From the NCBI GenBank assembly GCA_965613025.1, contig CBFDUE010000005.1:1950-65949 (forward strand): DNA of 64,000 bases, given 5' to 3'. Made by a program: the position numbers and the translations under genes. Every line of letters begins with the position of its first letter. Position 1 is the stretch's first letter. Source of the DNA: an uncultured bacterium (lineage in GTDB: Bacteria; Desulfobacterota; DSM-4660; Desulfatiglandales; JALVMZ01). Positions 1 through 64,000 of the stretch are shown here, piece after piece. Under the pieces are notes generated by a model. That model did not search any database and was not told where the DNA came from. It worked only from the letters and a program-made list of their open reading frames with translations.

Positions 1-2
1 CT

Positions 3-614
3 CTTATTTGGGCACTTTCCATTCCTCCGGTATCTGACTTAATGCTATCTGGCCTTGAAAAAGGGCTCAGATTTCCCAAAGATCCTTTGGCAGACTGTAT
101 TGTGCTTCTGGGAGGAGGTATAATTGACGATGTTCCGGATATGACAGGGGCCGGAATTCCAACCTTAGAAATGCAGGGAAGGATCCTTACCTGTGTAAGA
201 GCATTCAGGAAGTTCCATATTCCCATAATTATAAGCGGGGGGCAGCCCTTTAAGAAAAGGACACCTGAATATGTGATTGTAAGGAGATTCCTTTTGGACC
301 TTGGGGTGCCAGATTCTATGATCATAGTTGAAAAAAGAAGTAAGGATACGTGGGAGAATGCCAGGTATTCTGCATTAATCTGTAAAAAGAAGGGATTTAA
401 AAAGGCACTTTTAATCACATCTGCATATCATATGAAAAGGGCCATATTTTGCTTTAAGAGGGCAGGTATGGATATTATTCCATTTCCTGCTAATTTTTTT
501 ACCTCCCCAGGAAAAGAGTATATCTGGAAAGACTTTTTACCACATAATTTTTTAAATACATATCGTGCAATACATGAATACTTAGGCATAATATTTTATA
601 AGATCGCATACTGA
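3..614 (+). CDS. YdcF/DUF218 family protein (5'-truncated at window edge)
   Basis: Motifs IVLLGGG, IIISGG, SKDTWENA, LITSAYHMKRA and HEYLG. The frame is open back to position 3 (LIWALSIPPVSDLMLSGLE), so the true start lies outside the window. Confidence 0.85.
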   Translation, partial: LIWALSIPPVSDLMLSGLEKGLRFPKDPLADCIVLLGGGIIDDVPDMTGAGIPTLEMQGRILTCVRAFRKFHIPIIISGGQPFKKRTPEYVIVRRFLLDLGVPDSMIIVEKRSKDTWENARYSALICKKKGFKKALLITSAYHMKRAIFCFKRAGMDIIPFPANFFTSPGKEYIWKDFLPHNFLNTYRAIHEYLGIIFYKIAY

Positions 615-623
615 AGTGCTGTT

Positions 624-1601
624 TTAAGGAGAAAACATCTCTTCACTTACTCTCTTTACCATATCAAGCCCCCTTATCTCTTTTTCAAACAGCGGAATCT
701 CCGATAGGACATTTCCGATGCTATCCTGTAGCTCCTTTCTGTATCTTTCCTGCATCCTAATCCTGTTTTGAACAAATTCCACTTCACTTTCTCCCACCTT
801 TTCCTTATCTATTACCTGGTTAACTATAACTCCTCCAATGGGTATTCCAAATTCCCTAAACCAACCTATAAATCTTCTAATTACTGCGATAGGGAGGGAT
901 TCAAGCAAGGTTACAAAGAAGAAGGCACTCCTTTGCTCATCAGTCAGTATATCTTTCATCTTGAAAATCCTGTCCCTAAAGGTGGTAAGATAGCTAAGGA
1001 GAGGATCTTCTTCATCTTCCACCTTCTTCTTTCTAAAAGAGAGGGAGAGCCTTATCTGTTTTGCCTCCTCTCTGCTCTTTAACATCTTATTTACCCAGAG
1101 GGTATAGATCTTGGACATTCCCAAGAGTCTTCTTGCATTAGCCGTGGGAGCAGTATCAAATACATAAAACTCAAATTGGTCTTCAAATATAATATTTATC
1201 ATGTTTTCAAACATGGCCGATTCTTCAAATGCAGGATTCATTGTGGCCGATTCAATAAAGTCATCTGCCTTAGTTGGGATATCGGCATATTTTAAAAACC
1301 AGCTTATCTTTTCCTTTATCTCCTTTTTTGACTTCTCTATCACATCCTTTGTATCTATCTCTTGAACATAGAGGTTTTCTGCATCAGGGATCTTTACTGG
1401 CCTTCCAAACACATCCATCTGAAAGAGATTTGATAGGCTGTGCACCGGATTTGTAGATGCAAGCAGGGTCCTCTTACCTTGTTCCGCCATCCACAGTGCC
1501 ATGGCAGCGGCCACCACAGTCTTTCCCACTCCACCCTTTCCACCAAAATAGGTATATTTAAGATCTGGATGCTCCTTTAAATATTCTTTTAATTTATTCA
1601 T
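624..1601 (-). CDS. ArsA/Get3(TRC40)-family ATPase, paralog B (switch-I Asp replaced by Asn)
   Basis: Deviant Walker A GKGGVGKT, STNPVHSLS instead of STDPAHSLS, DTAPTAN. The protein has no cysteines. Confidence 0.9.
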   Translation of the reverse strand: MNKLKEYLKEHPDLKYTYFGGKGGVGKTVVAAAMALWMAEQGKRTLLASTNPVHSLSNLFQMDVFGRPVKIPDAENLYVQEIDTKDVIEKSKKEIKEKISWFLKYADIPTKADDFIESATMNPAFEESAMFENMINIIFEDQFEFYVFDTAPTANARRLLGMSKIYTLWVNKMLKSREEAKQIRLSLSFRKKKVEDEEDPLLSYLTTFRDRIFKMKDILTDEQRSAFFFVTLLESLPIAVIRRFIGWFREFGIPIGGVIVNQVIDKEKVGESEVEFVQNRIRMQERYRKELQDSIGNVLSEIPLFEKEIRGLDMVKRVSEEMFSP

Positions 1602-2584
1602 CTTAAACTCTCCTCAAACATTGCTTCTGCAAGCCTTCTAATACTTTCAAGACCCTTAATTTCAGAATCAAACTCAGGAACAGTTGTAATAACCTGATTT
1701 CCAAATCTATCCTTTATCTCGTCCATAGCCTCATCCTGAGACAATATCCTATTTCTCAGATAATCGGGAATATCTCTTTCCAAAAGGCCCTTATCAATAA
1801 CCCTGTTTACTAAATATCCTGCAATTGGAACATTATAGCGTCTAAATAGAGTGGCAGCCTTTTCAGTATCAGCAATGGTCATACGCTCCGGGGTGATAAC
1901 AAAAAAGAATGCGGTCTTTTCCTTATCGGTCATGATCTTAGAAGATGTTCCTATTCGATTTTTTATATAGAGAAGCTCTTTATAGATCTGATCCTCCTCT
2001 GTTACCTCTTCCCTCTTCATGGTGGCTATTGCCTTATCATATTCCCTCATCTGTTCCCTTAGTTGGGTGATCTTTTCAAGCCATGCATCATAGATAGATG
2101 CCATACTAAGATAGTAAAGGGCATGTCCTAAGGGGACCAGATCATAGATATAGTAATCAAATCCTCCCTCTACAATTATGTCCACCACAGCATCAAATAT
2201 GGCACTCTCTTCCATTGCAGGTTCTGCAGAAGAGGCCTTTATATAGCTCTCAATCTCTTCAGGTATCTTCTTCATCCCATACATATCCATTATCTTTTTC
2301 CTTATCTCCTCCTGATAGTCTCTTATCCTCCTGTCTGCATCTACCTCACAGGCAAAGAGATTGGGCATTATCTCCACATTTCCTTTTCCAAATATATCCC
2401 TTTCAAATATGTCACTTAATGATGCCTGAGGGTCCACCGAAAAGACCAATACCTTCTTCCCCTTCTTTGCAAGATAATATGCGGTTGCGGCAGAAAAGGA
2501 TGTCTTCCCCAGCCCCCCTTTTCCACCAAACATGATGTATCTACGCTCAGGATACCTTAAGAGTTCATCTGCAAATGACATCAT
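1598..2584 (-). CDS. ArsA/Get3(TRC40)-family ATPase, paralog A
   Basis: GKGGLGKT, SVDPQASLSD, variant switch II DLVPLGH. Overlaps paralog B by ATGA. Confidence 0.9.
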   Translation of the reverse strand: MMSFADELLRYPERRYIMFGGKGGLGKTSFSAATAYYLAKKGKKVLVFSVDPQASLSDIFERDIFGKGNVEIMPNLFACEVDADRRIRDYQEEIRKKIMDMYGMKKIPEEIESYIKASSAEPAMEESAIFDAVVDIIVEGGFDYYIYDLVPLGHALYYLSMASIYDAWLEKITQLREQMREYDKAIATMKREEVTEEDQIYKELLYIKNRIGTSSKIMTDKEKTAFFFVITPERMTIADTEKAATLFRRYNVPIAGYLVNRVIDKGLLERDIPDYLRNRILSQDEAMDEIKDRFGNQVITTVPEFDSEIKGLESIRRLAEAMFEESLR

Positions 2585-2598
2585 TTACTCCTTTCTAT

Positions 2599-2886
2599 CT
2601 AATAGAGGCTATCCACAAAATCCTTTTCTCTTAACATCCTTCGCTTCCAGGTAGTAATCTGAGGGACCACATAGGGAAGAAGTCTGAGAGAATAGTATGG
2701 GGGAAGTATGGGAATTCCCAGCATATCTCCCATAGTAATAAGTATAAACAGATGTTCCATACTGGATCTGGTCTTAAGCGCATGCCTTGCCATTCCATGA
2801 GTTGCCATTCCATAGGTAAAATCCCTTAAAAAGCCTAATATTCCTCCGGATCTCTTCTTCTTACCCTTTTTATCACCCATTCCCAA
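2599..2886 (-). CDS. Small CstA/ArsA-associated protein (cory-CC-star-like), paralog 2
   Basis: EHLFILITMGDMLGIPILPPYYSLRLLPY...W.RRMLREKD. Lies between cstA and the arsA genes. GGAGG SD upstream; start TTG 2886 or ATG 2880. Confidence 0.75.
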   Translation of the reverse strand: MGMGDKKGKKKRSGGILGFLRDFTYGMATHGMARHALKTRSSMEHLFILITMGDMLGIPILPPYYSLRLLPYVVPQITTWKRRMLREKDFVDSLY

Positions 2887-2896
2887 GGATACCTCC

Positions 2897-3181
2897 TCAA
2901 TCTGAAATTAACTCAAATATATCCTTTTCCCTAAGAATCCTAAATCTCCACTCATGAATCTCTTTTACCAGATATGGCATCAATTTCATACTATAAAAAT
3001 TCATAAATATGGGAATACCTATAAGCTGACCATAGAGAATCAGATTAAATAGGTCCTCTTTACTCTTTTTACCCAGATAGAGGCTCTGGGTATATTCATA
3101 AAAGAGCATTCCCTTTAGTATATCTCCAATCTTCTTAAAAAATCCTGTCTTCATCTTTATCTTCCATAAGGGATAGGGCAC
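2897..3181 (-). CDS. Small CstA/ArsA-associated protein (cory-CC-star-like), paralog 1
   Basis: EDLFNLILYGQLIGIPIFMNFYSMKLMPY...EW.FRILREKD aligns by eye with 2599-2886. Start position is uncertain. Confidence 0.75.
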   Translation of the reverse strand: MPYPLWKIKMKTGFFKKIGDILKGMLFYEYTQSLYLGKKSKEDLFNLILYGQLIGIPIFMNFYSMKLMPYLVKEIHEWRFRILREKDIFELISD

Positions 3182-3209
3182 AGAGTCCCCTATCCCTAAA
3201 AATTAAAGT

Positions 3210-4871
3210 TTAGGCCTCCACCTCCTGGGTGGTTGTAGATACCTCCACCGTCTCTTCCTTAAACCTCTTAAAGGCCTTATATCCGTCATATGCAAGGATA
3301 AGCGCAAGAATTATAAGCAGAATTGCAATAGCAGCTGCAAAGAGATTTCCAAATACCTTCTTTCCAGCAAATCCAGCAGGTATCAATTTAAAAAACGCTG
3401 TATAGAAAAGGGCTGAAACAGTGGTTGCATACATAAAGAACATGGGATATATGGCAACCTTATAGTTTCTGGATTTTTGAACCAGATACAGGGTGATTAG
3501 TAGCAGCGCAAATCCTGCCATTAACTGATTTGCTCCACCAAAAAGAACCCACACATAGAGCCAGGTTCCGGTCTTTACCAGGATCCATGTGATAATCAGA
3601 GCCACAATAGTGGCTATATGGGGATTTTTAGCAATTCCTATACTCTCACCCAGAAGTTCAGCAGTTGCAATCTTCATGAAACGAAACACAAGATTTATGA
3701 TTGTGAGAGCAAGTATTATAATCATCATACCAGCCATAGCCTTTGAAAAAGAGAGGGAAAATCCAAGACTCTTGAGAGCACCACCAAGACCTCCCACAAA
3801 TATACCAACAGGATTACTCAGGTTTTTTACATATTCTGCCTTGCTTCCAAATGCAGTGGCACACACAATTACAGCAATAATAGAGATCGTAAATTCTGCA
3901 AACATGGCACCTCCTGCCACAGGCCTTACATCCAGCTCATTTTCAATCTGTCGTGAAGTGGCAGTGCTTGAGACCAGACTATGCCATCCAGAAATAGCAC
4001 CACATGCAATTGTAACAAAGAGCAGGGGCCATAGTGGACCTATCTTTGTGCTCCAGCCAGTAAATGCAGGAAGGGTCATGGGTTTATGACCTACAATTAT
4101 TCCCAATACCCCTGCAATTATTCCAAAATATACCACATATACAGATGAGTAATTATAAGGTTGTATGAATCTCCAAACTGGCAAAATGGAACTGAAATAT
4201 CCAAATATGAGAATACAGATCAGTACCAGATTATAACTTAGCTTTATCTGCCATTTTGTCCCAAGCCATATGGAAAAGAATATAAGGAATATGGCAATAA
4301 CTGTGGTAAGTAAGATATTTGTCCTTGCCCTATATATCATATGACCCACAAGAAATGCCACCCCTACTACCACAAGCAGAGGAAAAGGAAGTGAAGGATT
4401 ACCACTTATACCCCTTGTAATTACATGTCCAAAGGCACATGCAATCAGAAGGAGATAGAAATATACAAAGGTAAGGAGTATCTTTCTTGCCCGTGGGGAG
4501 ATCAACTTGTAACCAAGTGCTCCAAAGGTCTGACCATCATTTCTAATGGATACCATTGCACTTGAAAAATCCTGAAACCATCCAATAAAGAATACTCCCA
4601 AACCTAACCAAAGAAGTGTTGGTATCCATCCCCACTGCAATGCCACAATGGGACCGATTATGGGAGCCGCTCCTGCAATGGAATTTAGCTGAAAACCAAA
4701 AAGCACATTCTTATTTGCAGGCATAAAATCCACACCATCCATATACATCTTTGCAGGAGTTGCCCTTTTGGGGTCCACTTGAAATATGTTGTTGGCCACA
4801 TGACGGGCATACACCCAATATCCTATGGCCACAACAATAGCCCACCAAACCAATACCAAAAGGGAATTCAT
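3210..4871 (-). CDS. cstA: Carbon starvation protein A (CstA) family transporter
   Basis: TPA..Y.DGVDF.P, SIAGAAPIIGP, LFVTIACGAISGWHSL, W.LFG.ANQL; many TM segments; AAGGAGG SD. Confidence 0.93.
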   Translation of the reverse strand: MNSLLVLVWWAIVVAIGYWVYARHVANNIFQVDPKRATPAKMYMDGVDFMPANKNVLFGFQLNSIAGAAPIIGPIVALQWGWIPTLLWLGLGVFFIGWFQDFSSAMVSIRNDGQTFGALGYKLISPRARKILLTFVYFYLLLIACAFGHVITRGISGNPSLPFPLLVVVGVAFLVGHMIYRARTNILLTTVIAIFLIFFSIWLGTKWQIKLSYNLVLICILIFGYFSSILPVWRFIQPYNYSSVYVVYFGIIAGVLGIIVGHKPMTLPAFTGWSTKIGPLWPLLFVTIACGAISGWHSLVSSTATSRQIENELDVRPVAGGAMFAEFTISIIAVIVCATAFGSKAEYVKNLSNPVGIFVGGLGGALKSLGFSLSFSKAMAGMMIIILALTIINLVFRFMKIATAELLGESIGIAKNPHIATIVALIITWILVKTGTWLYVWVLFGGANQLMAGFALLLITLYLVQKSRNYKVAIYPMFFMYATTVSALFYTAFFKLIPAGFAGKKVFGNLFAAAIAILLIILALILAYDGYKAFKRFKEETVEVSTTTQEVEA

Positions 4872-5136
4872 CTTTACACCTCCTTATTCTTCTAAGAGGC
4901 ATTAAGTTAATATATCAAAGACCCCACATTAGCCAATAGACAGAATATTAAACATTTCACCCCCTTTCTTTTTAAAAAATTAAAAGATTCTTATAATTCA
5001 ATTTATTAATATAATCAACAATAATTTATTTTTTATAATTTTTCTCTACTAAAGTCTATGATGTCTAATGATGCTTGAATTTTCTTCGTTTGATTTTATC
5101 ATTATTATAGTTCAGAGGTTCTTGAAGGCTAAGCCA

Positions 5137-5541
5137 ATGGGATATCTGGTTGGTGGTATAATACTCTTTTTGATAATGATAGGGGTGTGGTCATTAGTTA
5201 GTATCCTTCATCCACATGTGGAGCATCCAAGCGGAAAGGCTAAGCTGACGGGTAAGTGCGGTGATACTATGGAACTCTGTTTGAGGTTTAAGGATAACAA
5301 GGTGGTGGAAAGCTCTTACTGGACAGATGGGTGTATGTATAGCCTTAATTCCATATTTATGGCAGCAGAACTTTCTAAGGGGAAAGGTCCTGATGAGATA
5401 ATTGAGATAGACTCATCCCATATTGAAGAGGCCCTGGGGGGATTACCCGATACTCACAAACACTGTGCAATGCTTGCCGCTGAGACCCTTCATGCGGCAG
5501 TGGAAGACTATATAAAAAAACAGGTATCCTCTAAAACCTAA
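5137..5541 (+). CDS. IscU/NifU-N-like Fe-S scaffold homolog with N-terminal hydrophobic anchor
   Basis: Three conserved Cys in CGD, DGC and KHC. Hydrophobic N-terminus GYLVGGIILFLIMIGVWSLV. Start taken at ATG 5137. The stop codon lies in the adjacent MITE. Confidence 0.75.
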   Translation: MGYLVGGIILFLIMIGVWSLVSILHPHVEHPSGKAKLTGKCGDTMELCLRFKDNKVVESSYWTDGCMYSLNSIFMAAELSKGKGPDEIIEIDSSHIEEALGGLPDTHKHCAMLAAETLHAAVEDYIKKQVSSKT

Positions 5542-5886
5542 GTTTGACAGTTAGTAGTTAAAAATTTACTGATTTTTGGATTGCACATCTAAATAAATCA
5601 ATAAGTTAGATCATTTTATATCTGTTACAGATTCAAAAAGTTGTAGTTACAGGATTTTGTTATTTTTTCTTGACTTATGCAATGTAAGTTTCTATTAGGT
5701 ATTTATGTTTCTTAGAGAAACTCCAGTTAGAAGAGCAGATTGTAAGGCAGTAAAATATTTGCATCTTGTTGAATTCCTACGGGGTAAAGGGTAAGAGGTA
5801 TCCTATTCATAATATCCTCTGTTGATACTATATGATCTTACAGAATATTTACCTATTTCTTTACGCTACTAACTGTCAAACTTAAG
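5537..5886 (+). mobile_element. Non-autonomous IS1634-like element (MITE, 350 bp) with 21-bp TIRs and 5-bp TSD
   Basis: Left end CCTAAGTTTGACAGTTAGTAG (5537-5557) matches the reverse complement of the right end 5866-5886 at 20/21. TAAAA direct repeats at 5532-5536 and 5887-5891. Residual ORF 5705-5794 MFLRETPVRRADCKAVKYLHLVE resembles IS1634 transposase N-termini. Confidence 0.85.
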
Positions 5887-5936
5887 TAAAATATTTTAGT
5901 TTCTTCTCCATAAAATTTTGCAAGTTATGTTTACTT

Positions 5937-6194
5937 CTATTTATCCTCTTTTCCTCTTTTGGATGCATCAAGAATCGTCAAGCCAACTATCTTATCACCT
6001 CTGTATCTAACTATTATGCCATTGTCCAGCATCTCAGAATCTGTTGCCCTTTGAGGTCTTTCAAAGCTGATATACAATACATCTGCCTCCTTGTCATAAT
6101 CAATAACAAGCCTATGCGATGGAAAGTTTAATATATGGGGAGTAGCATCAAATATATGATTAAAGGCTTCTTGGGTTATTACTTCTTTTTCCAT
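5937..6194 (-). CDS. DUF2283 family protein (putative antitoxin)
   Basis: YDKEADVLYISF...A.DS...GIIVRY.G.KIVGLTILDAS pattern. Confidence 0.8.
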   Translation of the reverse strand: MEKEVITQEAFNHIFDATPHILNFPSHRLVIDYDKEADVLYISFERPQRATDSEMLDNGIIVRYRGDKIVGLTILDASKRGKEDK

Positions 6195-6487
6195 GATATC
6201 ACCTCTTTTTCTAATTTTATCTTACTTGTAAAATAACTGGTTATGACAAAGCCATCAACAGCACTTAGCTCTTTATATACTACTGCAAGATACTTTATTT
6301 CAGATACCTTTTTCAGTGCAATTAAGGCATCCCTATATCCTTTGATGATATAATCTGGCTCTTCTATGGCAGAAAGAACATCATGGTAATGCCCTGCCAT
6401 ATCATCATGGTTTTCTACAATATGTATCCATCTTTCATCTGGCAATCTGATTGGAACATTATTCTTAGAGACCGCTATGCTACTCAT
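6179..6487 (-). CDS. Putative RelE/BECR-fold toxin partner of DUF2283
   Basis: IRL..ERW.HI...H, .I..PD.I..G, KYL.VVY.E...GFVITSY. Overlaps the DUF2283 gene. Confidence 0.65.
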   Translation of the reverse strand: MSSIAVSKNNVPIRLPDERWIHIVENHDDMAGHYHDVLSAIEEPDYIIKGYRDALIALKKVSEIKYLAVVYKELSAVDGFVITSYFTSKIKLEKEVISWKKK

Positions 6488-7131
6488 ACTTTTGTGCCTC
6501 TTTTGGAACTGCTTGAAGCTAAAAGAGAGGCATATACATGCCTTAGTCCATGAAGAGGTCTAAAATCCTTAAGAAGTCCTGCCTTCTCTTTGATTCTATT
6601 TACCTGTTGCTGAATGTAGGTTCTCTGTTTTCCATTTTTACCTGGGAATACATAAGGGCTATCTGTCCTAAGTATATCTTCAAGCACTTTTCGTGCTCCA
6701 TCATTAAGAGGAATGGTCTGATCTTTACCCCCTTTAGGATCTTTTATGTGGATGAAGCCATGATCAAAATCAATATCTTCCCATTTGAGTTTAGATAGCT
6801 CTCCCCGTCTCATTCCTGTATATAAGGCTAAGAGCATCATGGGACCAGCATAAGGATGAGGATCTTCCTCTATTGCTTTGATCAGATTATTTAATTGATC
6901 AGGAGTCAGGGTCTCAGTCTTAAGGTTATTTACTTTGGGCATTTGAATCTTAAAACTTATTCCTTCACAGAGATTCTTTTTAACCACAAAATTGATGATT
7001 CGTCTAAGTAATTCCAATATATTCTTTGTTGTTGCAGGAGACCTTTTAAGCCTTAACCTTATCTTTTCCTTCTCTTTTTCTGTTAGCTCATTTAAAAAAT
7101 TTAATGATCTTTTACTAAACTTAACCTTCAT
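6484..7131 (-). pseudogene. Chimeric ORF: RelE-like N-terminus fused to a truncated tyrosine recombinase fragment
   Basis: First ~29 aa MKVKFSKRSLNFLNELTEKEKEKIRLRLK are RelE-like. The rest has the integrase motifs TGMRRGEL, KDPKGG and HGLRHVYAS but ends before LGH and the catalytic Tyr. Confidence 0.75.
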
Positions 7132-7324
7132 TTATTCACTGAGTCATATCCTTAAATTCAGTTTCATCAAATTAAGAGGAAGATGGAAGTTTCCGCTCAA
7201 TCTCTTTCATCTCTTTATCAGATACATAAGAGGTAAGGGTTTCATAAAGAGTCAGTCTTTCCTCTTTTAAGACTTCTCTAATACTTTCTTTTATCAACTG
7301 TTTTAATTCAGCTTGTGTAATCAT
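7121..7324 (-). pseudogene. Antitoxin-like pseudogene upstream of the relE remnant
   Basis: AAGGAGG SD, then MITQAELKQLIKESIREVLKEERLTLYETLTSYVSDKEMKEIERKLPSSS*FDETEFKDMTQ*INEG*. Two premature stops; the end overlaps the relE start. Confidence 0.6.
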
Positions 7325-7424
7325 TAAATCCTTTTACCTCCTTATTTATTCTCTGAGCTTATAGCTAATAAGTATATTTATTTTATCAATAAAATGGAAA
7401 GACAATTTAAAACTCGGTATATTT

Positions 7425-7658
7425 TTAGCCCCCTGCAATGGGAGGGAATATTCCAATTCTATCTCCATCTTTCAATATCTCATCTCCACTTGCATGGATA
7501 CCATTTATAAATATGAGCTTTATCTGTTCCTCAGGAATACCCAGATCCTTGATTAAATCCTTTAATTTCTTGCCATTTTCAATCTCGATATGGTTGACCT
7601 GAGACCCTCTGGGAGCATATTTATTAAGAGTGGCATAGAGTCTGATTTCTACTTTCAT
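7425..7658 (-). CDS. MoaD/ThiS family sulfur-carrier protein
   Basis: 77 aa beta-grasp pattern ending LKDGDRIGIFPPIAGG (C-terminal GG). Confidence 0.88.
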   Translation of the reverse strand: MKVEIRLYATLNKYAPRGSQVNHIEIENGKKLKDLIKDLGIPEEQIKLIFINGIHASGDEILKDGDRIGIFPPIAGG

Positions 7659-7728
7659 AATATGCTATTTTCTTGACATATATCTTACTTAAAGGCATCT
7701 TACAAAAGAGGATAATTCATTTCAAGGA

Positions 7729-7850
7729 GAGAGCTTTGAATTTTTCAAAGCTCTCAGAAAGAGGCTGTAATTATGGGTTATTTTAAGTTAATTTTTTGGG
7801 GGTCTGGGGGTATAACCCCCAGCGTAAAAAGGGGTTTAAGCAAAGGTCTC
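7729..7850 (+). mobile_element. MITE family X copy 1 (type A interior)
   Basis: Starts with the palindrome GAGAGCTTTGAA-TTT-TTCAAAGCTCTC and ends GCAAAGGTCTC. AAGGA direct repeats at 7724-7728 and 7851-7855. Near-identical to the copies at 46264 and 50768. Confidence 0.85.
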
Positions 7851-7861
7851 AAGGATAAGAT

Positions 7862-8458
7862 ATGAAGATACGAACATTGATGATTCCAGATCCCATCACC
7901 ATCAAAGAAGATGCCACCATTGATGAGGCCATTACCGTGATGAAAAAGAATCGTATAAGACATCTTCCAGTGGTGGATAATAAAAATAATCTTAAAGGAT
8001 TTTTGACACTGGCAGATCTTAAGCAGGGTCTCATTCCTTCCATGCTAAGCGATATAACGCTCTCTGATCTGATGATCAAGAATCCCATAACTGTTTCTCC
8101 TGAAGATGATGTAGAACATGCTGCCAGGCTGATCTATGAAAATAAGATAGGAGGAATACCCGTTGTGGCAGGTAGGCGTTTGGTTGGGATAATCACAGAG
8201 TCAGATATATTGAGAGCATTTATTGAGATATTGGGTATGCTATATTCCACCCATTCCATTGAACTTGAAATAGGTAATGATAACCATTCATTTCTAAAGG
8301 CGCTTTCCATTATAAAGGAAAATGGTGGTGAGATAATTAATATATCCCTAAAAGAGAGGAATGAACTGAGGAGGGTATATTATTTTAGAATCTCCACCCT
8401 GAATATGGACAATATAAGATCAGAACTTAGCCAGCAGGGATTTAATATACTGGATTAG
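7862..8458 (+). CDS. CBS-pair + ACT domain protein (AcuB-like)
   Basis: [25 protein letters not shown]...[11 protein letters not shown], followed by an ACT-like C-terminus. Confidence 0.85.
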
Positions 8459-8471
8459 GATTAATCTTTCC

Positions 8472-8987
8472 ATGGGGATAAAAGAATCCATAGCTGCACA
8501 AGGCCATAGATTTGTGGTTCAGGAACATCACTCCCGAAAACTTCATTATGACTTTAGACTGGAGATCGGAGGTGTTTTAAAATCGTGGGCCATTCCCAAA
8601 GGGCCATCCCTTGACCCAACACAGAAGAGATTGGCTGTATTAGTGGAGGATCATCCATTGGAATATATGGATTTTGAAGGAATTATCCCTGAAGGACACT
8701 ATGGAGCTGGAGAGGTGGTAATATGGGATAAGGGTGATTTTAAACTCCTTGAAGGTGAAGATCCTTTGCAGGAATTTGAAAAGGGAAAGCTTGTCCTTGA
8801 ACTAAATGGAAGGATCTTAAAAGGGGGGTTCACTCTCCTTATGATGAAGGGAAGGGGGAAGGAAAACTGGCTTTTGATAAAGAGGAGGGATGAATTTAGT
8901 AAAAAGGGGTGGTCTCTAACCCCTGCACTTACAGATGAAAAGAGGAGGCTCCTAAGCACAAGGATACCTCCCTGTGATGCGAGATAG
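8472..8987 (+). CDS. Stand-alone LigD 3'-phosphoesterase (PE) domain protein
   Basis: [48 protein letters not shown]...YGAG.V..WD.G. Confidence 0.92.
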
Positions 8988-9013
8988 GAATATTTTATCT
9001 TTTAGTTGAAACT

Positions 9014-10552
9014 ATGAAAAGAAGGTTTATATCTCTCCTTATTATCCTGTTACTCATTATAGCCCCAGATTGCCTCCTTTGTACTACTCACATTGTGATT
9101 CTACATACCAATGATCATCACGGCCATCCCGTTAAATATTCCTATAGAGGTCTTAAAGGGGTAGGAGGACTTCCTGCAAGGGCGACCTTGGTAAAAGAGA
9201 TTAGAAAGAGGGAAGGGGAGATATTGCTCTTAGATGCAGGGGATATAAATACAGGAATGCCAGAGTCCAATCTCTTCAGTGCCAGGCCCGATATATTGGG
9301 CTATAACTACATAGGCTATGATGCTATGACCCTGGGAAATCACGAATTTGACAATCCCCTTTCGGTATTGAAGACACAGATGGATTGGGCCAAGTTTCCC
9401 TTTATAAGTGCAAATCTATTGAAAAGGGATGGATCATATCTATCAAGACCCTATGTTATAGAAGAGATAAAAGGGAAAAAGATAGCTATCCTGGGTTTTA
9501 CCACCCCCTTTTCCCTATGTGCATTGGATAGAGAGACAAGGAAGATCTTAAGGATAGAAGATCCCATAGTGGCAGCAAATAGAATTGTGCCTGAGCTCAA
9601 GAGGAGATGTGATCTTCTCATCGCACTTACTCATCTTGGAATATATGAAGACGATAGGGAGCAGGGCTCCATTCAGCTTGCAAAAGAGGTAGATGGAATT
9701 GACCTTATAATTGATGGACATTCTCATACTAAGATGGATCATCCCATATGGGTCAAAAACAGGTATAGTGAGAAAAAGATCCCTATTTTGCAGGCCTGGA
9801 AATGGGGACTTGTAATGGGTAGGACCGATATCTGGATGGATGGCAGTAAAGATCTTGATCTGGAATTTAAATGTATCCCTATAAACTTAGATAGAAGGAA
9901 TGGGCATATTCCTGAAGACAGGAATCTTTTAAAGCTCTTATCTCCTTATGTAAGAGAGGTGGAAAAGAGGCTTTCTGAGATTGTGGGATATGCGGAACAT
10001 ACCCTTTCAAGCAAGGGCTCCAGGGAGGCAGAGACCCCTCTTGGGGATCTCATTGCAGATTCTATGCTCCACTTCACCAAGAGATGGAATGTGGATTTTG
10101 CCATCCAAAATGCTGGAGGTATCAGGGCGGATCTTCCCAGGGGCCCTATAACATTGAGAAAGATCTACGAGATCCTTCCATTTGATGATACCGTGGTGGT
10201 GCTAAGGCTCAGTGGCAGGGATCTTAGAGAGATGTTTGGGCATATCGCCACCCTTCCTCCAGGACATGGAGGATTCCCCCAGGTATCCGATGGGATATAT
10301 TTTGAGATAGATAGAGCAAGGGGTGAATGTAGAGATATAAAGATTAAAGGTAAGAGATTGAATCTTAAAAAGGTCTATACCATTGCAACTAATTCATACC
10401 TTTCTGAAGGTGGTGATGGTTATCATATGCTGAGGCGTTGTCTTTTTAGATATGATACTTCAAGATTTCAAAGGGATGTATTTGCAGAATATATCAGACA
10501 CTTAGGGACAGTCAAAAAAAGGTATGGAAGGAGAATAAGGATAGTCAATTGA
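9014..10552 (+). CDS. Secreted 5'-nucleotidase/UDP-sugar hydrolase (UshA-like)
   Basis: Signal peptide; LHTNDHHG, LLDAGD, LGNHEFD, LTHLG, DGHSHT, QNAGGIR. Confidence 0.9.
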   Translation: MKRRFISLLIILLLIIAPDCLLCTTHIVILHTNDHHGHPVKYSYRGLKGVGGLPARATLVKEIRKREGEILLLDAGDINTGMPESNLFSARPDILGYNYIGYDAMTLGNHEFDNPLSVLKTQMDWAKFPFISANLLKRDGSYLSRPYVIEEIKGKKIAILGFTTPFSLCALDRETRKILRIEDPIVAANRIVPELKRRCDLLIALTHLGIYEDDREQGSIQLAKEVDGIDLIIDGHSHTKMDHPIWVKNRYSEKKIPILQAWKWGLVMGRTDIWMDGSKDLDLEFKCIPINLDRRNGHIPEDRNLLKLLSPYVREVEKRLSEIVGYAEHTLSSKGSREAETPLGDLIADSMLHFTKRWNVDFAIQNAGGIRADLPRGPITLRKIYEILPFDDTVVVLRLSGRDLREMFGHIATLPPGHGGFPQVSDGIYFEIDRARGECRDIKIKGKRLNLKKVYTIATNSYLSEGGDGYHMLRRCLFRYDTSRFQRDVFAEYIRHLGTVKKRYGRRIRIVN

Positions 10553-11048
10553 GATTCAGACTTCTCTTCCATACCGCAATTACTGAACTTAAAGAGTCTT
10601 TGGCCTCCTTTTCATTTCCATCTACAAGGGAAGACCAGGTTCTGTTAAGATTTCTCTCTCCTTGGGCAAGTGGTACAAACAGCTCAGAGAATCTTCTATG
10701 GCCTATTTTAGACACTATCTCTGATCTTTTATCTGCAAAGGTGGCAATCTGACCCAGAATATGCTCAATCCTATCTTTCCTTTGATCTATAGAAAGTCTA
10801 TCCCATTGGTTCCAGAGATCTTCTACAGCATTTAATATGGATGAAAATCTCTCTTTAATATCAAAATGCTCCTCTTTACCTCTACCTCTATGTATATCAG
10901 TAGTGCTTCCATATCTTATCAATATGACCCCAACTAAAGACAATGTCACACATCCAATCAGGTGTATCCAGTTAATCTGAGGCCTTGCTGCAAAGAGGGA
11001 CCCAATTGAGATACCGAAAATAAATATTCCATATCCTATATACCTCAT
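10545..11048 (-). CDS. Hypothetical membrane protein (2 N-terminal TM helices), adjacent to the OPT gene
   Basis: 167 aa with two hydrophobic N-terminal segments; starts immediately after the OPT stop. Confidence 0.6.
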   Translation of the reverse strand: MRYIGYGIFIFGISIGSLFAARPQINWIHLIGCVTLSLVGVILIRYGSTTDIHRGRGKEEHFDIKERFSSILNAVEDLWNQWDRLSIDQRKDRIEHILGQIATFADKRSEIVSKIGHRRFSELFVPLAQGERNLNRTWSSLVDGNEKEAKDSLSSVIAVWKRSLNLN

Positions 11049-12755
11049 TTAAAACACTCCAAACATAACAAGGAATGAATACCCAAGTTCAGCAAGTGCC
11101 TCACCCACAATCAGACCCGCTGCAAATGGAACTCCTTTACTTTCAAACCACGATATACCCTTTTTCTTAACCAGCATCATATTGGCAACGCATCCAACTC
11201 CATAGCCAAGAGTAATTGAAAAGGGAAGATACATGGCAAGTCCTACCAATACCCCAAGTCCACCTCCTGGAAGCAGGGACATTACACCTCCTAATAGTCC
11301 TCCGGTAATGTACCTCTCAACAGGAGCATTACCACTTAAAACAGACTCAACCATTGCCTTTAGTGCCGATGCCTGTGGTGCAGGAAGGCAACCAGATGTG
11401 TTATTAATACATGCAGTACTTTGAGGACCAAAACCTGGGGTGCCATCAGGAGTATGCCATAGAAGTAATACGGTTAAGATACTCACTACAGGGCCAATCC
11501 AACCAAATAAGACCTGGACTATCTGCTGAGCCTTAGGTCTTGATCCAACCAAAAATCCTGTCTTCAGATCTTGCATCATATCAGCACATTGGGAAATCGC
11601 TACACAGACCGTCACTCCTATCAGTACAGATACAACCACATTACCACCACTAATGGCCAGTATCATGGTCACAGCAATAAGTGCAAGGCCTGATACTGGT
11701 GACATATCAGTCATCCCTGTACATTGGGCAACTATAATTCCTGCAAGGGCAAGCCAAAGAGTCCCGATTAAGGCAACCGCTAACCCTATTAAGATACCTC
11801 CTTGTGGGTTAACCATATAGGAAGAGGTGAATAACACTACTGCCGAGAGTATAATCGCTCCAATTATCACTTTATAAGAGAGCTCTTCAGAGGTTGAAAT
11901 TCCACTGCTTTCTTTTGCTCTTGCAAGTGATCTAATTGCTGCTGATATGGCAGGGGATGAGACCACCACCCCCATAAGAGCTCCTCCGATAAGCATTCCG
12001 ATCCCAAGTGGTCTTAAAAGGGAGGTGTAGAAATATTGTGTTGGATTGGTTACATGTGCAGAAAGCCAGCCTAAGTGATGAGAGGCAGGAGATATCACCC
12101 ACCATCCCAAAATCCCACCAAGAGCAAATGGAAGCCCCGGCCTCCCTGCTAGGAAACCGGCACCAAAATTCATAAGGCTTACGGAAATGGCAGTATTCAT
12201 ATATCTTGGGAGTCCTATCCAATCTCCAATCCTTAACATATCAGGTATAATACCTGTCTTTATAAGAATTACTGTAACAATGGATACAGTTGCCCCAGAG
12301 ATCAATAACTTTCCCTTTTCCATTCCTGCACCAGGTGCCTTTAATATGGCTGAAACAGCCACACCAGAAGGAAACCTCAATCTATCCAGTTCAATCATCT
12401 GTCTTCTGAGGGGGATTATGACCATAATACCCAAAAAAGAGCCTGCTACTGCTGCAAGAATTAATGAGCTCAAAGGGAAGGGCTTACCCATAAGAAGAAG
12501 AGCAGGGAAGGTAAATATTATCCCCGCGCTTGATATATTTATGGCACTTGCTACTGTCTGATTTATATTATTTTCCACGATGGTTCCTTTTTTCATTATT
12601 CCTTTTAGAAATATGAAACCCAGGATAGCAGCCACTGTGGAACCTGTCATTGTAAATCCCAATTTAAGCCCTGCATAGGTAAATGCCATTGTCATTAGAA
12701 TACCTTGAATAACACCAAGGATAAGAGCGGCTTTAGTTATTTCCCGATACCTCAT
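11049..12755 (-). CDS. OPT/YSL family oligopeptide transporter
   Basis: YAGLKLG, ENNINQTVASA, L.FPSG.A, DMMQDLKTG.L.G..P, LPAPQA; many TM segments. Confidence 0.9.
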   Translation of the reverse strand: MRYREITKAALILGVIQGILMTMAFTYAGLKLGFTMTGSTVAAILGFIFLKGIMKKGTIVENNINQTVASAINISSAGIIFTFPALLLMGKPFPLSSLILAAVAGSFLGIMVIIPLRRQMIELDRLRFPSGVAVSAILKAPGAGMEKGKLLISGATVSIVTVILIKTGIIPDMLRIGDWIGLPRYMNTAISVSLMNFGAGFLAGRPGLPFALGGILGWWVISPASHHLGWLSAHVTNPTQYFYTSLLRPLGIGMLIGGALMGVVVSSPAISAAIRSLARAKESSGISTSEELSYKVIIGAIILSAVVLFTSSYMVNPQGGILIGLAVALIGTLWLALAGIIVAQCTGMTDMSPVSGLALIAVTMILAISGGNVVVSVLIGVTVCVAISQCADMMQDLKTGFLVGSRPKAQQIVQVLFGWIGPVVSILTVLLLWHTPDGTPGFGPQSTACINNTSGCLPAPQASALKAMVESVLSGNAPVERYITGGLLGGVMSLLPGGGLGVLVGLAMYLPFSITLGYGVGCVANMMLVKKKGISWFESKGVPFAAGLIVGEALAELGYSFLVMFGVF

Positions 12756-12843
12756 TCTTAGGAATGGTAGTAAAAAATTAGTCTTTTTTAACTTTTGAGG
12801 GGAAGAATTAATTAAAGATAAATATAACTGTCAAGATAAAAAA

Positions 12844-12921
12844 TGGGGTGGATGATGGGACTCGAACCCATGACCTCTGGGGCCACAACCCAGTGCTCTA
12901 ACCAGCTGAGCTACACCCACC
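12844..12921 (-). tRNA. tRNA-His(GTG)
   Basis: Reverse complement reads GGTGGGTGTAGCTCAGCTGGTTAGAGCA-CTGGG-TTGTGGC-CCCAG-AGGTCATGGGTTCGAGTCCCATCATCCACCCCA. G-1 and CCA are encoded. Confidence 0.95.
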
Positions 12922-13048
12922 ACAACTTAAAAGATTATATAGCCATTCAAAGGTAAAAGTTCAAGTGCAAATTTAATTCCTATCTTATCAATTGGGTTTG
13001 ACCATACCCCCTTTTTTGATTATATCTGAAAGACTAAAGGAGAGATAT

Positions 13049-14455
13049 ATGGTTGATTTTCATCTTTTTAGAAAGATCCCATCAGTAGATAGGTTATTAA
13101 ATCATGAAAAGATCAGATCCTTGGCCACTCTTTATCCCCAGTCCCTCATCTTAAAGGCAATACACAATGTATTGGAAGAGATCAGAGAGGGTATAAAGAG
13201 AGGATCAATTGAAGGGGAAGATCTTGATCTACTTCGTATAATCTCTTCCATAAGAGATGAGACAGATAGGATTTCCAGGCCAAACCTTATCCCTGTGATA
13301 AATGCTACAGGAATAATAGTTCATACAAATCTGGGAAGATCTTTGCTCTCTGATGCTGTAGTCAAGGATTTTCACCTGATTGCCTCAAATTACAGTAACT
13401 TGGAGTTTGACCTTAGAGTGGGAAGAAGGGGAAGCAGATATGTGCATGTGGAAGAGATACTAAAGGAGCTTACCGGATCTGAAGCTGCAATGGTGGTTAA
13501 TAACAACGCTGCAGCAGTACTGCTTTGCCTTGATACCTTTGCAAGGGGAAGAAAGGTGATAGTCTCAAGGGGGGAACTTATAGAGATTGGTGGTTCTTTC
13601 AGGATGCCTGAGGTCATGAAAAGGGGTGGGGCAGAGATGGTGGAGGTGGGAACCACCAATAAGACCCACCTTAAAGATTATGAAGATGCTATAGATGAAG
13701 ATACTTCCATAATCTTGAAGGTGCACAAGAGCAACTATGAGATTGTGGGATTCTCAGAGGAGGTATCCATAGAAGAGCTGGTGAAGCTGGGGAGGAGATA
13801 TGGAAAGATAGTGATGGAGGATCTGGGAAGCGGATGCTTTGTGGATTTTTCAAAGTACGGGTTGATGAAGGAACCCCTGGTTCAAGAAAGTGTTAAGGCA
13901 GGGGTGGATATTATAACCTTTAGCGGTGATAAGCTATTGGGAGGCCCTCAGGCAGGCATAATACTTGGAAAGGGGGAGCTGATTGAATTATTGAGGAAGA
14001 ATCAACTGGCAAGAGCGCTTAGGATTGATAAGCTCACACTCTTTGCTTTGGAAAGAACACTCAGACTATACAGGGATGAGGATATGGCCATTGAAAAGAT
14101 TCCCACACTTAGAATGATATGTGAACCATATGAAAGGGTCAAAAGGAGGGCGATGAGACTAAAGAGAAGGATTGGTAAGCTAAATACCCCTAATTTCCAA
14201 GTCCGGATTGAGGATGTCTTTTCCAAGACCGGCGGTGGAGCCCTTCCTCTTATGGATATCCCAAGTGTATCCCTTTCCCTTTATCCTCAAAGACTTTCAG
14301 ATACATATATGGAGGAGTGGTTGAGATCCTATGATCCTCCCATAATAGGAAGGGTGGAAGACAGAAGGGTGATATTGGATATGAGAACCGTAAAAGACGC
14401 TCAACTTAATACATTAAAAGACGCAATACTGAGACTTTCATTGCAGGAGGTATAA
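13049..14455 (+). CDS. selA: L-seryl-tRNA(Sec) selenium transferase
   Basis: VINATG.IVHTNLGR, VVNNNAAAV, SRGELIEIGGSFR, EVGTTNKT, EDLGSG, FSGDKLLGGPQAG. ATG 13049 follows AAGGAG. Confidence 0.96.
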   Translation: MVDFHLFRKIPSVDRLLNHEKIRSLATLYPQSLILKAIHNVLEEIREGIKRGSIEGEDLDLLRIISSIRDETDRISRPNLIPVINATGIIVHTNLGRSLLSDAVVKDFHLIASNYSNLEFDLRVGRRGSRYVHVEEILKELTGSEAAMVVNNNAAAVLLCLDTFARGRKVIVSRGELIEIGGSFRMPEVMKRGGAEMVEVGTTNKTHLKDYEDAIDEDTSIILKVHKSNYEIVGFSEEVSIEELVKLGRRYGKIVMEDLGSGCFVDFSKYGLMKEPLVQESVKAGVDIITFSGDKLLGGPQAGIILGKGELIELLRKNQLARALRIDKLTLFALERTLRLYRDEDMAIEKIPTLRMICEPYERVKRRAMRLKRRIGKLNTPNFQVRIEDVFSKTGGGALPLMDIPSVSLSLYPQRLSDTYMEEWLRSYDPPIIGRVEDRRVILDMRTVKDAQLNTLKDAILRLSLQEV

Positions 14456-14466
14456 GGATAGATACT

Positions 14467-15048
14467 ATGGAGAGCATAATCAGAGAGGCATTGTCTGAAA
14501 GTATTAAGACAAAAGAGAGATTAATAGAGGAGTATGCTGATAAGATCATTGGGATATCTGAGAAGATTGCCATTTCAATAAAAAATGGAAATAAGTTGAT
14601 GCTATGTGGAAATGGGGGAAGTGCGGCAGATTCCCAACATATTGCAGCTGAATTTGTAAACAGATTTCTTATAGAGAGAAGGCCTCTTCCTGCAATTGCT
14701 CTTACAACAGACAGTTCCATATTGACAAGTATTGGCAATGACTATTCATTTGAGGATATCTTTTCAAAACAGGTAAGAGCCTTAGGGAAAAGTGGGGATA
14801 TCCTAATAGGCATAAGCACAAGCGGAAGCTCAAGGAATGTGATAAATGCCATTAAGGTTGCAAAAGAGATGGAGATATATACTGTGGCATTTAGTGGAGG
14901 GGAGGGAGGAGAGCTTTCAGAGGTATCAGATATGAGCTTTAATATCAGGGGTAAAAATACTGCCAGAATACAAGAAACCCATATATTCTTGGGACATGTT
15001 ATATGTGAGCTGGTAGATAATATCCTATTTAAAGGAAAAGAAAGATGA
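14467..15048 (+). CDS. gmhA: D-sedoheptulose-7-phosphate isomerase
   Basis: CGNGGSAADSQH.AAE, LPAIALTTD, GNDY.F, ISTSGSS.NV, TARIQE.H. Confidence 0.95.
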   Translation: MESIIREALSESIKTKERLIEEYADKIIGISEKIAISIKNGNKLMLCGNGGSAADSQHIAAEFVNRFLIERRPLPAIALTTDSSILTSIGNDYSFEDIFSKQVRALGKSGDILIGISTSGSSRNVINAIKVAKEMEIYTVAFSGGEGGELSEVSDMSFNIRGKNTARIQETHIFLGHVICELVDNILFKGKER

Positions 15049-16001
15049 AGGAGATCAGGCCCTTAGACCTAAGTAATGTTAAGAGATATCCTCTCTCCGA
15101 GCGAAAGAGCAAGGTAAGTATAAGTGATTTTTCTAAGAGCTGGAGCAAGGGAGGAAGTTTTAGGCAGTGGATAGAGACCCTTCCAAGGATATTGGCAGCC
15201 AGAGAGCTATTGGAAGTAAGAGATAGGATTATTAAAGCCTATAGGGATAAAAGGCCCATAATATTGGGTATGGGTGCTCATCCCATAAAGGTTGGGCTTA
15301 GCCCAATTATCATAGATCTTATGGAAAGGGGAATAATTACTGCAATTGCCACAAACGGTGCCTCTATTGTGCACGATGCAGAGATTGCAATGATTGGAAA
15401 GACATCTGAAGATGTGGGGGAACAGCTTAGAAATGGAAGGTTTGGTCTTTCAGAAGAGACAGGCCACTTCTTAAATCAGGCTATAAGATGGGGAGCAGAA
15501 AGGGACATGGGGCTGGGGCAGGCAATAGGTAAAAGGATTGCTGAATCTGATTTTCCTTATAAGGAGTTTAGTATATTTTCAAATGCCCTAAATTTAGACA
15601 TACCTATAACAGTCCATGTTGCCATTGGAACAGATATAATCCATATCCATCCCGAAGTAGATGGAGCTTCCATTGGAAAGTGCTCCCATAGAGATTTTTT
15701 AATATTTTCTAAACTTATTTCAGATCTGGATGGCGGAGTATTCATTAATCTGGGATCTGCTGTTATTATACCTGAGGTATTTTTAAAGGCGCTTAGCTTG
15801 GTGAGGAACTTAGGATACAGAGTTAAGGATATTACCACACTTACTATGGATTTCATAAGGCAATATAGGGCAATGCATAATGTGGTTTCAAGGCCCACCC
15901 TTGAAGGAGGGAAGGGCTATTATATTGTGGGGCATCATGAGATAATGTTTCCCCTATTATATGCCTCTCTGATTGAGGCATTTGGGGAGAATGAGGCGTG
16001 A
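15045..16001 (+). CDS. Conserved hypothetical protein, deoxyhypusine-synthase-like fold
   Basis: GAHPIKVGL, IATNGA..VHD.E, TVHVAIGTDI.H, N.GSAVI.PEVFLKA, GHHEIMFP. Overlaps gmhA by ATGA. Confidence 0.6.
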   Translation: MKEIRPLDLSNVKRYPLSERKSKVSISDFSKSWSKGGSFRQWIETLPRILAARELLEVRDRIIKAYRDKRPIILGMGAHPIKVGLSPIIIDLMERGIITAIATNGASIVHDAEIAMIGKTSEDVGEQLRNGRFGLSEETGHFLNQAIRWGAERDMGLGQAIGKRIAESDFPYKEFSIFSNALNLDIPITVHVAIGTDIIHIHPEVDGASIGKCSHRDFLIFSKLISDLDGGVFINLGSAVIIPEVFLKALSLVRNLGYRVKDITTLTMDFIRQYRAMHNVVSRPTLEGGKGYYIVGHHEIMFPLLYASLIEAFGENEA

Positions 16002-16411
16002 AGGAGGCTATAAGAGATAAGTTCTCTGATATCAAGAAAGCCCTTTCTCCCTATTTTAAGGGGCATGGAGATGTACTTTTTGCATATCTCTTTGGCAGCT
16101 GTGCAAGGGAGGAGACAACTTCACTTAGCGATATAGATATTGCAGTGTATCTTAAGAGATGTGACTTTGAAAAAGAGAGGATAGCACTTCTTGTGGATAT
16201 ATGTGATATACTAAAAAGGGATGATGTGGACTTAGTGATACTGAACAAGGCCCCTTTACCCCTTGCATTTAGAATTATCAGGGACAGGAAGATACTTGCA
16301 GATAATGCCCCTTTTATTAGACATGCATTTGAATCTTTGACAATAAGGATGTATCTGGATTTTTCAATACTTGAGCGAAGAATCCTATATAGGAGATATC
16401 TTAGTGGTTGA
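15998..16411 (+). CDS. MntA-family nucleotidyltransferase antitoxin (type VII TA)
   Basis: YLFGS-X10-DID (FGSCAREETTSLSDIDIAV) and VDLV.LN.AP. Confidence 0.88.
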   Translation: MKEAIRDKFSDIKKALSPYFKGHGDVLFAYLFGSCAREETTSLSDIDIAVYLKRCDFEKERIALLVDICDILKRDDVDLVILNKAPLPLAFRIIRDRKILADNAPFIRHAFESLTIRMYLDFSILERRILYRRYLSG

Positions 16412-16829
16412 TAAGATTCTTATAATGAACAAACTTTCAAAACTGGAACTTTATATTAAACAGATCTCAGAGTATCAGAATATCTCCTATGAAGATTATA
16501 TAAATAACTGGAAAGTTCAAAGGATAATTGAGAGGACTTTACAGATAATGATCGAGACATGTTTAGATATTGCTGCTCATATAATATCAGATAAGGGATT
16601 TCCTTCTCCAATTTCTTATTCACATATGTTTAAGATACTCATTGATAATAATATCTTAGATAAGGATAGACTTGATACTTACCAGAAAATGGCACGATTT
16701 AGAAACATATTGGTTCATCAATATGAGGATATAGATCCCTCCATTATACTTTCTATTGTTAAAAAGAACCTAAAAGACTTTAACTACTTTAGAGATTCAA
16801 TTATTAAGTTTTTAAAGGAAGAAGAATAG
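16404..16829 (+). CDS. HepT/DUF86 HEPN RNase toxin
   Basis: ERTLQ..IE.C.DIA.HII and the R-X4-H-X-Y motif RNILVHQY. GTG 16404 follows AGGAG. Confidence 0.88.
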   Translation: MVDKILIMNKLSKLELYIKQISEYQNISYEDYINNWKVQRIIERTLQIMIETCLDIAAHIISDKGFPSPISYSHMFKILIDNNILDKDRLDTYQKMARFRNILVHQYEDIDPSIILSIVKKNLKDFNYFRDSIIKFLKEEE

Positions 16830-16909
16830 TATTCTGCATGGAGTCTGGTTATTTGCCCTATTACCCCGGGTATATAACTGTTTCCCATATCTATTATGGA
16901 AAGTTCCAT
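16784..16909 (-). pseudogene. Truncated GNAT acetyltransferase N-terminus
   Basis: GGAG SD, then MELSIIDMGNSYIPGVIGQITRLHAEYYS. YIPG.IG.I..LH..YY is recalled as a GNAT N-terminal motif. The resemblance stops where the hepT 3' end begins. Confidence 0.55.
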
Positions 16910-16993
16910 AGATTTGAATTGCTCCCAGATATTAATTAAATTATAATATAAAATTTAAGACATAATTTAAAATAATTTTAGTGAGGTGTTATT

Positions 16994-17209
16994 ATGCCCA
17001 TATATGAATACAGATGCAAGAGCTGTAATAACAGATTTGAATATTTGGTAATGGGCTCTGTAGAGAGCATCAGCTGTCCAAAATGTAGTGCTCAGGAGGT
17101 GGAAAGGCTGATTTCCACCTTTAGTTTTAAAAGTGACACAAGGTTTTCTTCCTCCATGGGAAGTGGTTGTAGTACATGTTCCAGCAAAAATTGTAGCTCC
17201 TGTAATTAG
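16994..17209 (+). CDS. FmdB-family zinc ribbon protein
   Basis: MPIYEYRC..C...FE...CP.C and a Cys-rich tail. Confidence 0.88.
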   Translation: MPIYEYRCKSCNNRFEYLVMGSVESISCPKCSAQEVERLISTFSFKSDTRFSSSMGSGCSTCSSKNCSSCN

Positions 17210-17219
17210 TTGTAGGGAT

Positions 17220-17705
17220 ATGGATTACAGAGTGGGTTTTGGATATGATATCCATCCCCTTAAAGAGAAGAGATCTCTTATAGTTGGGGGAGTAGATATC
17301 CCGTCTGAGTTAGGGACTATTGCCCACTCAGACGGAGATGTGCTGGTTCATGCAATTATTGATGCACTCTTAGGCGCCATTGCATCTGGCAATATAGGGA
17401 TGCACTTTCCAGATACTGATCCTCAAAACAGAGGAAGGGAAAGCATTTCAATGCTAAGAGAAGTGGTCCTTCTTTTGGAAAAGGAGGGATTTAGGATAAA
17501 TAATGTGGATAGCACCATTGTTTTAGAAAGCCCAAGACTTTCCCCCTATGTTGAAAAGATGAAACAGAGGCTTTCAGAGGTATTAAAGATTGAGGGTGAT
17601 AGGATAAATATAAAGCCTAAAAGAGGGGAAGGCCTGGGTGATGTGGGAAGAGGTAAGGCTATAGAGGCCTATGCTGTAGTTATAGTGTATAAAGATAATA
17701 GATGA
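17220..17705 (+). CDS. ispF: 2-C-methyl-D-erythritol 2,4-cyclodiphosphate synthase
   Basis: RVGFGYDIH, HSDGDV..HAI.DALLGA, HFPDTD. Start at ATG 17220. Confidence 0.93.
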   Translation: MDYRVGFGYDIHPLKEKRSLIVGGVDIPSELGTIAHSDGDVLVHAIIDALLGAIASGNIGMHFPDTDPQNRGRESISMLREVVLLLEKEGFRINNVDSTIVLESPRLSPYVEKMKQRLSEVLKIEGDRINIKPKRGEGLGDVGRGKAIEAYAVVIVYKDNR

Positions 17706-17720
17706 AGCGAGGTCATTAAT

Positions 17721-19163
17721 ATGGCTTTTAAGATATTTAATAGTTTTAAGAGAAAGAAACAGGAATTTTTCCCTATTAACTTTCAAAAGGTAGGGATGTA
17801 TGTATGCGGTGTCACTGTATATGATCTATGCCATATAGGGCATGCAAGATCTGCCATATTCTTTGATGTGTTTGTAAGATTTTTGAGGGCAGAGGGATAT
17901 AAGGTTACATATGTGAGAAATTTTACAGATATTGACGATAAGATCATTAACAGGGCAAAGGAGCTTGGAAAGAGCACTTCAGAGATTGCCAAGACCTATA
18001 TCAGGGCCTTCTATGAGGATATGGGAAGCCTATATGTAAAGAAAGCTGATATTGAACCCCGTGCCACTGAACATATATCAGAGATGATACAGATGATTCA
18101 GGCCCTCATCAATAATGGACATGCATATGAAGCGGATGGAGATGTGTTCTTTTCAGTGGAAAGTTACAGAGACTATGGACGGCTTTCGGGTAGAAGGCTT
18201 GAGGATATGAAAGCAGGTTTTAGGGTAGAGGTGGATCAAAAGAAGAGGCATCCCCTTGATTTTGCCCTATGGAAGAGGGCAAAGGAGGGAGAGCCCTATT
18301 GGGAGAGTCCATGGGGAAGGGGTAGGCCCGGATGGCATATGGAATGTTCTGTTATGAGCACAAAGTATCTGGGTAAGAGCTTTGATATACATGGGGGAGG
18401 GGAAGATCTCCTCTTTCCCCATCATGAAAATGAGAGGGCTCAGTCCATATGTGCACAGGGAGGAGAGTTTGCCCGCTATTGGGTTCACAATGGCTTTGTA
18501 ACAATGGAAGGGGAGAAGATGTCAAAATCCTTAGGAAATTTCCTAACTATAAGGGATGCCATAAAGGAATATCATCCTGAGCTCTTACGCCTCTTTCTGC
18601 TATCCAAGCACTATCGTAGCCCCATTGACTTCAGAAGAGATTCTGTAATAGCTCTTCAATCTGCACTTATAAGGTTATACAGAATGATTGAAAGATTGGA
18701 AAGGCTATGGGGAAAGGATAAGATTAAGCAGATAAAAGAAGAAAAAGAAGAGGGTGATTCAGATCTTAGTAGATTCCTTAACTATTTAAAGGATGATATA
18801 AACACAGCAGGTGCAATAGGAGTTCTATTTGATAAGGTAAGGGCCTTAAATAGATCCATAGATAGATTGGAAAAGGAGGGGGATTCAGGCACTGAGGATA
18901 TGGAAAGGGGGCTCTCTTCTATCTTTCAGATGGCAGATATCTTAGGGATACTTAATGAAGAGCCAAAGGAGTTTTTTGAAAGATTACATCCGGAACTTGC
19001 CAACTTAGATATGGAAAAGATTGAGAGGATGATAGCGGAGAGGGCTGATGCAAGGGCAAAAAAGGATTTTCAAAAGGCAGATGCAATTAGAAATGAACTG
19101 AGATCCATGGGTATTATCTTAGAAGATAGTCCAAGGGGAACGGTGTGGAGATTGGATGTTTAA
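17721..19163 (+). CDS. cysS: Cysteine--tRNA ligase
   Basis: [40 protein letters not shown]. Confidence 0.97.
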
Positions 19164-21147
19164 GATTGAAACCGAGCTTCGTCCCTGTGGTGATCAGCCA
19201 AAGGCAATAGAGAGCCTATCTGAAGGCATAAAGAGAGGATTAAGGCATCAGGTCTTGCTTGGGGTTACAGGCTCTGGCAAGACCTTTACTATGGCCCATA
19301 TCATAGAGAGATGCCAGCTACCTACCCTTATCATTGCTCCCAATAAGACATTGGCAGCTCAGCTATATGGGGAGCTTAAAAGGCTGTTTCCAAAAAATGC
19401 AGTGGAATACTTTGTTAGCTACTATGACTATTATCAGCCAGAGGCCTATATCCCTCAGACCGATACATATATCCAGAAAGATGCCCATATAAATGAGCAG
19501 ATTGATAAACTGAGACATTCTGCCACCAGATCTCTTCTTAGCAGAGATGATGTAATAATTGTTGCAAGTGTATCCTGTATATATGGACTGGGATCTCCTG
19601 AGGCATACTATGGGATGGTCCTATATCTGGAGAGGGGAGAGGAGATGCACAGAGAGGAAGCTCTTAAAAAGCTTGTAGAGATCCACTATGAACGTTCAGA
19701 TTATGACTTTTCAAGGGGAAAATTCAGGGTGAGGGGTGATGTGGTAGATATCTATCCTGTGCATGAGGATGAGACAGCAATAAGGGTTCAATTCTTTGGT
19801 GATATGATTGAAGAGATATGGGAGATTGATCCTGTAACCGGTAGAAGACAGAGGTCGCTAAACAAGATAACCATATATCCTGCAACCCACTATGTAACCA
19901 CAGTGGAGATAAGGGAGAGGGCCATTGAGGCCATAAGGGAGGAATTGAAAGAGAGGATAGAATATTTCAGATCCAGAGGAAGGCTTATAGAGGCACAGAG
20001 GATTGAGGAGCGAACCCTGTTTGACCTTGAGATGATGCAGGAGATGGGATACTGTCATGGCATAGAGAACTATTCCCGCCATCTTACTGGAAGGGCACCT
20101 GGAGAGCCACCCCCCACCCTTCTTGACTATTTTCCTAAGAGATTCCTTGTAATAATTGATGAAAGCCATATAACCATACCTCAACTAATAGGTATGTATA
20201 GAGGAGATAGGTCAAGAAAAGAGACACTGGTAGAGTATGGTTTTAGACTTCCTTCTGCCTTAGATAATCGTCCGCTTAAGTTTGAAGAGTTTGAAGAGAG
20301 GGTAAAGCAGCTCATATATGTATCTGCCACTCCTGGTCCATATGAATTAAGTGTGGCACAGAATATCGCAGAGCAGATAATCAGACCTACAGGGCTGATT
20401 GATCCAGAGATTCATATAAGGCCTGCCACAAACCAGGTAGATGACCTTATTGCCAGAATAAGAGAGAGGATAGAGAGGGACGAAAGGGTCCTGGTTACTA
20501 CTCTTACCAAGAGGATGGCAGAGGATCTAACTGACTATCTTACAGAGATAGGGATAAAGGTCAGATACCTACACTCAGATATCAAGACATTGGAAAGAGT
20601 AGAGATCATCAGGGATCTCAGAATGGGAGTATTTGATGTGCTTGTGGGGGTGAATCTACTCAGAGAAGGCCTTGATATACCTGAAGTGTCATTGGTTGCA
20701 ATATTGGACGCAGATAAAGAGGGATTCCTGAGATCAGAAAGATCCATTATACAGACATGTGGAAGGGCTGCAAGAAATGTAAATGGAACAGTAATTCTCT
20801 ATGCGGACCAGATAACAGACTCCATTAAAAAGGCAGTGGAAGAGACCAACCGAAGGAGAAGGATACAACAGGAATACAACAGGAAGAACAATATCACTCC
20901 TGAATCCATTAAGAAAAACATAGATGATATCTTATCTTCTGTATATGAGGCCGATTATGTAACCATTCCCAAGGTAGAGCTAAAGGAAGAGGGCAGGGAG
21001 TATGGAAGCATTGATGAAATAAGAAGAGAGATAGAGACTCTTAAAGAGGAGATGAGACAGGCGGCAGAGGATTTAGAATTTGAAAAGGCAGCGTTTTTAA
21101 GAGATAGGATAAAAAGATTAGAAGAGATGGAGCTGGAGCTTTTATAA
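19156..21147 (+). CDS. uvrB: Excinuclease ABC subunit B
   Basis: [31 protein letters not shown] and a C-terminal UVR motif. Confidence 0.97.
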
Positions 21148-21188
21148 TTGGAATTATATTAATAAGGGGGACTGTGAGATAAGGATTA

Positions 21189-21845
21189 TTATATGGGGCT
21201 TTTAAATGATCTGATCCATCCTTCAACCCTCTCCTTTCCATATGCCTCTTTCCATGCTGAGATGATCTTATCTACAGGTATATCGTGAAACGTACCATGA
21301 TATTTCACATATTCCATGAATTTCTTTTTTTCCAGATTATAGGGTTGAAAAAGGGAATCCTCATATCCATTAAATTCAAGTGGTGGAACCTTATGTTTTT
21401 CACAAAGCTCCCTATTAAATGCTGGAGTTGCCTTAACCCATTTTCCATTTAGATAGAATTCCACAAATCCATGATAGACAAAGAGGTCTGTTCCTAAAAA
21501 ATCCAGCAGTTCCTTTGTAGCAAGATGATTTTTGACATCTGCAAACCCCACTCTCGTAGGAATATTACATGCCCTTCCTAAGGCACAAAGTACTGAGGCC
21601 TTGCTAACACAAAATCCTCTTCCCCTGCGAAGCACAACGCTTGCCTTGTAGTGCTCTGGAAGATAGAAGGGGGTATAGGGATCATACCATATTCCATCCC
21701 TTACAGCATAGTATATCCTCTTTGCCATCTCTATCTTTGTCCCCTTAAGGCCTTGGGTAAGCATAGAGGCATACTCCCTTATCTCCGGGCTATCACTGTC
21801 TATTATGTAAGTGGGTTTAAGATATATTTCCATATCTTCCATCAT
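21189..21845 (-). CDS. Transglutaminase-like domain protein
   Basis: IYYAVRD.I.Y, GFCVSKA (Cys), VYHG (His), WVKATP. ATG 21845 follows GGAG. Confidence 0.8.
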   Translation of the reverse strand: MMEDMEIYLKPTYIIDSDSPEIREYASMLTQGLKGTKIEMAKRIYYAVRDGIWYDPYTPFYLPEHYKASVVLRRGRGFCVSKASVLCALGRACNIPTRVGFADVKNHLATKELLDFLGTDLFVYHGFVEFYLNGKWVKATPAFNRELCEKHKVPPLEFNGYEDSLFQPYNLEKKKFMEYVKYHGTFHDIPVDKIISAWKEAYGKERVEGWIRSFKSPI

Positions 21846-21953
21846 ATAGGCTCCTAAAATTGTTATTGACACATCTTCATATAATTATACCATTATTACA
21901 GTTATTTTGTAGCTAAAATGTAGTTAAAACTTGTAATTTAAAAAGGACAGAGT

Positions 21954-22136
21954 GTGAATCAGGAAAAGAGATCCAGAAATCAAAAGGATGAGACAGAGAG
22001 ATCTGGAAAGGTGAAATTTGAGGTATATGGGGAGGAGATGATTGAAAAGGAGGTAAAATTGAGTGGAAATAGTGGCAGGGTATATCTCCCCCCAGATTGG
22101 GTGGGACATAGGGTGAAGATAATAAGGATTGATTGA
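21954..22136 (+). CDS. DUF2080 family small (AbrB-like) protein
   Basis: EKEVK.SGNSGRVYLP.DWVG..VKIIRID. Confidence 0.78.
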   Translation: MNQEKRSRNQKDETERSGKVKFEVYGEEMIEKEVKLSGNSGRVYLPPDWVGHRVKIIRID

Positions 22137-22588
22137 TGGAGAATATCAGAGAGAAGGTAAAGATAAGAAGACTTAGGCCAGAAGATTCTTCCCAGATAGA
22201 CAGAATATATTCTGCTATTGTAAAGAAAGATGCGGTGGTAGATTCCCGCAAGATAATATCCCATCTCATTGATGATAAGGAGAATGCCAGCTTTGTTGCA
22301 GAGATAGAAGGGAAAGTGGTGGGATTTATGATAAGCTATATCCTTAGTGGTGGATTTGGAATGATAGAAAAGAGCGCCTGGATTGCCATGCTCGGAGTGG
22401 ATCCCCGCTATATGGGCCAGGGAATAGGTAAGATGCTTGCAGAAGAGATATTTAAATTTTACAGAAAAAAGAAGATTAAGACCATCTATACCTCTGTTAG
22501 GTGGGATTCTGTGGATCTCCTCTCATTCTTTAAGACACTTGGATTTGATAGAAGCAATTTTATAAATTTAAGAAAGACATTGAGATAG
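22136..22588 (+). CDS. GNAT family acetyltransferase
   Basis: FVAE.EG.VVGF, GVDP.Y.GQGIG, FFK.LGF. Confidence 0.88.
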   Translation: MENIREKVKIRRLRPEDSSQIDRIYSAIVKKDAVVDSRKIISHLIDDKENASFVAEIEGKVVGFMISYILSGGFGMIEKSAWIAMLGVDPRYMGQGIGKMLAEEIFKFYRKKKIKTIYTSVRWDSVDLLSFFKTLGFDRSNFINLRKTLR

Positions 22589-22678
22589 ATCCATTCTAAG
22601 TATTGTCCAATTACAATAAGACATGTTAAATAATACTCAAACAGATGAGATAATCTTACACAATGGGGGTTATTGAGG

Positions 22679-23455
22679 ATGATTACTGCTGGAATTGACT
22701 GTGGTTCAAAGAATACCAAGACAATTCTTCTAAGAGAGGATCAGATAATTTCAAAGGCAATGGAACCTACCGGTTTTGATCAGATAAGAGCCATAAAGGA
22801 GTCATTTGAAAAGGCTCTTCATATGGCAAAGCTCCACAGAAAAGATATAGACAGGATCGGGGGGACGGGAGCAGGAAAAGAGCTTATTGAATTTTCGCAT
22901 ATCACCATAAATGAGATAAAGGCGATTTCAAAGGCAGCAAATTTCTTCTTCCCTTCTTCAAGAACTGTTGTGGATGTGGGAGCTGAAGAGGCAAGGGCCG
23001 CAAAGATTGACGAAAATGGTAATACCCTTGATTTTGAGATAAATGAGAGATGTGCGGCAGGGGCTGGGACCTTTATTGAGACTATGGCACGGGCATTGGA
23101 GGTTCCATTAGAGGAGATGGGAACCCTTGCCCTTAAATCAAAAAGAGAGATACACATTAATGCCCAGTGTGTGATATTTGCAGAATCGGAGGTGGTTGGG
23201 CTTATCCACTCCAAAGTCCCAAAAGAGGATATCAGCAAGGCCATTCACGATGCCATGGCAAATAGGATTGCCAGCTTAATAAGAAGGATAGGGCTCCACA
23301 AGGAGGTGGTTATGATGGGAGGGGTGGCATATAATGTGGGATTCATAGAGGCATTTAAGAGAGAGCTCCAACTTGAAAGATTATTCATTCCGGATGCCCC
23401 CGAATATGGGGGAGCTGTTGGTGCAGCCATTTTGGCAGGGGAGGCCTTAAGATGA
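22679..23455 (+). CDS. BadF/BadG/BcrA/BcrD-family ATPase (BzdP-like activase subunit)
   Basis: AGIDCGS..TK, VVDVGAEE, NERCAAGAG.F.E, CVIFAESEV, GAVGAA. Confidence 0.85.
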   Translation: MITAGIDCGSKNTKTILLREDQIISKAMEPTGFDQIRAIKESFEKALHMAKLHRKDIDRIGGTGAGKELIEFSHITINEIKAISKAANFFFPSSRTVVDVGAEEARAAKIDENGNTLDFEINERCAAGAGTFIETMARALEVPLEEMGTLALKSKREIHINAQCVIFAESEVVGLIHSKVPKEDISKAIHDAMANRIASLIRRIGLHKEVVMMGGVAYNVGFIEAFKRELQLERLFIPDAPEYGGAVGAAILAGEALR

Positions 23456-24339
23456 GCAATGAAAAAAGAGAATTTTGGAGATGGAAAGAATCTGGCTGGA
23501 AGGCTCCAGATATGGATTGGAAAGATGCCAAATTTATTACCGTAGGAATTGATGTGGGCTCAGTGAGTTCTCAGGCAGTTATTATGGCAGATGGAAAGAT
23601 GCTTTCCTATACCAATATCAGGACAGGTTCAAACAGCCCAGAAAGCGCTGTCAAAGTGTTTAAGCAGGTATTAAAGATAGCAGAACTTTCAGAGAGTAGG
23701 ATAGACTATTGTATAGGGACAGGATATGGAAGGGTAAATGTCCCCATGGCAGATAGGACCATTACTGAGATTGCCTGCCATGCAAGGGGGGCACATTTCA
23801 TATATGGGCCAGAGGTAAGAACGGTTCTGGATGTGGGTGGGCAAGATATAAAGGTGATCCACTGTGATGAAAAGGGAAGGGTAGTAAATTTTTTGCTGAA
23901 TGATAAATGTGCTGCAGGCACTGGAAGGGGAATGGAGGTCTTTGCAGATCTTCTAAATATTCCCATTACTGAGATAGGAGAGAGATCTTTTAAGATAGAC
24001 AAGGAGCCAGATGCGGTATCCAATACATGCGTTGTATATGCTAAGAGTGAGGCAACAATGCTCTTAAGAAAGGGATGGCCCCCTGAAAAGGTGCTTGCTG
24101 CCTATTGTAGGGCAATGGCAGAGAGGATATATTCTCTGATGGAAAAGATCGGGGTAATTCCTGAAATTGCCATTACTGGAGGGATGGCCAAAAACAGGGG
24201 AGTAGTTGAAAGATTAATTTCCATGATTAAATACACACCTTTAAAGACAGAGTGGGATCCTCAGATTGCAGGTGCAATCGGCGCTTCCCTATTTGGTTAT
24301 ACCCTCTGTATGAGGGGAAAGGGCAGAAAGAGGCTGTAA
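23452..24339 (+). CDS. bzdQ: Benzoyl-CoA reductase bzd-type subunit Q-like ATPase
   Basis: N-terminal EFWRW.E..W extension; GIDVGSVSSQA, GTGYGR, TEIACHARGA, NDKCAAGTGRGME, CVVYAKSE. Confidence 0.75.
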   Translation: MSNEKREFWRWKESGWKAPDMDWKDAKFITVGIDVGSVSSQAVIMADGKMLSYTNIRTGSNSPESAVKVFKQVLKIAELSESRIDYCIGTGYGRVNVPMADRTITEIACHARGAHFIYGPEVRTVLDVGGQDIKVIHCDEKGRVVNFLLNDKCAAGTGRGMEVFADLLNIPITEIGERSFKIDKEPDAVSNTCVVYAKSEATMLLRKGWPPEKVLAAYCRAMAERIYSLMEKIGVIPEIAITGGMAKNRGVVERLISMIKYTPLKTEWDPQIAGAIGASLFGYTLCMRGKGRKRL

Positions 24340-24475
24340 ATGGAATCTGTCATTGCGAAGCAATCTGAGAATGGTTCATGGTTCGAGGTTTGGGGGTAGA
24401 AGGGGGGATGAGATTGCTTCGCTTCGCTCGCAATGATGGGAAAAAGAGGATTTTACTTAATCTGGGCAAGGCTCT
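24324..24475 (+). repeat. MITE family X degenerate copy (type B interior with one GTCATTGCG...CGCAATGA palindromic unit)
   Basis: CAGAAAGAGGCTGTAAATGGAATCTGTCATTGCGAAGCAATCTGAGAATGGTTC is shared with 57531-57584. Ends GCAAGGCTCT. The left terminal hairpin is missing. Confidence 0.75.
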
Positions 24476-24484
24476 TTGGAAGAG

Positions 24485-26551
24485 CTATTCTATGCCTCTT
24501 CTTTTCCTGTTTTTTTCTTCATACATCTTCTTATCTGCCAGAGAGAGAAGCTCTTCAATATCTAAAGGATTCTGCGGGTCATACTCTGAAATCCCTATAC
24601 TTATTGAAAAATTATAGGGGGGGTTATGCTCTTTTACATACCTTTCAATCCCCTTCTTTATCCTGTTCTTCAACACCTCCTTTTTAATACCATCCTGAAT
24701 ATCAAGTGCCATAACCACGAATTCATCTCCACCTATTCTGGCTATAATGTCAGGCTCCCTGAAGTTCTGCTTTAAGATCTTTGATACTGCAATTAAGGCA
24801 TTATCACCTTCTTTGTGACCAAAGCGATCATTTATCTCCTTTAGTCCATCCAGATCCAGAAATATAATAAAGATCTTTTTCATGGATCTGTTTGCCTCTT
24901 TTATCTCTTGCTCTGCTAAGGTAAAGAATCCCCTTCTGTTATAGAGGCCTGTAAGCTCATCCCTTAATGACTGGGCCTTTAATTCCTCTTCTAATCTTTT
25001 TCTTTCAGTTATATCTCTTAAGATGGCAAACAGATAGGATATGCCTTCCAGATAGAATCTATTTAGGGATACCTCTACATATACCTTGTTGCCTCTCTTT
25101 GTTATATGCTCCCATTCAAATACCTGAGATCCCTCTCTGAGAGCCTTTTTCACATACTCTGTGCCCTTTTCTATGGATCTCCTGCCATCTGGCTGAAATT
25201 CGGGTGAAAAGCTAAAGATGCTCCTTCCAATAATCTCATCTCTTGTACATTCAAATAGCTTTTCAGTTGCCCTGTTACAGTCCACGATCTTATCTCCTCT
25301 AATTAGCATGATGGGTTCAAAGGCCATCTCAAAGAGTGTTTTATACCGTTTTTCACTCTCTCTGAGGGATCTTTCAAACTTTTCCCTTTCCCTTATATAT
25401 TCATTTATCCTCTCATGCACCTTCTCTTCCAGTTCACGATGTTCCTTAATAAGTCTCTTTTCAAGCTTTTTCCTATATGTTACCTCTTCCTGAAGCCTCT
25501 TTTTTTCACTGATATCCCTTCCAAAGAGGAGATATCCCACAGTGTCCTTAAATTCATCATCAATCCTGACACAGGTAAGGGAGATATGAAGTATTCTGTT
25601 ATTTCTATCGGTAATAGGGATCTCCATAGATATTTCGTGTTCTTTTGGATTCTGCGTAGAGATCCTTTCCATGATCTCTTTAAATGGTCTGTGCCTTAGT
25701 ATCTTCCATATGGGATAATCGCTTACACCTTCCGTATCAATCTGAAATATCTCTTTTGCCCTTTCATTGGCCTTTAATATTCTGAAATTCCTATCCAGTA
25801 AGATCACTATATCCTTAATTCTTGAGAAGATATCCTGGGTTGCAATATGGGGAGAGAGGGTCATAAATCTGTATCTAAGGATCGCATAGAAATTAAAGAA
25901 TACCCATATGAGGATGATAACAGGTGCCATGGCAGGTAAGAGAGTAATATGGTAGGCAGGTAGCACTAAATTACTTATAACTCCCATGATAAAAGAGATA
26001 GTAATACCTAAGAGGATGACCTGGGCCTGTTTCTTTTCTTTAAATAGAGTGGCCTCTCTTTTCCATCTCCAGACCAGATAGATACTTGCAAAGATAAATG
26101 CAGAAAGTATTATTATATAGAGCCAGAACCATATGGACTCTGGCATTCCCACCTCATACCATACATTTCCCTTCCTTATAAAGCCCTTAATTATCAGCGT
26201 GTCTTTCCATACCCTATAGGTAAAGATCAACCCCGGAAGATAGAGCAGACACTGAGCTTCTCCTATCTTTTTAACTCTTTTTGTAAGTATCAGATAGAGA
26301 TGAAGGCCGGCAGAGAAGAAGTTGCACCATCCAATTGAGGAGAGCTTATACCAAAATAGCACCCTTTGTTCCTCTGTCTCCAAGAATATCATGGCATAGG
26401 GCAGTGACCATGAAATCATCAATAGGCAAATAAGGAGAAAGACCCTGTGTGGATGGCTTTTAGGTGCTAATCTTATGGTATAGATGCCGAGGGCAAGATA
26501 TATAAATACGGTTATTAGATATATGAAAAAATAGGGGAAATTCAAAACCAA
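24485..26551 (-). CDS. Diguanylate cyclase with HisKA_7TM-like membrane domain and two PAS domains
   Basis: Seven hydrophobic segments, PAS/PAC signatures (RDISE, RDITERK), DELTGLYNRR, I-site REPD, GGDEF. Confidence 0.9.
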   Translation of the reverse strand: MVLNFPYFFIYLITVFIYLALGIYTIRLAPKSHPHRVFLLICLLMISWSLPYAMIFLETEEQRVLFWYKLSSIGWCNFFSAGLHLYLILTKRVKKIGEAQCLLYLPGLIFTYRVWKDTLIIKGFIRKGNVWYEVGMPESIWFWLYIIILSAFIFASIYLVWRWKREATLFKEKKQAQVILLGITISFIMGVISNLVLPAYHITLLPAMAPVIILIWVFFNFYAILRYRFMTLSPHIATQDIFSRIKDIVILLDRNFRILKANERAKEIFQIDTEGVSDYPIWKILRHRPFKEIMERISTQNPKEHEISMEIPITDRNNRILHISLTCVRIDDEFKDTVGYLLFGRDISEKKRLQEEVTYRKKLEKRLIKEHRELEEKVHERINEYIREREKFERSLRESEKRYKTLFEMAFEPIMLIRGDKIVDCNRATEKLFECTRDEIIGRSIFSFSPEFQPDGRRSIEKGTEYVKKALREGSQVFEWEHITKRGNKVYVEVSLNRFYLEGISYLFAILRDITERKRLEEELKAQSLRDELTGLYNRRGFFTLAEQEIKEANRSMKKIFIIFLDLDGLKEINDRFGHKEGDNALIAVSKILKQNFREPDIIARIGGDEFVVMALDIQDGIKKEVLKNRIKKGIERYVKEHNPPYNFSISIGISEYDPQNPLDIEELLSLADKKMYEEKNRKRRGIE

Positions 26552-26694
26552 GACCTTGAATATATTTTTTATTGAACTTATGTTATTAAATTATGTTTCT
26601 AAAAACCATCTCTTTTTTCAATCCATTTTTTACCCTTAGTGGAAGAAAAGATGCTCTGGCAGGATAAGATAAAGTCGGCCTTATGATATGGATT

Positions 26695-29600
26695 TTAGGA
26701 TTCCCCTTTTTCTAAGACCTCCCTTATGAGCTTTAACAATACCTCTAATTTAAAGGGCTTTTGAATGAAATTTATACCACGGCTCAATACCCCATGTTTT
26801 ACTATAGCATTTTCAGGATAGCCAGAGATAAAGATACATTTAAGCGTTGATCTCTCTGCCTTAAGCCTGTCATATAGCTCTTTTCCACCCAACTGGGGCA
26901 TTATAACATCTGTGACTAAGAGGTCTATCTTCTCTCCTATTTCAGAGGATATCTTCAATGCCTCAATTCCATCTCTTGCACTCACCACTTTGTATCCATG
27001 ATTTTCAAGATAATCTATCATCATCTCCCTTAGCATATCATCATCTTCAACAACCAGAAGTGTCTCAGTGCCTCTTAGATCCTTTATTAATATGGAAGCC
27101 TCTCTCTCTTTGTCTTCTGCCTCTTCAACTGCAGGGAAATAGATCTTAAATGTGGTCCCTTTTCCCTTCTCACTATAACACCATATATACCCCTTATTCT
27201 GTTTTACTATTCCATATACGGTTGAAAGTCCCAGTCCCGTCCCCGTTCCTTTTGGCTTTGTAGTAAAAAATGGATCAAAGATCTTATCCATTATATCTTC
27301 ATCAATTCCGGACCCCGTATCTGTTATTGCCATCATAACATAGGGGCCGGTTGGAATTTCAACACCGTGAGTCTTTGCATATCTTTCATCCAGGATTACA
27401 TTACATGTCTCTATTGTCAATCTTCCACCTTCTGGCATAGCATCCCTTGCATTTACACATAGATTCATAACTACCTGTTCAAGCTGGGATGGATCCAGCT
27501 TTACATTCTTTAAGCCCTTTTCAAAATAGGTGACGAATTCAATATCCTCTCCCAAGACCCTTTTTAACATCCCTTCCATACCCTTAAGGACACTGTTCAG
27601 ATTAAGGATTATGGGCTGTATGACCTCTTTTCTGCTGAAGGCAAGTAGCTGTCTTATAAGGGTAGAGGCCTTTTTGGAAGAGTCCAAAATGCCTTGCAAA
27701 TATCCAATTATGGGATTATCTTGAGGTAGTTTAAAGAGGGATAGCTCAGAAAATCCCATAATACTTGTAAGGATGTTATTAAAGTCATGGGCAATACCCC
27801 CGGTTAGCCTTCCAATGGCTTCCATCTTCTGAGCTTGGAGGAATTGCGCCTCTAATCTTTTCCTCTCAGTAATGTCTCTTAGATTTACCACCATCCCGGA
27901 AGGGTTGCCATATTCATCCAGCACAAGGGATGCACTGAGTTCAATATCTAACACCCTTCCGTCTTTGGTGAGCCTTTGGGTTTCCATTCTGATAGGTCTT
28001 TTTGTTCTATAAATCTCTTCAATCTTCTGTCTGGTTATCTCTACCTGATCATTAGGAACAAAAGGTATCCTCCTTCCTTTTAACTCTTCAATCTTCCAGC
28101 CAAAGACACTTTCAAATGCAGGGTTTAGATATTCTGGTATCCCCTCTGTATTATATACTACCATGGGATCGGGATTGGCCTGAAACACAGCCATTATTCT
28201 CTGTTCACTTCGTCTAAGTGCTTTCTCTTTTTCTTTGCGTTCAGTTACATCTTTTAATATGGATATAAGGCATATCTTTCCCTCAAACTCAATCTGCTCA
28301 GCAGACCATATGTAGAAGATAGTCTTTTCATCTCTTCTTTTGTAAGATCTTTCATAATTTATGATTCTTCCATCTTTTTGGATCTTTTCAATCGTAGAGG
28401 TTCTCTCCTCTAAATTAGCCCAAAATCCCACATCCACTAAATCTTTTCCAATAACCTCATCTCTCTTTAATTTAAAAAGATCAAAGAAGGCATCATTTGC
28501 CTCCATAAAGATACCCTTCTCAAGAGTGCATATACAGATGGGTTCAGGACTGGATCTAAAGGCCTTAGAAAATTTCTCTTCACTCTTTCTCAATGCATCC
28601 AATAGCCTCTTCTGCTCAGTAATATCCCTTAAGATATTCTGAAATATGGTTCTACCCTCTGAATCTTTTGTAGCAATTGAATTTATAACCACCTCCATCC
28701 TCATCCCATCTTTTCTAATGGCCCTGCATTCATAGTCCTTTACAAATCCGGCCTCACTTATCTCTCTTTTCCATCTGTCCAGATCTTCCTCATTTTCGCA
28801 AATGGCCCTCAGATTGATCTTTTCCATCTCCTCCCTTTTATATCCAAACATCTTGCACCAGGCATCGTTTGCATCAATTATATTTCCATCCTCATCACTT
28901 AAGAATATGGCATCTATTGAGTTTTCAAAAAGCGTCCTGTAACGCTTCTCCCTTTCAAAGAGCTCTCTTTGAGATCTCAGCCTGATCCTTCTTTCAATAA
29001 CCAGAAAGATAATAAATAAAGAGATAATGGCAATAAATCCAGCACCTGCCCATATCCACTCTTTTGGAAAGGTGTATGTGGGAGGTGGTCTATTAAAGAT
29101 AATAGAGCCTTCAGGAAGCCTTTTTTCTGATATATCCCACCTCTTTAATTGTCTATAGTCAAACATAAAGGTGGCGGTTCCTTTTCTATTAATCGGAATA
29201 TCTCTTACCCTCTTCCCCTTATATATCATAACCGCCATCATTGAAGCCGCACTTCCGTGGATCTTTGCAGAGTTCATCTTACCACCCACTACACCATATT
29301 GAAGCATATAATCCACCACACCATAGACGGGCACAGGAGAGGCAGCGGTTATCTCTGGATAGGTTCTATCCCAAGATACATATCTCCCCTCTTTCCCCTT
29401 GACCCAGATACAGAGGAGCACCACCGAGTCTGAAGAGAGATCTTTTAATCTATTCAACATCTCATCAGTGGTAAGCACTGCACCTGAAAGATATACAAAT
29501 CTCTTTTTTGGAAATCTTTTTTCAACCTTTTTGACCTGCACTCTATATCCCATCCCTGTAAGTGTTCCATCATGGACAACCACAATATTTCTTACCTTGG

Positions 29601-30093
29601 GATGAAGGCTTATGATTAGCTCAATGGTATCCTGAACCCCTGCAATCTGAACAATGCCAGTAAAGTGATCTTTCAGTCCTTCAAGCATCTCATCTCTAAA
29701 GTAATTCACTCCACAGAAGATAACAGGCACACCATTAAATAGATCCTCATAATATGCCCTTACAAAATGGAATGCATTATCATCTGTTACAATGATAAGA
29801 TTAGGCCTATCAGAGCTATATTTCCTTTTTATAAGCTCTAAGAAGATCTCCAGATATTTAACACCCTTATACCTTTTTGTATCCATATATTCCACTCTCA
29901 GATCCAGCTCCGGAATATGGGATGAAAGGGTGGTTGATATGCTATCCACCAAACCGTCTGTCCAGGGATAGCCCTTGTGATAGGAATTTATGAGTAATAC
30001 CATATATCTTTTCTGTCTTGGAATCTGAGCTTCGGAGACGGAAAGAAAAAGGAAAGAGGATAATATTAATAAAATAAAAAGATACTTCTTCAT
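26695..30093 (-). CDS. Hybrid sensor histidine kinase (periplasmic binding-like domain, 3 PAS, HisKA, HATPase, REC)
   Basis: INSYH.GY.W; GGIAHDFNN; QVVMNL.VNARDAM; FFTTK..G.GTGLGLS; [19 protein letters not shown]. Confidence 0.92.
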
Positions 30094-30289
30094 AATACTA
30101 TGTTTTTACAATATAAACCTTAAATTATTAATTGCAAATTCTTCACAAAAGATTCCAATTTTTTCTCCTTTCAATTCAGTATTATCTCTTAAATATTAAA
30201 TCGGTATACTGTATTAAAATTTTAATTATTGCACGCTAATAGGAATAGTTATTTTTGTCAACCTTTATTATGTCTTGTTTACATTGTAA

Positions 30290-32206
30290 TTATAAACCAT
30301 ATTTTAATGCAAGCATGGTAATATCATCTGATTGTAAACAGCCTTTAGAAAATTCTTTTATACTTTCCAATACTTTCTCTATAAGGCTCTGAGATGTTAA
30401 TCCATTAAATCTTAAGAGGAGTTCTTTTAATCTGGTTTCTGAAAAAAAATCACCTTTTTCATTCATAGCCTCGGTGACTCCATCGGTGTATAGAAAGATG
30501 GTATCTCCTGGCTGTAAAATCATCTCCTTAGAGCTATATCTGATATTCTCCATAACACCTAAGGCCATATCCCCAGTAAGAGGTAAGGTCTCTATCTGTC
30601 CTGCCCTTCTGAGTATAAGAGGGGGATTGTGTCCACCATTAGAGTAAGTCAATTTTCCAGAATTAATATCTAAGATACATAAAAATAGGGTTACAAACAT
30701 AAGAGACGGATTGTTCAGAACAAGATCTTCATTTACTCGCGTAAGGATATTTTCAGGTTCAAGCCCTTGAGTTGCTTTTGCTTTAATTAGGGTCTTTGTA
30801 ACTGACATAAACAGGGCAGCGGGGACCCCTTTATCAGATACATCTCCTATGACCATACAGAGATGATTTTCGTCAATTAAAAAGAAATCGTAAAAATCTC
30901 CTCCCACCTCTCGGGCAGGTTCTAAGACAGCATACAGATCTAACTCCTCTTTTTCAGGAAAGGGGGGAAATCTCTTTGGCAATATCCCCTCCTGGATCTT
31001 GCGAGCAATCTTAAGTTCACTTTCGATCCTCTCTTTTTCAGCCACAGTCTTTGTAAGCTCCTCAATATATCTCTTTAAGGAATCCTGCATATATTGAAAT
31101 GACTCTGCTAAATGTCCTACTTCGTCCTTAGATTTGATGCCGGGAATTTTTGCATTAAGATTCCCCTTTGCAATATTTTCTGTTGCCTTAGAAAGTGCTC
31201 TAATAGGTTTTGTTATTGAACCAGCTATATATATGATTACAATAAAGAGCAGTATAAATCCGATAATGCCTAAAACTAATACCGTTTTATTTAGTCTCTT
31301 TATGTCAGCTAACAGTTCCTCCTTAGGGAATAACACTCCTAAAGACCATCCGCTGGATGGAAGGGGCTCATATACCAACCAACAGTCCTTACCCGTTACC
31401 ATACTCTTTATATCATCATAACCTGAAAGTCCTCTAATCATTCGTCTTCCGATTTCCCTTAGGTGTCTATCATTTCTCTCTTCTGCTAAGGTAAATATGG
31501 TCTCATTCATAATGAGTCTGCTTTCAGGATGGGTAACAAAAGTGCCATTTTGAGTTATAAGAAAACCATAACCTGTCTTTCCAATCTTAATAGACGATAC
31601 AATCTTCTGAAGCCAGGTTAGAGATATATCGGCTGTCACCACTCCCATAAAACGTTTTTTATTTCCAACCCTTTTATAAAAGGGAACTGAATAGGTGGTC
31701 ATTATGGTATTTCCACCGCCCACATCGTAATAGGGTTCTGACCAGACTGCTCTATCTAATATCTTGGGAATTTGATACCAGTCGTGATGGAAGTAGTCAT
31801 ATTGAATGAAGGTAAAGTCAATCTGATTGCCTGTTTTAAAAAAGTAAGGTGCAAATCTTTTAAAATTTTTATGTCTCTTATAGGGCTCAAATGCAATGGT
31901 AGCTCCAAATATATCAGAGTTGTTTTTGACAACTGTCCTTAAAAGTTCCATTAACTCACTATCATCACAGCTAAGATCTTCAATAAAGGATGCCAGATTA
32001 TATGGCACCATCTCTACTGATCTTAGCACTGTCTCAATTCGATTTACGGTGGAAAGCGCAAGGTTTCTGGCATTGGTTTCAATATTCTTTTTTATGATCT
32101 TGCGAGAAAAGATATAGTTGTAAAAATACACAGCGAAAAATATCAGTGTTACACTGCTCAATACCAAGACAGAAAGTCTTAATGCCAGGCCTTTACCGAT
32201 TTTCAT
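30290..32206 (-). CDS. Cache-HAMP-SpoIIE (PP2C) sensor phosphatase
   Basis: Two TM helices, Cache (DWY..P....WSEPYYD), HAMP (ITKPI..L...DEVG.LA), VGGDFYD, GDVSDKG, YTDGVTEA, SDDIT. Confidence 0.92.
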   Translation of the reverse strand: MKIGKGLALRLSVLVLSSVTLIFFAVYFYNYIFSRKIIKKNIETNARNLALSTVNRIETVLRSVEMVPYNLASFIEDLSCDDSELMELLRTVVKNNSDIFGATIAFEPYKRHKNFKRFAPYFFKTGNQIDFTFIQYDYFHHDWYQIPKILDRAVWSEPYYDVGGGNTIMTTYSVPFYKRVGNKKRFMGVVTADISLTWLQKIVSSIKIGKTGYGFLITQNGTFVTHPESRLIMNETIFTLAEERNDRHLREIGRRMIRGLSGYDDIKSMVTGKDCWLVYEPLPSSGWSLGVLFPKEELLADIKRLNKTVLVLGIIGFILLFIVIIYIAGSITKPIRALSKATENIAKGNLNAKIPGIKSKDEVGHLAESFQYMQDSLKRYIEELTKTVAEKERIESELKIARKIQEGILPKRFPPFPEKEELDLYAVLEPAREVGGDFYDFFLIDENHLCMVIGDVSDKGVPAALFMSVTKTLIKAKATQGLEPENILTRVNEDLVLNNPSLMFVTLFLCILDINSGKLTYSNGGHNPPLILRRAGQIETLPLTGDMALGVMENIRYSSKEMILQPGDTIFLYTDGVTEAMNEKGDFFSETRLKELLLRFNGLTSQSLIEKVLESIKEFSKGCLQSDDITMLALKYGL

Positions 32207-33182
32207 AGTCTATTACCGAAAAGTAGAAATGCTCATACTTAGGGATATTGTCTATTAGACCATTTTCTTTTAATAGCCTTGCAACCCTAAGATAGTCTTC
32301 CTTTTTTAAGACCCCCATCTTTGTATCTAACCCCTGAGTAAGTATGAGGTCTTTCATCCTCTCTAACATCCATCTCTGATGCACTCTGTTTGCAGGTATA
32401 TGAACCCTTTTAAGATTCTTTAATATGACATCCAATGTCTCTTCAGGATGGGTAAAGGCGTAATTCCATCCTTCAATAGAGGCCTTCACAAAGGCTTTGC
32501 AAAGCATAGGATCACTTTTAAACTTATCTTCTAAGGTGTATATGCCATCTTCAGGGAAATTTAGTCCATAGTCATAGAAAAAGAATGTGGAAAGCTCCTC
32601 TGGATCTACCCCCGCCATCAATATGGTATGATATTCATTATACCACATGGCAGATGCCACATCCACCCCTCCCCGCAAAAAGAGATTAACCGAATATGAT
32701 TGTCTGACAGGTATAACCCTTATATTATATTTTTTAAAAAAGGCCTTTGGCTGAACCTGAAAAAGAGGCCCCCAAAGCCCCACCTTTTTTCCATCCATAT
32801 CCTTTGGCCGTTTTATACCAGATGACTTTTTGGCAACAAGCATGAGAGCAGACTTTTGAATGATCTGGGCGATATTTACAAGTCTCACTCCTTCAGCTCT
32901 CATCTTTATTGCGGTTGAAAGCCAGAGAGTGGCAAAGTCAGCCTTTCTTTCTTTGAGGAACACATCAGAGGGTCTCTCTGGCCCACCATCTATTATGGTA
33001 AGGTCTATACCATGCCTCTTGTATATCCCTTTGTGTAATGCCATGTAATACCCGGCAAATTGTGCCTGTGGAACCCACTGTGGAATAAATGTGGCCTTCT
33101 TTAATGTCTTTGCTCCAATATTTGAACATTGAAAAAGGATAGTAAGACATATAATAAAGATATAATAATTTAGCTTAGCCAT
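32193..33182 (-). CDS. NMT1/THI5-like substrate-binding protein
   Basis: Signal peptide; QW.PQAQFAGYY.A..KG.Y...G.D, V..F..AS..GW.YA..HPEE. Start at ATG 33182. Confidence 0.85.
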   Translation of the reverse strand: MAKLNYYIFIICLTILFQCSNIGAKTLKKATFIPQWVPQAQFAGYYMALHKGIYKRHGIDLTIIDGGPERPSDVFLKERKADFATLWLSTAIKMRAEGVRLVNIAQIIQKSALMLVAKKSSGIKRPKDMDGKKVGLWGPLFQVQPKAFFKKYNIRVIPVRQSYSVNLFLRGGVDVASAMWYNEYHTILMAGVDPEELSTFFFYDYGLNFPEDGIYTLEDKFKSDPMLCKAFVKASIEGWNYAFTHPEETLDVILKNLKRVHIPANRVHQRWMLERMKDLILTQGLDTKMGVLKKEDYLRVARLLKENGLIDNIPKYEHFYFSVIDYENR

Positions 33183-33588
33183 TATCTTTAAAGACAATAA
33201 GTTTAAGAATGTTTTTATCACCTTCCCTTTTGTAATTGATCTCATCCACCATCTTTTTCATAAGATATATTCCAAGCCCCCCAATCTTTCTGCTATCCAT
33301 ATCAGATTCTGTATCTGGATCGTGTATAAGTCTTGGATCAAAGGGGATGCCACTATCCCTTATTTCAAAAATGACTCTTCCTATATCACCTCTATAACAT
33401 CTAAGTTCAACCTCTCCCCTTTTTTCTGGGTATGCATATTTAAATATGTTTACAAGTGCCTCTTCAACGGCTACCATAAGTCTCTCTGTCTTTTTCAGAT
33501 TCAGTCCATGCTCTTTTGCACACTCTCTTGCACACGCATTGAATTTTTCAAGATTTTCAAGGCTTGCACTTAGCCTTATTGACTTCAT
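33175..33588 (-). CDS. RsbW-like anti-sigma factor / Ser kinase
   Basis: VEEALVNI..YAY, I.D.GIPFDP, IGGLGIYLM..MVD...Y.R....N.L. Confidence 0.9.
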   Translation of the reverse strand: MKSIRLSASLENLEKFNACARECAKEHGLNLKKTERLMVAVEEALVNIFKYAYPEKRGEVELRCYRGDIGRVIFEIRDSGIPFDPRLIHDPDTESDMDSRKIGGLGIYLMKKMVDEINYKREGDKNILKLIVFKDNG

Positions 33589-33595
33589 GGAATCC

Positions 33596-33931
33596 TTATT
33601 TGAGATTGGAAAGTGCCGATTCAACTGAATCATAGACAGGGATTATCTTTGTAAACCCTGATATATCAAATACCTCTTTTACCACATCTCTGAGTGAGGC
33701 AAGAAAGAGCTTTCCTTGTTCTGACTTAAGTCTCTTTGATGCTGAAAGCACGCTTCTAAGCCCTGCACTGCTGATATATTCAAGTAAGCTGAAATCTAAA
33801 ATAAAATTCTTATTACCTTCAGATATTAATCTATCCATTTCTCTATCAAATTCAGGCGAACTTATGGCATCCATCCTTCCCGTTAAAGATACGACTACAG
33901 TATTACCTTGCTTCGTGACGTTTATCTCCAT
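33596..33931 (-). CDS. STAS domain anti-anti-sigma factor
   Basis: GRMDA, LDFS.LEYISSAGLR (phospho-Ser site), V.EVF.ISGF. Confidence 0.92.
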   Translation of the reverse strand: MEINVTKQGNTVVVSLTGRMDAISSPEFDREMDRLISEGNKNFILDFSLLEYISSAGLRSVLSASKRLKSEQGKLFLASLRDVVKEVFDISGFTKIIPVYDSVESALSNLK

Positions 33932-33950
33932 ATTTTCACCCCCATAGCTT

Positions 33951-34997
33951 TTAAGGTGATCGGTTTTTATAAATCTCTTCCCACTCCCTTTTTACCATTG
34001 AAAGGAGTCTTTTATCTCGTTCATGGTAAATTTTTATGGAATCCCAATTGGGAAAGTCTAATAGCCTCTGCATAAGCAACCCATCTGTATCAAACCATCT
34101 GGGAAGCAATCCTCCAAAGAAATATCCTCTCTTTCTCAATATCTCAATCCCCCAACCAATCCAGGGATAAGTAAGATTACACCAGGCTTGGATAACCTTT
34201 GCTCCTCTTTTTAATACCTTATCTTCCACAATACCAAATTCTCTTTCAAAGTCTCTTCCCATATCCCATATGGCAATCCTGGCAACCTGAGCAAAGTCAA
34301 AATACTGCTCCTCAATCTTTGTCTTTGCCGATTTAGGAGGAGGCATTACTTCTGAAAAGGATATATCTCTCATATCATCAAATTCAGAATATAGAAAGAT
34401 CGCATTTTCCTTATAGATCTCTGGTATAAAAACGGTGTGTCTTTTGGGTTTAAAGGTTCTGAAACAGAGCATGGTGCTTACCCTGTGCCTTCCTCCCCCT
34501 TCCTTTGAATATACCTCGGCAGGGATTAGATCTATCTCAAATGCCATGGTGATCATATTTCTATTGTGGACCAATTTCTGCGATATTATGTGTCTGCAGA
34601 CTGGTTCTCCATAAACCAGTTCTATATTAAAGAGCTTGGTGGCAACCTCAATGCCATGCTCAAAGAGTTTGGAAAATATACCTTGTCCACCCCTATAAGA
34701 TTTGTGAACCAGACCCGCTCCGGATTCATAGATTCCGCTATAGGGTGCACTGTTAAATAGGGCGTTATGGCCAACTATATCACCCTTTGAAGTCCTGGCC
34801 ACAGAGGAAATTACTCTTCTTTCCCTATTTTCTTTAATCAGCCTTTCAGGATCAATATATGTCTTAATAGGGTATTCCTTTCCATAGACAGATAGAAAAA
34901 GCCTGCATACACCTTCAGCGTCCTCTTCTCTAAAAAGATCCACCTTCCAATCTTGATCTGGCTCTATTATATATTCCACTCTCTGATGCTCTGACAT
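33951..34997 (-). CDS. GNAT-fold protein with C-terminal extension
   Basis: F..VYG.EYP, GDIVGH.AL, E.GAGLV..SYRG.G, C-terminal GYFFGGLLP.W. Confidence 0.6.
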   Translation of the reverse strand: MSEHQRVEYIIEPDQDWKVDLFREEDAEGVCRLFLSVYGKEYPIKTYIDPERLIKENRERRVISSVARTSKGDIVGHNALFNSAPYSGIYESGAGLVHKSYRGGQGIFSKLFEHGIEVATKLFNIELVYGEPVCRHIISQKLVHNRNMITMAFEIDLIPAEVYSKEGGGRHRVSTMLCFRTFKPKRHTVFIPEIYKENAIFLYSEFDDMRDISFSEVMPPPKSAKTKIEEQYFDFAQVARIAIWDMGRDFEREFGIVEDKVLKRGAKVIQAWCNLTYPWIGWGIEILRKRGYFFGGLLPRWFDTDGLLMQRLLDFPNWDSIKIYHERDKRLLSMVKREWEEIYKNRSP

Positions 34998-35006
34998 ATA
35001 TTCCCC

Positions 35007-36077
35007 CTATCTATTCCACCAGCCTATTCTGTCTATATCTCTGTATATCACATCAGCAATTACCTTCATACCCTTTTTGTTTAAATGGAATATATCTAAG
35101 AATAATTCATATCTATTTTGATGTCCATGTATAGGGGAATAGACATCTATTAGAGGGAGATTTAGTCTCTTTGGAAGGATTTCAGAAAACAGTGTAATCA
35201 TAAAAATATCATATTTGCCCCTTTCCTCCCAGATTTTCCTCCAATTGGATTGGATGGTATCAAGAGCCCTTGCATCTTTGTCATCTATATCAGGATCAAT
35301 GGCATAGGGTAGATTGATAATAGCGACCTTAGTTCCCATCTTTATGGCATCTTCAACAATAATCTTGAAGTTTTCTTCAATTGATGAAACACATTCTTTA
35401 AGTTTATATTCCTCATCCAACCTGGGGAAACCCTTTCTCTCTGTTGCGCTTCTCCTTATGAGGTAGTATGCACAGAACCTTCCCAAGATCTTATTCCACC
35501 ACGGGCTTTTTCTTTCAAGTGCCATTACAAATTCCCAGGGCCAGGGAGTCCCGGGTTTCCATTTTGAGCCCATCATCCATGCCTGGGTTATATCATTTCC
35601 TCCTATCTCAATTAAAAGGATATCGGGTTTGATTTTACGCAGTTCCCTCTCCCATAAGATCCTGTGTTGAAATGAATTGTATGTAGGATTTCCTGCATTA
35701 ATTATCTCCCATTCATGTCTTCCTTCTCGTTCAAGGATCTTTTGAAGCCTTATGGACCAGAGATATTTCTCTTTTAGCAGCTTTACCCCAAAGAATGTGG
35801 ACTCACCTATAAGTAGTAGCCTCTTCTTTTCACCATCTGGAGCTGGCTCAGGCCCCCTGCATCTAAATCTGTTTATATTTATGAGGGGATGGTGAAAGTT
35901 CTTCTTTAATACCCAATATAGAGGTGGATCGGTCTTTTCCAAAAATCTACTATATGGATATTCGCCAATTATCTTTGAATGAAAAGGAACACCAAAATGT
36001 ATGCGATGATAGATCCGTGAGGCCAATTCAATCCCTGCTACAGATCCAGCAAAACCAAGAAGCATATAATCTATCAT
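35007..36077 (-). CDS. SGNH/GDSL hydrolase family protein
   Basis: GESTFFG (block I), INAG.P.YNS (II), GGND (III), D.FHL (V). Confidence 0.8.
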   Translation of the reverse strand: MIDYMLLGFAGSVAGIELASRIYHRIHFGVPFHSKIIGEYPYSRFLEKTDPPLYWVLKKNFHHPLININRFRCRGPEPAPDGEKKRLLLIGESTFFGVKLLKEKYLWSIRLQKILEREGRHEWEIINAGNPTYNSFQHRILWERELRKIKPDILLIEIGGNDITQAWMMGSKWKPGTPWPWEFVMALERKSPWWNKILGRFCAYYLIRRSATERKGFPRLDEEYKLKECVSSIEENFKIIVEDAIKMGTKVAIINLPYAIDPDIDDKDARALDTIQSNWRKIWEERGKYDIFMITLFSEILPKRLNLPLIDVYSPIHGHQNRYELFLDIFHLNKKGMKVIADVIYRDIDRIGWWNR

Positions 36078-37270
36078 CTCTCTTTCCCTTTTAAATAGAA
36101 TACCAAAAAGGCAGATAATATAGCCATAATTGAACAGAAATAAAACAATGAATTAAAACCCATTTTTGTAACAATTGGCCCTCCTATAAAAGGCCCAAGG
36201 AAGAATCCACCCTGAAACATCTGAAGCCCTAAGTTCATATTGAATGCTCTAAAGCGGTAAGATGAGATATCAAACATCAATCCATTAAACACAGGCATTG
36301 CAATTCCCCATCCAAGCCCAAGTGTCAGACCCATGCCGTAAAATGATATTTTTCCCCTCACATGTGCAAGAAGAAGATAGGAGGCAGCGACTATAAACAT
36401 GGTAAAAGATGCTAAAAGAGGTTTATTCATCCTGTCAAAAAGGGAACCTGCTCCCAACCTTATGGCTATCTCTCCTCCAGTTGCAAGGCTCATAAAAAGC
36501 CCTGTAGCTGGAATGCCTATACTTCTTCCATAGCCATCTAAGAAAAAGAATACAATTGCATGGGTGCTGTAAAACAGAAGCATGGAAAGAAGCAGAGCCA
36601 TTATCCTCAATTCCTTGAGATCATTAAGTATCTCTTCCCAACTGAGTATGGATCTGTTAATTGAATCAGGTTTTTGTTCTGTCTCAGGAGTATGTATCCA
36701 TCTTAGCATAAAGATTACTAATAAAGTGATAAATGAAAATCCAAGCAGAGTATTAGTAAATCCACCACTTACCTTATCCATTAGTGGAAGAATAGGCGGT
36801 ATTATGGTATTTGGTATAAGGATTATAATTGACAGAAGGCCAAAAGCCTGGGCACTTCTGCCTTTGGGAATATAGTCAACAGTTAAGACCATTAGGGCAG
36901 TTCCTAAGATCACAAATGCAATACCATGCAAGGTGCGAACAATTAAAATTCCACCAAGACCAGAGACCATTTTATAGGATGCAAGGGTTAATATTACAAA
37001 AACTGTGCCTAAGTTAAGATAGAGTCTTACATTGCGGGCATGGATGAATGCACTGATTACAGGCCTAAAAAGGAGAGAAGCTCCGCTAAATATGGCTATT
37101 ATCAGACCAAACCATTTAGGATCAATTGGAAGGGTTCGCAGATATTCATAAAATTCAAAAAATACTGAGATATTTGAATATGCAATAAAGGTTACAAGAA
37201 ATATTAAAAGCAGTTCTCTGTTCCATAATCCATTTTCGCTTTTAGGTCTATTGTGGCCTCTATTATTCAT
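36074..37270 (-). CDS. MFS transporter
   Basis: 398 aa with about 12 hydrophobic segments; R.LHG, G.L.DR motifs. Confidence 0.85.
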   Translation of the reverse strand: MNNRGHNRPKSENGLWNRELLLIFLVTFIAYSNISVFFEFYEYLRTLPIDPKWFGLIIAIFSGASLLFRPVISAFIHARNVRLYLNLGTVFVILTLASYKMVSGLGGILIVRTLHGIAFVILGTALMVLTVDYIPKGRSAQAFGLLSIIILIPNTIIPPILPLMDKVSGGFTNTLLGFSFITLLVIFMLRWIHTPETEQKPDSINRSILSWEEILNDLKELRIMALLLSMLLFYSTHAIVFFFLDGYGRSIGIPATGLFMSLATGGEIAIRLGAGSLFDRMNKPLLASFTMFIVAASYLLLAHVRGKISFYGMGLTLGLGWGIAMPVFNGLMFDISSYRFRAFNMNLGLQMFQGGFFLGPFIGGPIVTKMGFNSLFYFCSIMAILSAFLVFYLKGKER

Positions 37271-38111
37271 CTTTATAGTTAATTAAACGCATGAGAAGGT
37301 TACAGGCCACCTCTTTCCTATACCAGGCACTTGCACGAATATCATCAATGGGACGGATAACTTTTTTCACCTGTTCTGAGGCCCTATTTAGCATTTCAAT
37401 TGAAAGTCTATTACCAATAAGGAGACTTTCTACATCATGGCTTCTTATAACAGTGGGTCCCACACTCCCCCATGAAAATCTGGCATCTTCCACAACACCT
37501 TCAGCAGAGAGTCTAAGCAGGGCACAGAAGCTCACAATAGAGATTGAAAGTGCCTTTCTTTTCCCCACCTTTTCAAAATGATGGATATTGAATCCATATG
37601 CCTTTGGTATCAGAATGCCTGTAAGTATCTCTCCATTTTTTAATTGCGTCTTTCCTGGGCCTTTAATGAATTGATCTATGGGAAGCTGTCTTTTGGAATT
37701 TGATGTATGTAATTCCAGTTGGGCTTCAAGCACATACAGGGGAGGGAGAGTATCGCCAGCAGGGGATGCAGTTACAATATTTCCTCCAATGGTTCCCATA
37801 TTTCTTATCTGAGGTGATCCAAGCACCTCTATAGCCCTGATTAATACAGGGAAATTAGTATTAATTATATCTGATCTCAATATATCCGAATGGCTTACTC
37901 CTGCTCCGATAAATACCTTATCGCCTCTATCTTCAATGACCTTGAGCTCTTCTATCTTTTCTAAACATACCATAGGCCCCACTTTTATAATCCCTTTTCT
38001 AAGCTTAACTAAAAGGTCAGTTCCACCTGCATAGATTAAGGCATCTGGGACATGCTCTATCACTTCCCATAATTCCTTTAGACTATGGGGCATAAAGAGA
38101 CTGTCTTTCAT
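37263..38111 (-). CDS. Xanthine dehydrogenase-family FAD-binding (medium) subunit
   Basis: AGGTDL, GSPQIRN.GTIGGN..TASPAGD, PIDDIRAS..YR. Confidence 0.92.
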   Translation of the reverse strand: MKDSLFMPHSLKELWEVIEHVPDALIYAGGTDLLVKLRKGIIKVGPMVCLEKIEELKVIEDRGDKVFIGAGVSHSDILRSDIINTNFPVLIRAIEVLGSPQIRNMGTIGGNIVTASPAGDTLPPLYVLEAQLELHTSNSKRQLPIDQFIKGPGKTQLKNGEILTGILIPKAYGFNIHHFEKVGKRKALSISIVSFCALLRLSAEGVVEDARFSWGSVGPTVIRSHDVESLLIGNRLSIEMLNRASEQVKKVIRPIDDIRASAWYRKEVACNLLMRLINYKDE

Positions 38112-38587
38112 TTTAGATTATCTTGCCTTTTGGTCTTTATATATGCTGCTTCAATTGCATCCACAATCTTTTGATAACCTGTGCATCTACAGAGATTTCC
38201 ACTTATACCCTTTCTGATCTCATCCCTTGTAAGCTCTGGATTATTCTTCAGCAGGTAAAGTGCTTCCATAATCATACCAGGGGTGCAAAATCCGCATTGA
38301 ATTGCCCCCTTTTCTATAAATGCCTCCTGTATGGGATGAAGACTGTCTTCAGAGCCAATCCCTTCAATGGTTGTCACCTCTCTTCCATGCAATTGGGGTG
38401 CAAGCATAAGGCAGGATAGCTTTGATCTTCCATCTACAAGGATCGTGCATGCTCCGCACTCCCCTTCACCACACCCCTCCTTAGTGCCTGTAAGAGCAAG
38501 ATCTTCCCTTAATACATCTATCACCCTTTTAAATGGGGATACCTCTAACTCTACCTCTTTTCCATTTAAGATAAACTTGACCTTCAA
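38108..38587 (-). CDS. Xanthine dehydrogenase-family 2x[2Fe-2S] (small) subunit
   Basis: GTKEGCGEGECGACT, QCGFCTPG, NLCRCTGY. Confidence 0.94.
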   Translation of the reverse strand: MKVKFILNGKEVELEVSPFKRVIDVLREDLALTGTKEGCGEGECGACTILVDGRSKLSCLMLAPQLHGREVTTIEGIGSEDSLHPIQEAFIEKGAIQCGFCTPGMIMEALYLLKNNPELTRDEIRKGISGNLCRCTGYQKIVDAIEAAYIKTKRQDNLK

Positions 38588-40906
38588 TTATCTTTCCCCC
38601 TCTCTTCTTTCCAATGCCCTAAGCACCTTTTCTGCTGTGATAGGTGATGTAAATATTCTTGCACCACATGCATCTGCTATGGCATTGGAAATAGCAGGAA
38701 GTGGCCCATTCATTGCTATCTCACCTGATCCTTTAAGGCCAAATGGCCCTGTATCTTCACTCAGTTCAATGGCAATGGATTCCATATCTGGTATATCTCT
38801 TGCTCCAGGGATGATATAGGTTGTAAGATCGTCTGTCTTGATCCTGCCCTGTTCCACTGAAAAATCTTCATAGAGTGCATATCCAATTCCCTGAGCAATC
38901 CCACCATGCATCTGTTGTTCAAAGAGTTGGGGATTCAGTATCTTTCCACAATCGCTTATTGTAAGATATCTCTTTACTTCCACTTCTCCAGTGAGTCTAT
39001 CAATTTCCACATAGGCAAGATGAACACCATAGGAAAATATCAGATGTGGAATACCGTGCAAGGACAACCTTTCATCTTCAATGACCTTTTCCTCACATAC
39101 AGGCGCCTTAAATAGATACCTCTCAGTTCTTTCATCTTCTTCCATAAGAATTGAGATATCTCTTAGACTTACCTCTTTTCCCCTATCCCTATCCCTGATC
39201 TTTCCAGGTAATATCTCTATTGCCTCTATATCTTGAGACTTAAGCATATCTAAGGCTCTACGTAAGATCTTCTCTTTAAGTTTCAGGGTTGCCCTGATCA
39301 ATGCATTTCCATAGGTGTAGGTGGTCCTACTTGCAGAGGAAGAGCCAGATGGAAGACATCTCTTTGTGTCAGGGAGCACAAGCTCCATCTGTTTAGGGGT
39401 CTGATTTAGTATGGAACCTGCAATCTGAAGATATGTGCTTGCATTACCTTGTCCCATATCCACAACCCCAGCATATACCCTGATCTTCCCATCATCTGTA
39501 AGCTCAATCTTTGCCTCAGCAGAATCAGGTATTACAGGCCCATAACCCATCGCATGGAAGACACTTGAAACACCTATCCCCCTCAATTTAAATCTCCCTA
39601 CCTCTGACTTCCATCTCTTCCTTTCCTTCCACCATGGATGGTTTTTTAAGCTTTCAAGGCATTCCCTAAGACCAGTTGAAGTTGTAAGTTTCATTCCCAC
39701 AGGGTTCTCGTCCCCCTCTATAAGGGCATTCTTAAGCCTTATCTCCAATGGGCATATCCCCAATCTATCTGCCATCATATCAACTACCTGTTCCATTGCA
39801 CCCATCACCTGAGGAACACCAAACCCTCTGAAGGCTCCCCCCACTGGGCTGTTTGTATATACAGCCCATGCCCTTAGATGGGTATGGGGGATCCTATAGG
39901 GTCCTCCTGAATGCTCCAGTCCCAGTGCCATTACAGCCCCTCCAAGATGATCATAGGGGCCTGTATCATAGTAGATATCCACATTCAGGGCATGAAATGC
40001 GCCATCTGACTTTGCACCTAATCTATAATGCAATTTTGCTGGATGCCTCTTTACCCCTGAAATGATGCTCTCTTCTCTGTCCCACCACATCTTTATGGGT
40101 CTATTGGGGCAATTTATGGCCGCAAGCCCCAAGAGGCATTGAACAGTGATTCCGTCCTTACCACCAAATGCCCCTCCGCAATAGGGTGCAATGATTCGCA
40201 CCCTATCCAGTTTTATTCCCAATGCCTCTGCCACTTCAAATCTGTCTCTAAATGGGCTCTGGGTGGAGGCAACTATTTCAAGTATCTGACTATCCTCATG
40301 ATAGATTGCAAAGCCACATTCTGTCTCTAGATATGCATGCTCCTGATGGGCGAAGCTAAAGTTAGCTTCCACTATCTCATCACAATCTCTAAATGCATCC
40401 TCTCCCCTCCCTTTCCTTATCTCCCCTTTAAGTAGGATATTTCCATCTGGATTATCTTCATGAATTAGCGGTGCACCCTGCTTTAGTGCTTCCATAGGGT
40501 CAAATACAGGGGGGAAAGGATCATATCTTACCTCAATCAGATTTATTGCCTCTTTTAAGATATCCCTTCCTTCTGCAATTATTAGAGCTATTGCATCACC
40601 AAAGTGTCTTATCTTATCCTCTACAAGAACTGGTTGATCCCTTTTGACAACCCCAACCCTATTGCTGCCTTTTATATCTTTAAAGGTAAGGATCTTTATT
40701 ACCCCATTGAGTGATAGGGCCTTTGATATATCAATATCCCTTATCTTTGCATGCGAAACACCTGCTCTCTTAACCCCAGCCCATAGCATATCCTTTGAAT
40801 AATAATCTGCTGCATATCTTTCCCTTCCAGTTACCTTGGACACCGCATCGTATCTGGAGCAGGACTTCCCTATCTCATATATGAATTCAGTCTTACCCTT
40901 TTTCAT
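38588..40906 (-). CDS. Xanthine dehydrogenase-family molybdopterin-binding (large) subunit
   Basis: GGAFGGK, AFRGFG.PQ, DMGQG, SASR, GG..QG.G.AL.E, G.KGSGE (catalytic Glu). Confidence 0.93.
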   Translation of the reverse strand: MKKGKTEFIYEIGKSCSRYDAVSKVTGRERYAADYYSKDMLWAGVKRAGVSHAKIRDIDISKALSLNGVIKILTFKDIKGSNRVGVVKRDQPVLVEDKIRHFGDAIALIIAEGRDILKEAINLIEVRYDPFPPVFDPMEALKQGAPLIHEDNPDGNILLKGEIRKGRGEDAFRDCDEIVEANFSFAHQEHAYLETECGFAIYHEDSQILEIVASTQSPFRDRFEVAEALGIKLDRVRIIAPYCGGAFGGKDGITVQCLLGLAAINCPNRPIKMWWDREESIISGVKRHPAKLHYRLGAKSDGAFHALNVDIYYDTGPYDHLGGAVMALGLEHSGGPYRIPHTHLRAWAVYTNSPVGGAFRGFGVPQVMGAMEQVVDMMADRLGICPLEIRLKNALIEGDENPVGMKLTTSTGLRECLESLKNHPWWKERKRWKSEVGRFKLRGIGVSSVFHAMGYGPVIPDSAEAKIELTDDGKIRVYAGVVDMGQGNASTYLQIAGSILNQTPKQMELVLPDTKRCLPSGSSSASRTTYTYGNALIRATLKLKEKILRRALDMLKSQDIEAIEILPGKIRDRDRGKEVSLRDISILMEEDERTERYLFKAPVCEEKVIEDERLSLHGIPHLIFSYGVHLAYVEIDRLTGEVEVKRYLTISDCGKILNPQLFEQQMHGGIAQGIGYALYEDFSVEQGRIKTDDLTTYIIPGARDIPDMESIAIELSEDTGPFGLKGSGEIAMNGPLPAISNAIADACGARIFTSPITAEKVLRALERREGER

Positions 40907-40994
40907 TGTTCTTTTTGCTCCATATTTATGAATAAGACTTAAAAAGTCTAATGTGCTAAAAAAGTCAAGCTCTTATTTTCTATACTTCTAAATC

Positions 40995-41022
40995 TTGCCT
41001 TTATGAAATATTTTTATAGAAT
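40995..41022 (+). promoter_or_regulatory. Possible sigma70-type promoter of the 41080-44364 operon
   Basis: TTGCCT-N16-TAGAAT in the AT-rich divergent intergenic region. Confidence 0.35.
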
Positions 41023-41079
41023 CCTTAAATAGACACTATATGAAAGAAGTGATATCATATACAAAAAAAGGATAAGATT

Positions 41080-42399
41080 ATGGATGCTAAAAAGACCGAA
41101 ACCATATCTTTAAAGCTCTTTTCAGATATCTCCCTTCTACCCTTAGCCACATCATTTGTGGAAAATGGCTCTAAAGTCTTTGGCCTTTCATCTAAGGATT
41201 CCTTGAGCTTAGCACTTGCCACAGAAGAGATCTTTGCCTATCTATGTAGAGTTACTCATGTTCCCTTTAATCTGGAAATCCTGGCTCAAAAGGGTGGTTA
41301 TTATGTAAAGGTGGATTTTCTACTTCCCATTGAGGATTTTAATATGCGAATCTTCAATATTGCATCATCCATTTCCTTAGAAGATGAGCAGGGGCTGGAA
41401 GAGCTTGGGCTCTTTATTGCATCCAGAAAGGTGGATCGTTTTCAGTTATCTGAGCTTTCTCCTGGTGGGATAATCCTATCTCTTATCAAGGAAAAGAGTT
41501 ATCCTGAGACAGATAATTTAAGAATTCCTGAGCCTGAGGAGGCAGAAAGCTATTCCATTAAAAGACCCTCTCCTGAAGAGTTAAAATTGTTTGTGGTCAT
41601 TACAGACAGTAATTATCCTAAGCTATTGATTCCCAAAAGTTTTAGATACCCAGGTAAAGTGGTGGATATGTTTTTGTCTGGTCATTATGATGCCGCCCTT
41701 GCATATGGGGAGACAGGTTCAATTGTGGGTGGTATTGTATGGCAGTGGTCTGGGCCAAAGACAGTTGAATTTTTTGGCCCTTATGTCTTTAGTAAATCGT
41801 TTTCAAAGGATATATCACGGGATCTTTTAGATAGTTGCATATCTTCTATTGCAAAATCACCAGTGGTTGCTTTAATAAACAGGCTTCCAACTGATGAACT
41901 TCCAAAAGAGCAATTTGAACTTTTAGGAGCTCTGGATATAGTTAAAGATGATAACTCTATTGTGTCTCTTCCCACATACTTTCGCCAGATGCAAGAAGAT
42001 ACAGGTTCTTATGTCTGGATAGATCCGGCTATTGAAAAGTTTTTAAGATCGGAATATGGTCGTTTGGTTCTTCCAAGAGAGATAAGGATTGTAAGAGATT
42101 TGGGTGAAGAAAAAGAAAGATATTCTGTCCTATCAACGGATTTTGATAGGTCTTTAAATATGGTGATCTTAAGACCCATACGTTCAGGGAAAGATTCAAT
42201 GGATAATATAAGAAATCATATTAATCTCTTTCAGAGGGAGTCCATCAGATCCGTGTTTTTTGAAATGGATCTTGCGCACCCCTGGCAGGTCAGCTTTACT
42301 GAAGGCCTTTTAAAAAGTAATTTTTCTCCCAAACTAATCTTACCCTATGCGGGGGATTCAGATATCTTGGTATTTCAGTGGGGTAATAGGGGGTCATGA
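41080..42399 (+). CDS. Degenerate RsbW-like HATPase domain fused to a GNAT-like domain
   Basis: The N-terminus aligns by eye with the RsbW at 33175-33588 (GL..K....L.LA.EE; LGLFIA.R.VD). The middle has G.IVGG.VW and FFGPY; the C-terminus has F.P.L.LP. Confidence 0.55.
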   Translation: MDAKKTETISLKLFSDISLLPLATSFVENGSKVFGLSSKDSLSLALATEEIFAYLCRVTHVPFNLEILAQKGGYYVKVDFLLPIEDFNMRIFNIASSISLEDEQGLEELGLFIASRKVDRFQLSELSPGGIILSLIKEKSYPETDNLRIPEPEEAESYSIKRPSPEELKLFVVITDSNYPKLLIPKSFRYPGKVVDMFLSGHYDAALAYGETGSIVGGIVWQWSGPKTVEFFGPYVFSKSFSKDISRDLLDSCISSIAKSPVVALINRLPTDELPKEQFELLGALDIVKDDNSIVSLPTYFRQMQEDTGSYVWIDPAIEKFLRSEYGRLVLPREIRIVRDLGEEKERYSVLSTDFDRSLNMVILRPIRSGKDSMDNIRNHINLFQRESIRSVFFEMDLAHPWQVSFTEGLLKSNFSPKLILPYAGDSDILVFQWGNRGS

Positions 42400-43511
42400 T
42401 TTTCCCTCAGCTTGATAGGCTTGTCCCATCTCATGTAAAACGCTTTGAGGCATATATCCCCAGCAAACCAGATGATGTGCTCATGAAATTGTATGGCTGC
42501 TCTCGCCTCTTTAGACTCAATAACAATGAAAATCCATTAGGCCCACCTCCCTCTGCACAAAAGGTGATAAAAGAGTTTCCTCCTCCTAAGGCATCTATCT
42601 ATCCAAGTGGTGATGCATATCATCTGCGTTATAGGCTTGCAGAAAAATTTGGCCTTCATCCAGATCAGATTTTGGTCGGAAATGGGGCAAATGAGGTCAT
42701 TACCTTTGTGATTAAGGCATTTTGTCAGGAAGGAGATAATATCATCACTGCTGATAAGACTTTTGCAGTATATGAGTGGGTGGCTGAATTTTCTGGCTTT
42801 AAGGCCAAGTTGGTGCCATTAAAAGATTTTGGATTTGATGATGAAGGGATGCTTCAAGAGATTGATGATAGGACCAAGATAATCTTTATCTGTAATCCCA
42901 ATAATCCAACTGGCAAATACTGGGATGAGGTAAAGCTTAGGAGATTTTTAGACAGGATAGGTGGAAATCAGATCGTGGTTATTGATGAGGCCTATTTTGA
43001 ATTTGTAGAGAAAGAGGACTATCCCAATGGTATATACCTTATTTCTGAATATCCTAATCTTGTAATATTTAGGACATTTTCTAAGATGTATGCCCTTGCA
43101 GGGCTAAGAATAGGTTATCTGGTGGGTTCCTTAGATGTGGTAAACATAATTCGAAAGACATGTGTTGTCTATTCAGTAAATGCACTTGCACAGTTAGCGG
43201 CAGTTGCCTGCCTTGATGATGAGGAGGAGCATATCTTTAAGACAAGAGAGATGGTTAAAGAGGGAAAAGAATTTCTTAAAAGAGAGCTCAAAAATCTTGG
43301 TCTTACCACAGTTTCAGGTGAAGGTAATTTTATTATGGTAAAACTTCCCATAAATGATAACCTTGCCTACAGAAGACTAATGACCCAAGGGGTTATGGTT
43401 CGCACAATGACAGGCTTTAGATTCCCTAACTGGATAAGGGTCACCATCCATAAGATGGAGGCTATGGAGGCATTTGTTGAGTCTCTTTCAAAGATTTTGA
43501 AAAATGTATAG
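42396..43511 (+). CDS. HisC-like PLP-dependent aminotransferase (class I/II)
   Basis: LN.NENPLG, GNG..E, CNPNNPTG, DEAY, RTFSK.YALAGLRIGY. Confidence 0.88.
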   Translation: MIFPQLDRLVPSHVKRFEAYIPSKPDDVLMKLYGCSRLFRLNNNENPLGPPPSAQKVIKEFPPPKASIYPSGDAYHLRYRLAEKFGLHPDQILVGNGANEVITFVIKAFCQEGDNIITADKTFAVYEWVAEFSGFKAKLVPLKDFGFDDEGMLQEIDDRTKIIFICNPNNPTGKYWDEVKLRRFLDRIGGNQIVVIDEAYFEFVEKEDYPNGIYLISEYPNLVIFRTFSKMYALAGLRIGYLVGSLDVVNIIRKTCVVYSVNALAQLAAVACLDDEEEHIFKTREMVKEGKEFLKRELKNLGLTTVSGEGNFIMVKLPINDNLAYRRLMTQGVMVRTMTGFRFPNWIRVTIHKMEAMEAFVESLSKILKNV

Positions 43512-43557
43512 ACTTTAATTGTGTGAGAATAGAAAAATTGATTTATGAGGTTAAGTT

Positions 43558-44364
43558 ATGAAAAAAGAAGAGCCTCTATTTAATAGAACCTTGCCTATAT
43601 TGGGAGAGAGGGGTCTTTCAGTCATTTCAAAGGCGAGTATATCAATATCTGGCTTAGGAGGTGTTGGTGGAGGGACATTCCTTGCGCTTGTTAGAGCAGG
43701 GGTGAGGAGGTTCAGGCTCGCTGAGAATGGAATTTTTGATGCTCCAGATATGAATAGACAGATGGCTGCATTTGGCTTTACCCTTGGACGCCCGAAGTTG
43801 GATGTTTATGTTGAACTTGCCAAATCCATTAATCCAGATTTGGAACTTGAGCTTTTTCCGGAAGGGATAAGTGTTGAAAATCTGGAAAGATTTCTTGAAG
43901 GAAGCGATGTTTATGTGGGAGTAATTGATTATGAAAAAGGAGAAGATGTCAAAAAGATGACCCCAAAGTTTTTAAAAAAGTTCCATATCCCCCTATTTAC
44001 ATGTGCAGTAATAGGTTTTGGGGCATTGATGATAAATTACCATCCAGATGAGATGATGCCAGATGAATTCTGGCAATTGGCCTTTGAAAAGTCAAAAGAT
44101 ATACCATTTGGTCTTTTACCCCATAAGATTAGCAGATGTTTTAATAGTGAAACCATAAAACGTATTGAAAAGGCATTTAATAACAATATATCTGCTACGA
44201 CAAGTATAGGTGCGTTGTGTTCAAATGTTTTACTTGCTTCAGAAGTTCTCATATGGCTTTTAAGAGGTATGGAATATGTTAAAAGAGGACCGGTATTTGC
44301 TCCATATTTTGTTGCCCTCGATCTAATGGACATGTCTTTTTCAATAAAAGACATAAGGGAGTAG
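43558..44364 (+). CDS. ThiF/HesA/TcdA-like adenylyltransferase
   Basis: F.R...LG, GLGGVGG, L.RAGV, MNRQ, G.PK, INP; no Zn-binding CxxC pairs. Confidence 0.8.
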   Translation: MKKEEPLFNRTLPILGERGLSVISKASISISGLGGVGGGTFLALVRAGVRRFRLAENGIFDAPDMNRQMAAFGFTLGRPKLDVYVELAKSINPDLELELFPEGISVENLERFLEGSDVYVGVIDYEKGEDVKKMTPKFLKKFHIPLFTCAVIGFGALMINYHPDEMMPDEFWQLAFEKSKDIPFGLLPHKISRCFNSETIKRIEKAFNNNISATTSIGALCSNVLLASEVLIWLLRGMEYVKRGPVFAPYFVALDLMDMSFSIKDIRE

Positions 44365-44464
44365 AAAAAAGAATATTATAGAGGAATTCTTGCTATAGGC
44401 CAAGGTTTGCCTTAGCAGACTCAGCAGCACGAAGGGCAAGATTCCTGTCAATATCTACAATCAT

Positions 44465-44710
44465 GCTGATCTTGGCTGATCTTGGATAGTTTCAAAAAAA
44501 TAATTTAGTGATATGCAGTATCCGTATCTTTCAAGGGGGCTTTCCAGCTCCTTTCTCAACACCAGGGCCAGGAAGCTTAAGAACACATGCCCTCTGATGT
44601 TTTCATCCTTCTTCAATAAGATCATACCCGCTACCATTTCTCGCATGTGCGGTCCGAACCTGAGACGAATAGACGGTGAACCTTTCCGATTTTCAACGAT
44701 TTGCAGATAA
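44465..44710 (-). mobile_element. Internally deleted IS1634-family transposase remnant
   Basis: The minus strand keeps N-terminal YLQIVENRK (44683-44709) and C-terminal DENIRGHVFLSFLALVLRKELE. A putative end GCTGATCTTG is duplicated at 44465-44484. Confidence 0.7.
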
Positions 44711-44770
44711 AGATCCTGCCCACAAGATAGCCTGCCACTGCACCCATATACCGTTTCTTATATCGCATCC

Positions 44771-45010
44771 CTATTCTCCCTTGCTAAGACCCTTTCTTCT
44801 TTGCTTTATCTTCTGAAGCCCCTGTTCAATATCCTTTGCGCTGAATCTCTTAAGACAATTGGTGCACTGATATATCTCTTCTACTATCTTGTCATAGACC
44901 AAGTTATCAGAAAAGTTTACCCTTCTAAATCTCATGGAAAAGTTGTAAATCCTTTTAAAGTCCCTACCCTTGCATTTGTCACATTCAAAATACTCTATCA
45001 TATCTTCCAT
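44771..45010 (-). CDS. Small double-CxxC zinc-ribbon-like hypothetical protein
   Basis: CDKC and CTNC; GGAGG SD upstream. Confidence 0.65.
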   Translation of the reverse strand: MEDMIEYFECDKCKGRDFKRIYNFSMRFRRVNFSDNLVYDKIVEEIYQCTNCLKRFSAKDIEQGLQKIKQRRKGLSKGE

Positions 45011-45046
45011 AACCCAAATCCTCCCTTTGATCGCTACCCATCATAT

Positions 45047-46123
45047 TCATATAAGAGGTATGGGATCAAGCCCCTTTTTTCTTCTGATGGACTCTAATAA
45101 TCCCACTGTGCCTGTCATCATGTTATCCCCAAGGGGGGCTCCATATTTAAAGCTAAGGGAACTCTCTTTTAAGATCTGTCTTTTTGGCCCTGTTAATAAC
45201 ATGATCTCCGGATTATCAATCCCAATGCCCTTCCTTACCCATGCACCATGCCCCCCTTCTGATAATACCTCCCTATGAGAGAGGGTACCGTCTAAGAGTC
45301 TATGAACTAATGTCTCTATCTTGGCTGTAGTTATATCCACTGTGTGATACTCAAAAAATCCCATAAGCTCATCCCCATCCAATGTGGCACACAGGGTATG
45401 TGAGGTTGCCACATCCATTATGAGCCTCCTTCTCTTTATGTAAGCTTCAGGGTCCACACAGGCTCCCATAATGGCTGCCATGCCGCTATCCATTACATAT
45501 ATCTCCTCTGCCCCAAAGTGCTCTGCACACAAAGATATGCTCTTAAGCCTGCTTAAAAAGGGAGGGATCTCTGAACGCTCATATAGTAGAGAGTGTGGAT
45601 ATGGGGAGTCTGAAAGTGCCCTTTTAAATACATGGTTTCTAAATTCAAGATGAGACATGCCATCCTTGGGGATACCGTGATCCTGGGCACAGATACCCAC
45701 AATTTCAGGTGGAAGGGGGATTCCCATATATCTAAGAAGGGCCTTTATACCTTCATGATCAATGTCTTTAAATTCAATATGCTGATATCTTTGAGATCCA
45801 ATAAGATCCTCTGCCTTACTATCATCAATTACTATCAATCCCCTGCCTTTAACCCGATCTGGATCATGATGAACTGTCTTTGATGCACTCTTAGATATAA
45901 TAATCTCCCTTCCTTGCCTTACCTTTTCAATGAGAGCGTGTGTTACTGCTCCCCCTCCCATCTCCACTCCAGTTATAAGGAGATCTTTTTGGGAATTTTT
46001 GATCTTATCTGAAATGGTAAGCACAGGTGAAGGAGATACAATTTTATAGTGGATATTCTCTTTTAGATCATACCAGAGGATATCCATTGTTCCAGCACCT
46101 ATATCTATAAGAAGAAGTTTCAT
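45047..46123 (-). CDS. DUF1786 family protein (actin-like ATPase fold)
   Basis: IDIGAGT.D, G..MGGG, AQDHG, MDSG.AA..G, EYHT, GGHGA, AP.GD.MMTG..GL. Confidence 0.8.
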   Translation of the reverse strand: MKLLLIDIGAGTMDILWYDLKENIHYKIVSPSPVLTISDKIKNSQKDLLITGVEMGGGAVTHALIEKVRQGREIIISKSASKTVHHDPDRVKGRGLIVIDDSKAEDLIGSQRYQHIEFKDIDHEGIKALLRYMGIPLPPEIVGICAQDHGIPKDGMSHLEFRNHVFKRALSDSPYPHSLLYERSEIPPFLSRLKSISLCAEHFGAEEIYVMDSGMAAIMGACVDPEAYIKRRRLIMDVATSHTLCATLDGDELMGFFEYHTVDITTAKIETLVHRLLDGTLSHREVLSEGGHGAWVRKGIGIDNPEIMLLTGPKRQILKESSLSFKYGAPLGDNMMTGTVGLLESIRRKKGLDPIPLI

Positions 46124-46143
46124 GGTCTTATACAGAAAATAAG

Positions 46144-46216
46144 AGCCACCGCACGGATTCGAACCGTGGACATCCTCATTACGAGTGAGGCGCTCTACCA
46201 GCTGAGCTACGGTGGC
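46144..46216 (-). tRNA. tRNA-Thr(CGT)
   Basis: Reverse complement reads GCCACCGTAGCTCAGCTGGTAGAGCG-CCTCA-CTCGTAA-TGAGG-ATGTCCACGGTTCGAATCCGTGCGGTGGCT. CCA is not encoded. Confidence 0.94.
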
Positions 46217-46263
46217 ATCTCTATTAGATTAATCCATTTTAAATAAAAGATCTATCCTATTAT

Positions 46264-46415
46264 GAGAGCTTTGCATAACCCCTTCTTACACTGGGGGTTA
46301 CACCTCCCTCCGGGTCGGAGACCTCTCCGGGTCGGAGACCAGACCCCCAAAAATTAACTTAAAATAACCCATAATTACAGTCTTTTCTGAGAGCTTTGAA
46401 AAATTCAAAGCTCTC
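46264..46415 (-). mobile_element. MITE family X copy (type A interior plus tandem CTCCGGGTCGGAGAC insert)
   Basis: Ends GAGAGCTTTGCATAACCCC and GAGAGCTTTGAAAAATTCAAAGCTCTC. ATTAT direct repeats at 46259-46263 and 46416-46420. Confidence 0.85.
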
Positions 46416-46416
46416 A

Positions 46417-46902
46417 TTATGTATTAAATCTTTTCTTTAACATCTCATGAACTACCGATGGAACCAGTCCGCTGACATCTCCACCAAACCTTGCGGCCTC
46501 CTTTACAATTGTGGAACTTATATAGAACCACTTATAGTCTGTCATAAGGAACACAGACTGTATCTCTCGGTTCAGCTTTCTGTTCATCAGTGCCATCTGA
46601 AATTCATATTCAAAATCAGACATAGCCCTAAGACCTTTTACAATTATATTAGTCTTTTTGCTTGCCACATAATCTACTAAAAGACCATCAAAGTGATCCA
46701 CCTCCACATTTTTAAGCCCCTTTACCGCTTCTTTAATCATATATATCCTCTCTTCCAAGGTAAAGAGGGGCTGCTTTTGTGGATTCTTTAAGATAGCAAC
46801 AATTACTCTGTCAAATATCTTTAGTGCCCTTTTAATAACACTAAGATGGCCATTAGTGATGGGGTCAAATGTGCCTGGATATATGGCTAATTTTTCACAC
46901 AT
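46417..46902 (-). CDS. coaD: Phosphopantetheine adenylyltransferase
   Basis: YPGTFDPITNGH, GLR..SDFEYE, ISS..VKE. Confidence 0.96.
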   Translation of the reverse strand: MCEKLAIYPGTFDPITNGHLSVIKRALKIFDRVIVAILKNPQKQPLFTLEERIYMIKEAVKGLKNVEVDHFDGLLVDYVASKKTNIIVKGLRAMSDFEYEFQMALMNRKLNREIQSVFLMTDYKWFYISSTIVKEAARFGGDVSGLVPSVVHEMLKKRFNT

Positions 46903-47459
46903 TATCCTTCTCCACAAGAAAGAATAGATATCTTTATATCTCCATATATCTTAACCGCAGATATGTAAAAATTGGGAATCAATAGGGGTATAGACTCTGT
47001 CTTTTTACTTTCAATCACTATATCACATGGGATTTTAAAAGGCTGTTCCATGGCAAGTCTCTTTAACAGTGGTGATATTAATCCTTTTTCATACGGTGGG
47101 TCAATAAAAATGAGATTAAATCCCTCTATCTTTAAGGGTATCTTAGGAAGACCTTTTCTAAGGTCCTTTCCTATTATCATTGCCTTATCTGAAAGACCAC
47201 ATATTCTAAGATTTTCTCTTATAAGCCTCAGGGACTTAGGTGAATAGTCTATAAATAGAGCAAAAGAGGCCCCCCTACTCAATGCCTCAATTCCCATAAT
47301 ACCAGTTCCTGCAAATAGATCCAAAACGCTTAAGCCAGATAGTTCATTACCTATAATATTAAATATGGCCTCTCTTATCTTCTGAGAGGTGGGTCTTATA
47401 CCTGTTCCCTTAAACGAACTCAGCCTTCTTCCCTTTATTTTACCTCCTGTAATCCTCAT
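46902..47459 (-). CDS. rsmD: 16S rRNA (guanine966-N2)-methyltransferase
   Basis: MRI.GG..KGR, RPT...REAIFN, LDLFAGTG..G.EALSRGA, DPPY. Confidence 0.93.
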   Translation of the reverse strand: MRITGGKIKGRRLSSFKGTGIRPTSQKIREAIFNIIGNELSGLSVLDLFAGTGIMGIEALSRGASFALFIDYSPKSLRLIRENLRICGLSDKAMIIGKDLRKGLPKIPLKIEGFNLIFIDPPYEKGLISPLLKRLAMEQPFKIPCDIVIESKKTESIPLLIPNFYISAVKIYGDIKISILSCGEG

Positions 47460-48247
47460 GGATTGGTTGGAGTCTGGGGCTCTGTATCCATTCCCCCTTT
47501 CTCATCCGATACCCTTCTTCGCTTCAATATAAGAAGACTAAAAGGGCCTGATAATACATAAAGAAACACTATGGAAAATATCATTATCCTGGGTCTATAC
47601 GCTATCAGAATAAGGAACAGGATAATATAGAGAAAGACATGAAATGCCCCTGCTTTCCTTATATTAATCTCTTTGAAGCTCTGATATTTTACATTACTTA
47701 CCATAAGATATGACATGGAAAGCGCTAAGAAAAAGATCAATAAGGGCCTCTCTTCAAGCCTCAGACCTGTCCCATTGGAAAAGAGCACCATCGAACAGAA
47801 AAAGGTGGCAGCAATTGGTATGGGTAGGCCATTGAATTCCTTTGACTTAAAGCTCCTTACCTCTACATTAAACCTGGCAAGTCTTAATGCTCCACATATC
47901 AGATAGATAAATGTGACAATCCAGCCGAGCCTCCCAAAAGGCTGTAGAGAGTATTTAAAGATGAGTATGGCAGGAGCAACTCCAAAGGCCACAAGATCAG
48001 ATAAAGAATCGTATTCAAGGCCAAAATGTGAGGTCTTATTGGTCAGCCTTGCTACCCTTCCATCAATAGCATCCAGAATTCCTGAAAGTATGATGGCAAT
48101 GGATGCCGCTTCAAACTTTCCACTCATTGAACATATGATGGAATAAAAGCCTCCAAACAGGCTTGCAGAGGTCAGTATATTGGGAAGCAAGGGTATCTTG
48201 ATTCCCTCTGACCATCTCTTTACCCTGATTCGTCTCTTTCTTCTCAT
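47456..48247 (-). CDS. pssA: CDP-diacylglycerol--serine O-phosphatidyltransferase
   Basis: PN.LT, D..DG.VAR.....S.FG...DSL.D..AFGVAP, RLARFN, F.GLP.P. Confidence 0.92.
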   Translation of the reverse strand: MRRKRRIRVKRWSEGIKIPLLPNILTSASLFGGFYSIICSMSGKFEAASIAIILSGILDAIDGRVARLTNKTSHFGLEYDSLSDLVAFGVAPAILIFKYSLQPFGRLGWIVTFIYLICGALRLARFNVEVRSFKSKEFNGLPIPIAATFFCSMVLFSNGTGLRLEERPLLIFFLALSMSYLMVSNVKYQSFKEINIRKAGAFHVFLYIILFLILIAYRPRIMIFSIVFLYVLSGPFSLLILKRRRVSDEKGGMDTEPQTPTNP

Positions 48248-48873
48248 CTAAGATATCCTATTATATCTCTTCCTGCCTTAACCTTCTCCCCCACCTGCCT
48301 TATTATCTCTGAATGTTCTGGCAAAAAGAGATCAACCCTTGAGCCAAATCTTATAACCCCTAACCTCTGGCCTGCCCTAACCAACTGCCCCCTCTTAAGC
48401 CAGCACACAATCCTTCTTGCAAAGATTCCTGCAACCTGAACTACCCTTATCCTATGGCCATTATGGGTCTCTATGTCAACTATATTTTGTTCATTATTTT
48501 CAGATGCCTCATCCCTGTAAGCCATAAAGAATCTTCCTGGTCTATATACTATATCCTTTACCTTCCCTCCAAAGGGAATCCTGTTTACATGAACATCCCA
48601 TATAGACATGAATATACTGATCTTCTGGAATGCATCCCCTTTAATATCCTTACCCCTCTCTATGGAGATGATCTTGCCATCTGCAGGTGCAATAATAGCA
48701 TCTTTTAAATGGGGGATAGCCCTTTCAGGATCCCTGAAAAAGAGCATAAAAAAAAGTAGTAGTAGAACTGAAATTAGGCTTAATATAGTAAAACCTGCTA
48801 AAGCAAAGAAGATAAAAGATATAGATGTTACACATATAAATGGTATAGAATCCTTTACAAAGGGGAATCTCAT
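48244..48873 (-). CDS. psd: Phosphatidylserine decarboxylase proenzyme (short type)
   Basis: FFRDPER, PADGK, SIFMS..DVHVNR.P, Q.AG..ARRI, RFGSRVD (self-cleavage site). Confidence 0.93.
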   Translation of the reverse strand: MRFPFVKDSIPFICVTSISFIFFALAGFTILSLISVLLLLFFMLFFRDPERAIPHLKDAIIAPADGKIISIERGKDIKGDAFQKISIFMSIWDVHVNRIPFGGKVKDIVYRPGRFFMAYRDEASENNEQNIVDIETHNGHRIRVVQVAGIFARRIVCWLKRGQLVRAGQRLGVIRFGSRVDLFLPEHSEIIRQVGEKVKAGRDIIGYLR

Positions 48874-48894
48874 GCCTTTTCCTTATTCATAAAT

Positions 48895-49614
48895 TCATTC
48901 ATTTGTCAATCTTTGGGAATCTTCAATTAATGGATAGGGATTCTTTCTTATATCCGGAGGATTTATATAGAATGGAACCATATCTTTGATATTACCAAAT
49001 TCTTTAGTTTTATATCTTTTTATACCACAAAGTCCCACAGAGGATGCCCTAAGCCCCCATAAACGGGAAGGTATTAGACGAAATCCCAGGTGGCTAAGTG
49101 AAGAAAGATACTCATGGTATCTTTCATAACTGTTTCCTATAACCCACATATCTCTTTTAAGAATCTCCCTTAGCTCCAAAAGGTGAATACATCTTACAGG
49201 CATTAATTGAAAGGATATATTGTAATCCACTATCTTATACATACTAATAAATATGTCATCCCTTCTTGCCTCTAATATGGCCAATACCATTCCCTCATAA
49301 AGGGTTGATTGAAATGCTATTGCATCTAAGGTATTTACTCCCAGCACAGGAATCCCTAAGCAGAAAGAGATGCCTTTTGCAGCCGCAAGCCCCACCCTAA
49401 GACCCGTAAAATTCCCTGGTCCAATTGCAACACTAATACATTTAATATCATCAAGATCTATTCCCATCCTATCCAATAACTCACTTAAATAGGGCATTAG
49501 AAATCTAAAATTGCCCTTTTTTGAACTGAGGAATATCTCAGCCTGAACTCTCCTGTTATCATCTATCAGGGCAAGCCCCCATCTGTTAGTAGCAGTGTTT
49601 AGGGAAAGGATCAC
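48895..49614 (-). CDS. tsaB: tRNA threonylcarbamoyladenosine biosynthesis protein TsaB
   Basis: MIL.L.TAT, GPG.FTGLR.G.A.AKG, ARR. Confidence 0.88.
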   Translation of the reverse strand: MILSLNTATNRWGLALIDDNRRVQAEIFLSSKKGNFRFLMPYLSELLDRMGIDLDDIKCISVAIGPGNFTGLRVGLAAAKGISFCLGIPVLGVNTLDAIAFQSTLYEGMVLAILEARRDDIFISMYKIVDYNISFQLMPVRCIHLLELREILKRDMWVIGNSYERYHEYLSSLSHLGFRLIPSRLWGLRASSVGLCGIKRYKTKEFGNIKDMVPFYINPPDIRKNPYPLIEDSQRLTNE

Positions 49615-50744
49615 GGAGATGGCCCTCTAAAATACTGGATTACTTTCTTTATGGCATCTATCTTGAAAATCCCCACTCTGGAAAGATCATTGATGGTAAC
49701 AATTACAATCAAAAGCCCCAAGATCACCATACCCACCTTTTGAGCGAACTCCCTCTTTTTAATACCAATGGGTCTTCCAAGCACAAGTTCAATGATAAAG
49801 AACATGAGCAGTCCCCCATCTAAGACAGGGATTGGAAGAAGATTCAGAATAGCAAGATTTACACTGATTACTGCCATAAAGGGAAAGATATATGAAAAGC
49901 TCTTCTGTGCAAGCTGTCCTGTCATCTGTCCAATAAGTATAGGGCCCCCCAAGGTCTTTATGGATACCACTCCCTCAAATATCTTAATCAAAATTAAAAA
50001 AGTAAGATATATAAGATCACCCACCTTCAGAAATGCCAATTTAATTGCCTCAATTGGGCCAACATCAATGCTCTTATATCTTCCTGAGGCCACAATTCCT
50101 ATAAGGGGCGTCTTAATTTCCTCACCAAATATGTTCTTAGACCTGGATAGTTCAGGAGTGACTTTAAAATTAAGTATCTCTCCTTCTCTTTTAACCTTTA
50201 TACTTAACTCTACCTGCCCCTTTCTCTTTACTATTTCTTTAAGCTCTTCCCAGCTCTTAATAGGTATACCGTCTATCTCAAGGATGAGATCCCCCTCCTT
50301 AAGCCCTGCACGAAATGCGGGAGATCCCTCCCTTACCTTTCCTACCTCTGGAAGCATTATATTTAGACCAGAAAGGCAAAAAGAGAGATAGAATATGATA
50401 TATCCCAGGAGTATATTAAAGATTGGGCCTGCAAGGACTATAATAATCCTCTTTAAGACGTGCTGACTATAAAACGCCCTGTGAATCTCATATTGAGGCA
50501 CATCTTCCATCTCCTCTATCTCTTCACCCAGAAGCTTTACATAGCCCCCCAAGGGAATAGTGGATATCAGATATTCTGTCTCTCCAAACCTCTTTCCAAA
50601 AATTTTGTATCCAAATCCTAAGGAGAACTTTTCCACCTTTACATTAAATAGTTTTGCCATAAGGAAATGTCCCAATTCGTGAAAGAATATGAGTATTCCA
50701 ATAACTAATATAAAAGGAAGAAAATAATATAAAAAGAAGCTCAT
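49611..50744 (-). CDS. rseP: RIP metalloprotease RseP
   Basis: HELGH, IPLGGYVK, PDZ domain, NLLPIPVLDGG. Confidence 0.95.
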   Translation of the reverse strand: MSFFLYYFLPFILVIGILIFFHELGHFLMAKLFNVKVEKFSLGFGYKIFGKRFGETEYLISTIPLGGYVKLLGEEIEEMEDVPQYEIHRAFYSQHVLKRIIIVLAGPIFNILLGYIIFYLSFCLSGLNIMLPEVGKVREGSPAFRAGLKEGDLILEIDGIPIKSWEELKEIVKRKGQVELSIKVKREGEILNFKVTPELSRSKNIFGEEIKTPLIGIVASGRYKSIDVGPIEAIKLAFLKVGDLIYLTFLILIKIFEGVVSIKTLGGPILIGQMTGQLAQKSFSYIFPFMAVISVNLAILNLLPIPVLDGGLLMFFIIELVLGRPIGIKKREFAQKVGMVILGLLIVIVTINDLSRVGIFKIDAIKKVIQYFRGPSP

Positions 50745-50767
50745 TACTATCTTCTCCTAAGTCTATA

Positions 50768-50885
50768 GAGAGCTTTGCATAACCCCTTTTTACACTGGGG
50801 GTTACACCCCCAGACCCCCAAAAATTAACTTAAAATAACCCTAATTATAGTTTTTTCTGAGAGCTTTGAATTTTTCAAAGCTCTC
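50768..50885 (-). mobile_element. MITE family X copy (type A interior) inserted in the dxr 3' end
   Basis: Same ends as the other copies. Flanked by TCCTAAGTCTATA (50755-50767) and TCCTCAGTCTATA (50886-50898). Confidence 0.88.
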
Positions 50886-52044
50886 TCCTCAGTCTATAAA
50901 TAACTTCACTTGCCTTATGTTTTGCCCATCTATCCAGCTCTATTACATCATCAATGGTATTGATCTCTTTAACCGTATGTTCTGACATAACCGCCTCTAT
51001 AACATATGGAATCTCTAAGAAGCCTATCTTATAACTTAGGAAACTTTCAACTGCAATCTCATTTGCTCCATTCAAGACCACACACATACTGGCCCCCATC
51101 TCCAATGCGTCCATAGCAAGTCTTAGGCATCTAAATTTTTTATAATCTGGCATCTCAAATGTAAGACTCTTTAATTGCTCAAATCTGAGGGTGGGTAGAT
51201 CAAGTCTTAGATGACGTGGATAGGAGAGGGCATAAGAGATAGGGATCATCATATTGGGAATGCCCATCTGGGCAATTATGGATCCATCCAGATACTCCAC
51301 CATAGAGTGTATGATACTCTCTGGGTGTATTATCACTTCAATCTGATCGCCTTTAAATCCAAAAAGGTGTCTTGCCTCAATAATTTCAAGACCCTTGTTC
51401 ATAAGGGTAGAAGAGTCTATGGTTATCTTTGGTCCCATCTTCCAGTTGGGATGTTGAAGGGCCTGTTCAGGACTCACCCTCTTCATCTCATCAATATCCA
51501 TATCCCTAAACGGCCCCCCTGAGGCAGTAAGAATAATCTTTTTGACATCTTCCCTACTATGACCAGAAAGTGCCTGAAATATGGCACTATGTTCGCTGTC
51601 AATCGGGATGATAGAAACACCATTTTCTTTTGCCAGTCTCATCACAATATGGCCTGCCATAACCAGGGTCTCTTTATTTGCAAGGGCTATATCCTTTCCA
51701 TTTAAAACGGCATGATATGTGGGAATAAGACCAGCGGAGCCGCTTATGGCAGATATTACCAGATCCACCTCTTCAGCACTTACCATATTAATAAGCCCTT
51801 CAACTCCAGATAGAATCTCTATACCTGGAATATCTGATATTGCATCTTTTAGCTCTTGAACCCTATCTGTATCTATAATACATGCATATCTTGGCCTAAG
51901 AGATCTAATCTGCTCACTCAGCAGCTTAACATTCCTATTTGCACTGAGTGCCACAACCCTGTATCTTTCGGGATTTCCCTTAATTACTTTTATGGAATCC
52001 CTTCCAATGGACCCGGTTGAACCTAATATGAGGATATTCTTCAT
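50875..52044 (-). CDS. dxr: 1-deoxy-D-xylulose 5-phosphate reductoisomerase
   Basis: LGSTGSIG, LANKE, PIDSEH, LTASGGPF, HPNW.MG.KITIDS, NKGLE.IEA. Confidence 0.97.
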   Translation of the reverse strand: MKNILILGSTGSIGRDSIKVIKGNPERYRVVALSANRNVKLLSEQIRSLRPRYACIIDTDRVQELKDAISDIPGIEILSGVEGLINMVSAEEVDLVISAISGSAGLIPTYHAVLNGKDIALANKETLVMAGHIVMRLAKENGVSIIPIDSEHSAIFQALSGHSREDVKKIILTASGGPFRDMDIDEMKRVSPEQALQHPNWKMGPKITIDSSTLMNKGLEIIEARHLFGFKGDQIEVIIHPESIIHSMVEYLDGSIIAQMGIPNMMIPISYALSYPRHLRLDLPTLRFEQLKSLTFEMPDYKKFRCLRLAMDALEMGASMCVVLNGANEIAVESFLSYKIGFLEIPYVIEAVMSEHTVKEINTIDDVIELDRWAKHKASEVIYRLRREL

Positions 52045-53000
52045 TACTCCTTTAATAGCCCCTTAAAATAGTCAATTGTCCTTTTTAGACCCTCCTTTAG
52101 TGGGATCTTAGGGGACCAATTCAATATCTTTTTAGCAAGTCCTATATCAGGCCTTCTCCTCTTTGGATCATCCTTGGGGAGAGGATGAAATTCTATCTTG
52201 GACTTACTCCCGGTTATCTCAATTATTAACTTGGCAATATCAATTATCCTGGTCTCTTGAGGATTACCCAGATTAACAGGGCCTGTTATCTTATCAGGGG
52301 TGTTCATCATCCTGATCATGCCCTCCACAATATCATCTACATAGCAGAATGACCTGGTCTGAGTTCCATCTCCATAAATGGTGATGGGTGCATTTTGAAG
52401 GGCCTGCATGATAAAATTACTTACCACCCTGCCATCATTGGGATGCATTCTGGGACCATAGGTATTGAATATCCTTACTACCTTTATACGGACACTGTTT
52501 TGCCGATGATAATCAAAAAAGAGGGTCTCTGCACATCTCTTTCCTTCATCATAACAGGAACGGGCGCCTATGGGATTTACATTTCCCCAATAGCTCTCTT
52601 TCTGTGGGTGTTCTAAAGGGTCACCATACACTTCACTGGTTGAGGCTTGCAATATCTTTGCCTTTACCCTCTTTGCAAGACCGAGCATATTTATGGATCC
52701 CATAATATTGGTCTTTATGGTCTTAACGGGATTATATTGATAGTGCACAGGGGAGGCAGGGCAGGCAAGGTTATAGATCTGATCCACCTCTAAGAATATG
52801 GGGTTTACAAGATCATGCCTTATGAGTTCAAAATAGGGATTATCCATGAGGTGGAAGACATTTCTCTTCTGACCTGTAAAGTAGTTGTCAAGACATATCA
52901 CATAGGCACTGTCTTTTAAGAGCCTCTCACACAGATGGGATCCAATAAATCCCGCTCCTCCAGTAACCAGTATCCGATCTCTGTCATATTTAAATCTCAT
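52044..53000 (-). CDS. UDP-glucuronate decarboxylase (UDP-xylose synthase, extended SDR)
   Basis: [50 protein letters not shown]...DGRVVSNF. Confidence 0.92.
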
Positions 53001-53812
53001 CACAATCTCCTCAGGGTAACTAAATAGAAAAATATATAAAAAACAGGGGATGAAAACAACACACCATCAATCCTATCCAGTATGCCACCATGCCCAGGCA
53101 GAATACTTCCTGAATCCTTTATCCCAAAGGCCCTTTTGATAGCAGATTCCATCAGGTCTCCCAGTTGTGCACTTATGGAAACAGATAATATCATAATGAA
53201 TGCATAAATATTAAAAGGATATAGCTTAAAGATCCTGAGAAAATAAAAGGAGGTCAAGAGTGCAAGTATAATTCCTCCTATAGCGCCTTCCCATGTCTTT
53301 TTTGGACTTATCTTTGGGAAAAAAGGATGTCTTCCGAAGAAGTATCCACCATAAAAGGCCCCTATATCGGTTGAAAATACTACAAGTAAAAAGAAGAATA
53401 TCCATAAATACCCTTTAGGATATAGACGGATAAGTAAGATAAGCGAAAGGGGTATTATTAGGTAAAGGGGTGCAAAAATTATAAGTGCCGATATCTTAAT
53501 ATCTTCTGAAGTGGGTTTAGAGCCATAAAATACACAGGACAGAAAGGGAATCATAATGGATATGGCAACTATAACGGGAAACAGTATCATCTCCCTTATT
53601 AATACAACTAAAAAGAGAGTCAATGTCAGAGAGACATTAAAAGACCATAAAAAGAATGTGCTTTTTATATCTGTTATTCTATTGAATTCCCTGATCCCAA
53701 GTAAACTTACTAAAGCTAAAAAAAGGGATAGAAACCACTGAGGAGCAAATCCTATCATATAGACAAGGACAGGAATAAGTAGAATGGCTGTTATCCATCG
53801 CTTAAGGTGCAT
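53000..53812 (-). CDS. cdsA: Phosphatidate cytidylyltransferase
   Basis: [33 protein letters not shown]. Confidence 0.95.
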
Positions 53813-53830
53813 TGACTCTTTTAAGATATC

Positions 53831-54556
53831 TTAAATTCCTCCAAATCTCCTCTCTCTCCTCTGATACTCTAAAATGGCCTCGATAAATTGTTCTTTTTTA
53901 AAATCGGGCCACATAATAGGGGTAATATAAAGTTCGGTGTAGGCTATCTGCCATAGCAGAAAATTGCTAACTCTCATCTCACCACTTGTCCTGATCAATA
54001 GATCTGGATCGGGTAATGAAGCTGTATATAGAAAGCCTGAAATAACCTCTACATCTATGTCAGATGGGTCTATATCACCTGCTGCCACCCTCTTTGCAAT
54101 ATTACGCATGGCCTCACATATCTCCTGTCTTCCTCCATAGCTGAGGGCAAGGGTGAGGACCATATCGCTATTTTTGCTTGTTCTTTCCTTTGTCTCCTTT
54201 AAAAGCTTCTGAACATCTTGAGGAAGCCTATGGATATTTCCAATGGTATTAAATCTGATCCCATTTTCTAACATCTCTTGAAGCTCACTTTTAAGATACC
54301 TTTTTAAAAGCATCATTAATGCCTCAATCTCATATCTGGGCCTCTTCCAGTTCTCTTCTGAAAAGGCATATAGGGTCAGATATTCAATACCTATCTCTCT
54401 GGCTGTCCTGACCACCTCTTTTACTGATTCCGCACCTTTTTTATGCCCCTGGATTCTATCAAGACCCTGCCTTTTTGCCCATCTTCCATTTCCATCCATT
54501 ATAATTGCCACATGGTGGGGCAACTTTGAAGGATCTATATTTTGATCTCTCCCCAT
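53831..54556 (-). CDS. uppS: Undecaprenyl diphosphate synthase
   Basis: HVAIIMDGNGRWA, YAFS.ENW.RP, DLLIRTSGE.R.SNFLLWQ. Confidence 0.96.
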   Translation of the reverse strand: MGRDQNIDPSKLPHHVAIIMDGNGRWAKRQGLDRIQGHKKGAESVKEVVRTAREIGIEYLTLYAFSEENWKRPRYEIEALMMLLKRYLKSELQEMLENGIRFNTIGNIHRLPQDVQKLLKETKERTSKNSDMVLTLALSYGGRQEICEAMRNIAKRVAAGDIDPSDIDVEVISGFLYTASLPDPDLLIRTSGEMRVSNFLLWQIAYTELYITPIMWPDFKKEQFIEAILEYQRRERRFGGI

Positions 54557-55114
54557 TTAAAATTCCATAATCTCCTTTACCTTTTCATCCAATGCATCTT
54601 CCACCTTCTCTATATATTCATCCGTAACCTTCTGAACCTCATCCAATGCCCTGTACATATCGTCTTCTGAGATCTCTTTATTTTTCTTAAGATCTTTAAA
54701 GAAGTCATTGGTATCCCTTCTTATATTTCTTATGGCAATCTTGCTTTCCTCGGCCATCTTCTTCGCAACCTTTGCAAGCTCCTTTCTTCTCTCTTCGCTG
54801 AGCGCAGGAATGGCAATTCTTATCAATCTCCCGTCATTTTGGGGGGTAAGGCCAAGATCAGACTTTAAAATCGCCTTTTCAATATCTGCCAATATGTTCT
54901 TATCCCATGGCTTTACAACCAAGAGTCTGCTCTCAGGAACACTTATGGATGCCACCTGCTCTAAGGGCATGGTTGTCCCATAACATTCCACCTTTATTCC
55001 TTCAAGGAGTGCGGGCGTTGCTCTCCCTGTTCTAAGCTTCATAAATTCCTTTTTGAGATTGGATATGGTCTTATCCATCCTGCCCTTCATATCAGCTATT
55101 ATCTCATCTCTCAT
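54557..55114 (-). CDS. frr: Ribosome recycling factor
   Basis: LRTGRA.P, LGL.P.NDG, EERRKEL, IRNIRRD. Confidence 0.96.
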   Translation of the reverse strand: MRDEIIADMKGRMDKTISNLKKEFMKLRTGRATPALLEGIKVECYGTTMPLEQVASISVPESRLLVVKPWDKNILADIEKAILKSDLGLTPQNDGRLIRIAIPALSEERRKELAKVAKKMAEESKIAIRNIRRDTNDFFKDLKKNKEISEDDMYRALDEVQKVTDEYIEKVEDALDEKVKEIMEF

Positions 55115-55116
55115 GG

Positions 55117-55842
55117 CTAAACCTCGCTCCTTATAGTGGTTCCTATATCCATTCCAAGTATTACCTTTTTTAGATTTCCCTTCTCTTTTATGTTAAATAC
55201 TATTATAGGAAGATTGCCTGCCTTTGCAAGGATCACTGCTGTAAGATCCATAACCTTTAATTCCTTTTCAATGACTTCCCTGAAGCCTATTTGGCCATAC
55301 ATCTTGGAGTCAGAGATCTTTTCAGGATCAGAATCATATACCCCTTCAACTTTTGTTCCCTTAAGCAATACCTCTGCCTTTATCTCTCTGGCTCTAAGGG
55401 CTGCAGCAGTATCAGTGCTAAAAAATGGGCTTCCTGTCCCACCTGCAAAGATAAGCACCTTTCCTTTGTTTAGATATTCAATGGCATTCCTTGCAGAATA
55501 GTCTTCGCATATACCACTGATACCCACAGGACTCATAACTATGCAATCCGCCCCCAGCCTTGAAATCCCTTCACAAAGGGCCAATGCATTAATGATGGTG
55601 GCAAGCATTCCCATCTGATCGGCAACTACCTCTTCAATACCATACCTTTCCCTTTCAGATCCCCTAAATATATTCCCCCCGCCAATTACCACTCCCACTT
55701 TAACACCCATCCTGTTTATCTCATATATCTCTTCTGATATTCTCTGCAATACAGCCGGATCAATACCATAAGAGGAATCTCCACTTAATACCTCACCACT
55801 TATCTTAATCAATACATTCCTGTATATTGGCCTGTCTGCCAT
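55117..55842 (-). CDS. pyrH: UMP kinase
   Basis: KISGE, GGGNIFRG, D.MGMLAT..N, P.FSTDTAAALRA, VMD.TA. Confidence 0.95.
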   Translation of the reverse strand: MADRPIYRNVLIKISGEVLSGDSSYGIDPAVLQRISEEIYEINRMGVKVGVVIGGGNIFRGSERERYGIEEVVADQMGMLATIINALALCEGISRLGADCIVMSPVGISGICEDYSARNAIEYLNKGKVLIFAGGTGSPFFSTDTAAALRAREIKAEVLLKGTKVEGVYDSDPEKISDSKMYGQIGFREVIEKELKVMDLTAVILAKAGNLPIIVFNIKEKGNLKKVILGMDIGTTIRSEV

Positions 55843-55866
55843 ATCTACAAGTTCTTAATTGGATTT

Positions 55867-56466
55867 TTAGGCTTCTTCACCTAATTGATAACGAGTAAAT
55901 CGTTTAATTACGATCTTTTCTCCTGTCTTTGCCATCAATTCATTTAATAGATCCCTTACAGTGATATCAGGATCTTTAATAAATGGCTGCTCAAGCAGAC
56001 ACACCTCTTGATAGAACTTTTTCATCCTGCCCTCTACAATCTTTTCAATAATATGTTCGGGTTTACCGGATGCCCTTGCCTGAGCCATATATATCTCCTT
56101 TTCCTTTAAAACCACCTCCTCAGGAAGGGTCTCTATGTCAATGGAAAGGGGATTGGTGGCGGCTATCTGCATGGCAATATCCTTTGTAAACTGGGTAAAT
56201 TCAGGGGTCTTGCCTGTAAAATCTGTTTCACAGTTTACTTCCACCAGCACCCCGATCTTCCCACCTGCATGCACATAGGATTGGATCTGACCTTCAGAAG
56301 CAACCCTATGTCCCCTCTTTTGAGCAGTTGCAATTCCCTTTCTCCTTAAAAGCTCCACGGCCTTATCTAAATCACCACCAGTCTCTTTTAAGGCCTTTTT
56401 GCAGTCCATAATTCCCACACCTGTCTTTTCCCTTAATTGCTTAATAAGTCCTGTAGAAATATCCAA
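55867..56466 (-). CDS. tsf: Elongation factor Ts (short form)
   Basis: LRE.TG.G.MDCKKAL, EVNCETDF, K.VEG...K, LLEQ.F.KD. Confidence 0.96.
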   Translation of the reverse strand: MDISTGLIKQLREKTGVGIMDCKKALKETGGDLDKAVELLRRKGIATAQKRGHRVASEGQIQSYVHAGGKIGVLVEVNCETDFTGKTPEFTQFTKDIAMQIAATNPLSIDIETLPEEVVLKEKEIYMAQARASGKPEHIIEKIVEGRMKKFYQEVCLLEQPFIKDPDITVRDLLNELMAKTGEKIVIKRFTRYQLGEEA

Positions 56467-56468
56467 TC

Positions 56469-57314
56469 TTATCCCTCCTTTATAGAATCTTGCGAGACCT
56501 TACTTTCAGATCTCTTGGAGATAACTATTACCTCTGGCCCTCTCTCCTCTTCTTCGGCTCTTTCCTCTTCAGAGACCTTTTCAGCAGTTATTACCTCTTT
56601 TTCCTCTTCTGCTCTTAATCTCTCCTCTGCTATACTATGGCCTTCAATACAGGCATCAGCAATCTTTGAACAGATCAGCCTTATTGCCCTTATTGCGTCA
56701 TCATTTCCAGGGATGATATAATCAATAAGATCCGGATCGCAATTGGTATCTGCTATAGCAACAATAGGGATTTCAAGCTTCCTTGCCTCTCTCACTGCTA
56801 TATATTCTTTGTTTGGATCCACTATAAATACAGCACCTGGAAGTTCATCCATGTCTCTTATTCCACCAAGGTTTTTCTGAAGCTTGTTAAGCTTCTTTTC
56901 AAACTTCATTATCTCTTTTTTAGAATATCTGTTTATAGAGCCATCCTTTTTCATATTTTCAAGCTCTTTCAGAGTAGTAATGCTCTTTCTTATGGTCTCA
57001 AAATTGGTGAGTGTGCCTCCCAACCATCGGTTTGCTACATAAAACATGCCACAGCGTTCGCTTTCCTCTACAATGGCATCTTTTGCCTGATTCTTAGTTC
57101 CCACAAACAATACCGAATATCCATCTGCCACTGTCTTTAAAATAAAGTCATATGCAACTGCAAGCAGCTTAATTGTCTGTTGAAGATCTATTATATGGAT
57201 ACCATTACGAGAACCAAATATGTATGGCTTCATCTTGGGATTCCAACGCCTTGTCTGATGCCCAAAATGAACACCTGCCTCAAGTAGATCCTTCATGGTA
57301 ATACTAAGTGGCAT
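56469..57314 (-). CDS. rpsB: 30S ribosomal protein S2
   Basis: [37 protein letters not shown]. Confidence 0.97.
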
Positions 57315-57504
57315 ATACTCCTCCTCTCAACTGTTTAGATATAATATAAAATCTACTTCTATAATATCAAAAAATGACTATATCAAGGGAAATTTTTTAC
57401 AGTGTCTAATTTGAACTCTTTGGTGAAAATTAGATTGAAAAGTTATCATATAAAATGTAAGATTAAAATAATAATAGGAAATTTCAATGGATCTCCATAA
57501 AAGA

Positions 57505-57784
57505 GAGAGCTTTGAATTTTTCAAAGCTCTCAGAAAGAAGCTGTAAATGGAATTTGTCATTGCGAAGCAATCTGAGAATGGTTCGGGGTTCGGGGGGTAG
57601 AAGGGGGATGAGATTGCTTCAGCTCCTTCAGAGCTTCGCAATGACCCATTACACCGTCATTGCGAGGAGCATTAGCGACGAAGCAATCTCATCCATCAGC
57701 CTATGATTATAAGATTGCCACGCTCACTTCGTTCGCTCGCAATGACAGGGGTCGCAGTGTAAAAAGGGGTTATGCAAAGCTCTC
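57505..57784 (+). mobile_element. MITE family X copy (type B interior, two GTCATTGCGA...TCGCAATGAC palindromic units)
   Basis: Starts GAGAGCTTTGAATTTTTCAAAGCTCTCAGAAAG and ends GTAAAAAGGGGTTATGCAAAGCTCTC. Palindromic units at 57556-57645 and 57656-57746. Flanks AAAGA/AAGGA. Confidence 0.85.
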
Positions 57785-58944
57785 AAGGAAGGCTAAAGGC
57801 TCTTCGGGATGAATTAAACAGGGAAGAGGAACATAGACTGTCTCCCTGGGCCACTTTCAGCAGACAGGCTATAAGAAGGAGAAAGGAAAAGGAACTGGAA
57901 GAGGGCCACAGGCAGAACTTTTCAATTGATACAGACAGAATCCTCCATTCCTTAGCATACTCCCGTTATATTGATAAGACTCAGGTATTTTATCTTATAA
58001 AGAATGATCACATAACCCATAGGGTCTTACATGTGCAATTAGTCTCCAAAATTGCCCGCACCATAGGAAGGCTTTTAAGGCTTAATGAAGACCTTATTGA
58101 AGCAATATCTTTAGGGCATGATATAGGCCATGCACCCTTTGGCCATGATGGAGAGAAATTTCTATCTGATATCTCTATTCAATATGGTATAGGCCCGTTT
58201 TTACACAATGTCCAAGGAGTCAGATTCTTAGAGAAGATTGAAAGAAAAGGAAGGGGATGGAATCTTACTTTACAGGTCTTAGATGGGATACTTTCTCATA
58301 ATGGTGAAATTCATATGCAGAGACTGGATCCATTTAGAAAAAAGGATTTTAATAGATTTGATAGAGAGATGATTCAAAAGATAAAAGATCCTAAGCTGGA
58401 TACAATACCCATGACCTTGGAAGGATGTGTAGTCAGGATGGCAGATACCATAAGCTATATTGGAAGGGATGTAGAAGATGCCATAAGGTTGGGAATTATC
58501 AAAAGGGAGGAGCTGCCCAAGGAATGTGTTAAGGTTCTGGGAAATACCAATGGGAGCATTGTGTATAGATTGGTTGAAGATATAGTAGCACATAGCCTGG
58601 AGAGGCCCTACATATCGTTTAGCACGGAAGTGGCAGAGGCCCTGAGAAAACTTAAATCCTTCAACTACAGATACATATATACTAATAAAAAGGTAAAGAG
58701 TCAGCAGGAAAAGATAAGGCTTATGTTTGAGCTGCTTTTTGAAAGATATCTAAAAGATCTAAAAGAGGGCAATGAGGACTCAGATATATTTAAGGAATAC
58801 TTAAAGGACATGTCAGAGGGCTATCTGAGTGAGAATAGTCCCGAAGAGATTGTAAGGGACTTCATATCAGGTATGACTGATGAGTATTTCCTCTCTCAGT
58901 GCAAAAAGTTATTTCTACCTGAGATAAGATTTATGAGAATTTAA
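57772..58944 (+). CDS. HD-domain dGTP triphosphohydrolase-like protein
   Basis: D.DRILHS....R...KTQV, THR..H..LVS, GHDIGHAPFGH.GE, AD.I.Y...D.EDA, DFISGMTD. Confidence 0.85.
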   Translation: MQSSQGRLKALRDELNREEEHRLSPWATFSRQAIRRRKEKELEEGHRQNFSIDTDRILHSLAYSRYIDKTQVFYLIKNDHITHRVLHVQLVSKIARTIGRLLRLNEDLIEAISLGHDIGHAPFGHDGEKFLSDISIQYGIGPFLHNVQGVRFLEKIERKGRGWNLTLQVLDGILSHNGEIHMQRLDPFRKKDFNRFDREMIQKIKDPKLDTIPMTLEGCVVRMADTISYIGRDVEDAIRLGIIKREELPKECVKVLGNTNGSIVYRLVEDIVAHSLERPYISFSTEVAEALRKLKSFNYRYIYTNKKVKSQQEKIRLMFELLFERYLKDLKEGNEDSDIFKEYLKDMSEGYLSENSPEEIVRDFISGMTDEYFLSQCKKLFLPEIRFMRI

Positions 58945-59023
58945 AAATTTTATATTATTTTATTGACAATTAGATAATCAGTAGGATAAAAACAAAAACA
59001 ATCCTAAGGAGGCACAATTTACC

Positions 59024-59854
59024 ATGTCCCAGGACCTTAAAACAAAAGAGATTAAAGAGGGAGAGACCATACTTAAGCTGGAAGATATTCACATGTATTT
59101 CGGTAAGGTGGCAGCCCTTTGCGGTGTGAGTTTAGAGATAAAGAAAGGGGAGATTCATTCCATAATCGGACCTAATGGTGCTGGAAAGACCGTTATGATG
59201 AACTGTATTAATGGGCTTTATAAGCCTCAAAGAGGCAATATCTATTATAAAGGGGAAAAGATAGATCATCTAAAGCCATATGAACGAGCAAGACTTGGGA
59301 TTGCAAGGACATTTCAAAAGATAGAGCTATTTGGAGGAATGAGTGTCCTGGATAATATCCGTCTTGGAAGCCATATTCATCTAAGGTCAGGAATTATTAG
59401 TGGTTCCATATGGATTGGTAAGACAAAACAGGAAGAGCTTGAAACCCGTAAATTCATAGAGGAGGAGATAATAGACCTTTTAGAGATAGAGAGCATTCGC
59501 CATAAAACTGTCCATATGCTTCCCTATGGGTTGCAAAAGAGGGTGGAGCTGGCCAGAGCCCTGGCACTCCAGCCTGAACTATTAATCCTGGACGAACCCC
59601 TTGCAGGCCTTAATCTTGAAGAAGTGGAAGATATGGCCCGATTTATATTGGATATAAACGAAGAGGAGAGATGGAAGGTTACCTGTATATTAGTAGAACA
59701 TGATATGGGAGTTGTTATGGATATATCCCATAGGGTATTTGTGCTAAATTTTGGATATCCTGTTGCAGATGGCCCCCCTGAGGAGATACAGAAGAATCCA
59801 GATGTGATAAATGCATATCTGGGTGAAGAAGATCTCTATGCCACAAGGAGGTAG
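59024..59854 (+). CDS. LivG-type ABC transporter ATP-binding protein
   Basis: GPNGAGKT, GIARTFQ, LPYG.QKRVELARAL, LDEP, VEHDM, V..AYLG. Confidence 0.92.
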   Translation: MSQDLKTKEIKEGETILKLEDIHMYFGKVAALCGVSLEIKKGEIHSIIGPNGAGKTVMMNCINGLYKPQRGNIYYKGEKIDHLKPYERARLGIARTFQKIELFGGMSVLDNIRLGSHIHLRSGIISGSIWIGKTKQEELETRKFIEEEIIDLLEIESIRHKTVHMLPYGLQKRVELARALALQPELLILDEPLAGLNLEEVEDMARFILDINEEERWKVTCILVEHDMGVVMDISHRVFVLNFGYPVADGPPEEIQKNPDVINAYLGEEDLYATRR

Positions 59855-59860
59855 AGGTAT

Positions 59861-61786
59861 ATGAGCAACGGATCACAGATAGAGATCAGCAAAGATCTCA
59901 CAATACCCAAGTTATTTCTAAAAAGGTGTAAAAAGTATTGGGATAAAAAGGTGGCAATGAGGGAGAAGGAATTTGGTATCTGGATCCCCTATACCTGGAA
60001 AGACTATTATGAAAATGTAAAATACCTCTGCCTTGGAATGGTCTCCTTGGGGCTTCAGAAGGGAGACAAGGTGGTGATGATGGGGGATAATAGACCGGAA
60101 GGGCTTTGGGCAGAGATGGCAACCCTTTGTGCAGGAGGAATAGGGGTCTGGATATTTCAGGACTGTATGATAGATGAGGTGAAATATATAGTAGATCATT
60201 CAGATGCCAAATTCTTTGTAGGTGAAACCCAAGAGGAGGTGGACAAGGCCTTAGCGGTAAAAGACGAATGCCCTAAGCTCCAGACCATCATCTGGGATGA
60301 TCCTAAAGGGATGAGAAATTATCACCAGCCATTTCTTATAAGCATAAAAAAGGTCCAGGAGCTTGGAAGAGAGCTTGACAAAAAAGAGCCTGAGCTCTTT
60401 GAAAAGATGATTCAAGAAGGGCATGGCGATGATATATGCCTTTTATTCTATACATCTGGCACCACTGCCCTACCTAAGGGAGCGTTACTTAGTCATTGGA
60501 ATATGCTTAATATGGGAAAGAATCTGATGGCAGTAGATCCCTGCTATGACACTGATGACTTCGTCTCTTATCTTCCCTTTGCATGGATTGGCGAGCAGAT
60601 GATGTCCATATCATGTGGACTTCAGGTTGGATATACCCTGAACTTCCCGGAAGAGCCAGAGACTGCAAGAGAAAATATAAGGGAGATAGGGCCTCATGTG
60701 ATGTTTGCCCCTCCAAGACTCTATGAAGGCCTAACACGACAGGTTCAGGTAAAGTATATTGATTCTACCTGGATCAAGAGAAAGTTTTATGAGTTTGCCA
60801 CCAAGGTGGGATATAAGATTGCAGATATGAAGTTTGAAAAGAAACCCATTCCTTGGTATTGGAAGGTATTAAATTGGATTGCCTATATAACGGTTCAGAA
60901 GAAATTAAAGGACCATCTGGGTATGTCAAGGCTCCGTCATGCATATACGGGAGGTGCTGCAATGGGGCCGGACCATTTTAGATTCTTCCATGCTCTTGGA
61001 GTTAATTTAAAGCAGATATATGGACAGACAGAGATATCTGGTATATCCATAGTCCATAGAGACGGTGATGTGAAATTTGATACTGTGGGAAGACCCATTC
61101 CAGGCACTGAAGTCAGGATAACCGAAGATGGAGAGATCATATCTAAGAGCCCTTCAGTATTTCAGGGATATTATAAAAATGAAGAGGCCACAAAAAAGAC
61201 CTTAAAGGATGGATGGCTCTACTCTGGGGACAAAGGTTTTATTGATGAAGATGGACACTTAGTGGTATTTGATAGATCTAAGGATGTTATGACACTTAGT
61301 GACGGAAGGCTCTTCTCTCCCCAGTACTTAGAGACCCGTCTTAAATTCAGTCCTTTTATCCAAGAGGCATGGGTAATTGGAGATAAAAGACCCTATGTGT
61401 GTGCGGTAATATGCATTGATTACTCTGTTGTGGGCAAATGGGCGGATGAAAAGAAGATAAACTATACCAGTTATCCAGAGTTATCACAGAAAAGGGAGGT
61501 ATATGATCTGGTAAAGAGTCAGATAAAAGAGGCCAATAAGGATCTTCCTGATGTGGCAAAGATAAGGAAGTTTGTAAATCTCTTTAAGGTATTTGATGCA
61601 GATGATGATGAACTTACCCGAACCAGTAAACTCAGAAGGAGATTTGTGGAAAAGAGATATAAAGATATTGTGGATGCCCTATATGGAGATACCGATAATG
61701 TGCATCTGGATATCACCATCACCTATGAAGATGGAAGAGAGCAGAGGATAAAGACCGATTTAAGGGTAGAAAAATTAGAGGATTAA
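59861..61786 (+). CDS. Long-chain acyl-CoA synthetase-like AMP-binding protein
   Basis: YTSGTT..PKG, YGQTE, GWL.SGD.G..D.DG.L...DR.KD, LTRT.KL.R. Confidence 0.9.
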   Translation: MSNGSQIEISKDLTIPKLFLKRCKKYWDKKVAMREKEFGIWIPYTWKDYYENVKYLCLGMVSLGLQKGDKVVMMGDNRPEGLWAEMATLCAGGIGVWIFQDCMIDEVKYIVDHSDAKFFVGETQEEVDKALAVKDECPKLQTIIWDDPKGMRNYHQPFLISIKKVQELGRELDKKEPELFEKMIQEGHGDDICLLFYTSGTTALPKGALLSHWNMLNMGKNLMAVDPCYDTDDFVSYLPFAWIGEQMMSISCGLQVGYTLNFPEEPETARENIREIGPHVMFAPPRLYEGLTRQVQVKYIDSTWIKRKFYEFATKVGYKIADMKFEKKPIPWYWKVLNWIAYITVQKKLKDHLGMSRLRHAYTGGAAMGPDHFRFFHALGVNLKQIYGQTEISGISIVHRDGDVKFDTVGRPIPGTEVRITEDGEIISKSPSVFQGYYKNEEATKKTLKDGWLYSGDKGFIDEDGHLVVFDRSKDVMTLSDGRLFSPQYLETRLKFSPFIQEAWVIGDKRPYVCAVICIDYSVVGKWADEKKINYTSYPELSQKREVYDLVKSQIKEANKDLPDVAKIRKFVNLFKVFDADDDELTRTSKLRRRFVEKRYKDIVDALYGDTDNVHLDITITYEDGREQRIKTDLRVEKLED

Positions 61787-61796
61787 GGGGAGGGTT

Positions 61797-62681
61797 ATGG
61801 AACTATTTTTGATGACAGTAGTAACTGGAATTATGGTGGGAGGAATCTATGCACTTGTGGCACTGGGATGGGTATTGATATATAAGTGTTCAGGAGTGCT
61901 AAATCTGGCAATGGGCGAGTTAACACTTATTGGTGCATATGTAACCCTTACTTTCTATGAGTGGGGGTTTCCTTTTATTTTGGCTGTACTTTTCACCTTA
62001 CTTATCGGCATTGCGCTTGGAATACTTACAGAGAGGATTTTTTTGGATAAATTGATAGGAGAGCCCATACTTGCGGTCATCATGGTTACAGTGGGGCTTT
62101 CCTTTTTCTTTAAGGGATTAGTGGAATTTATCTGGGGAACCGATACACGTGTATTTGAGCCTCCCATATTTTCCATAAAACCCATAACCATTGGTTTTTT
62201 AAAGATCTCTCCTGTGTATCTATGGTCATTTATCCTTGCTATTGTCCTATTAATTGTCTTTGTGGCCTTCTTCAAATATACCCGTTGGGGTTTAGCAATG
62301 CAGGCCACGGCAGATGATGAAACAGCTGCTCTCTCCTTAGGAGTGAGTGCCCGCTTTGTTTATGCTGCTGCATGGTCCATTGCCTTTATGAGTGCAGGAG
62401 TTGGTGGAGCACTTCTTGGAAATATTAATGGGATAAACATATCAGTAGGATACTTGGGCCTCTTAGTGCTCCCTGCAGTGGTCTTAGGTGGGCTCAATTC
62501 TGTTCCTGGAGCCATTGTAGGTGGAATAATAATAGGGGTGCTTCAGAATCTGTCTGGAACCTATCTGGATAAATACTTCCCTGGTGGGGTTAAGGAGATA
62601 ATGCCCTTTGCATTTATGGCAGTGTTTCTGCTCTTTAAGCCTTATGGGCTTTGGGGATGGGAGAGGATTGAAAGGGTTTAA
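61797..62681 (+). CDS. LivH-type ABC permease
   Basis: G...G.IYAL.ALG...IY....LN.A.G, T..G..M.A.A, VLGGL.S..GA..GG. Confidence 0.9.
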   Translation: MELFLMTVVTGIMVGGIYALVALGWVLIYKCSGVLNLAMGELTLIGAYVTLTFYEWGFPFILAVLFTLLIGIALGILTERIFLDKLIGEPILAVIMVTVGLSFFFKGLVEFIWGTDTRVFEPPIFSIKPITIGFLKISPVYLWSFILAIVLLIVFVAFFKYTRWGLAMQATADDETAALSLGVSARFVYAAAWSIAFMSAGVGGALLGNINGINISVGYLGLLVLPAVVLGGLNSVPGAIVGGIIIGVLQNLSGTYLDKYFPGGVKEIMPFAFMAVFLLFKPYGLWGWERIERV

Positions 62682-62706
62682 AATCATAATTTAAGGGGGG
62701 AAATGG

Positions 62707-63807
62707 ATGTCACAGGTCTGGTTGCCATGTGGACAGTATCACGAATCTTATGAAAAGGATCAGGGGTGGTGGCAGACAACATTCATAAAGTTTAAAATGA
62801 TTCTTTTACTTGCTGTGGTATTTATTGGAATACCCTGGCTTATGCCTGAATACTGGATAGGTGTTGCCACTATGGTCGGCTATACTGCTATGGGTGCCAT
62901 GGGAGTACAGCTTCTCATCGGTTATACAGGACTTATTACACTTGGGCATGCAGCATTTATTGCAGTGGGAGCTTATACAAGTGTAATGCTTATATTGAGG
63001 GTTCCCTGGCCCTCTTTTATAATAGAGTGGGGGCTTGCATATCCCATAAGTATTGTGATTGCAGCAGTTGTGGCAGGGCTTTGGAGTGTGCTGTTTGGCC
63101 TTCCATCTGCAAAGGTAAAGGGATTTTATCTGATCTTAACCACCATGGCAGCCCAATTTATTACTGTTGACTTCATTCTTACTCAATATGTAAGCCAGAT
63201 AGGAGGAAGGGGACAGGCCTTTTCCCTTCCTCCTGGCACCATAAAGATAGGACATGCAGTCATAGACAGCGAGAGGGAAATATATTATCTTGCTGCCATA
63301 CTCTGCACATTGATGGTCATTGTGATGGCGAATCTATTGCGCTCTAAGGTAGGAAGGGCCTGGGTTGCCATAAGGGATAATGACATCGCTGCTGAAACCT
63401 TAGGGATAAATATTGTCTGGTATAAACTGCTTGCCTTCTTTGTTGCAGGGGTTATGGGAGGGGTTGCAGGTGCATTCTGGGTAAGTAATACAGCAGCCCT
63501 TAGTCCGGAGCATTTTCCGTGGTTTTGGTCTCTTTGGCTTGTAGGTGTCATCCTGATTGGAGGGGTTGGTTCCATACATGGGGTATTTTTCGGCTCCCTC
63601 TTTATGGTACTGGTAATGGAACTATTGCAGTGGGCAGTAATTCCCCTTTCAGAATACTATCCTAAGCTTCTCGTTGATTTTTCCTTTATCAAGGATATGG
63701 CTTTTGGCCTTGCCATATGTGCATTCTTGATTTATGAGCCCAATGGATTGTCTTATAGATGGTGGCAGATAAAGAACTATTTTAATCTATGGCCCTTTTC
63801 TTATTAA
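62707..63807 (+). CDS. LivM-type ABC permease
   Basis: GYTG...LGHAAF..VGAY, G.YL...T, S..GRA..AIRDN..AAE..GI, GG.GS..G. Confidence 0.9.
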   Translation: MSQVWLPCGQYHESYEKDQGWWQTTFIKFKMILLLAVVFIGIPWLMPEYWIGVATMVGYTAMGAMGVQLLIGYTGLITLGHAAFIAVGAYTSVMLILRVPWPSFIIEWGLAYPISIVIAAVVAGLWSVLFGLPSAKVKGFYLILTTMAAQFITVDFILTQYVSQIGGRGQAFSLPPGTIKIGHAVIDSEREIYYLAAILCTLMVIVMANLLRSKVGRAWVAIRDNDIAAETLGINIVWYKLLAFFVAGVMGGVAGAFWVSNTAALSPEHFPWFWSLWLVGVILIGGVGSIHGVFFGSLFMVLVMELLQWAVIPLSEYYPKLLVDFSFIKDMAFGLAICAFLIYEPNGLSYRWWQIKNYFNLWPFSY

Positions 63808-63909
63808 AAATCTATTCTTAGAAGGGGGGTGAAAATGGAAGCAGAAAAAGATATCTTTTGAGTATTAACTTAAAGTGTTTAACATGAAATCTTTAAAGGG
63901 GGGAGAGAT

Positions 63910-64000
63910 ATGAAAGGTCTAAAGAGTCTTTTAATAGTTCTTTTGGGTTTAACTTTTATCCTTTCCATTCCTTCCACATTACTTGCAAAGCAGATAAAGA
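63910..64000 (+). CDS. Probable ABC substrate-binding protein (3'-truncated at window edge)
   Basis: GGGGGAG SD, then signal peptide MKGLKSLLIVLLGLTFILSIPSTLLA/KQIK; follows livH/livM-type genes. Confidence 0.65.
   Translation, partial: MKGLKSLLIVLLGLTFILSIPSTLLAKQIK

Follow-up and report, generated by a model that had tools for sequence, protein, structure and literature searches.

The gene cluster described here lies in a window of 64,000 nucleotides, the whole stretch of DNA analysed, from an uncultured bacterium of the Desulfobacterota, and it is one copy of a conserved anaerobe gene module that has moved between lineages. We propose, with about even confidence, that the module is a partner switch of the SiaABCD kind whose output is the enzyme pair U439 and HisC, engaged through docking of a STAS protein without a sigma factor, and that the two halves of the module cooperate. 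The enzyme half consists of U439 and a dedicated HisC-type aminotransferase, always adjacent, usually followed by a three-subunit Mo-hydroxylase of the xanthine dehydrogenase (XDH) family, an MFS transporter and the acyltransferase U348, and sometimes by an SGNH hydrolase; a few relatives have an adenosine deaminase and no hydroxylase. The signalling half consists of a membrane PP2C phosphatase with an outward dCache sensor, an RsbW-type kinase and the STAS protein, sometimes joined by an orphan NMT1-type binding protein. As the first-pass annotation had held, no described system of this composition was found in the literature.

Gene content and conservation of the module

The open reading frames and their Pfam and NCBIfam matches confirmed thirteen genes, in the places and tight packing previously annotated (Table 1). 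On the minus arm, adjacent genes either share 4 to 71 bp or leave gaps of 0 to 19 bp. The U439 and HisC genes overlap by 4 bp, and one predicted protein of 813 aa is a U439-HisC fusion, a singleton on one contig that a frameshift error could explain; both observations count in favour of the proposed explanation.

Table 1. Features of the cluster, the basis of each assignment and the number of related loci (of 63) in which the gene was found.
Feature	Position	Strand	Basis	Loci
dCache/HAMP/SpoIIE-type PP2C phosphatase, membrane sensor	30290-32206	-	Pfam	18
NMT1/THI5-like solute-binding protein	32193-33245	-	Pfam NMT1 8.9e-37	8
RsbW-type serine kinase, HATPase_c_2	33175-33633	-	Pfam HATPase_c_2 1.6e-27	18
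Single-domain STAS protein, anti-sigma-antagonist type	33596-33931	-	Pfam STAS 2.7e-23	21
U348, 348 aa, tandem GNAT	33951-34997	-	Fold; no Pfam or NCBIfam match	26
SGNH/GDSL hydrolase (esterase or deacylase)	35007-36077	-	Pfam Lipase_GDSL_2 4.6e-09	7
MFS transporter	36074-37270	-	Pfam MFS_1 2.8e-28	40
XDH-family Mo-hydroxylase, FAD-binding subunit	37263-38111	-	Pfam FAD_binding_5 2.7e-49, CO_deh_flav_C	38
XDH-family Mo-hydroxylase, 2x[2Fe-2S] subunit	38108-38587	-	Pfam Fer2_2 1.7e-34, Fer2	38
XDH-family Mo-hydroxylase, molybdopterin subunit (xdhL)	38588-40906	-	Pfam MoCoBD_1, MoCoBD_2, Ald_Xan_dh_C	40
Divergent intergenic region xdhL/U439, 173 bp	40907-41079	.	Coordinates and sequence	
U439, 439 aa, RsbW-like and tandem GNAT-like fusion	41080-42399	+	Fold; no Pfam or NCBIfam match	
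HisC paralog, aminotransferase	42396-43511	+	TIGR01141 305.6 bits (cut-off 276.55)	60
ThiF	43558-44364	+	Pfam/NCBIfam	1 (weak match)

Conservation was examined in 63 related loci, 26 of which are well flanked, having 8 kb or more on each side. Twelve of the thirteen genes form the conserved unit, and all twelve stand in one colinear operon in the relative L099, from which the window differs solely by inversion of the first two genes, U439 and HisC. These two are the invariant core; they are adjacent in 60 of the 63 loci, and the other three stop at a contig edge. The well-flanked loci contain HisC in 26 cases, the Mo-hydroxylase (xdhL) in 23, MFS in 19, U348 in 13 and the partner-switch genes in 13. 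The exception is ThiF, which had been placed in the circuit by the first-pass annotation and is missing from all 26 well-flanked loci. Other genomes show these genes again in an identical order, so their grouping is not due to chance. Two loci in Bacillota (L030, L058) have the set as well, a Methanospirillum contig (L061) has part of it, and the set is kept where its order is rearranged: besides the inversion in the window, the switch lies upstream in L030 and L060, and XDH is on the opposite strand in L038, L045 and L048.

The 173-bp intergenic region is the junction made by the inversion of U439 and HisC in the window; at this point L099, L100, L101 and most other relatives are colinear. 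It holds one promoter-like site, at 41030-41058(+), and such sites are not commoner in it than in shuffled sequence. The insertion sequence piece at the right border of the cluster (44400-44760) has no Pfam match itself and has 14 further matches in the genome, several of which lie at contig ends. Its copy in L076 matches the C-terminal end of DDE_Tnp_1 (27.7 bits against a cut-off of 23), so the piece is a transposase remnant, as had been read from the scar; it is not a member of the conserved unit.

The enzyme and signalling genes, whose coupling had been proposed earlier, do occur together in other genomes. XDH and the partner-switch genes are both present in 12 of the 26 well-flanked loci, and the switch directly adjoins U439-HisC even without XDH in L030, L034 and L060. 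Five genomes whose U439 locus has no switch were examined, and each encodes STAS (40-55% identity) and RsbW (30-46%) elsewhere. Among 301 sampled genomes of the phylum, 30 have both U439 and a cluster-type STAS, 4 have U439 only, 27 STAS only and 240 neither; this corresponds to the STAS in 30/34 genomes with U439 and 27/267 without it, an association inflated by a STAS profile built from cluster-linked copies and by related genomes that are not independent. The presence of the switch nearby in only about half of the well-flanked loci (13/26) counts against the proposed explanation.

The partner-switch genes and U439

In the phosphatase, a hydropathy scan showed two hydrophobic stretches (residues 5-23 and 302-320) on either side of the dCache domain, which we infer to be periplasmic. 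HAMP (327-378) and SpoIIE/PP2C (446-635) domains follow; the Pfam matches are SpoIIE (1.7e-52), MCP-like_PDC_1 (1.3e-32), dCache_1 and HAMP. In NCBIfam it matches SiaA best, but with 98 bits it falls short of the cut-off of 700 and is no SiaA equivalog. The NMT1/THI5-like protein has a hydrophobic N-terminus (residues 16-34), and SpoIIE was found by tblastn in 6 of the 8 loci that have it. As first annotated, no ABC permease or ATPase occurs among the genes scanned at 26695-48247, and this protein is probably a periplasmic co-sensor without a transporter partner. RsbW has intact ATP-binding motifs, with the family invariants E58, N62, D93 and G118-G119-L120-G121. The STAS protein scores 83 bits against TIGR00377 (cut-off 53) and carries the conserved motif D-Y-I-S-S-A-G-L-R, in which Y52-I53-S54-S55-A56-G57 are invariant in 14 sequences; S54/S55 is presumably its phosphorylation site.

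U439 has an RsbW-like domain at about residues 1-140 and a tandem GNAT-like module at about 155-439. Foldseek searches with its AF2 model (pLDDT 88.6) matched SpoIIAB and RsbW (E 2.6e-06, TM by target 0.75-0.88) as well as GNATs; hhalign aligned its N-terminal domain to the RsbW family of the cluster (probability 97.5%, E 5.4e-12) and U439 to U348 (E 1.6e-04). The folds thus agree with the earlier GNAT calls for U348 and U439 despite the lack of a family match. At the RsbW invariants, N62 is replaced by Tyr in U439, D-x-G is D-F-N and G118-G119 are deleted, and both the N-box Asn and the G-box glycines are gone. Judged from its sequence and model, U439 is a pseudokinase homolog of RsbW that is joined to two GNAT-like domains in tandem. 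The GNAT-like module may also be without catalytic activity because the acetyl-CoA loop motif is missing, which counts against the proposed explanation. The suggestion that the GNATs of the cluster activate and transfer a substrate may thus hold only for U348.

The complex of STAS and U439 was predicted with an ipSAE of 0.79 in each of three runs, while the best of three controls gave 0.00; the partner pLDDT was 92 and the contacts agreed to 100%. In the calibration of the tool, the mark was reached by 58 of 80 pairs with a solved structure and by 2 of 110 mismatched ones. The result is a model only, and since SpoIIAB-SpoIIAA and RsbW-RsbV complexes have been solved, the high score may stem from resemblance to these and not from binding. 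The predicted interface places STAS S54/S55 opposite U439 E49/E50, G110 and R116, which are invariant in all 29 aligned sequences, including those from loci without a nearby switch. In this model, STAS thus sits on the RsbW-like part of U439. We propose that RsbW phosphorylates STAS on a serine of the ISSAG motif, that an external ligand would set phosphatase activity via the dCache domain and the binding protein, and that dephosphorylated STAS would dock on the kinase-dead domain of U439. Docking would then switch the U439/HisC pair and with it the pathway flux, with no sigma factor involved.

It is somewhat unlikely, in our estimate, that the switch instead acts on another target, whether a transcription regulator, an RpoH-like sigma factor or some other protein held by RsbW. 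In that case the RsbW-like domain of U439 would do no more than dimerise, pair with RsbW or act as a decoy, and the enzymes would be co-transcribed cargo, controlled in expression and not in activity. Canonical RsbW proteins hold a sigma factor, and the cluster RsbW keeps all kinase motifs. RsbW/SpoIIAB-type proteins are dimers, and given this a pseudokinase copy could pair with RsbW. U439 is absent from 27 of the 57 genomes with a cluster-type STAS. Of 12 such loci examined, one has a related RsbW-GNAT fusion next to STAS-RsbW and the other 11 have none. The STAS family must therefore have further partners, which also counts against the proposed explanation. However, neither a sigma factor nor a DNA-binding protein is among the conserved neighbour families of the 63 loci, and the genes scanned at 26695-48247 include no sigma factor, as first annotated. 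A genome-wide search of this assembly, which is 98.6% complete, found Sigma70_r2 in only two genes on two other contigs, one RpoD-like (598 aa) and one RpoH-like, and no SigB/F-type sigma factor. In addition, the invariant residues of the U439 N-terminal domain fall on the predicted STAS face, and 30 of 34 genomes with U439 have the STAS. Together with the predicted docking, the sigma factor results agree with the earlier suggestion of an enzymatic rather than a sigma output.

Enzyme and transport genes

The molybdopterin subunit best matches PucD (505 bits, cut-off 784) and XdhA (501, cut-off 780) in NCBIfam, with HcrA at 435 (cut-off 995); being below both cut-offs, it is an equivalog of neither PucD nor XdhA. 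Among solved chains, it comes closest to 4-hydroxybenzoyl-CoA reductase alpha (313 bits) and nicotinate dehydrogenase (309.5 bits). The FAD subunit is under every NCBIfam cut-off and gives only a partial match to the 4-hydroxybenzoyl-CoA reductase beta model. The best solved relatives of the cluster HisC are HisC enzymes. Its identity to the copies in the related loci is 58-83%, and these form one clade in a quick tree (SH-aLRT 96) with a long stem and short inner branches, which by sequence is a slowly evolving clade of histidinol-phosphate-aminotransferase-like enzymes. A second and better HisC (371 bits) adjoins cmk and rpsA on another contig, and a second above-cut-off HisC lies elsewhere in all six genomes examined.

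The AF2 model of U348 (pLDDT 92.0) gave GNAT matches from E 4.9e-11 with Foldseek. By VIA, Z values for GNATs reached 13.1 across residues 14-187, and both halves are spanned by 4my0 and 9emd (Z 10.8, rmsd 7.0), two GNATs with two domains each. The N-terminal GNAT retains the acetyl-CoA loop motif Y-R-G-G-Q-G-I, with R102 invariant. Sequence and model together indicate a tandem GNAT of a family that lacks a Pfam model. In hydropathy scans the SGNH/GDSL hydrolase showed no hydrophobic stretch and the MFS transporter showed nine; the best NCBIfam match of the latter is weak, to the metallophore exporter CntE (38.9 bits, cut-off 235).

With low confidence, we suggest that the substrate is an N-heterocyclic compound of purine, pyrimidine or imidazole type with an amino side chain. 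HisC would interconvert amine and ketone, the hydroxylase or deaminase would install a ring oxo group, U348 would acylate the amine, the SGNH hydrolase would remove the acyl group, and the MFS transporter would carry the compound across the membrane. A hint of a heterocycle comes from adenosine deaminase (TIGR01430, 244.8 bits, cut-off 216.55), which lies inside the cluster in four loci without XDH. The XDH scores below all equivalog cut-offs, and the action of its solved relatives on an aromatic CoA thioester and nicotinate, count against this reading of the substrate.

The cluster could instead be a biosynthesis-and-export unit for a small secreted heterocycle, a signal or a metal chelator, whose production the switch tunes to an external cue and whose ring oxygen comes from water via the Mo-hydroxylase, with O2 absent; we regard this as unlikely. 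The MFS transporter is conserved and has the metallophore exporter match, L006 extends into genes for a TonB-dependent receptor and a Peripla_BP_2 binding protein, and aryl-CoA-ligase-like genes are found after U348 (L023, L061) or downstream (L031). Acylation, deacylation and export also recall self-protection schemes. However, no scaffold-building enzyme is conserved, metal-uptake neighbours occur at 1 of 63 loci, MFS transport could run in either direction, and an extracytoplasmic sensor equally fits a response to an incoming compound. Finally, it is highly improbable that the enzyme and switch genes merely travel together by inherited synteny with no shared function: many of the 63 loci come from related Desulfobacterota and the switch is not nearby in about half, but the set recurs in Bacillota and partly in the Methanospirillum contig, its order is reshuffled while the set is kept, and the genome-level association stands at 30/34 against 27/267.

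Comparison with known systems

The Mo-hydroxylase has the same three subunits and domains as the xanthine dehydrogenases PucCDE/XdhABC, nicotinate dehydrogenase and 4-hydroxybenzoyl-CoA reductase, but unlike PucCDE/XdhABC and the reductase it is under every NCBIfam equivalog cut-off. The aminotransferase resembles HisC in exceeding the TIGR01141 cut-off and differs in being an extra copy, in its own clade, always paired with U439. In its order of an RsbW-like domain and then a GNAT, U439 is like uncharacterised HATPase_c_2 and Acetyltransf_1 fusions, mostly from Thermodesulfobacteriota, one of which (502 aa) directly adjoins STAS-RsbW in L108; unlike them, it is missed by Pfam, is tied to HisC and has lost the motifs for ATP and acetyl-CoA.

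The cluster shares a PP2C phosphatase, a serine-conserved STAS and a HATPase_c_2 kinase with the Bacillus RsbU/RsbV/RsbW-SigB and SpoIIE/SpoIIAA/SpoIIAB-SigF switches; the U439 N-terminal domain can be superposed on SpoIIAB and RsbW, and its predicted contact with STAS is similar to that in the solved complexes. In contrast to these switches, a sigma factor is found at 0/63 loci and no SigB/F type in the genome, and the cluster carries an additional RsbW copy, which is kinase-dead and joined to a GNAT-like module.

SiaABCD of Pseudomonas aeruginosa comprises the PP2C phosphatase SiaA, the kinase SiaB, the switch protein SiaC and the diguanylate cyclase SiaD, and its phosphorylatable switch protein binds and controls an enzyme, not a sigma factor (10.1101/674879, PMC8457831). 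The cluster is alike in having a membrane PP2C with HAMP, a small kinase and a phosphorylatable switch protein, and SiaA is the best NCBIfam match of its phosphatase, although far below the cut-off. Unlike SiaABCD, it contains no GGDEF enzyme, its sensor combines dCache with an NMT1 binding protein, and its predicted output has its own kinase-dead RsbW-like docking domain, tied to an aminotransferase.

Gene layout, borders and recurrence of the cluster

All of the genes listed in the first-pass annotation were found in place by the ORF list and family scans of the window. Neighbouring genes of the minus arm either overlap by 4-71 bp or are separated by gaps of 0-19 bp, and the plus arm begins 173 bp from xdhL. 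Scans for promoters and terminators returned 41 and 11 sites versus means of 46 and 12, respectively, in shuffled sequence; since the sites are no commoner than in shuffled sequence, the scan is uninformative on transcription units.

Features of the cluster and its surroundings, with the number of the 63 fetched loci encoding a U439 relative in which each is found
Feature	Position	Strand	Loci (of 63)	Remark
Hybrid sensor histidine kinase	26695-30093	-	13	partial matches; 196 bp downstream of the phosphatase gene
dCache/HAMP/PP2C (SpoIIE-type) phosphatase	30290-32206	-	18	last gene of minus arm
NMT1-type binding protein	32193-33245	-	8	minus arm
RsbW	33175-33633	-	18	minus arm
STAS	33596-33931	-	21	minus arm
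U348 (348 aa)	33951-34997	-	26	without any family match
SGNH	35007-36077	-	7	minus arm
MFS	36074-37270	-	40	minus arm
xdhM	37263-38111	-		minus arm
xdhS	38108-38587	-		minus arm
xdhL	38588-40906	-	40	first gene of minus arm in transcription direction
U439 (439 aa)	41080-42399	+		without any family match
HisC-like aminotransferase	42396-43511	+	60	directly after U439 in the loci; 4-bp overlap with U439
ThiF	43558-44364	+	1	46-bp gap after HisC
Transposase remnant	44400-44760
Small ORF	44771-45040	-		between transposase remnant and DUF1786
DUF1786	45047-46123		0

The window proteins were compared with 63 genomic loci fetched because they encode a relative of U439, a protein with an RsbW-like N-terminal domain fused to a tandem GNAT-like module. 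U439 has no fewer than 238 relatives with a length of about 440 aa, which come mostly from Desulfobacterota metagenome bins; of 1.84 billion representatives, an exhaustive profile search matched 299 at E 1e-30 or better. The three loci without HisC all stop at a contig end. When only the 26 loci flanked by 8 kb or more on each side were considered, HisC was present in 26, xdhL in 23, MFS in 19 and the tandem GNAT protein U348 in 13, while at least one partner-switch gene was found in 13 and XDH, the three-subunit molybdenum hydroxylase, occurred together with switch genes in 12. All-against-all clustering of the 832 ORFs from the 63 loci revealed no further widely common family and no sigma factor gene among the conserved families. 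The usual arrangement is one colinear operon in the order U439-HisC-xdhL-S-M-MFS-(SGNH)-U348-STAS-RsbW-(NMT1)-PP2C. One locus (L099) has all twelve genes in this order; in the window, U439-HisC is inverted relative to it. Desulfosporosinus and Veillonellaceae bins have the set as well, and a Methanospirillum contig carries part of it. That the order varies between lineages while the gene set stays is evidence against mere inherited synteny.

The flanking genes were examined in the same loci. ThiF, whose single match is at 32% identity, was rejected as a cluster member; its best family match is PRK08223 (146 bits versus a cut-off of 266), and it looks like a lineage-specific passenger. The piece at the right border has no Pfam match and no tblastn match to plasmids, and another copy of it matches the C-terminal end of a DDE_Tnp_1 transposase; the piece is a transposase remnant, putatively of the IS1634 family. 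It has matches at 14 other places in the genome, several of which are contig ends, and the element is therefore probably multi-copy and assembly-breaking; it was rejected as a member of the unit. DUF1786 was rejected as a conserved neighbour on its count, and so was the hybrid histidine kinase, whose matches are at 20-41% identity and lie in varying places. The latter carries an N-terminal ABC_sub_bind-type binding domain, three PAS domains, HisKA, HATPase and a receiver. The small ORF next to the remnant contains two C-x-x-C pairs and is zinc-ribbon-like, with weak Pfam hints (E 0.006 and weaker). Radical-SAM, PepSY, small GNAT, TPP enzyme and methyltransferase genes are conserved only in Syntrophorhabdus-type loci and were judged to be lineage synteny. 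In a separate observation, a U439 homolog at G045:C79:8966-10255 has a single in-frame TGA, which could be due to gene decay, codon recoding or a sequencing error.

The switch genes, comprising the phosphatase, STAS, RsbW and sometimes NMT1, directly adjoin U439-HisC even in loci without XDH (L030, L034 and L060). Where a U439 locus has no nearby switch, a STAS-RsbW pair is encoded elsewhere in all five of the genomes examined; these distant proteins are 40-55% (STAS) and 30-46% (RsbW) identical to those of the window, and an NMT1 gene lies within the fetched stretch in two of the five. In an even sample of the phylum, U439 is present in 34 of 301 genomes (24 of 201 genera) and, with its further occurrence in Bacillota and on the methanogen contig, the module is widespread. 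Cluster-type STAS, called by a profile match at E 1e-25 or better, is present in 57 of the 301. Of these genomes, 30 have both, 4 have U439 without such a STAS, 27 have the STAS without U439 and 240 lack both. The resulting odds ratio of 67 overstates the link between U439 and STAS, because the STAS profile derives from cluster-linked copies and the genomes are not independent. One of the four U439-only genomes is 67% complete and two have merely partial U439 matches. The earlier proposal, in which enzymes and sensor form one coupled unit whose output may be enzymatic, is supported in outline, with ThiF and the transposase remnant left out of the unit.

Two related arrangements were observed. 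The first, at L102 (G145:C20, about 6300-11700), belongs to a genome from the same order that lacks U439; there a closely related PP2C-RsbW-STAS set, whose phosphatase is 55% identical to that of the window, is divergent from hisI, hisG and a class-I aminotransferase gene. This is a second tie of this type of switch to histidine-pathway genes, as a single case. At L108 (G113:C40, 3419-5915 and 10908-14308), STAS and RsbW are followed directly by a 502-aa fusion of HATPase_c_2 and GNAT that Pfam recognises. A few kb from them lie an additional STAS gene and genes for a PP2C and an NMT1 protein. This arrangement is a sister to that of U439 and lacks HisC.

Switch proteins, U439 and predicted docking of STAS

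The phosphatase matches Pfam SpoIIE at residues 446-635 (1.7e-52), and two hydrophobic stretches bracket its dCache domain. As the N-terminus of the NMT1 protein is likewise hydrophobic, we infer that the sensing parts of both proteins face outward. STAS (Pfam STAS, 2.7e-23) has an invariant Y52-I53-S54-S55-A56-G57 segment in 14 sequences, and its conserved serine is a putative phosphorylation site. In RsbW (HATPase_c_2, 1.6e-27), E58, N62, D93 and G118-G121 are invariant in 10 sequences and the ATP-binding motifs are intact.

U439 and U348 were analyzed by structure prediction and profile comparison. Both AlphaFold models were confident (pLDDT 88.6 and 92.0, respectively), and profile searches against PDB sequences gave nothing below E 0.4 for U439 or E 0.006 for U348. 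In structural superposition, residues 1 to about 140 of U439 match SpoIIAB and RsbW (E 2.6e-06, TM by target 0.75-0.88) and the middle of the protein matches GNAT acetyltransferases (E 8e-06 and weaker, TM by target 0.6-0.7). The N-terminal domain also matches the RsbW family of the cluster in hhalign (97.5% probability, E 5.4e-12). At the ATP positions of RsbW, U439 has Tyr for N62 and D-F-N for D-x-G, and G118-G119 fall inside a deletion; with these changes, the domain is predicted to be a kinase-dead copy of RsbW. Related uncharacterised fusions of HATPase_c_2 and Acetyltransf_1 are present in the Atlas, mostly from the same phylum.

GNAT enzymes bind acetyl-CoA through a loop with the motif R/Q-x-x-G-x-G/A. 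The N-terminal half of U348 has the GNAT fold (Foldseek E 4.9e-11; VIA Z 13.1, rmsd 2.5, 154 residues aligned) and keeps the loop as Y-R-G-G-Q-G-I with an invariant R102; on its modelled fold and loop motif, U348 is a putative GNAT acyltransferase. Its second half has a GNAT-like topology, and both halves are covered by two GNAT structures with two domains each, one of which fits only with an rmsd of 7.0. U348 aligns with residues 156-422 of U439 in hhalign (E 1.6e-04, probability 51%), a relation visible in profile comparison only, as direct BLASTP between the two was not significant (E 0.1). The stretch of U439 aligned to the loop of U348 reads S-F-S-K-D-I, and the acetyl-CoA loop appears to have been lost. 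Overall, U439 resembles U348 carrying an RsbW-like head.

The interaction of STAS with residues 1-150 of U439 was modelled with both partners supplied as alignments. The score was 0.79 in each of three runs, against 0.00 for the best of three controls, with a partner pLDDT of 92 and a contact agreement of 100%; in calibration, 58 of 80 solved pairs reached the mark of the complex tool, as did 2 of 110 mismatched pairs. A serious caveat is that solved RsbW-RsbV and SpoIIAB-SpoIIAA complexes exist, so that this docking result shows likeness rather than binding. The predicted interface sets S54/S55 of the STAS ISSAG motif against E49/E50, G110 and R116 of U439, which are invariant in 29 of 29 aligned sequences, including those from loci without a nearby switch. 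A phosphate on the STAS serine would face the two invariant glutamates of U439, which would explain a release of STAS upon phosphorylation.

The aminotransferase paralog and the molybdenum hydroxylase

The HisC of the cluster scores 305.6 bits against the TIGR01141 cut-off of 276.55. A better copy (371 bits) is encoded on another contig beside cmk and rpsA, and a second HisC above the cut-off is present also in all five other genomes examined. A quick maximum-likelihood tree unites the cluster copies in a single clade (SH-aLRT 96), whose 47 rows comprise 44 from the clusters and three re-fetched copies of the same genes, and the housekeeping copies lie outside; two rows on a 9.4-long branch (L092 and L094) are wrongly extracted ORFs. 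The clade has a stem 1.93 long and short inner branches, and the Bacillota and archaeal copies nest among those of Desulfobacterota. Identity to the window copy is 58-83%, which is high given the distant hosts. The archaeal locus, L061 on the Methanospirillum contig (1-5916), carries xdhS, xdhM, U439, HisC, U348 and an aryl-CoA-ligase-like gene; the nesting of its HisC among bacterial copies suggests either inter-domain transfer or a mis-binned contig.

Longer, fused forms of U439 were absent from a word-index search, and the exhaustive search returned one. This predicted protein, P0198, has 813 aa and joins U439 to a HisC paralog 59% identical to that of the window. It may be a true fusion, or it may stem from a frameshift error where the two genes overlap by 4 bp; such an error is possible because P0198 is a singleton on one contig.

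XDH has the three-subunit domain set. Its Mo subunit scores below the cut-offs of the PucD and XdhA equivalogs (505.5 versus 783.65 and 500.6 versus 780) and of 4-hydroxybenzoyl-CoA reductase alpha (434.7 versus 994.55); the FAD subunit scores 110.4 versus 404.55 on the beta model of the reductase, with a best stretch that covers only residues 5-113. The Mo subunit reaches no equivalog cut-off; among solved structures, it is closest to 4-hydroxybenzoyl-CoA reductase and nicotinate dehydrogenase. The analysis delimits a distinct clade of HisC and a distinct subfamily of molybdenum hydroxylases, along with two nameable families without a Pfam model, U439 and U348; all four belong to organisms with a central place in anaerobic carbon turnover.

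There are some indications of the chemistry. Four loci without XDH (L007, L044, L046 and L053) have an adenosine deaminase inside the cluster, and the one copy scored, that of L044, is above the TIGR01430 cut-off. XDH-type enzymes and adenosine deaminase both place an oxo group on an N-heterocycle, and the occurrence of the deaminase in XDH-less loci therefore hints at an N-heterocycle as the substrate class. Occasional members of the loci are XdhC, FGE-sulfatase-like proteins, benzoate-CoA-ligase-like enzymes and ADP-forming CoA-ligase-like domains. Neighbours of metal-uptake type occur at L006 alone, where U348 is followed by a TonB-dependent receptor and a Peripla_BP_2 binding protein (15034-18193). 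The data may fit the synthesis of a compound or the conversion of an incoming one.

Comparison with known partner switches

Partner switches are textbook regulators of sigma factors, and a few are known to act on enzymes. All three defining components of an RsbU/V/W switch are encoded in the cluster, and a sigma factor is not. The genome, which is 98.6% complete, encodes two STAS proteins and only two Sigma70_r2 proteins, one of 598 aa and one RpoH-like. A sigma-factor target may be encoded far from the cluster. The module suggests how STAS might in general be wired to metabolism, with a dead copy of an anti-sigma kinase as the docking domain of a protein that resembles an enzyme.

A more specific and rather speculative proposal, to which we give a low probability, is that STAS proteins directly control metabolism through an unrecognised class of receivers, namely kinase-dead anti-sigma-factor domains fused to or paired with enzymes. 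The switch here would gate an anaerobic route in which a dedicated HisC-type aminotransferase makes a heterocyclic amine and a water-dependent molybdenum hydroxylase oxygenates it. The product, once acylated, would leave the cell and act in syntrophic and sulfate-reducing communities as a new signal or metal-binding compound.

In the literature searched, neither this set of genes nor an RsbW-acetyltransferase fusion is described. The system closest in its logic is SiaABCD, in which a diguanylate cyclase is under the control of a PP2C phosphatase, a kinase and a switch protein (10.1101/674879; PMC8457831). The phosphatase of the cluster scores 98 bits with NF038263 against a cut-off of 700, far below SiaA, and, unlike in SiaABCD, there is no GGDEF protein among the cluster genes; judged on these comparisons, the cluster is not a member of SiaABCD. 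With RsbU/V/W it shares the PP2C phosphatase, STAS protein and HATPase_c_2 kinase, but the sigma factor is absent from the cluster. A known type of regulation, the partner switch, is here joined to uncharacterised families of enzymes.
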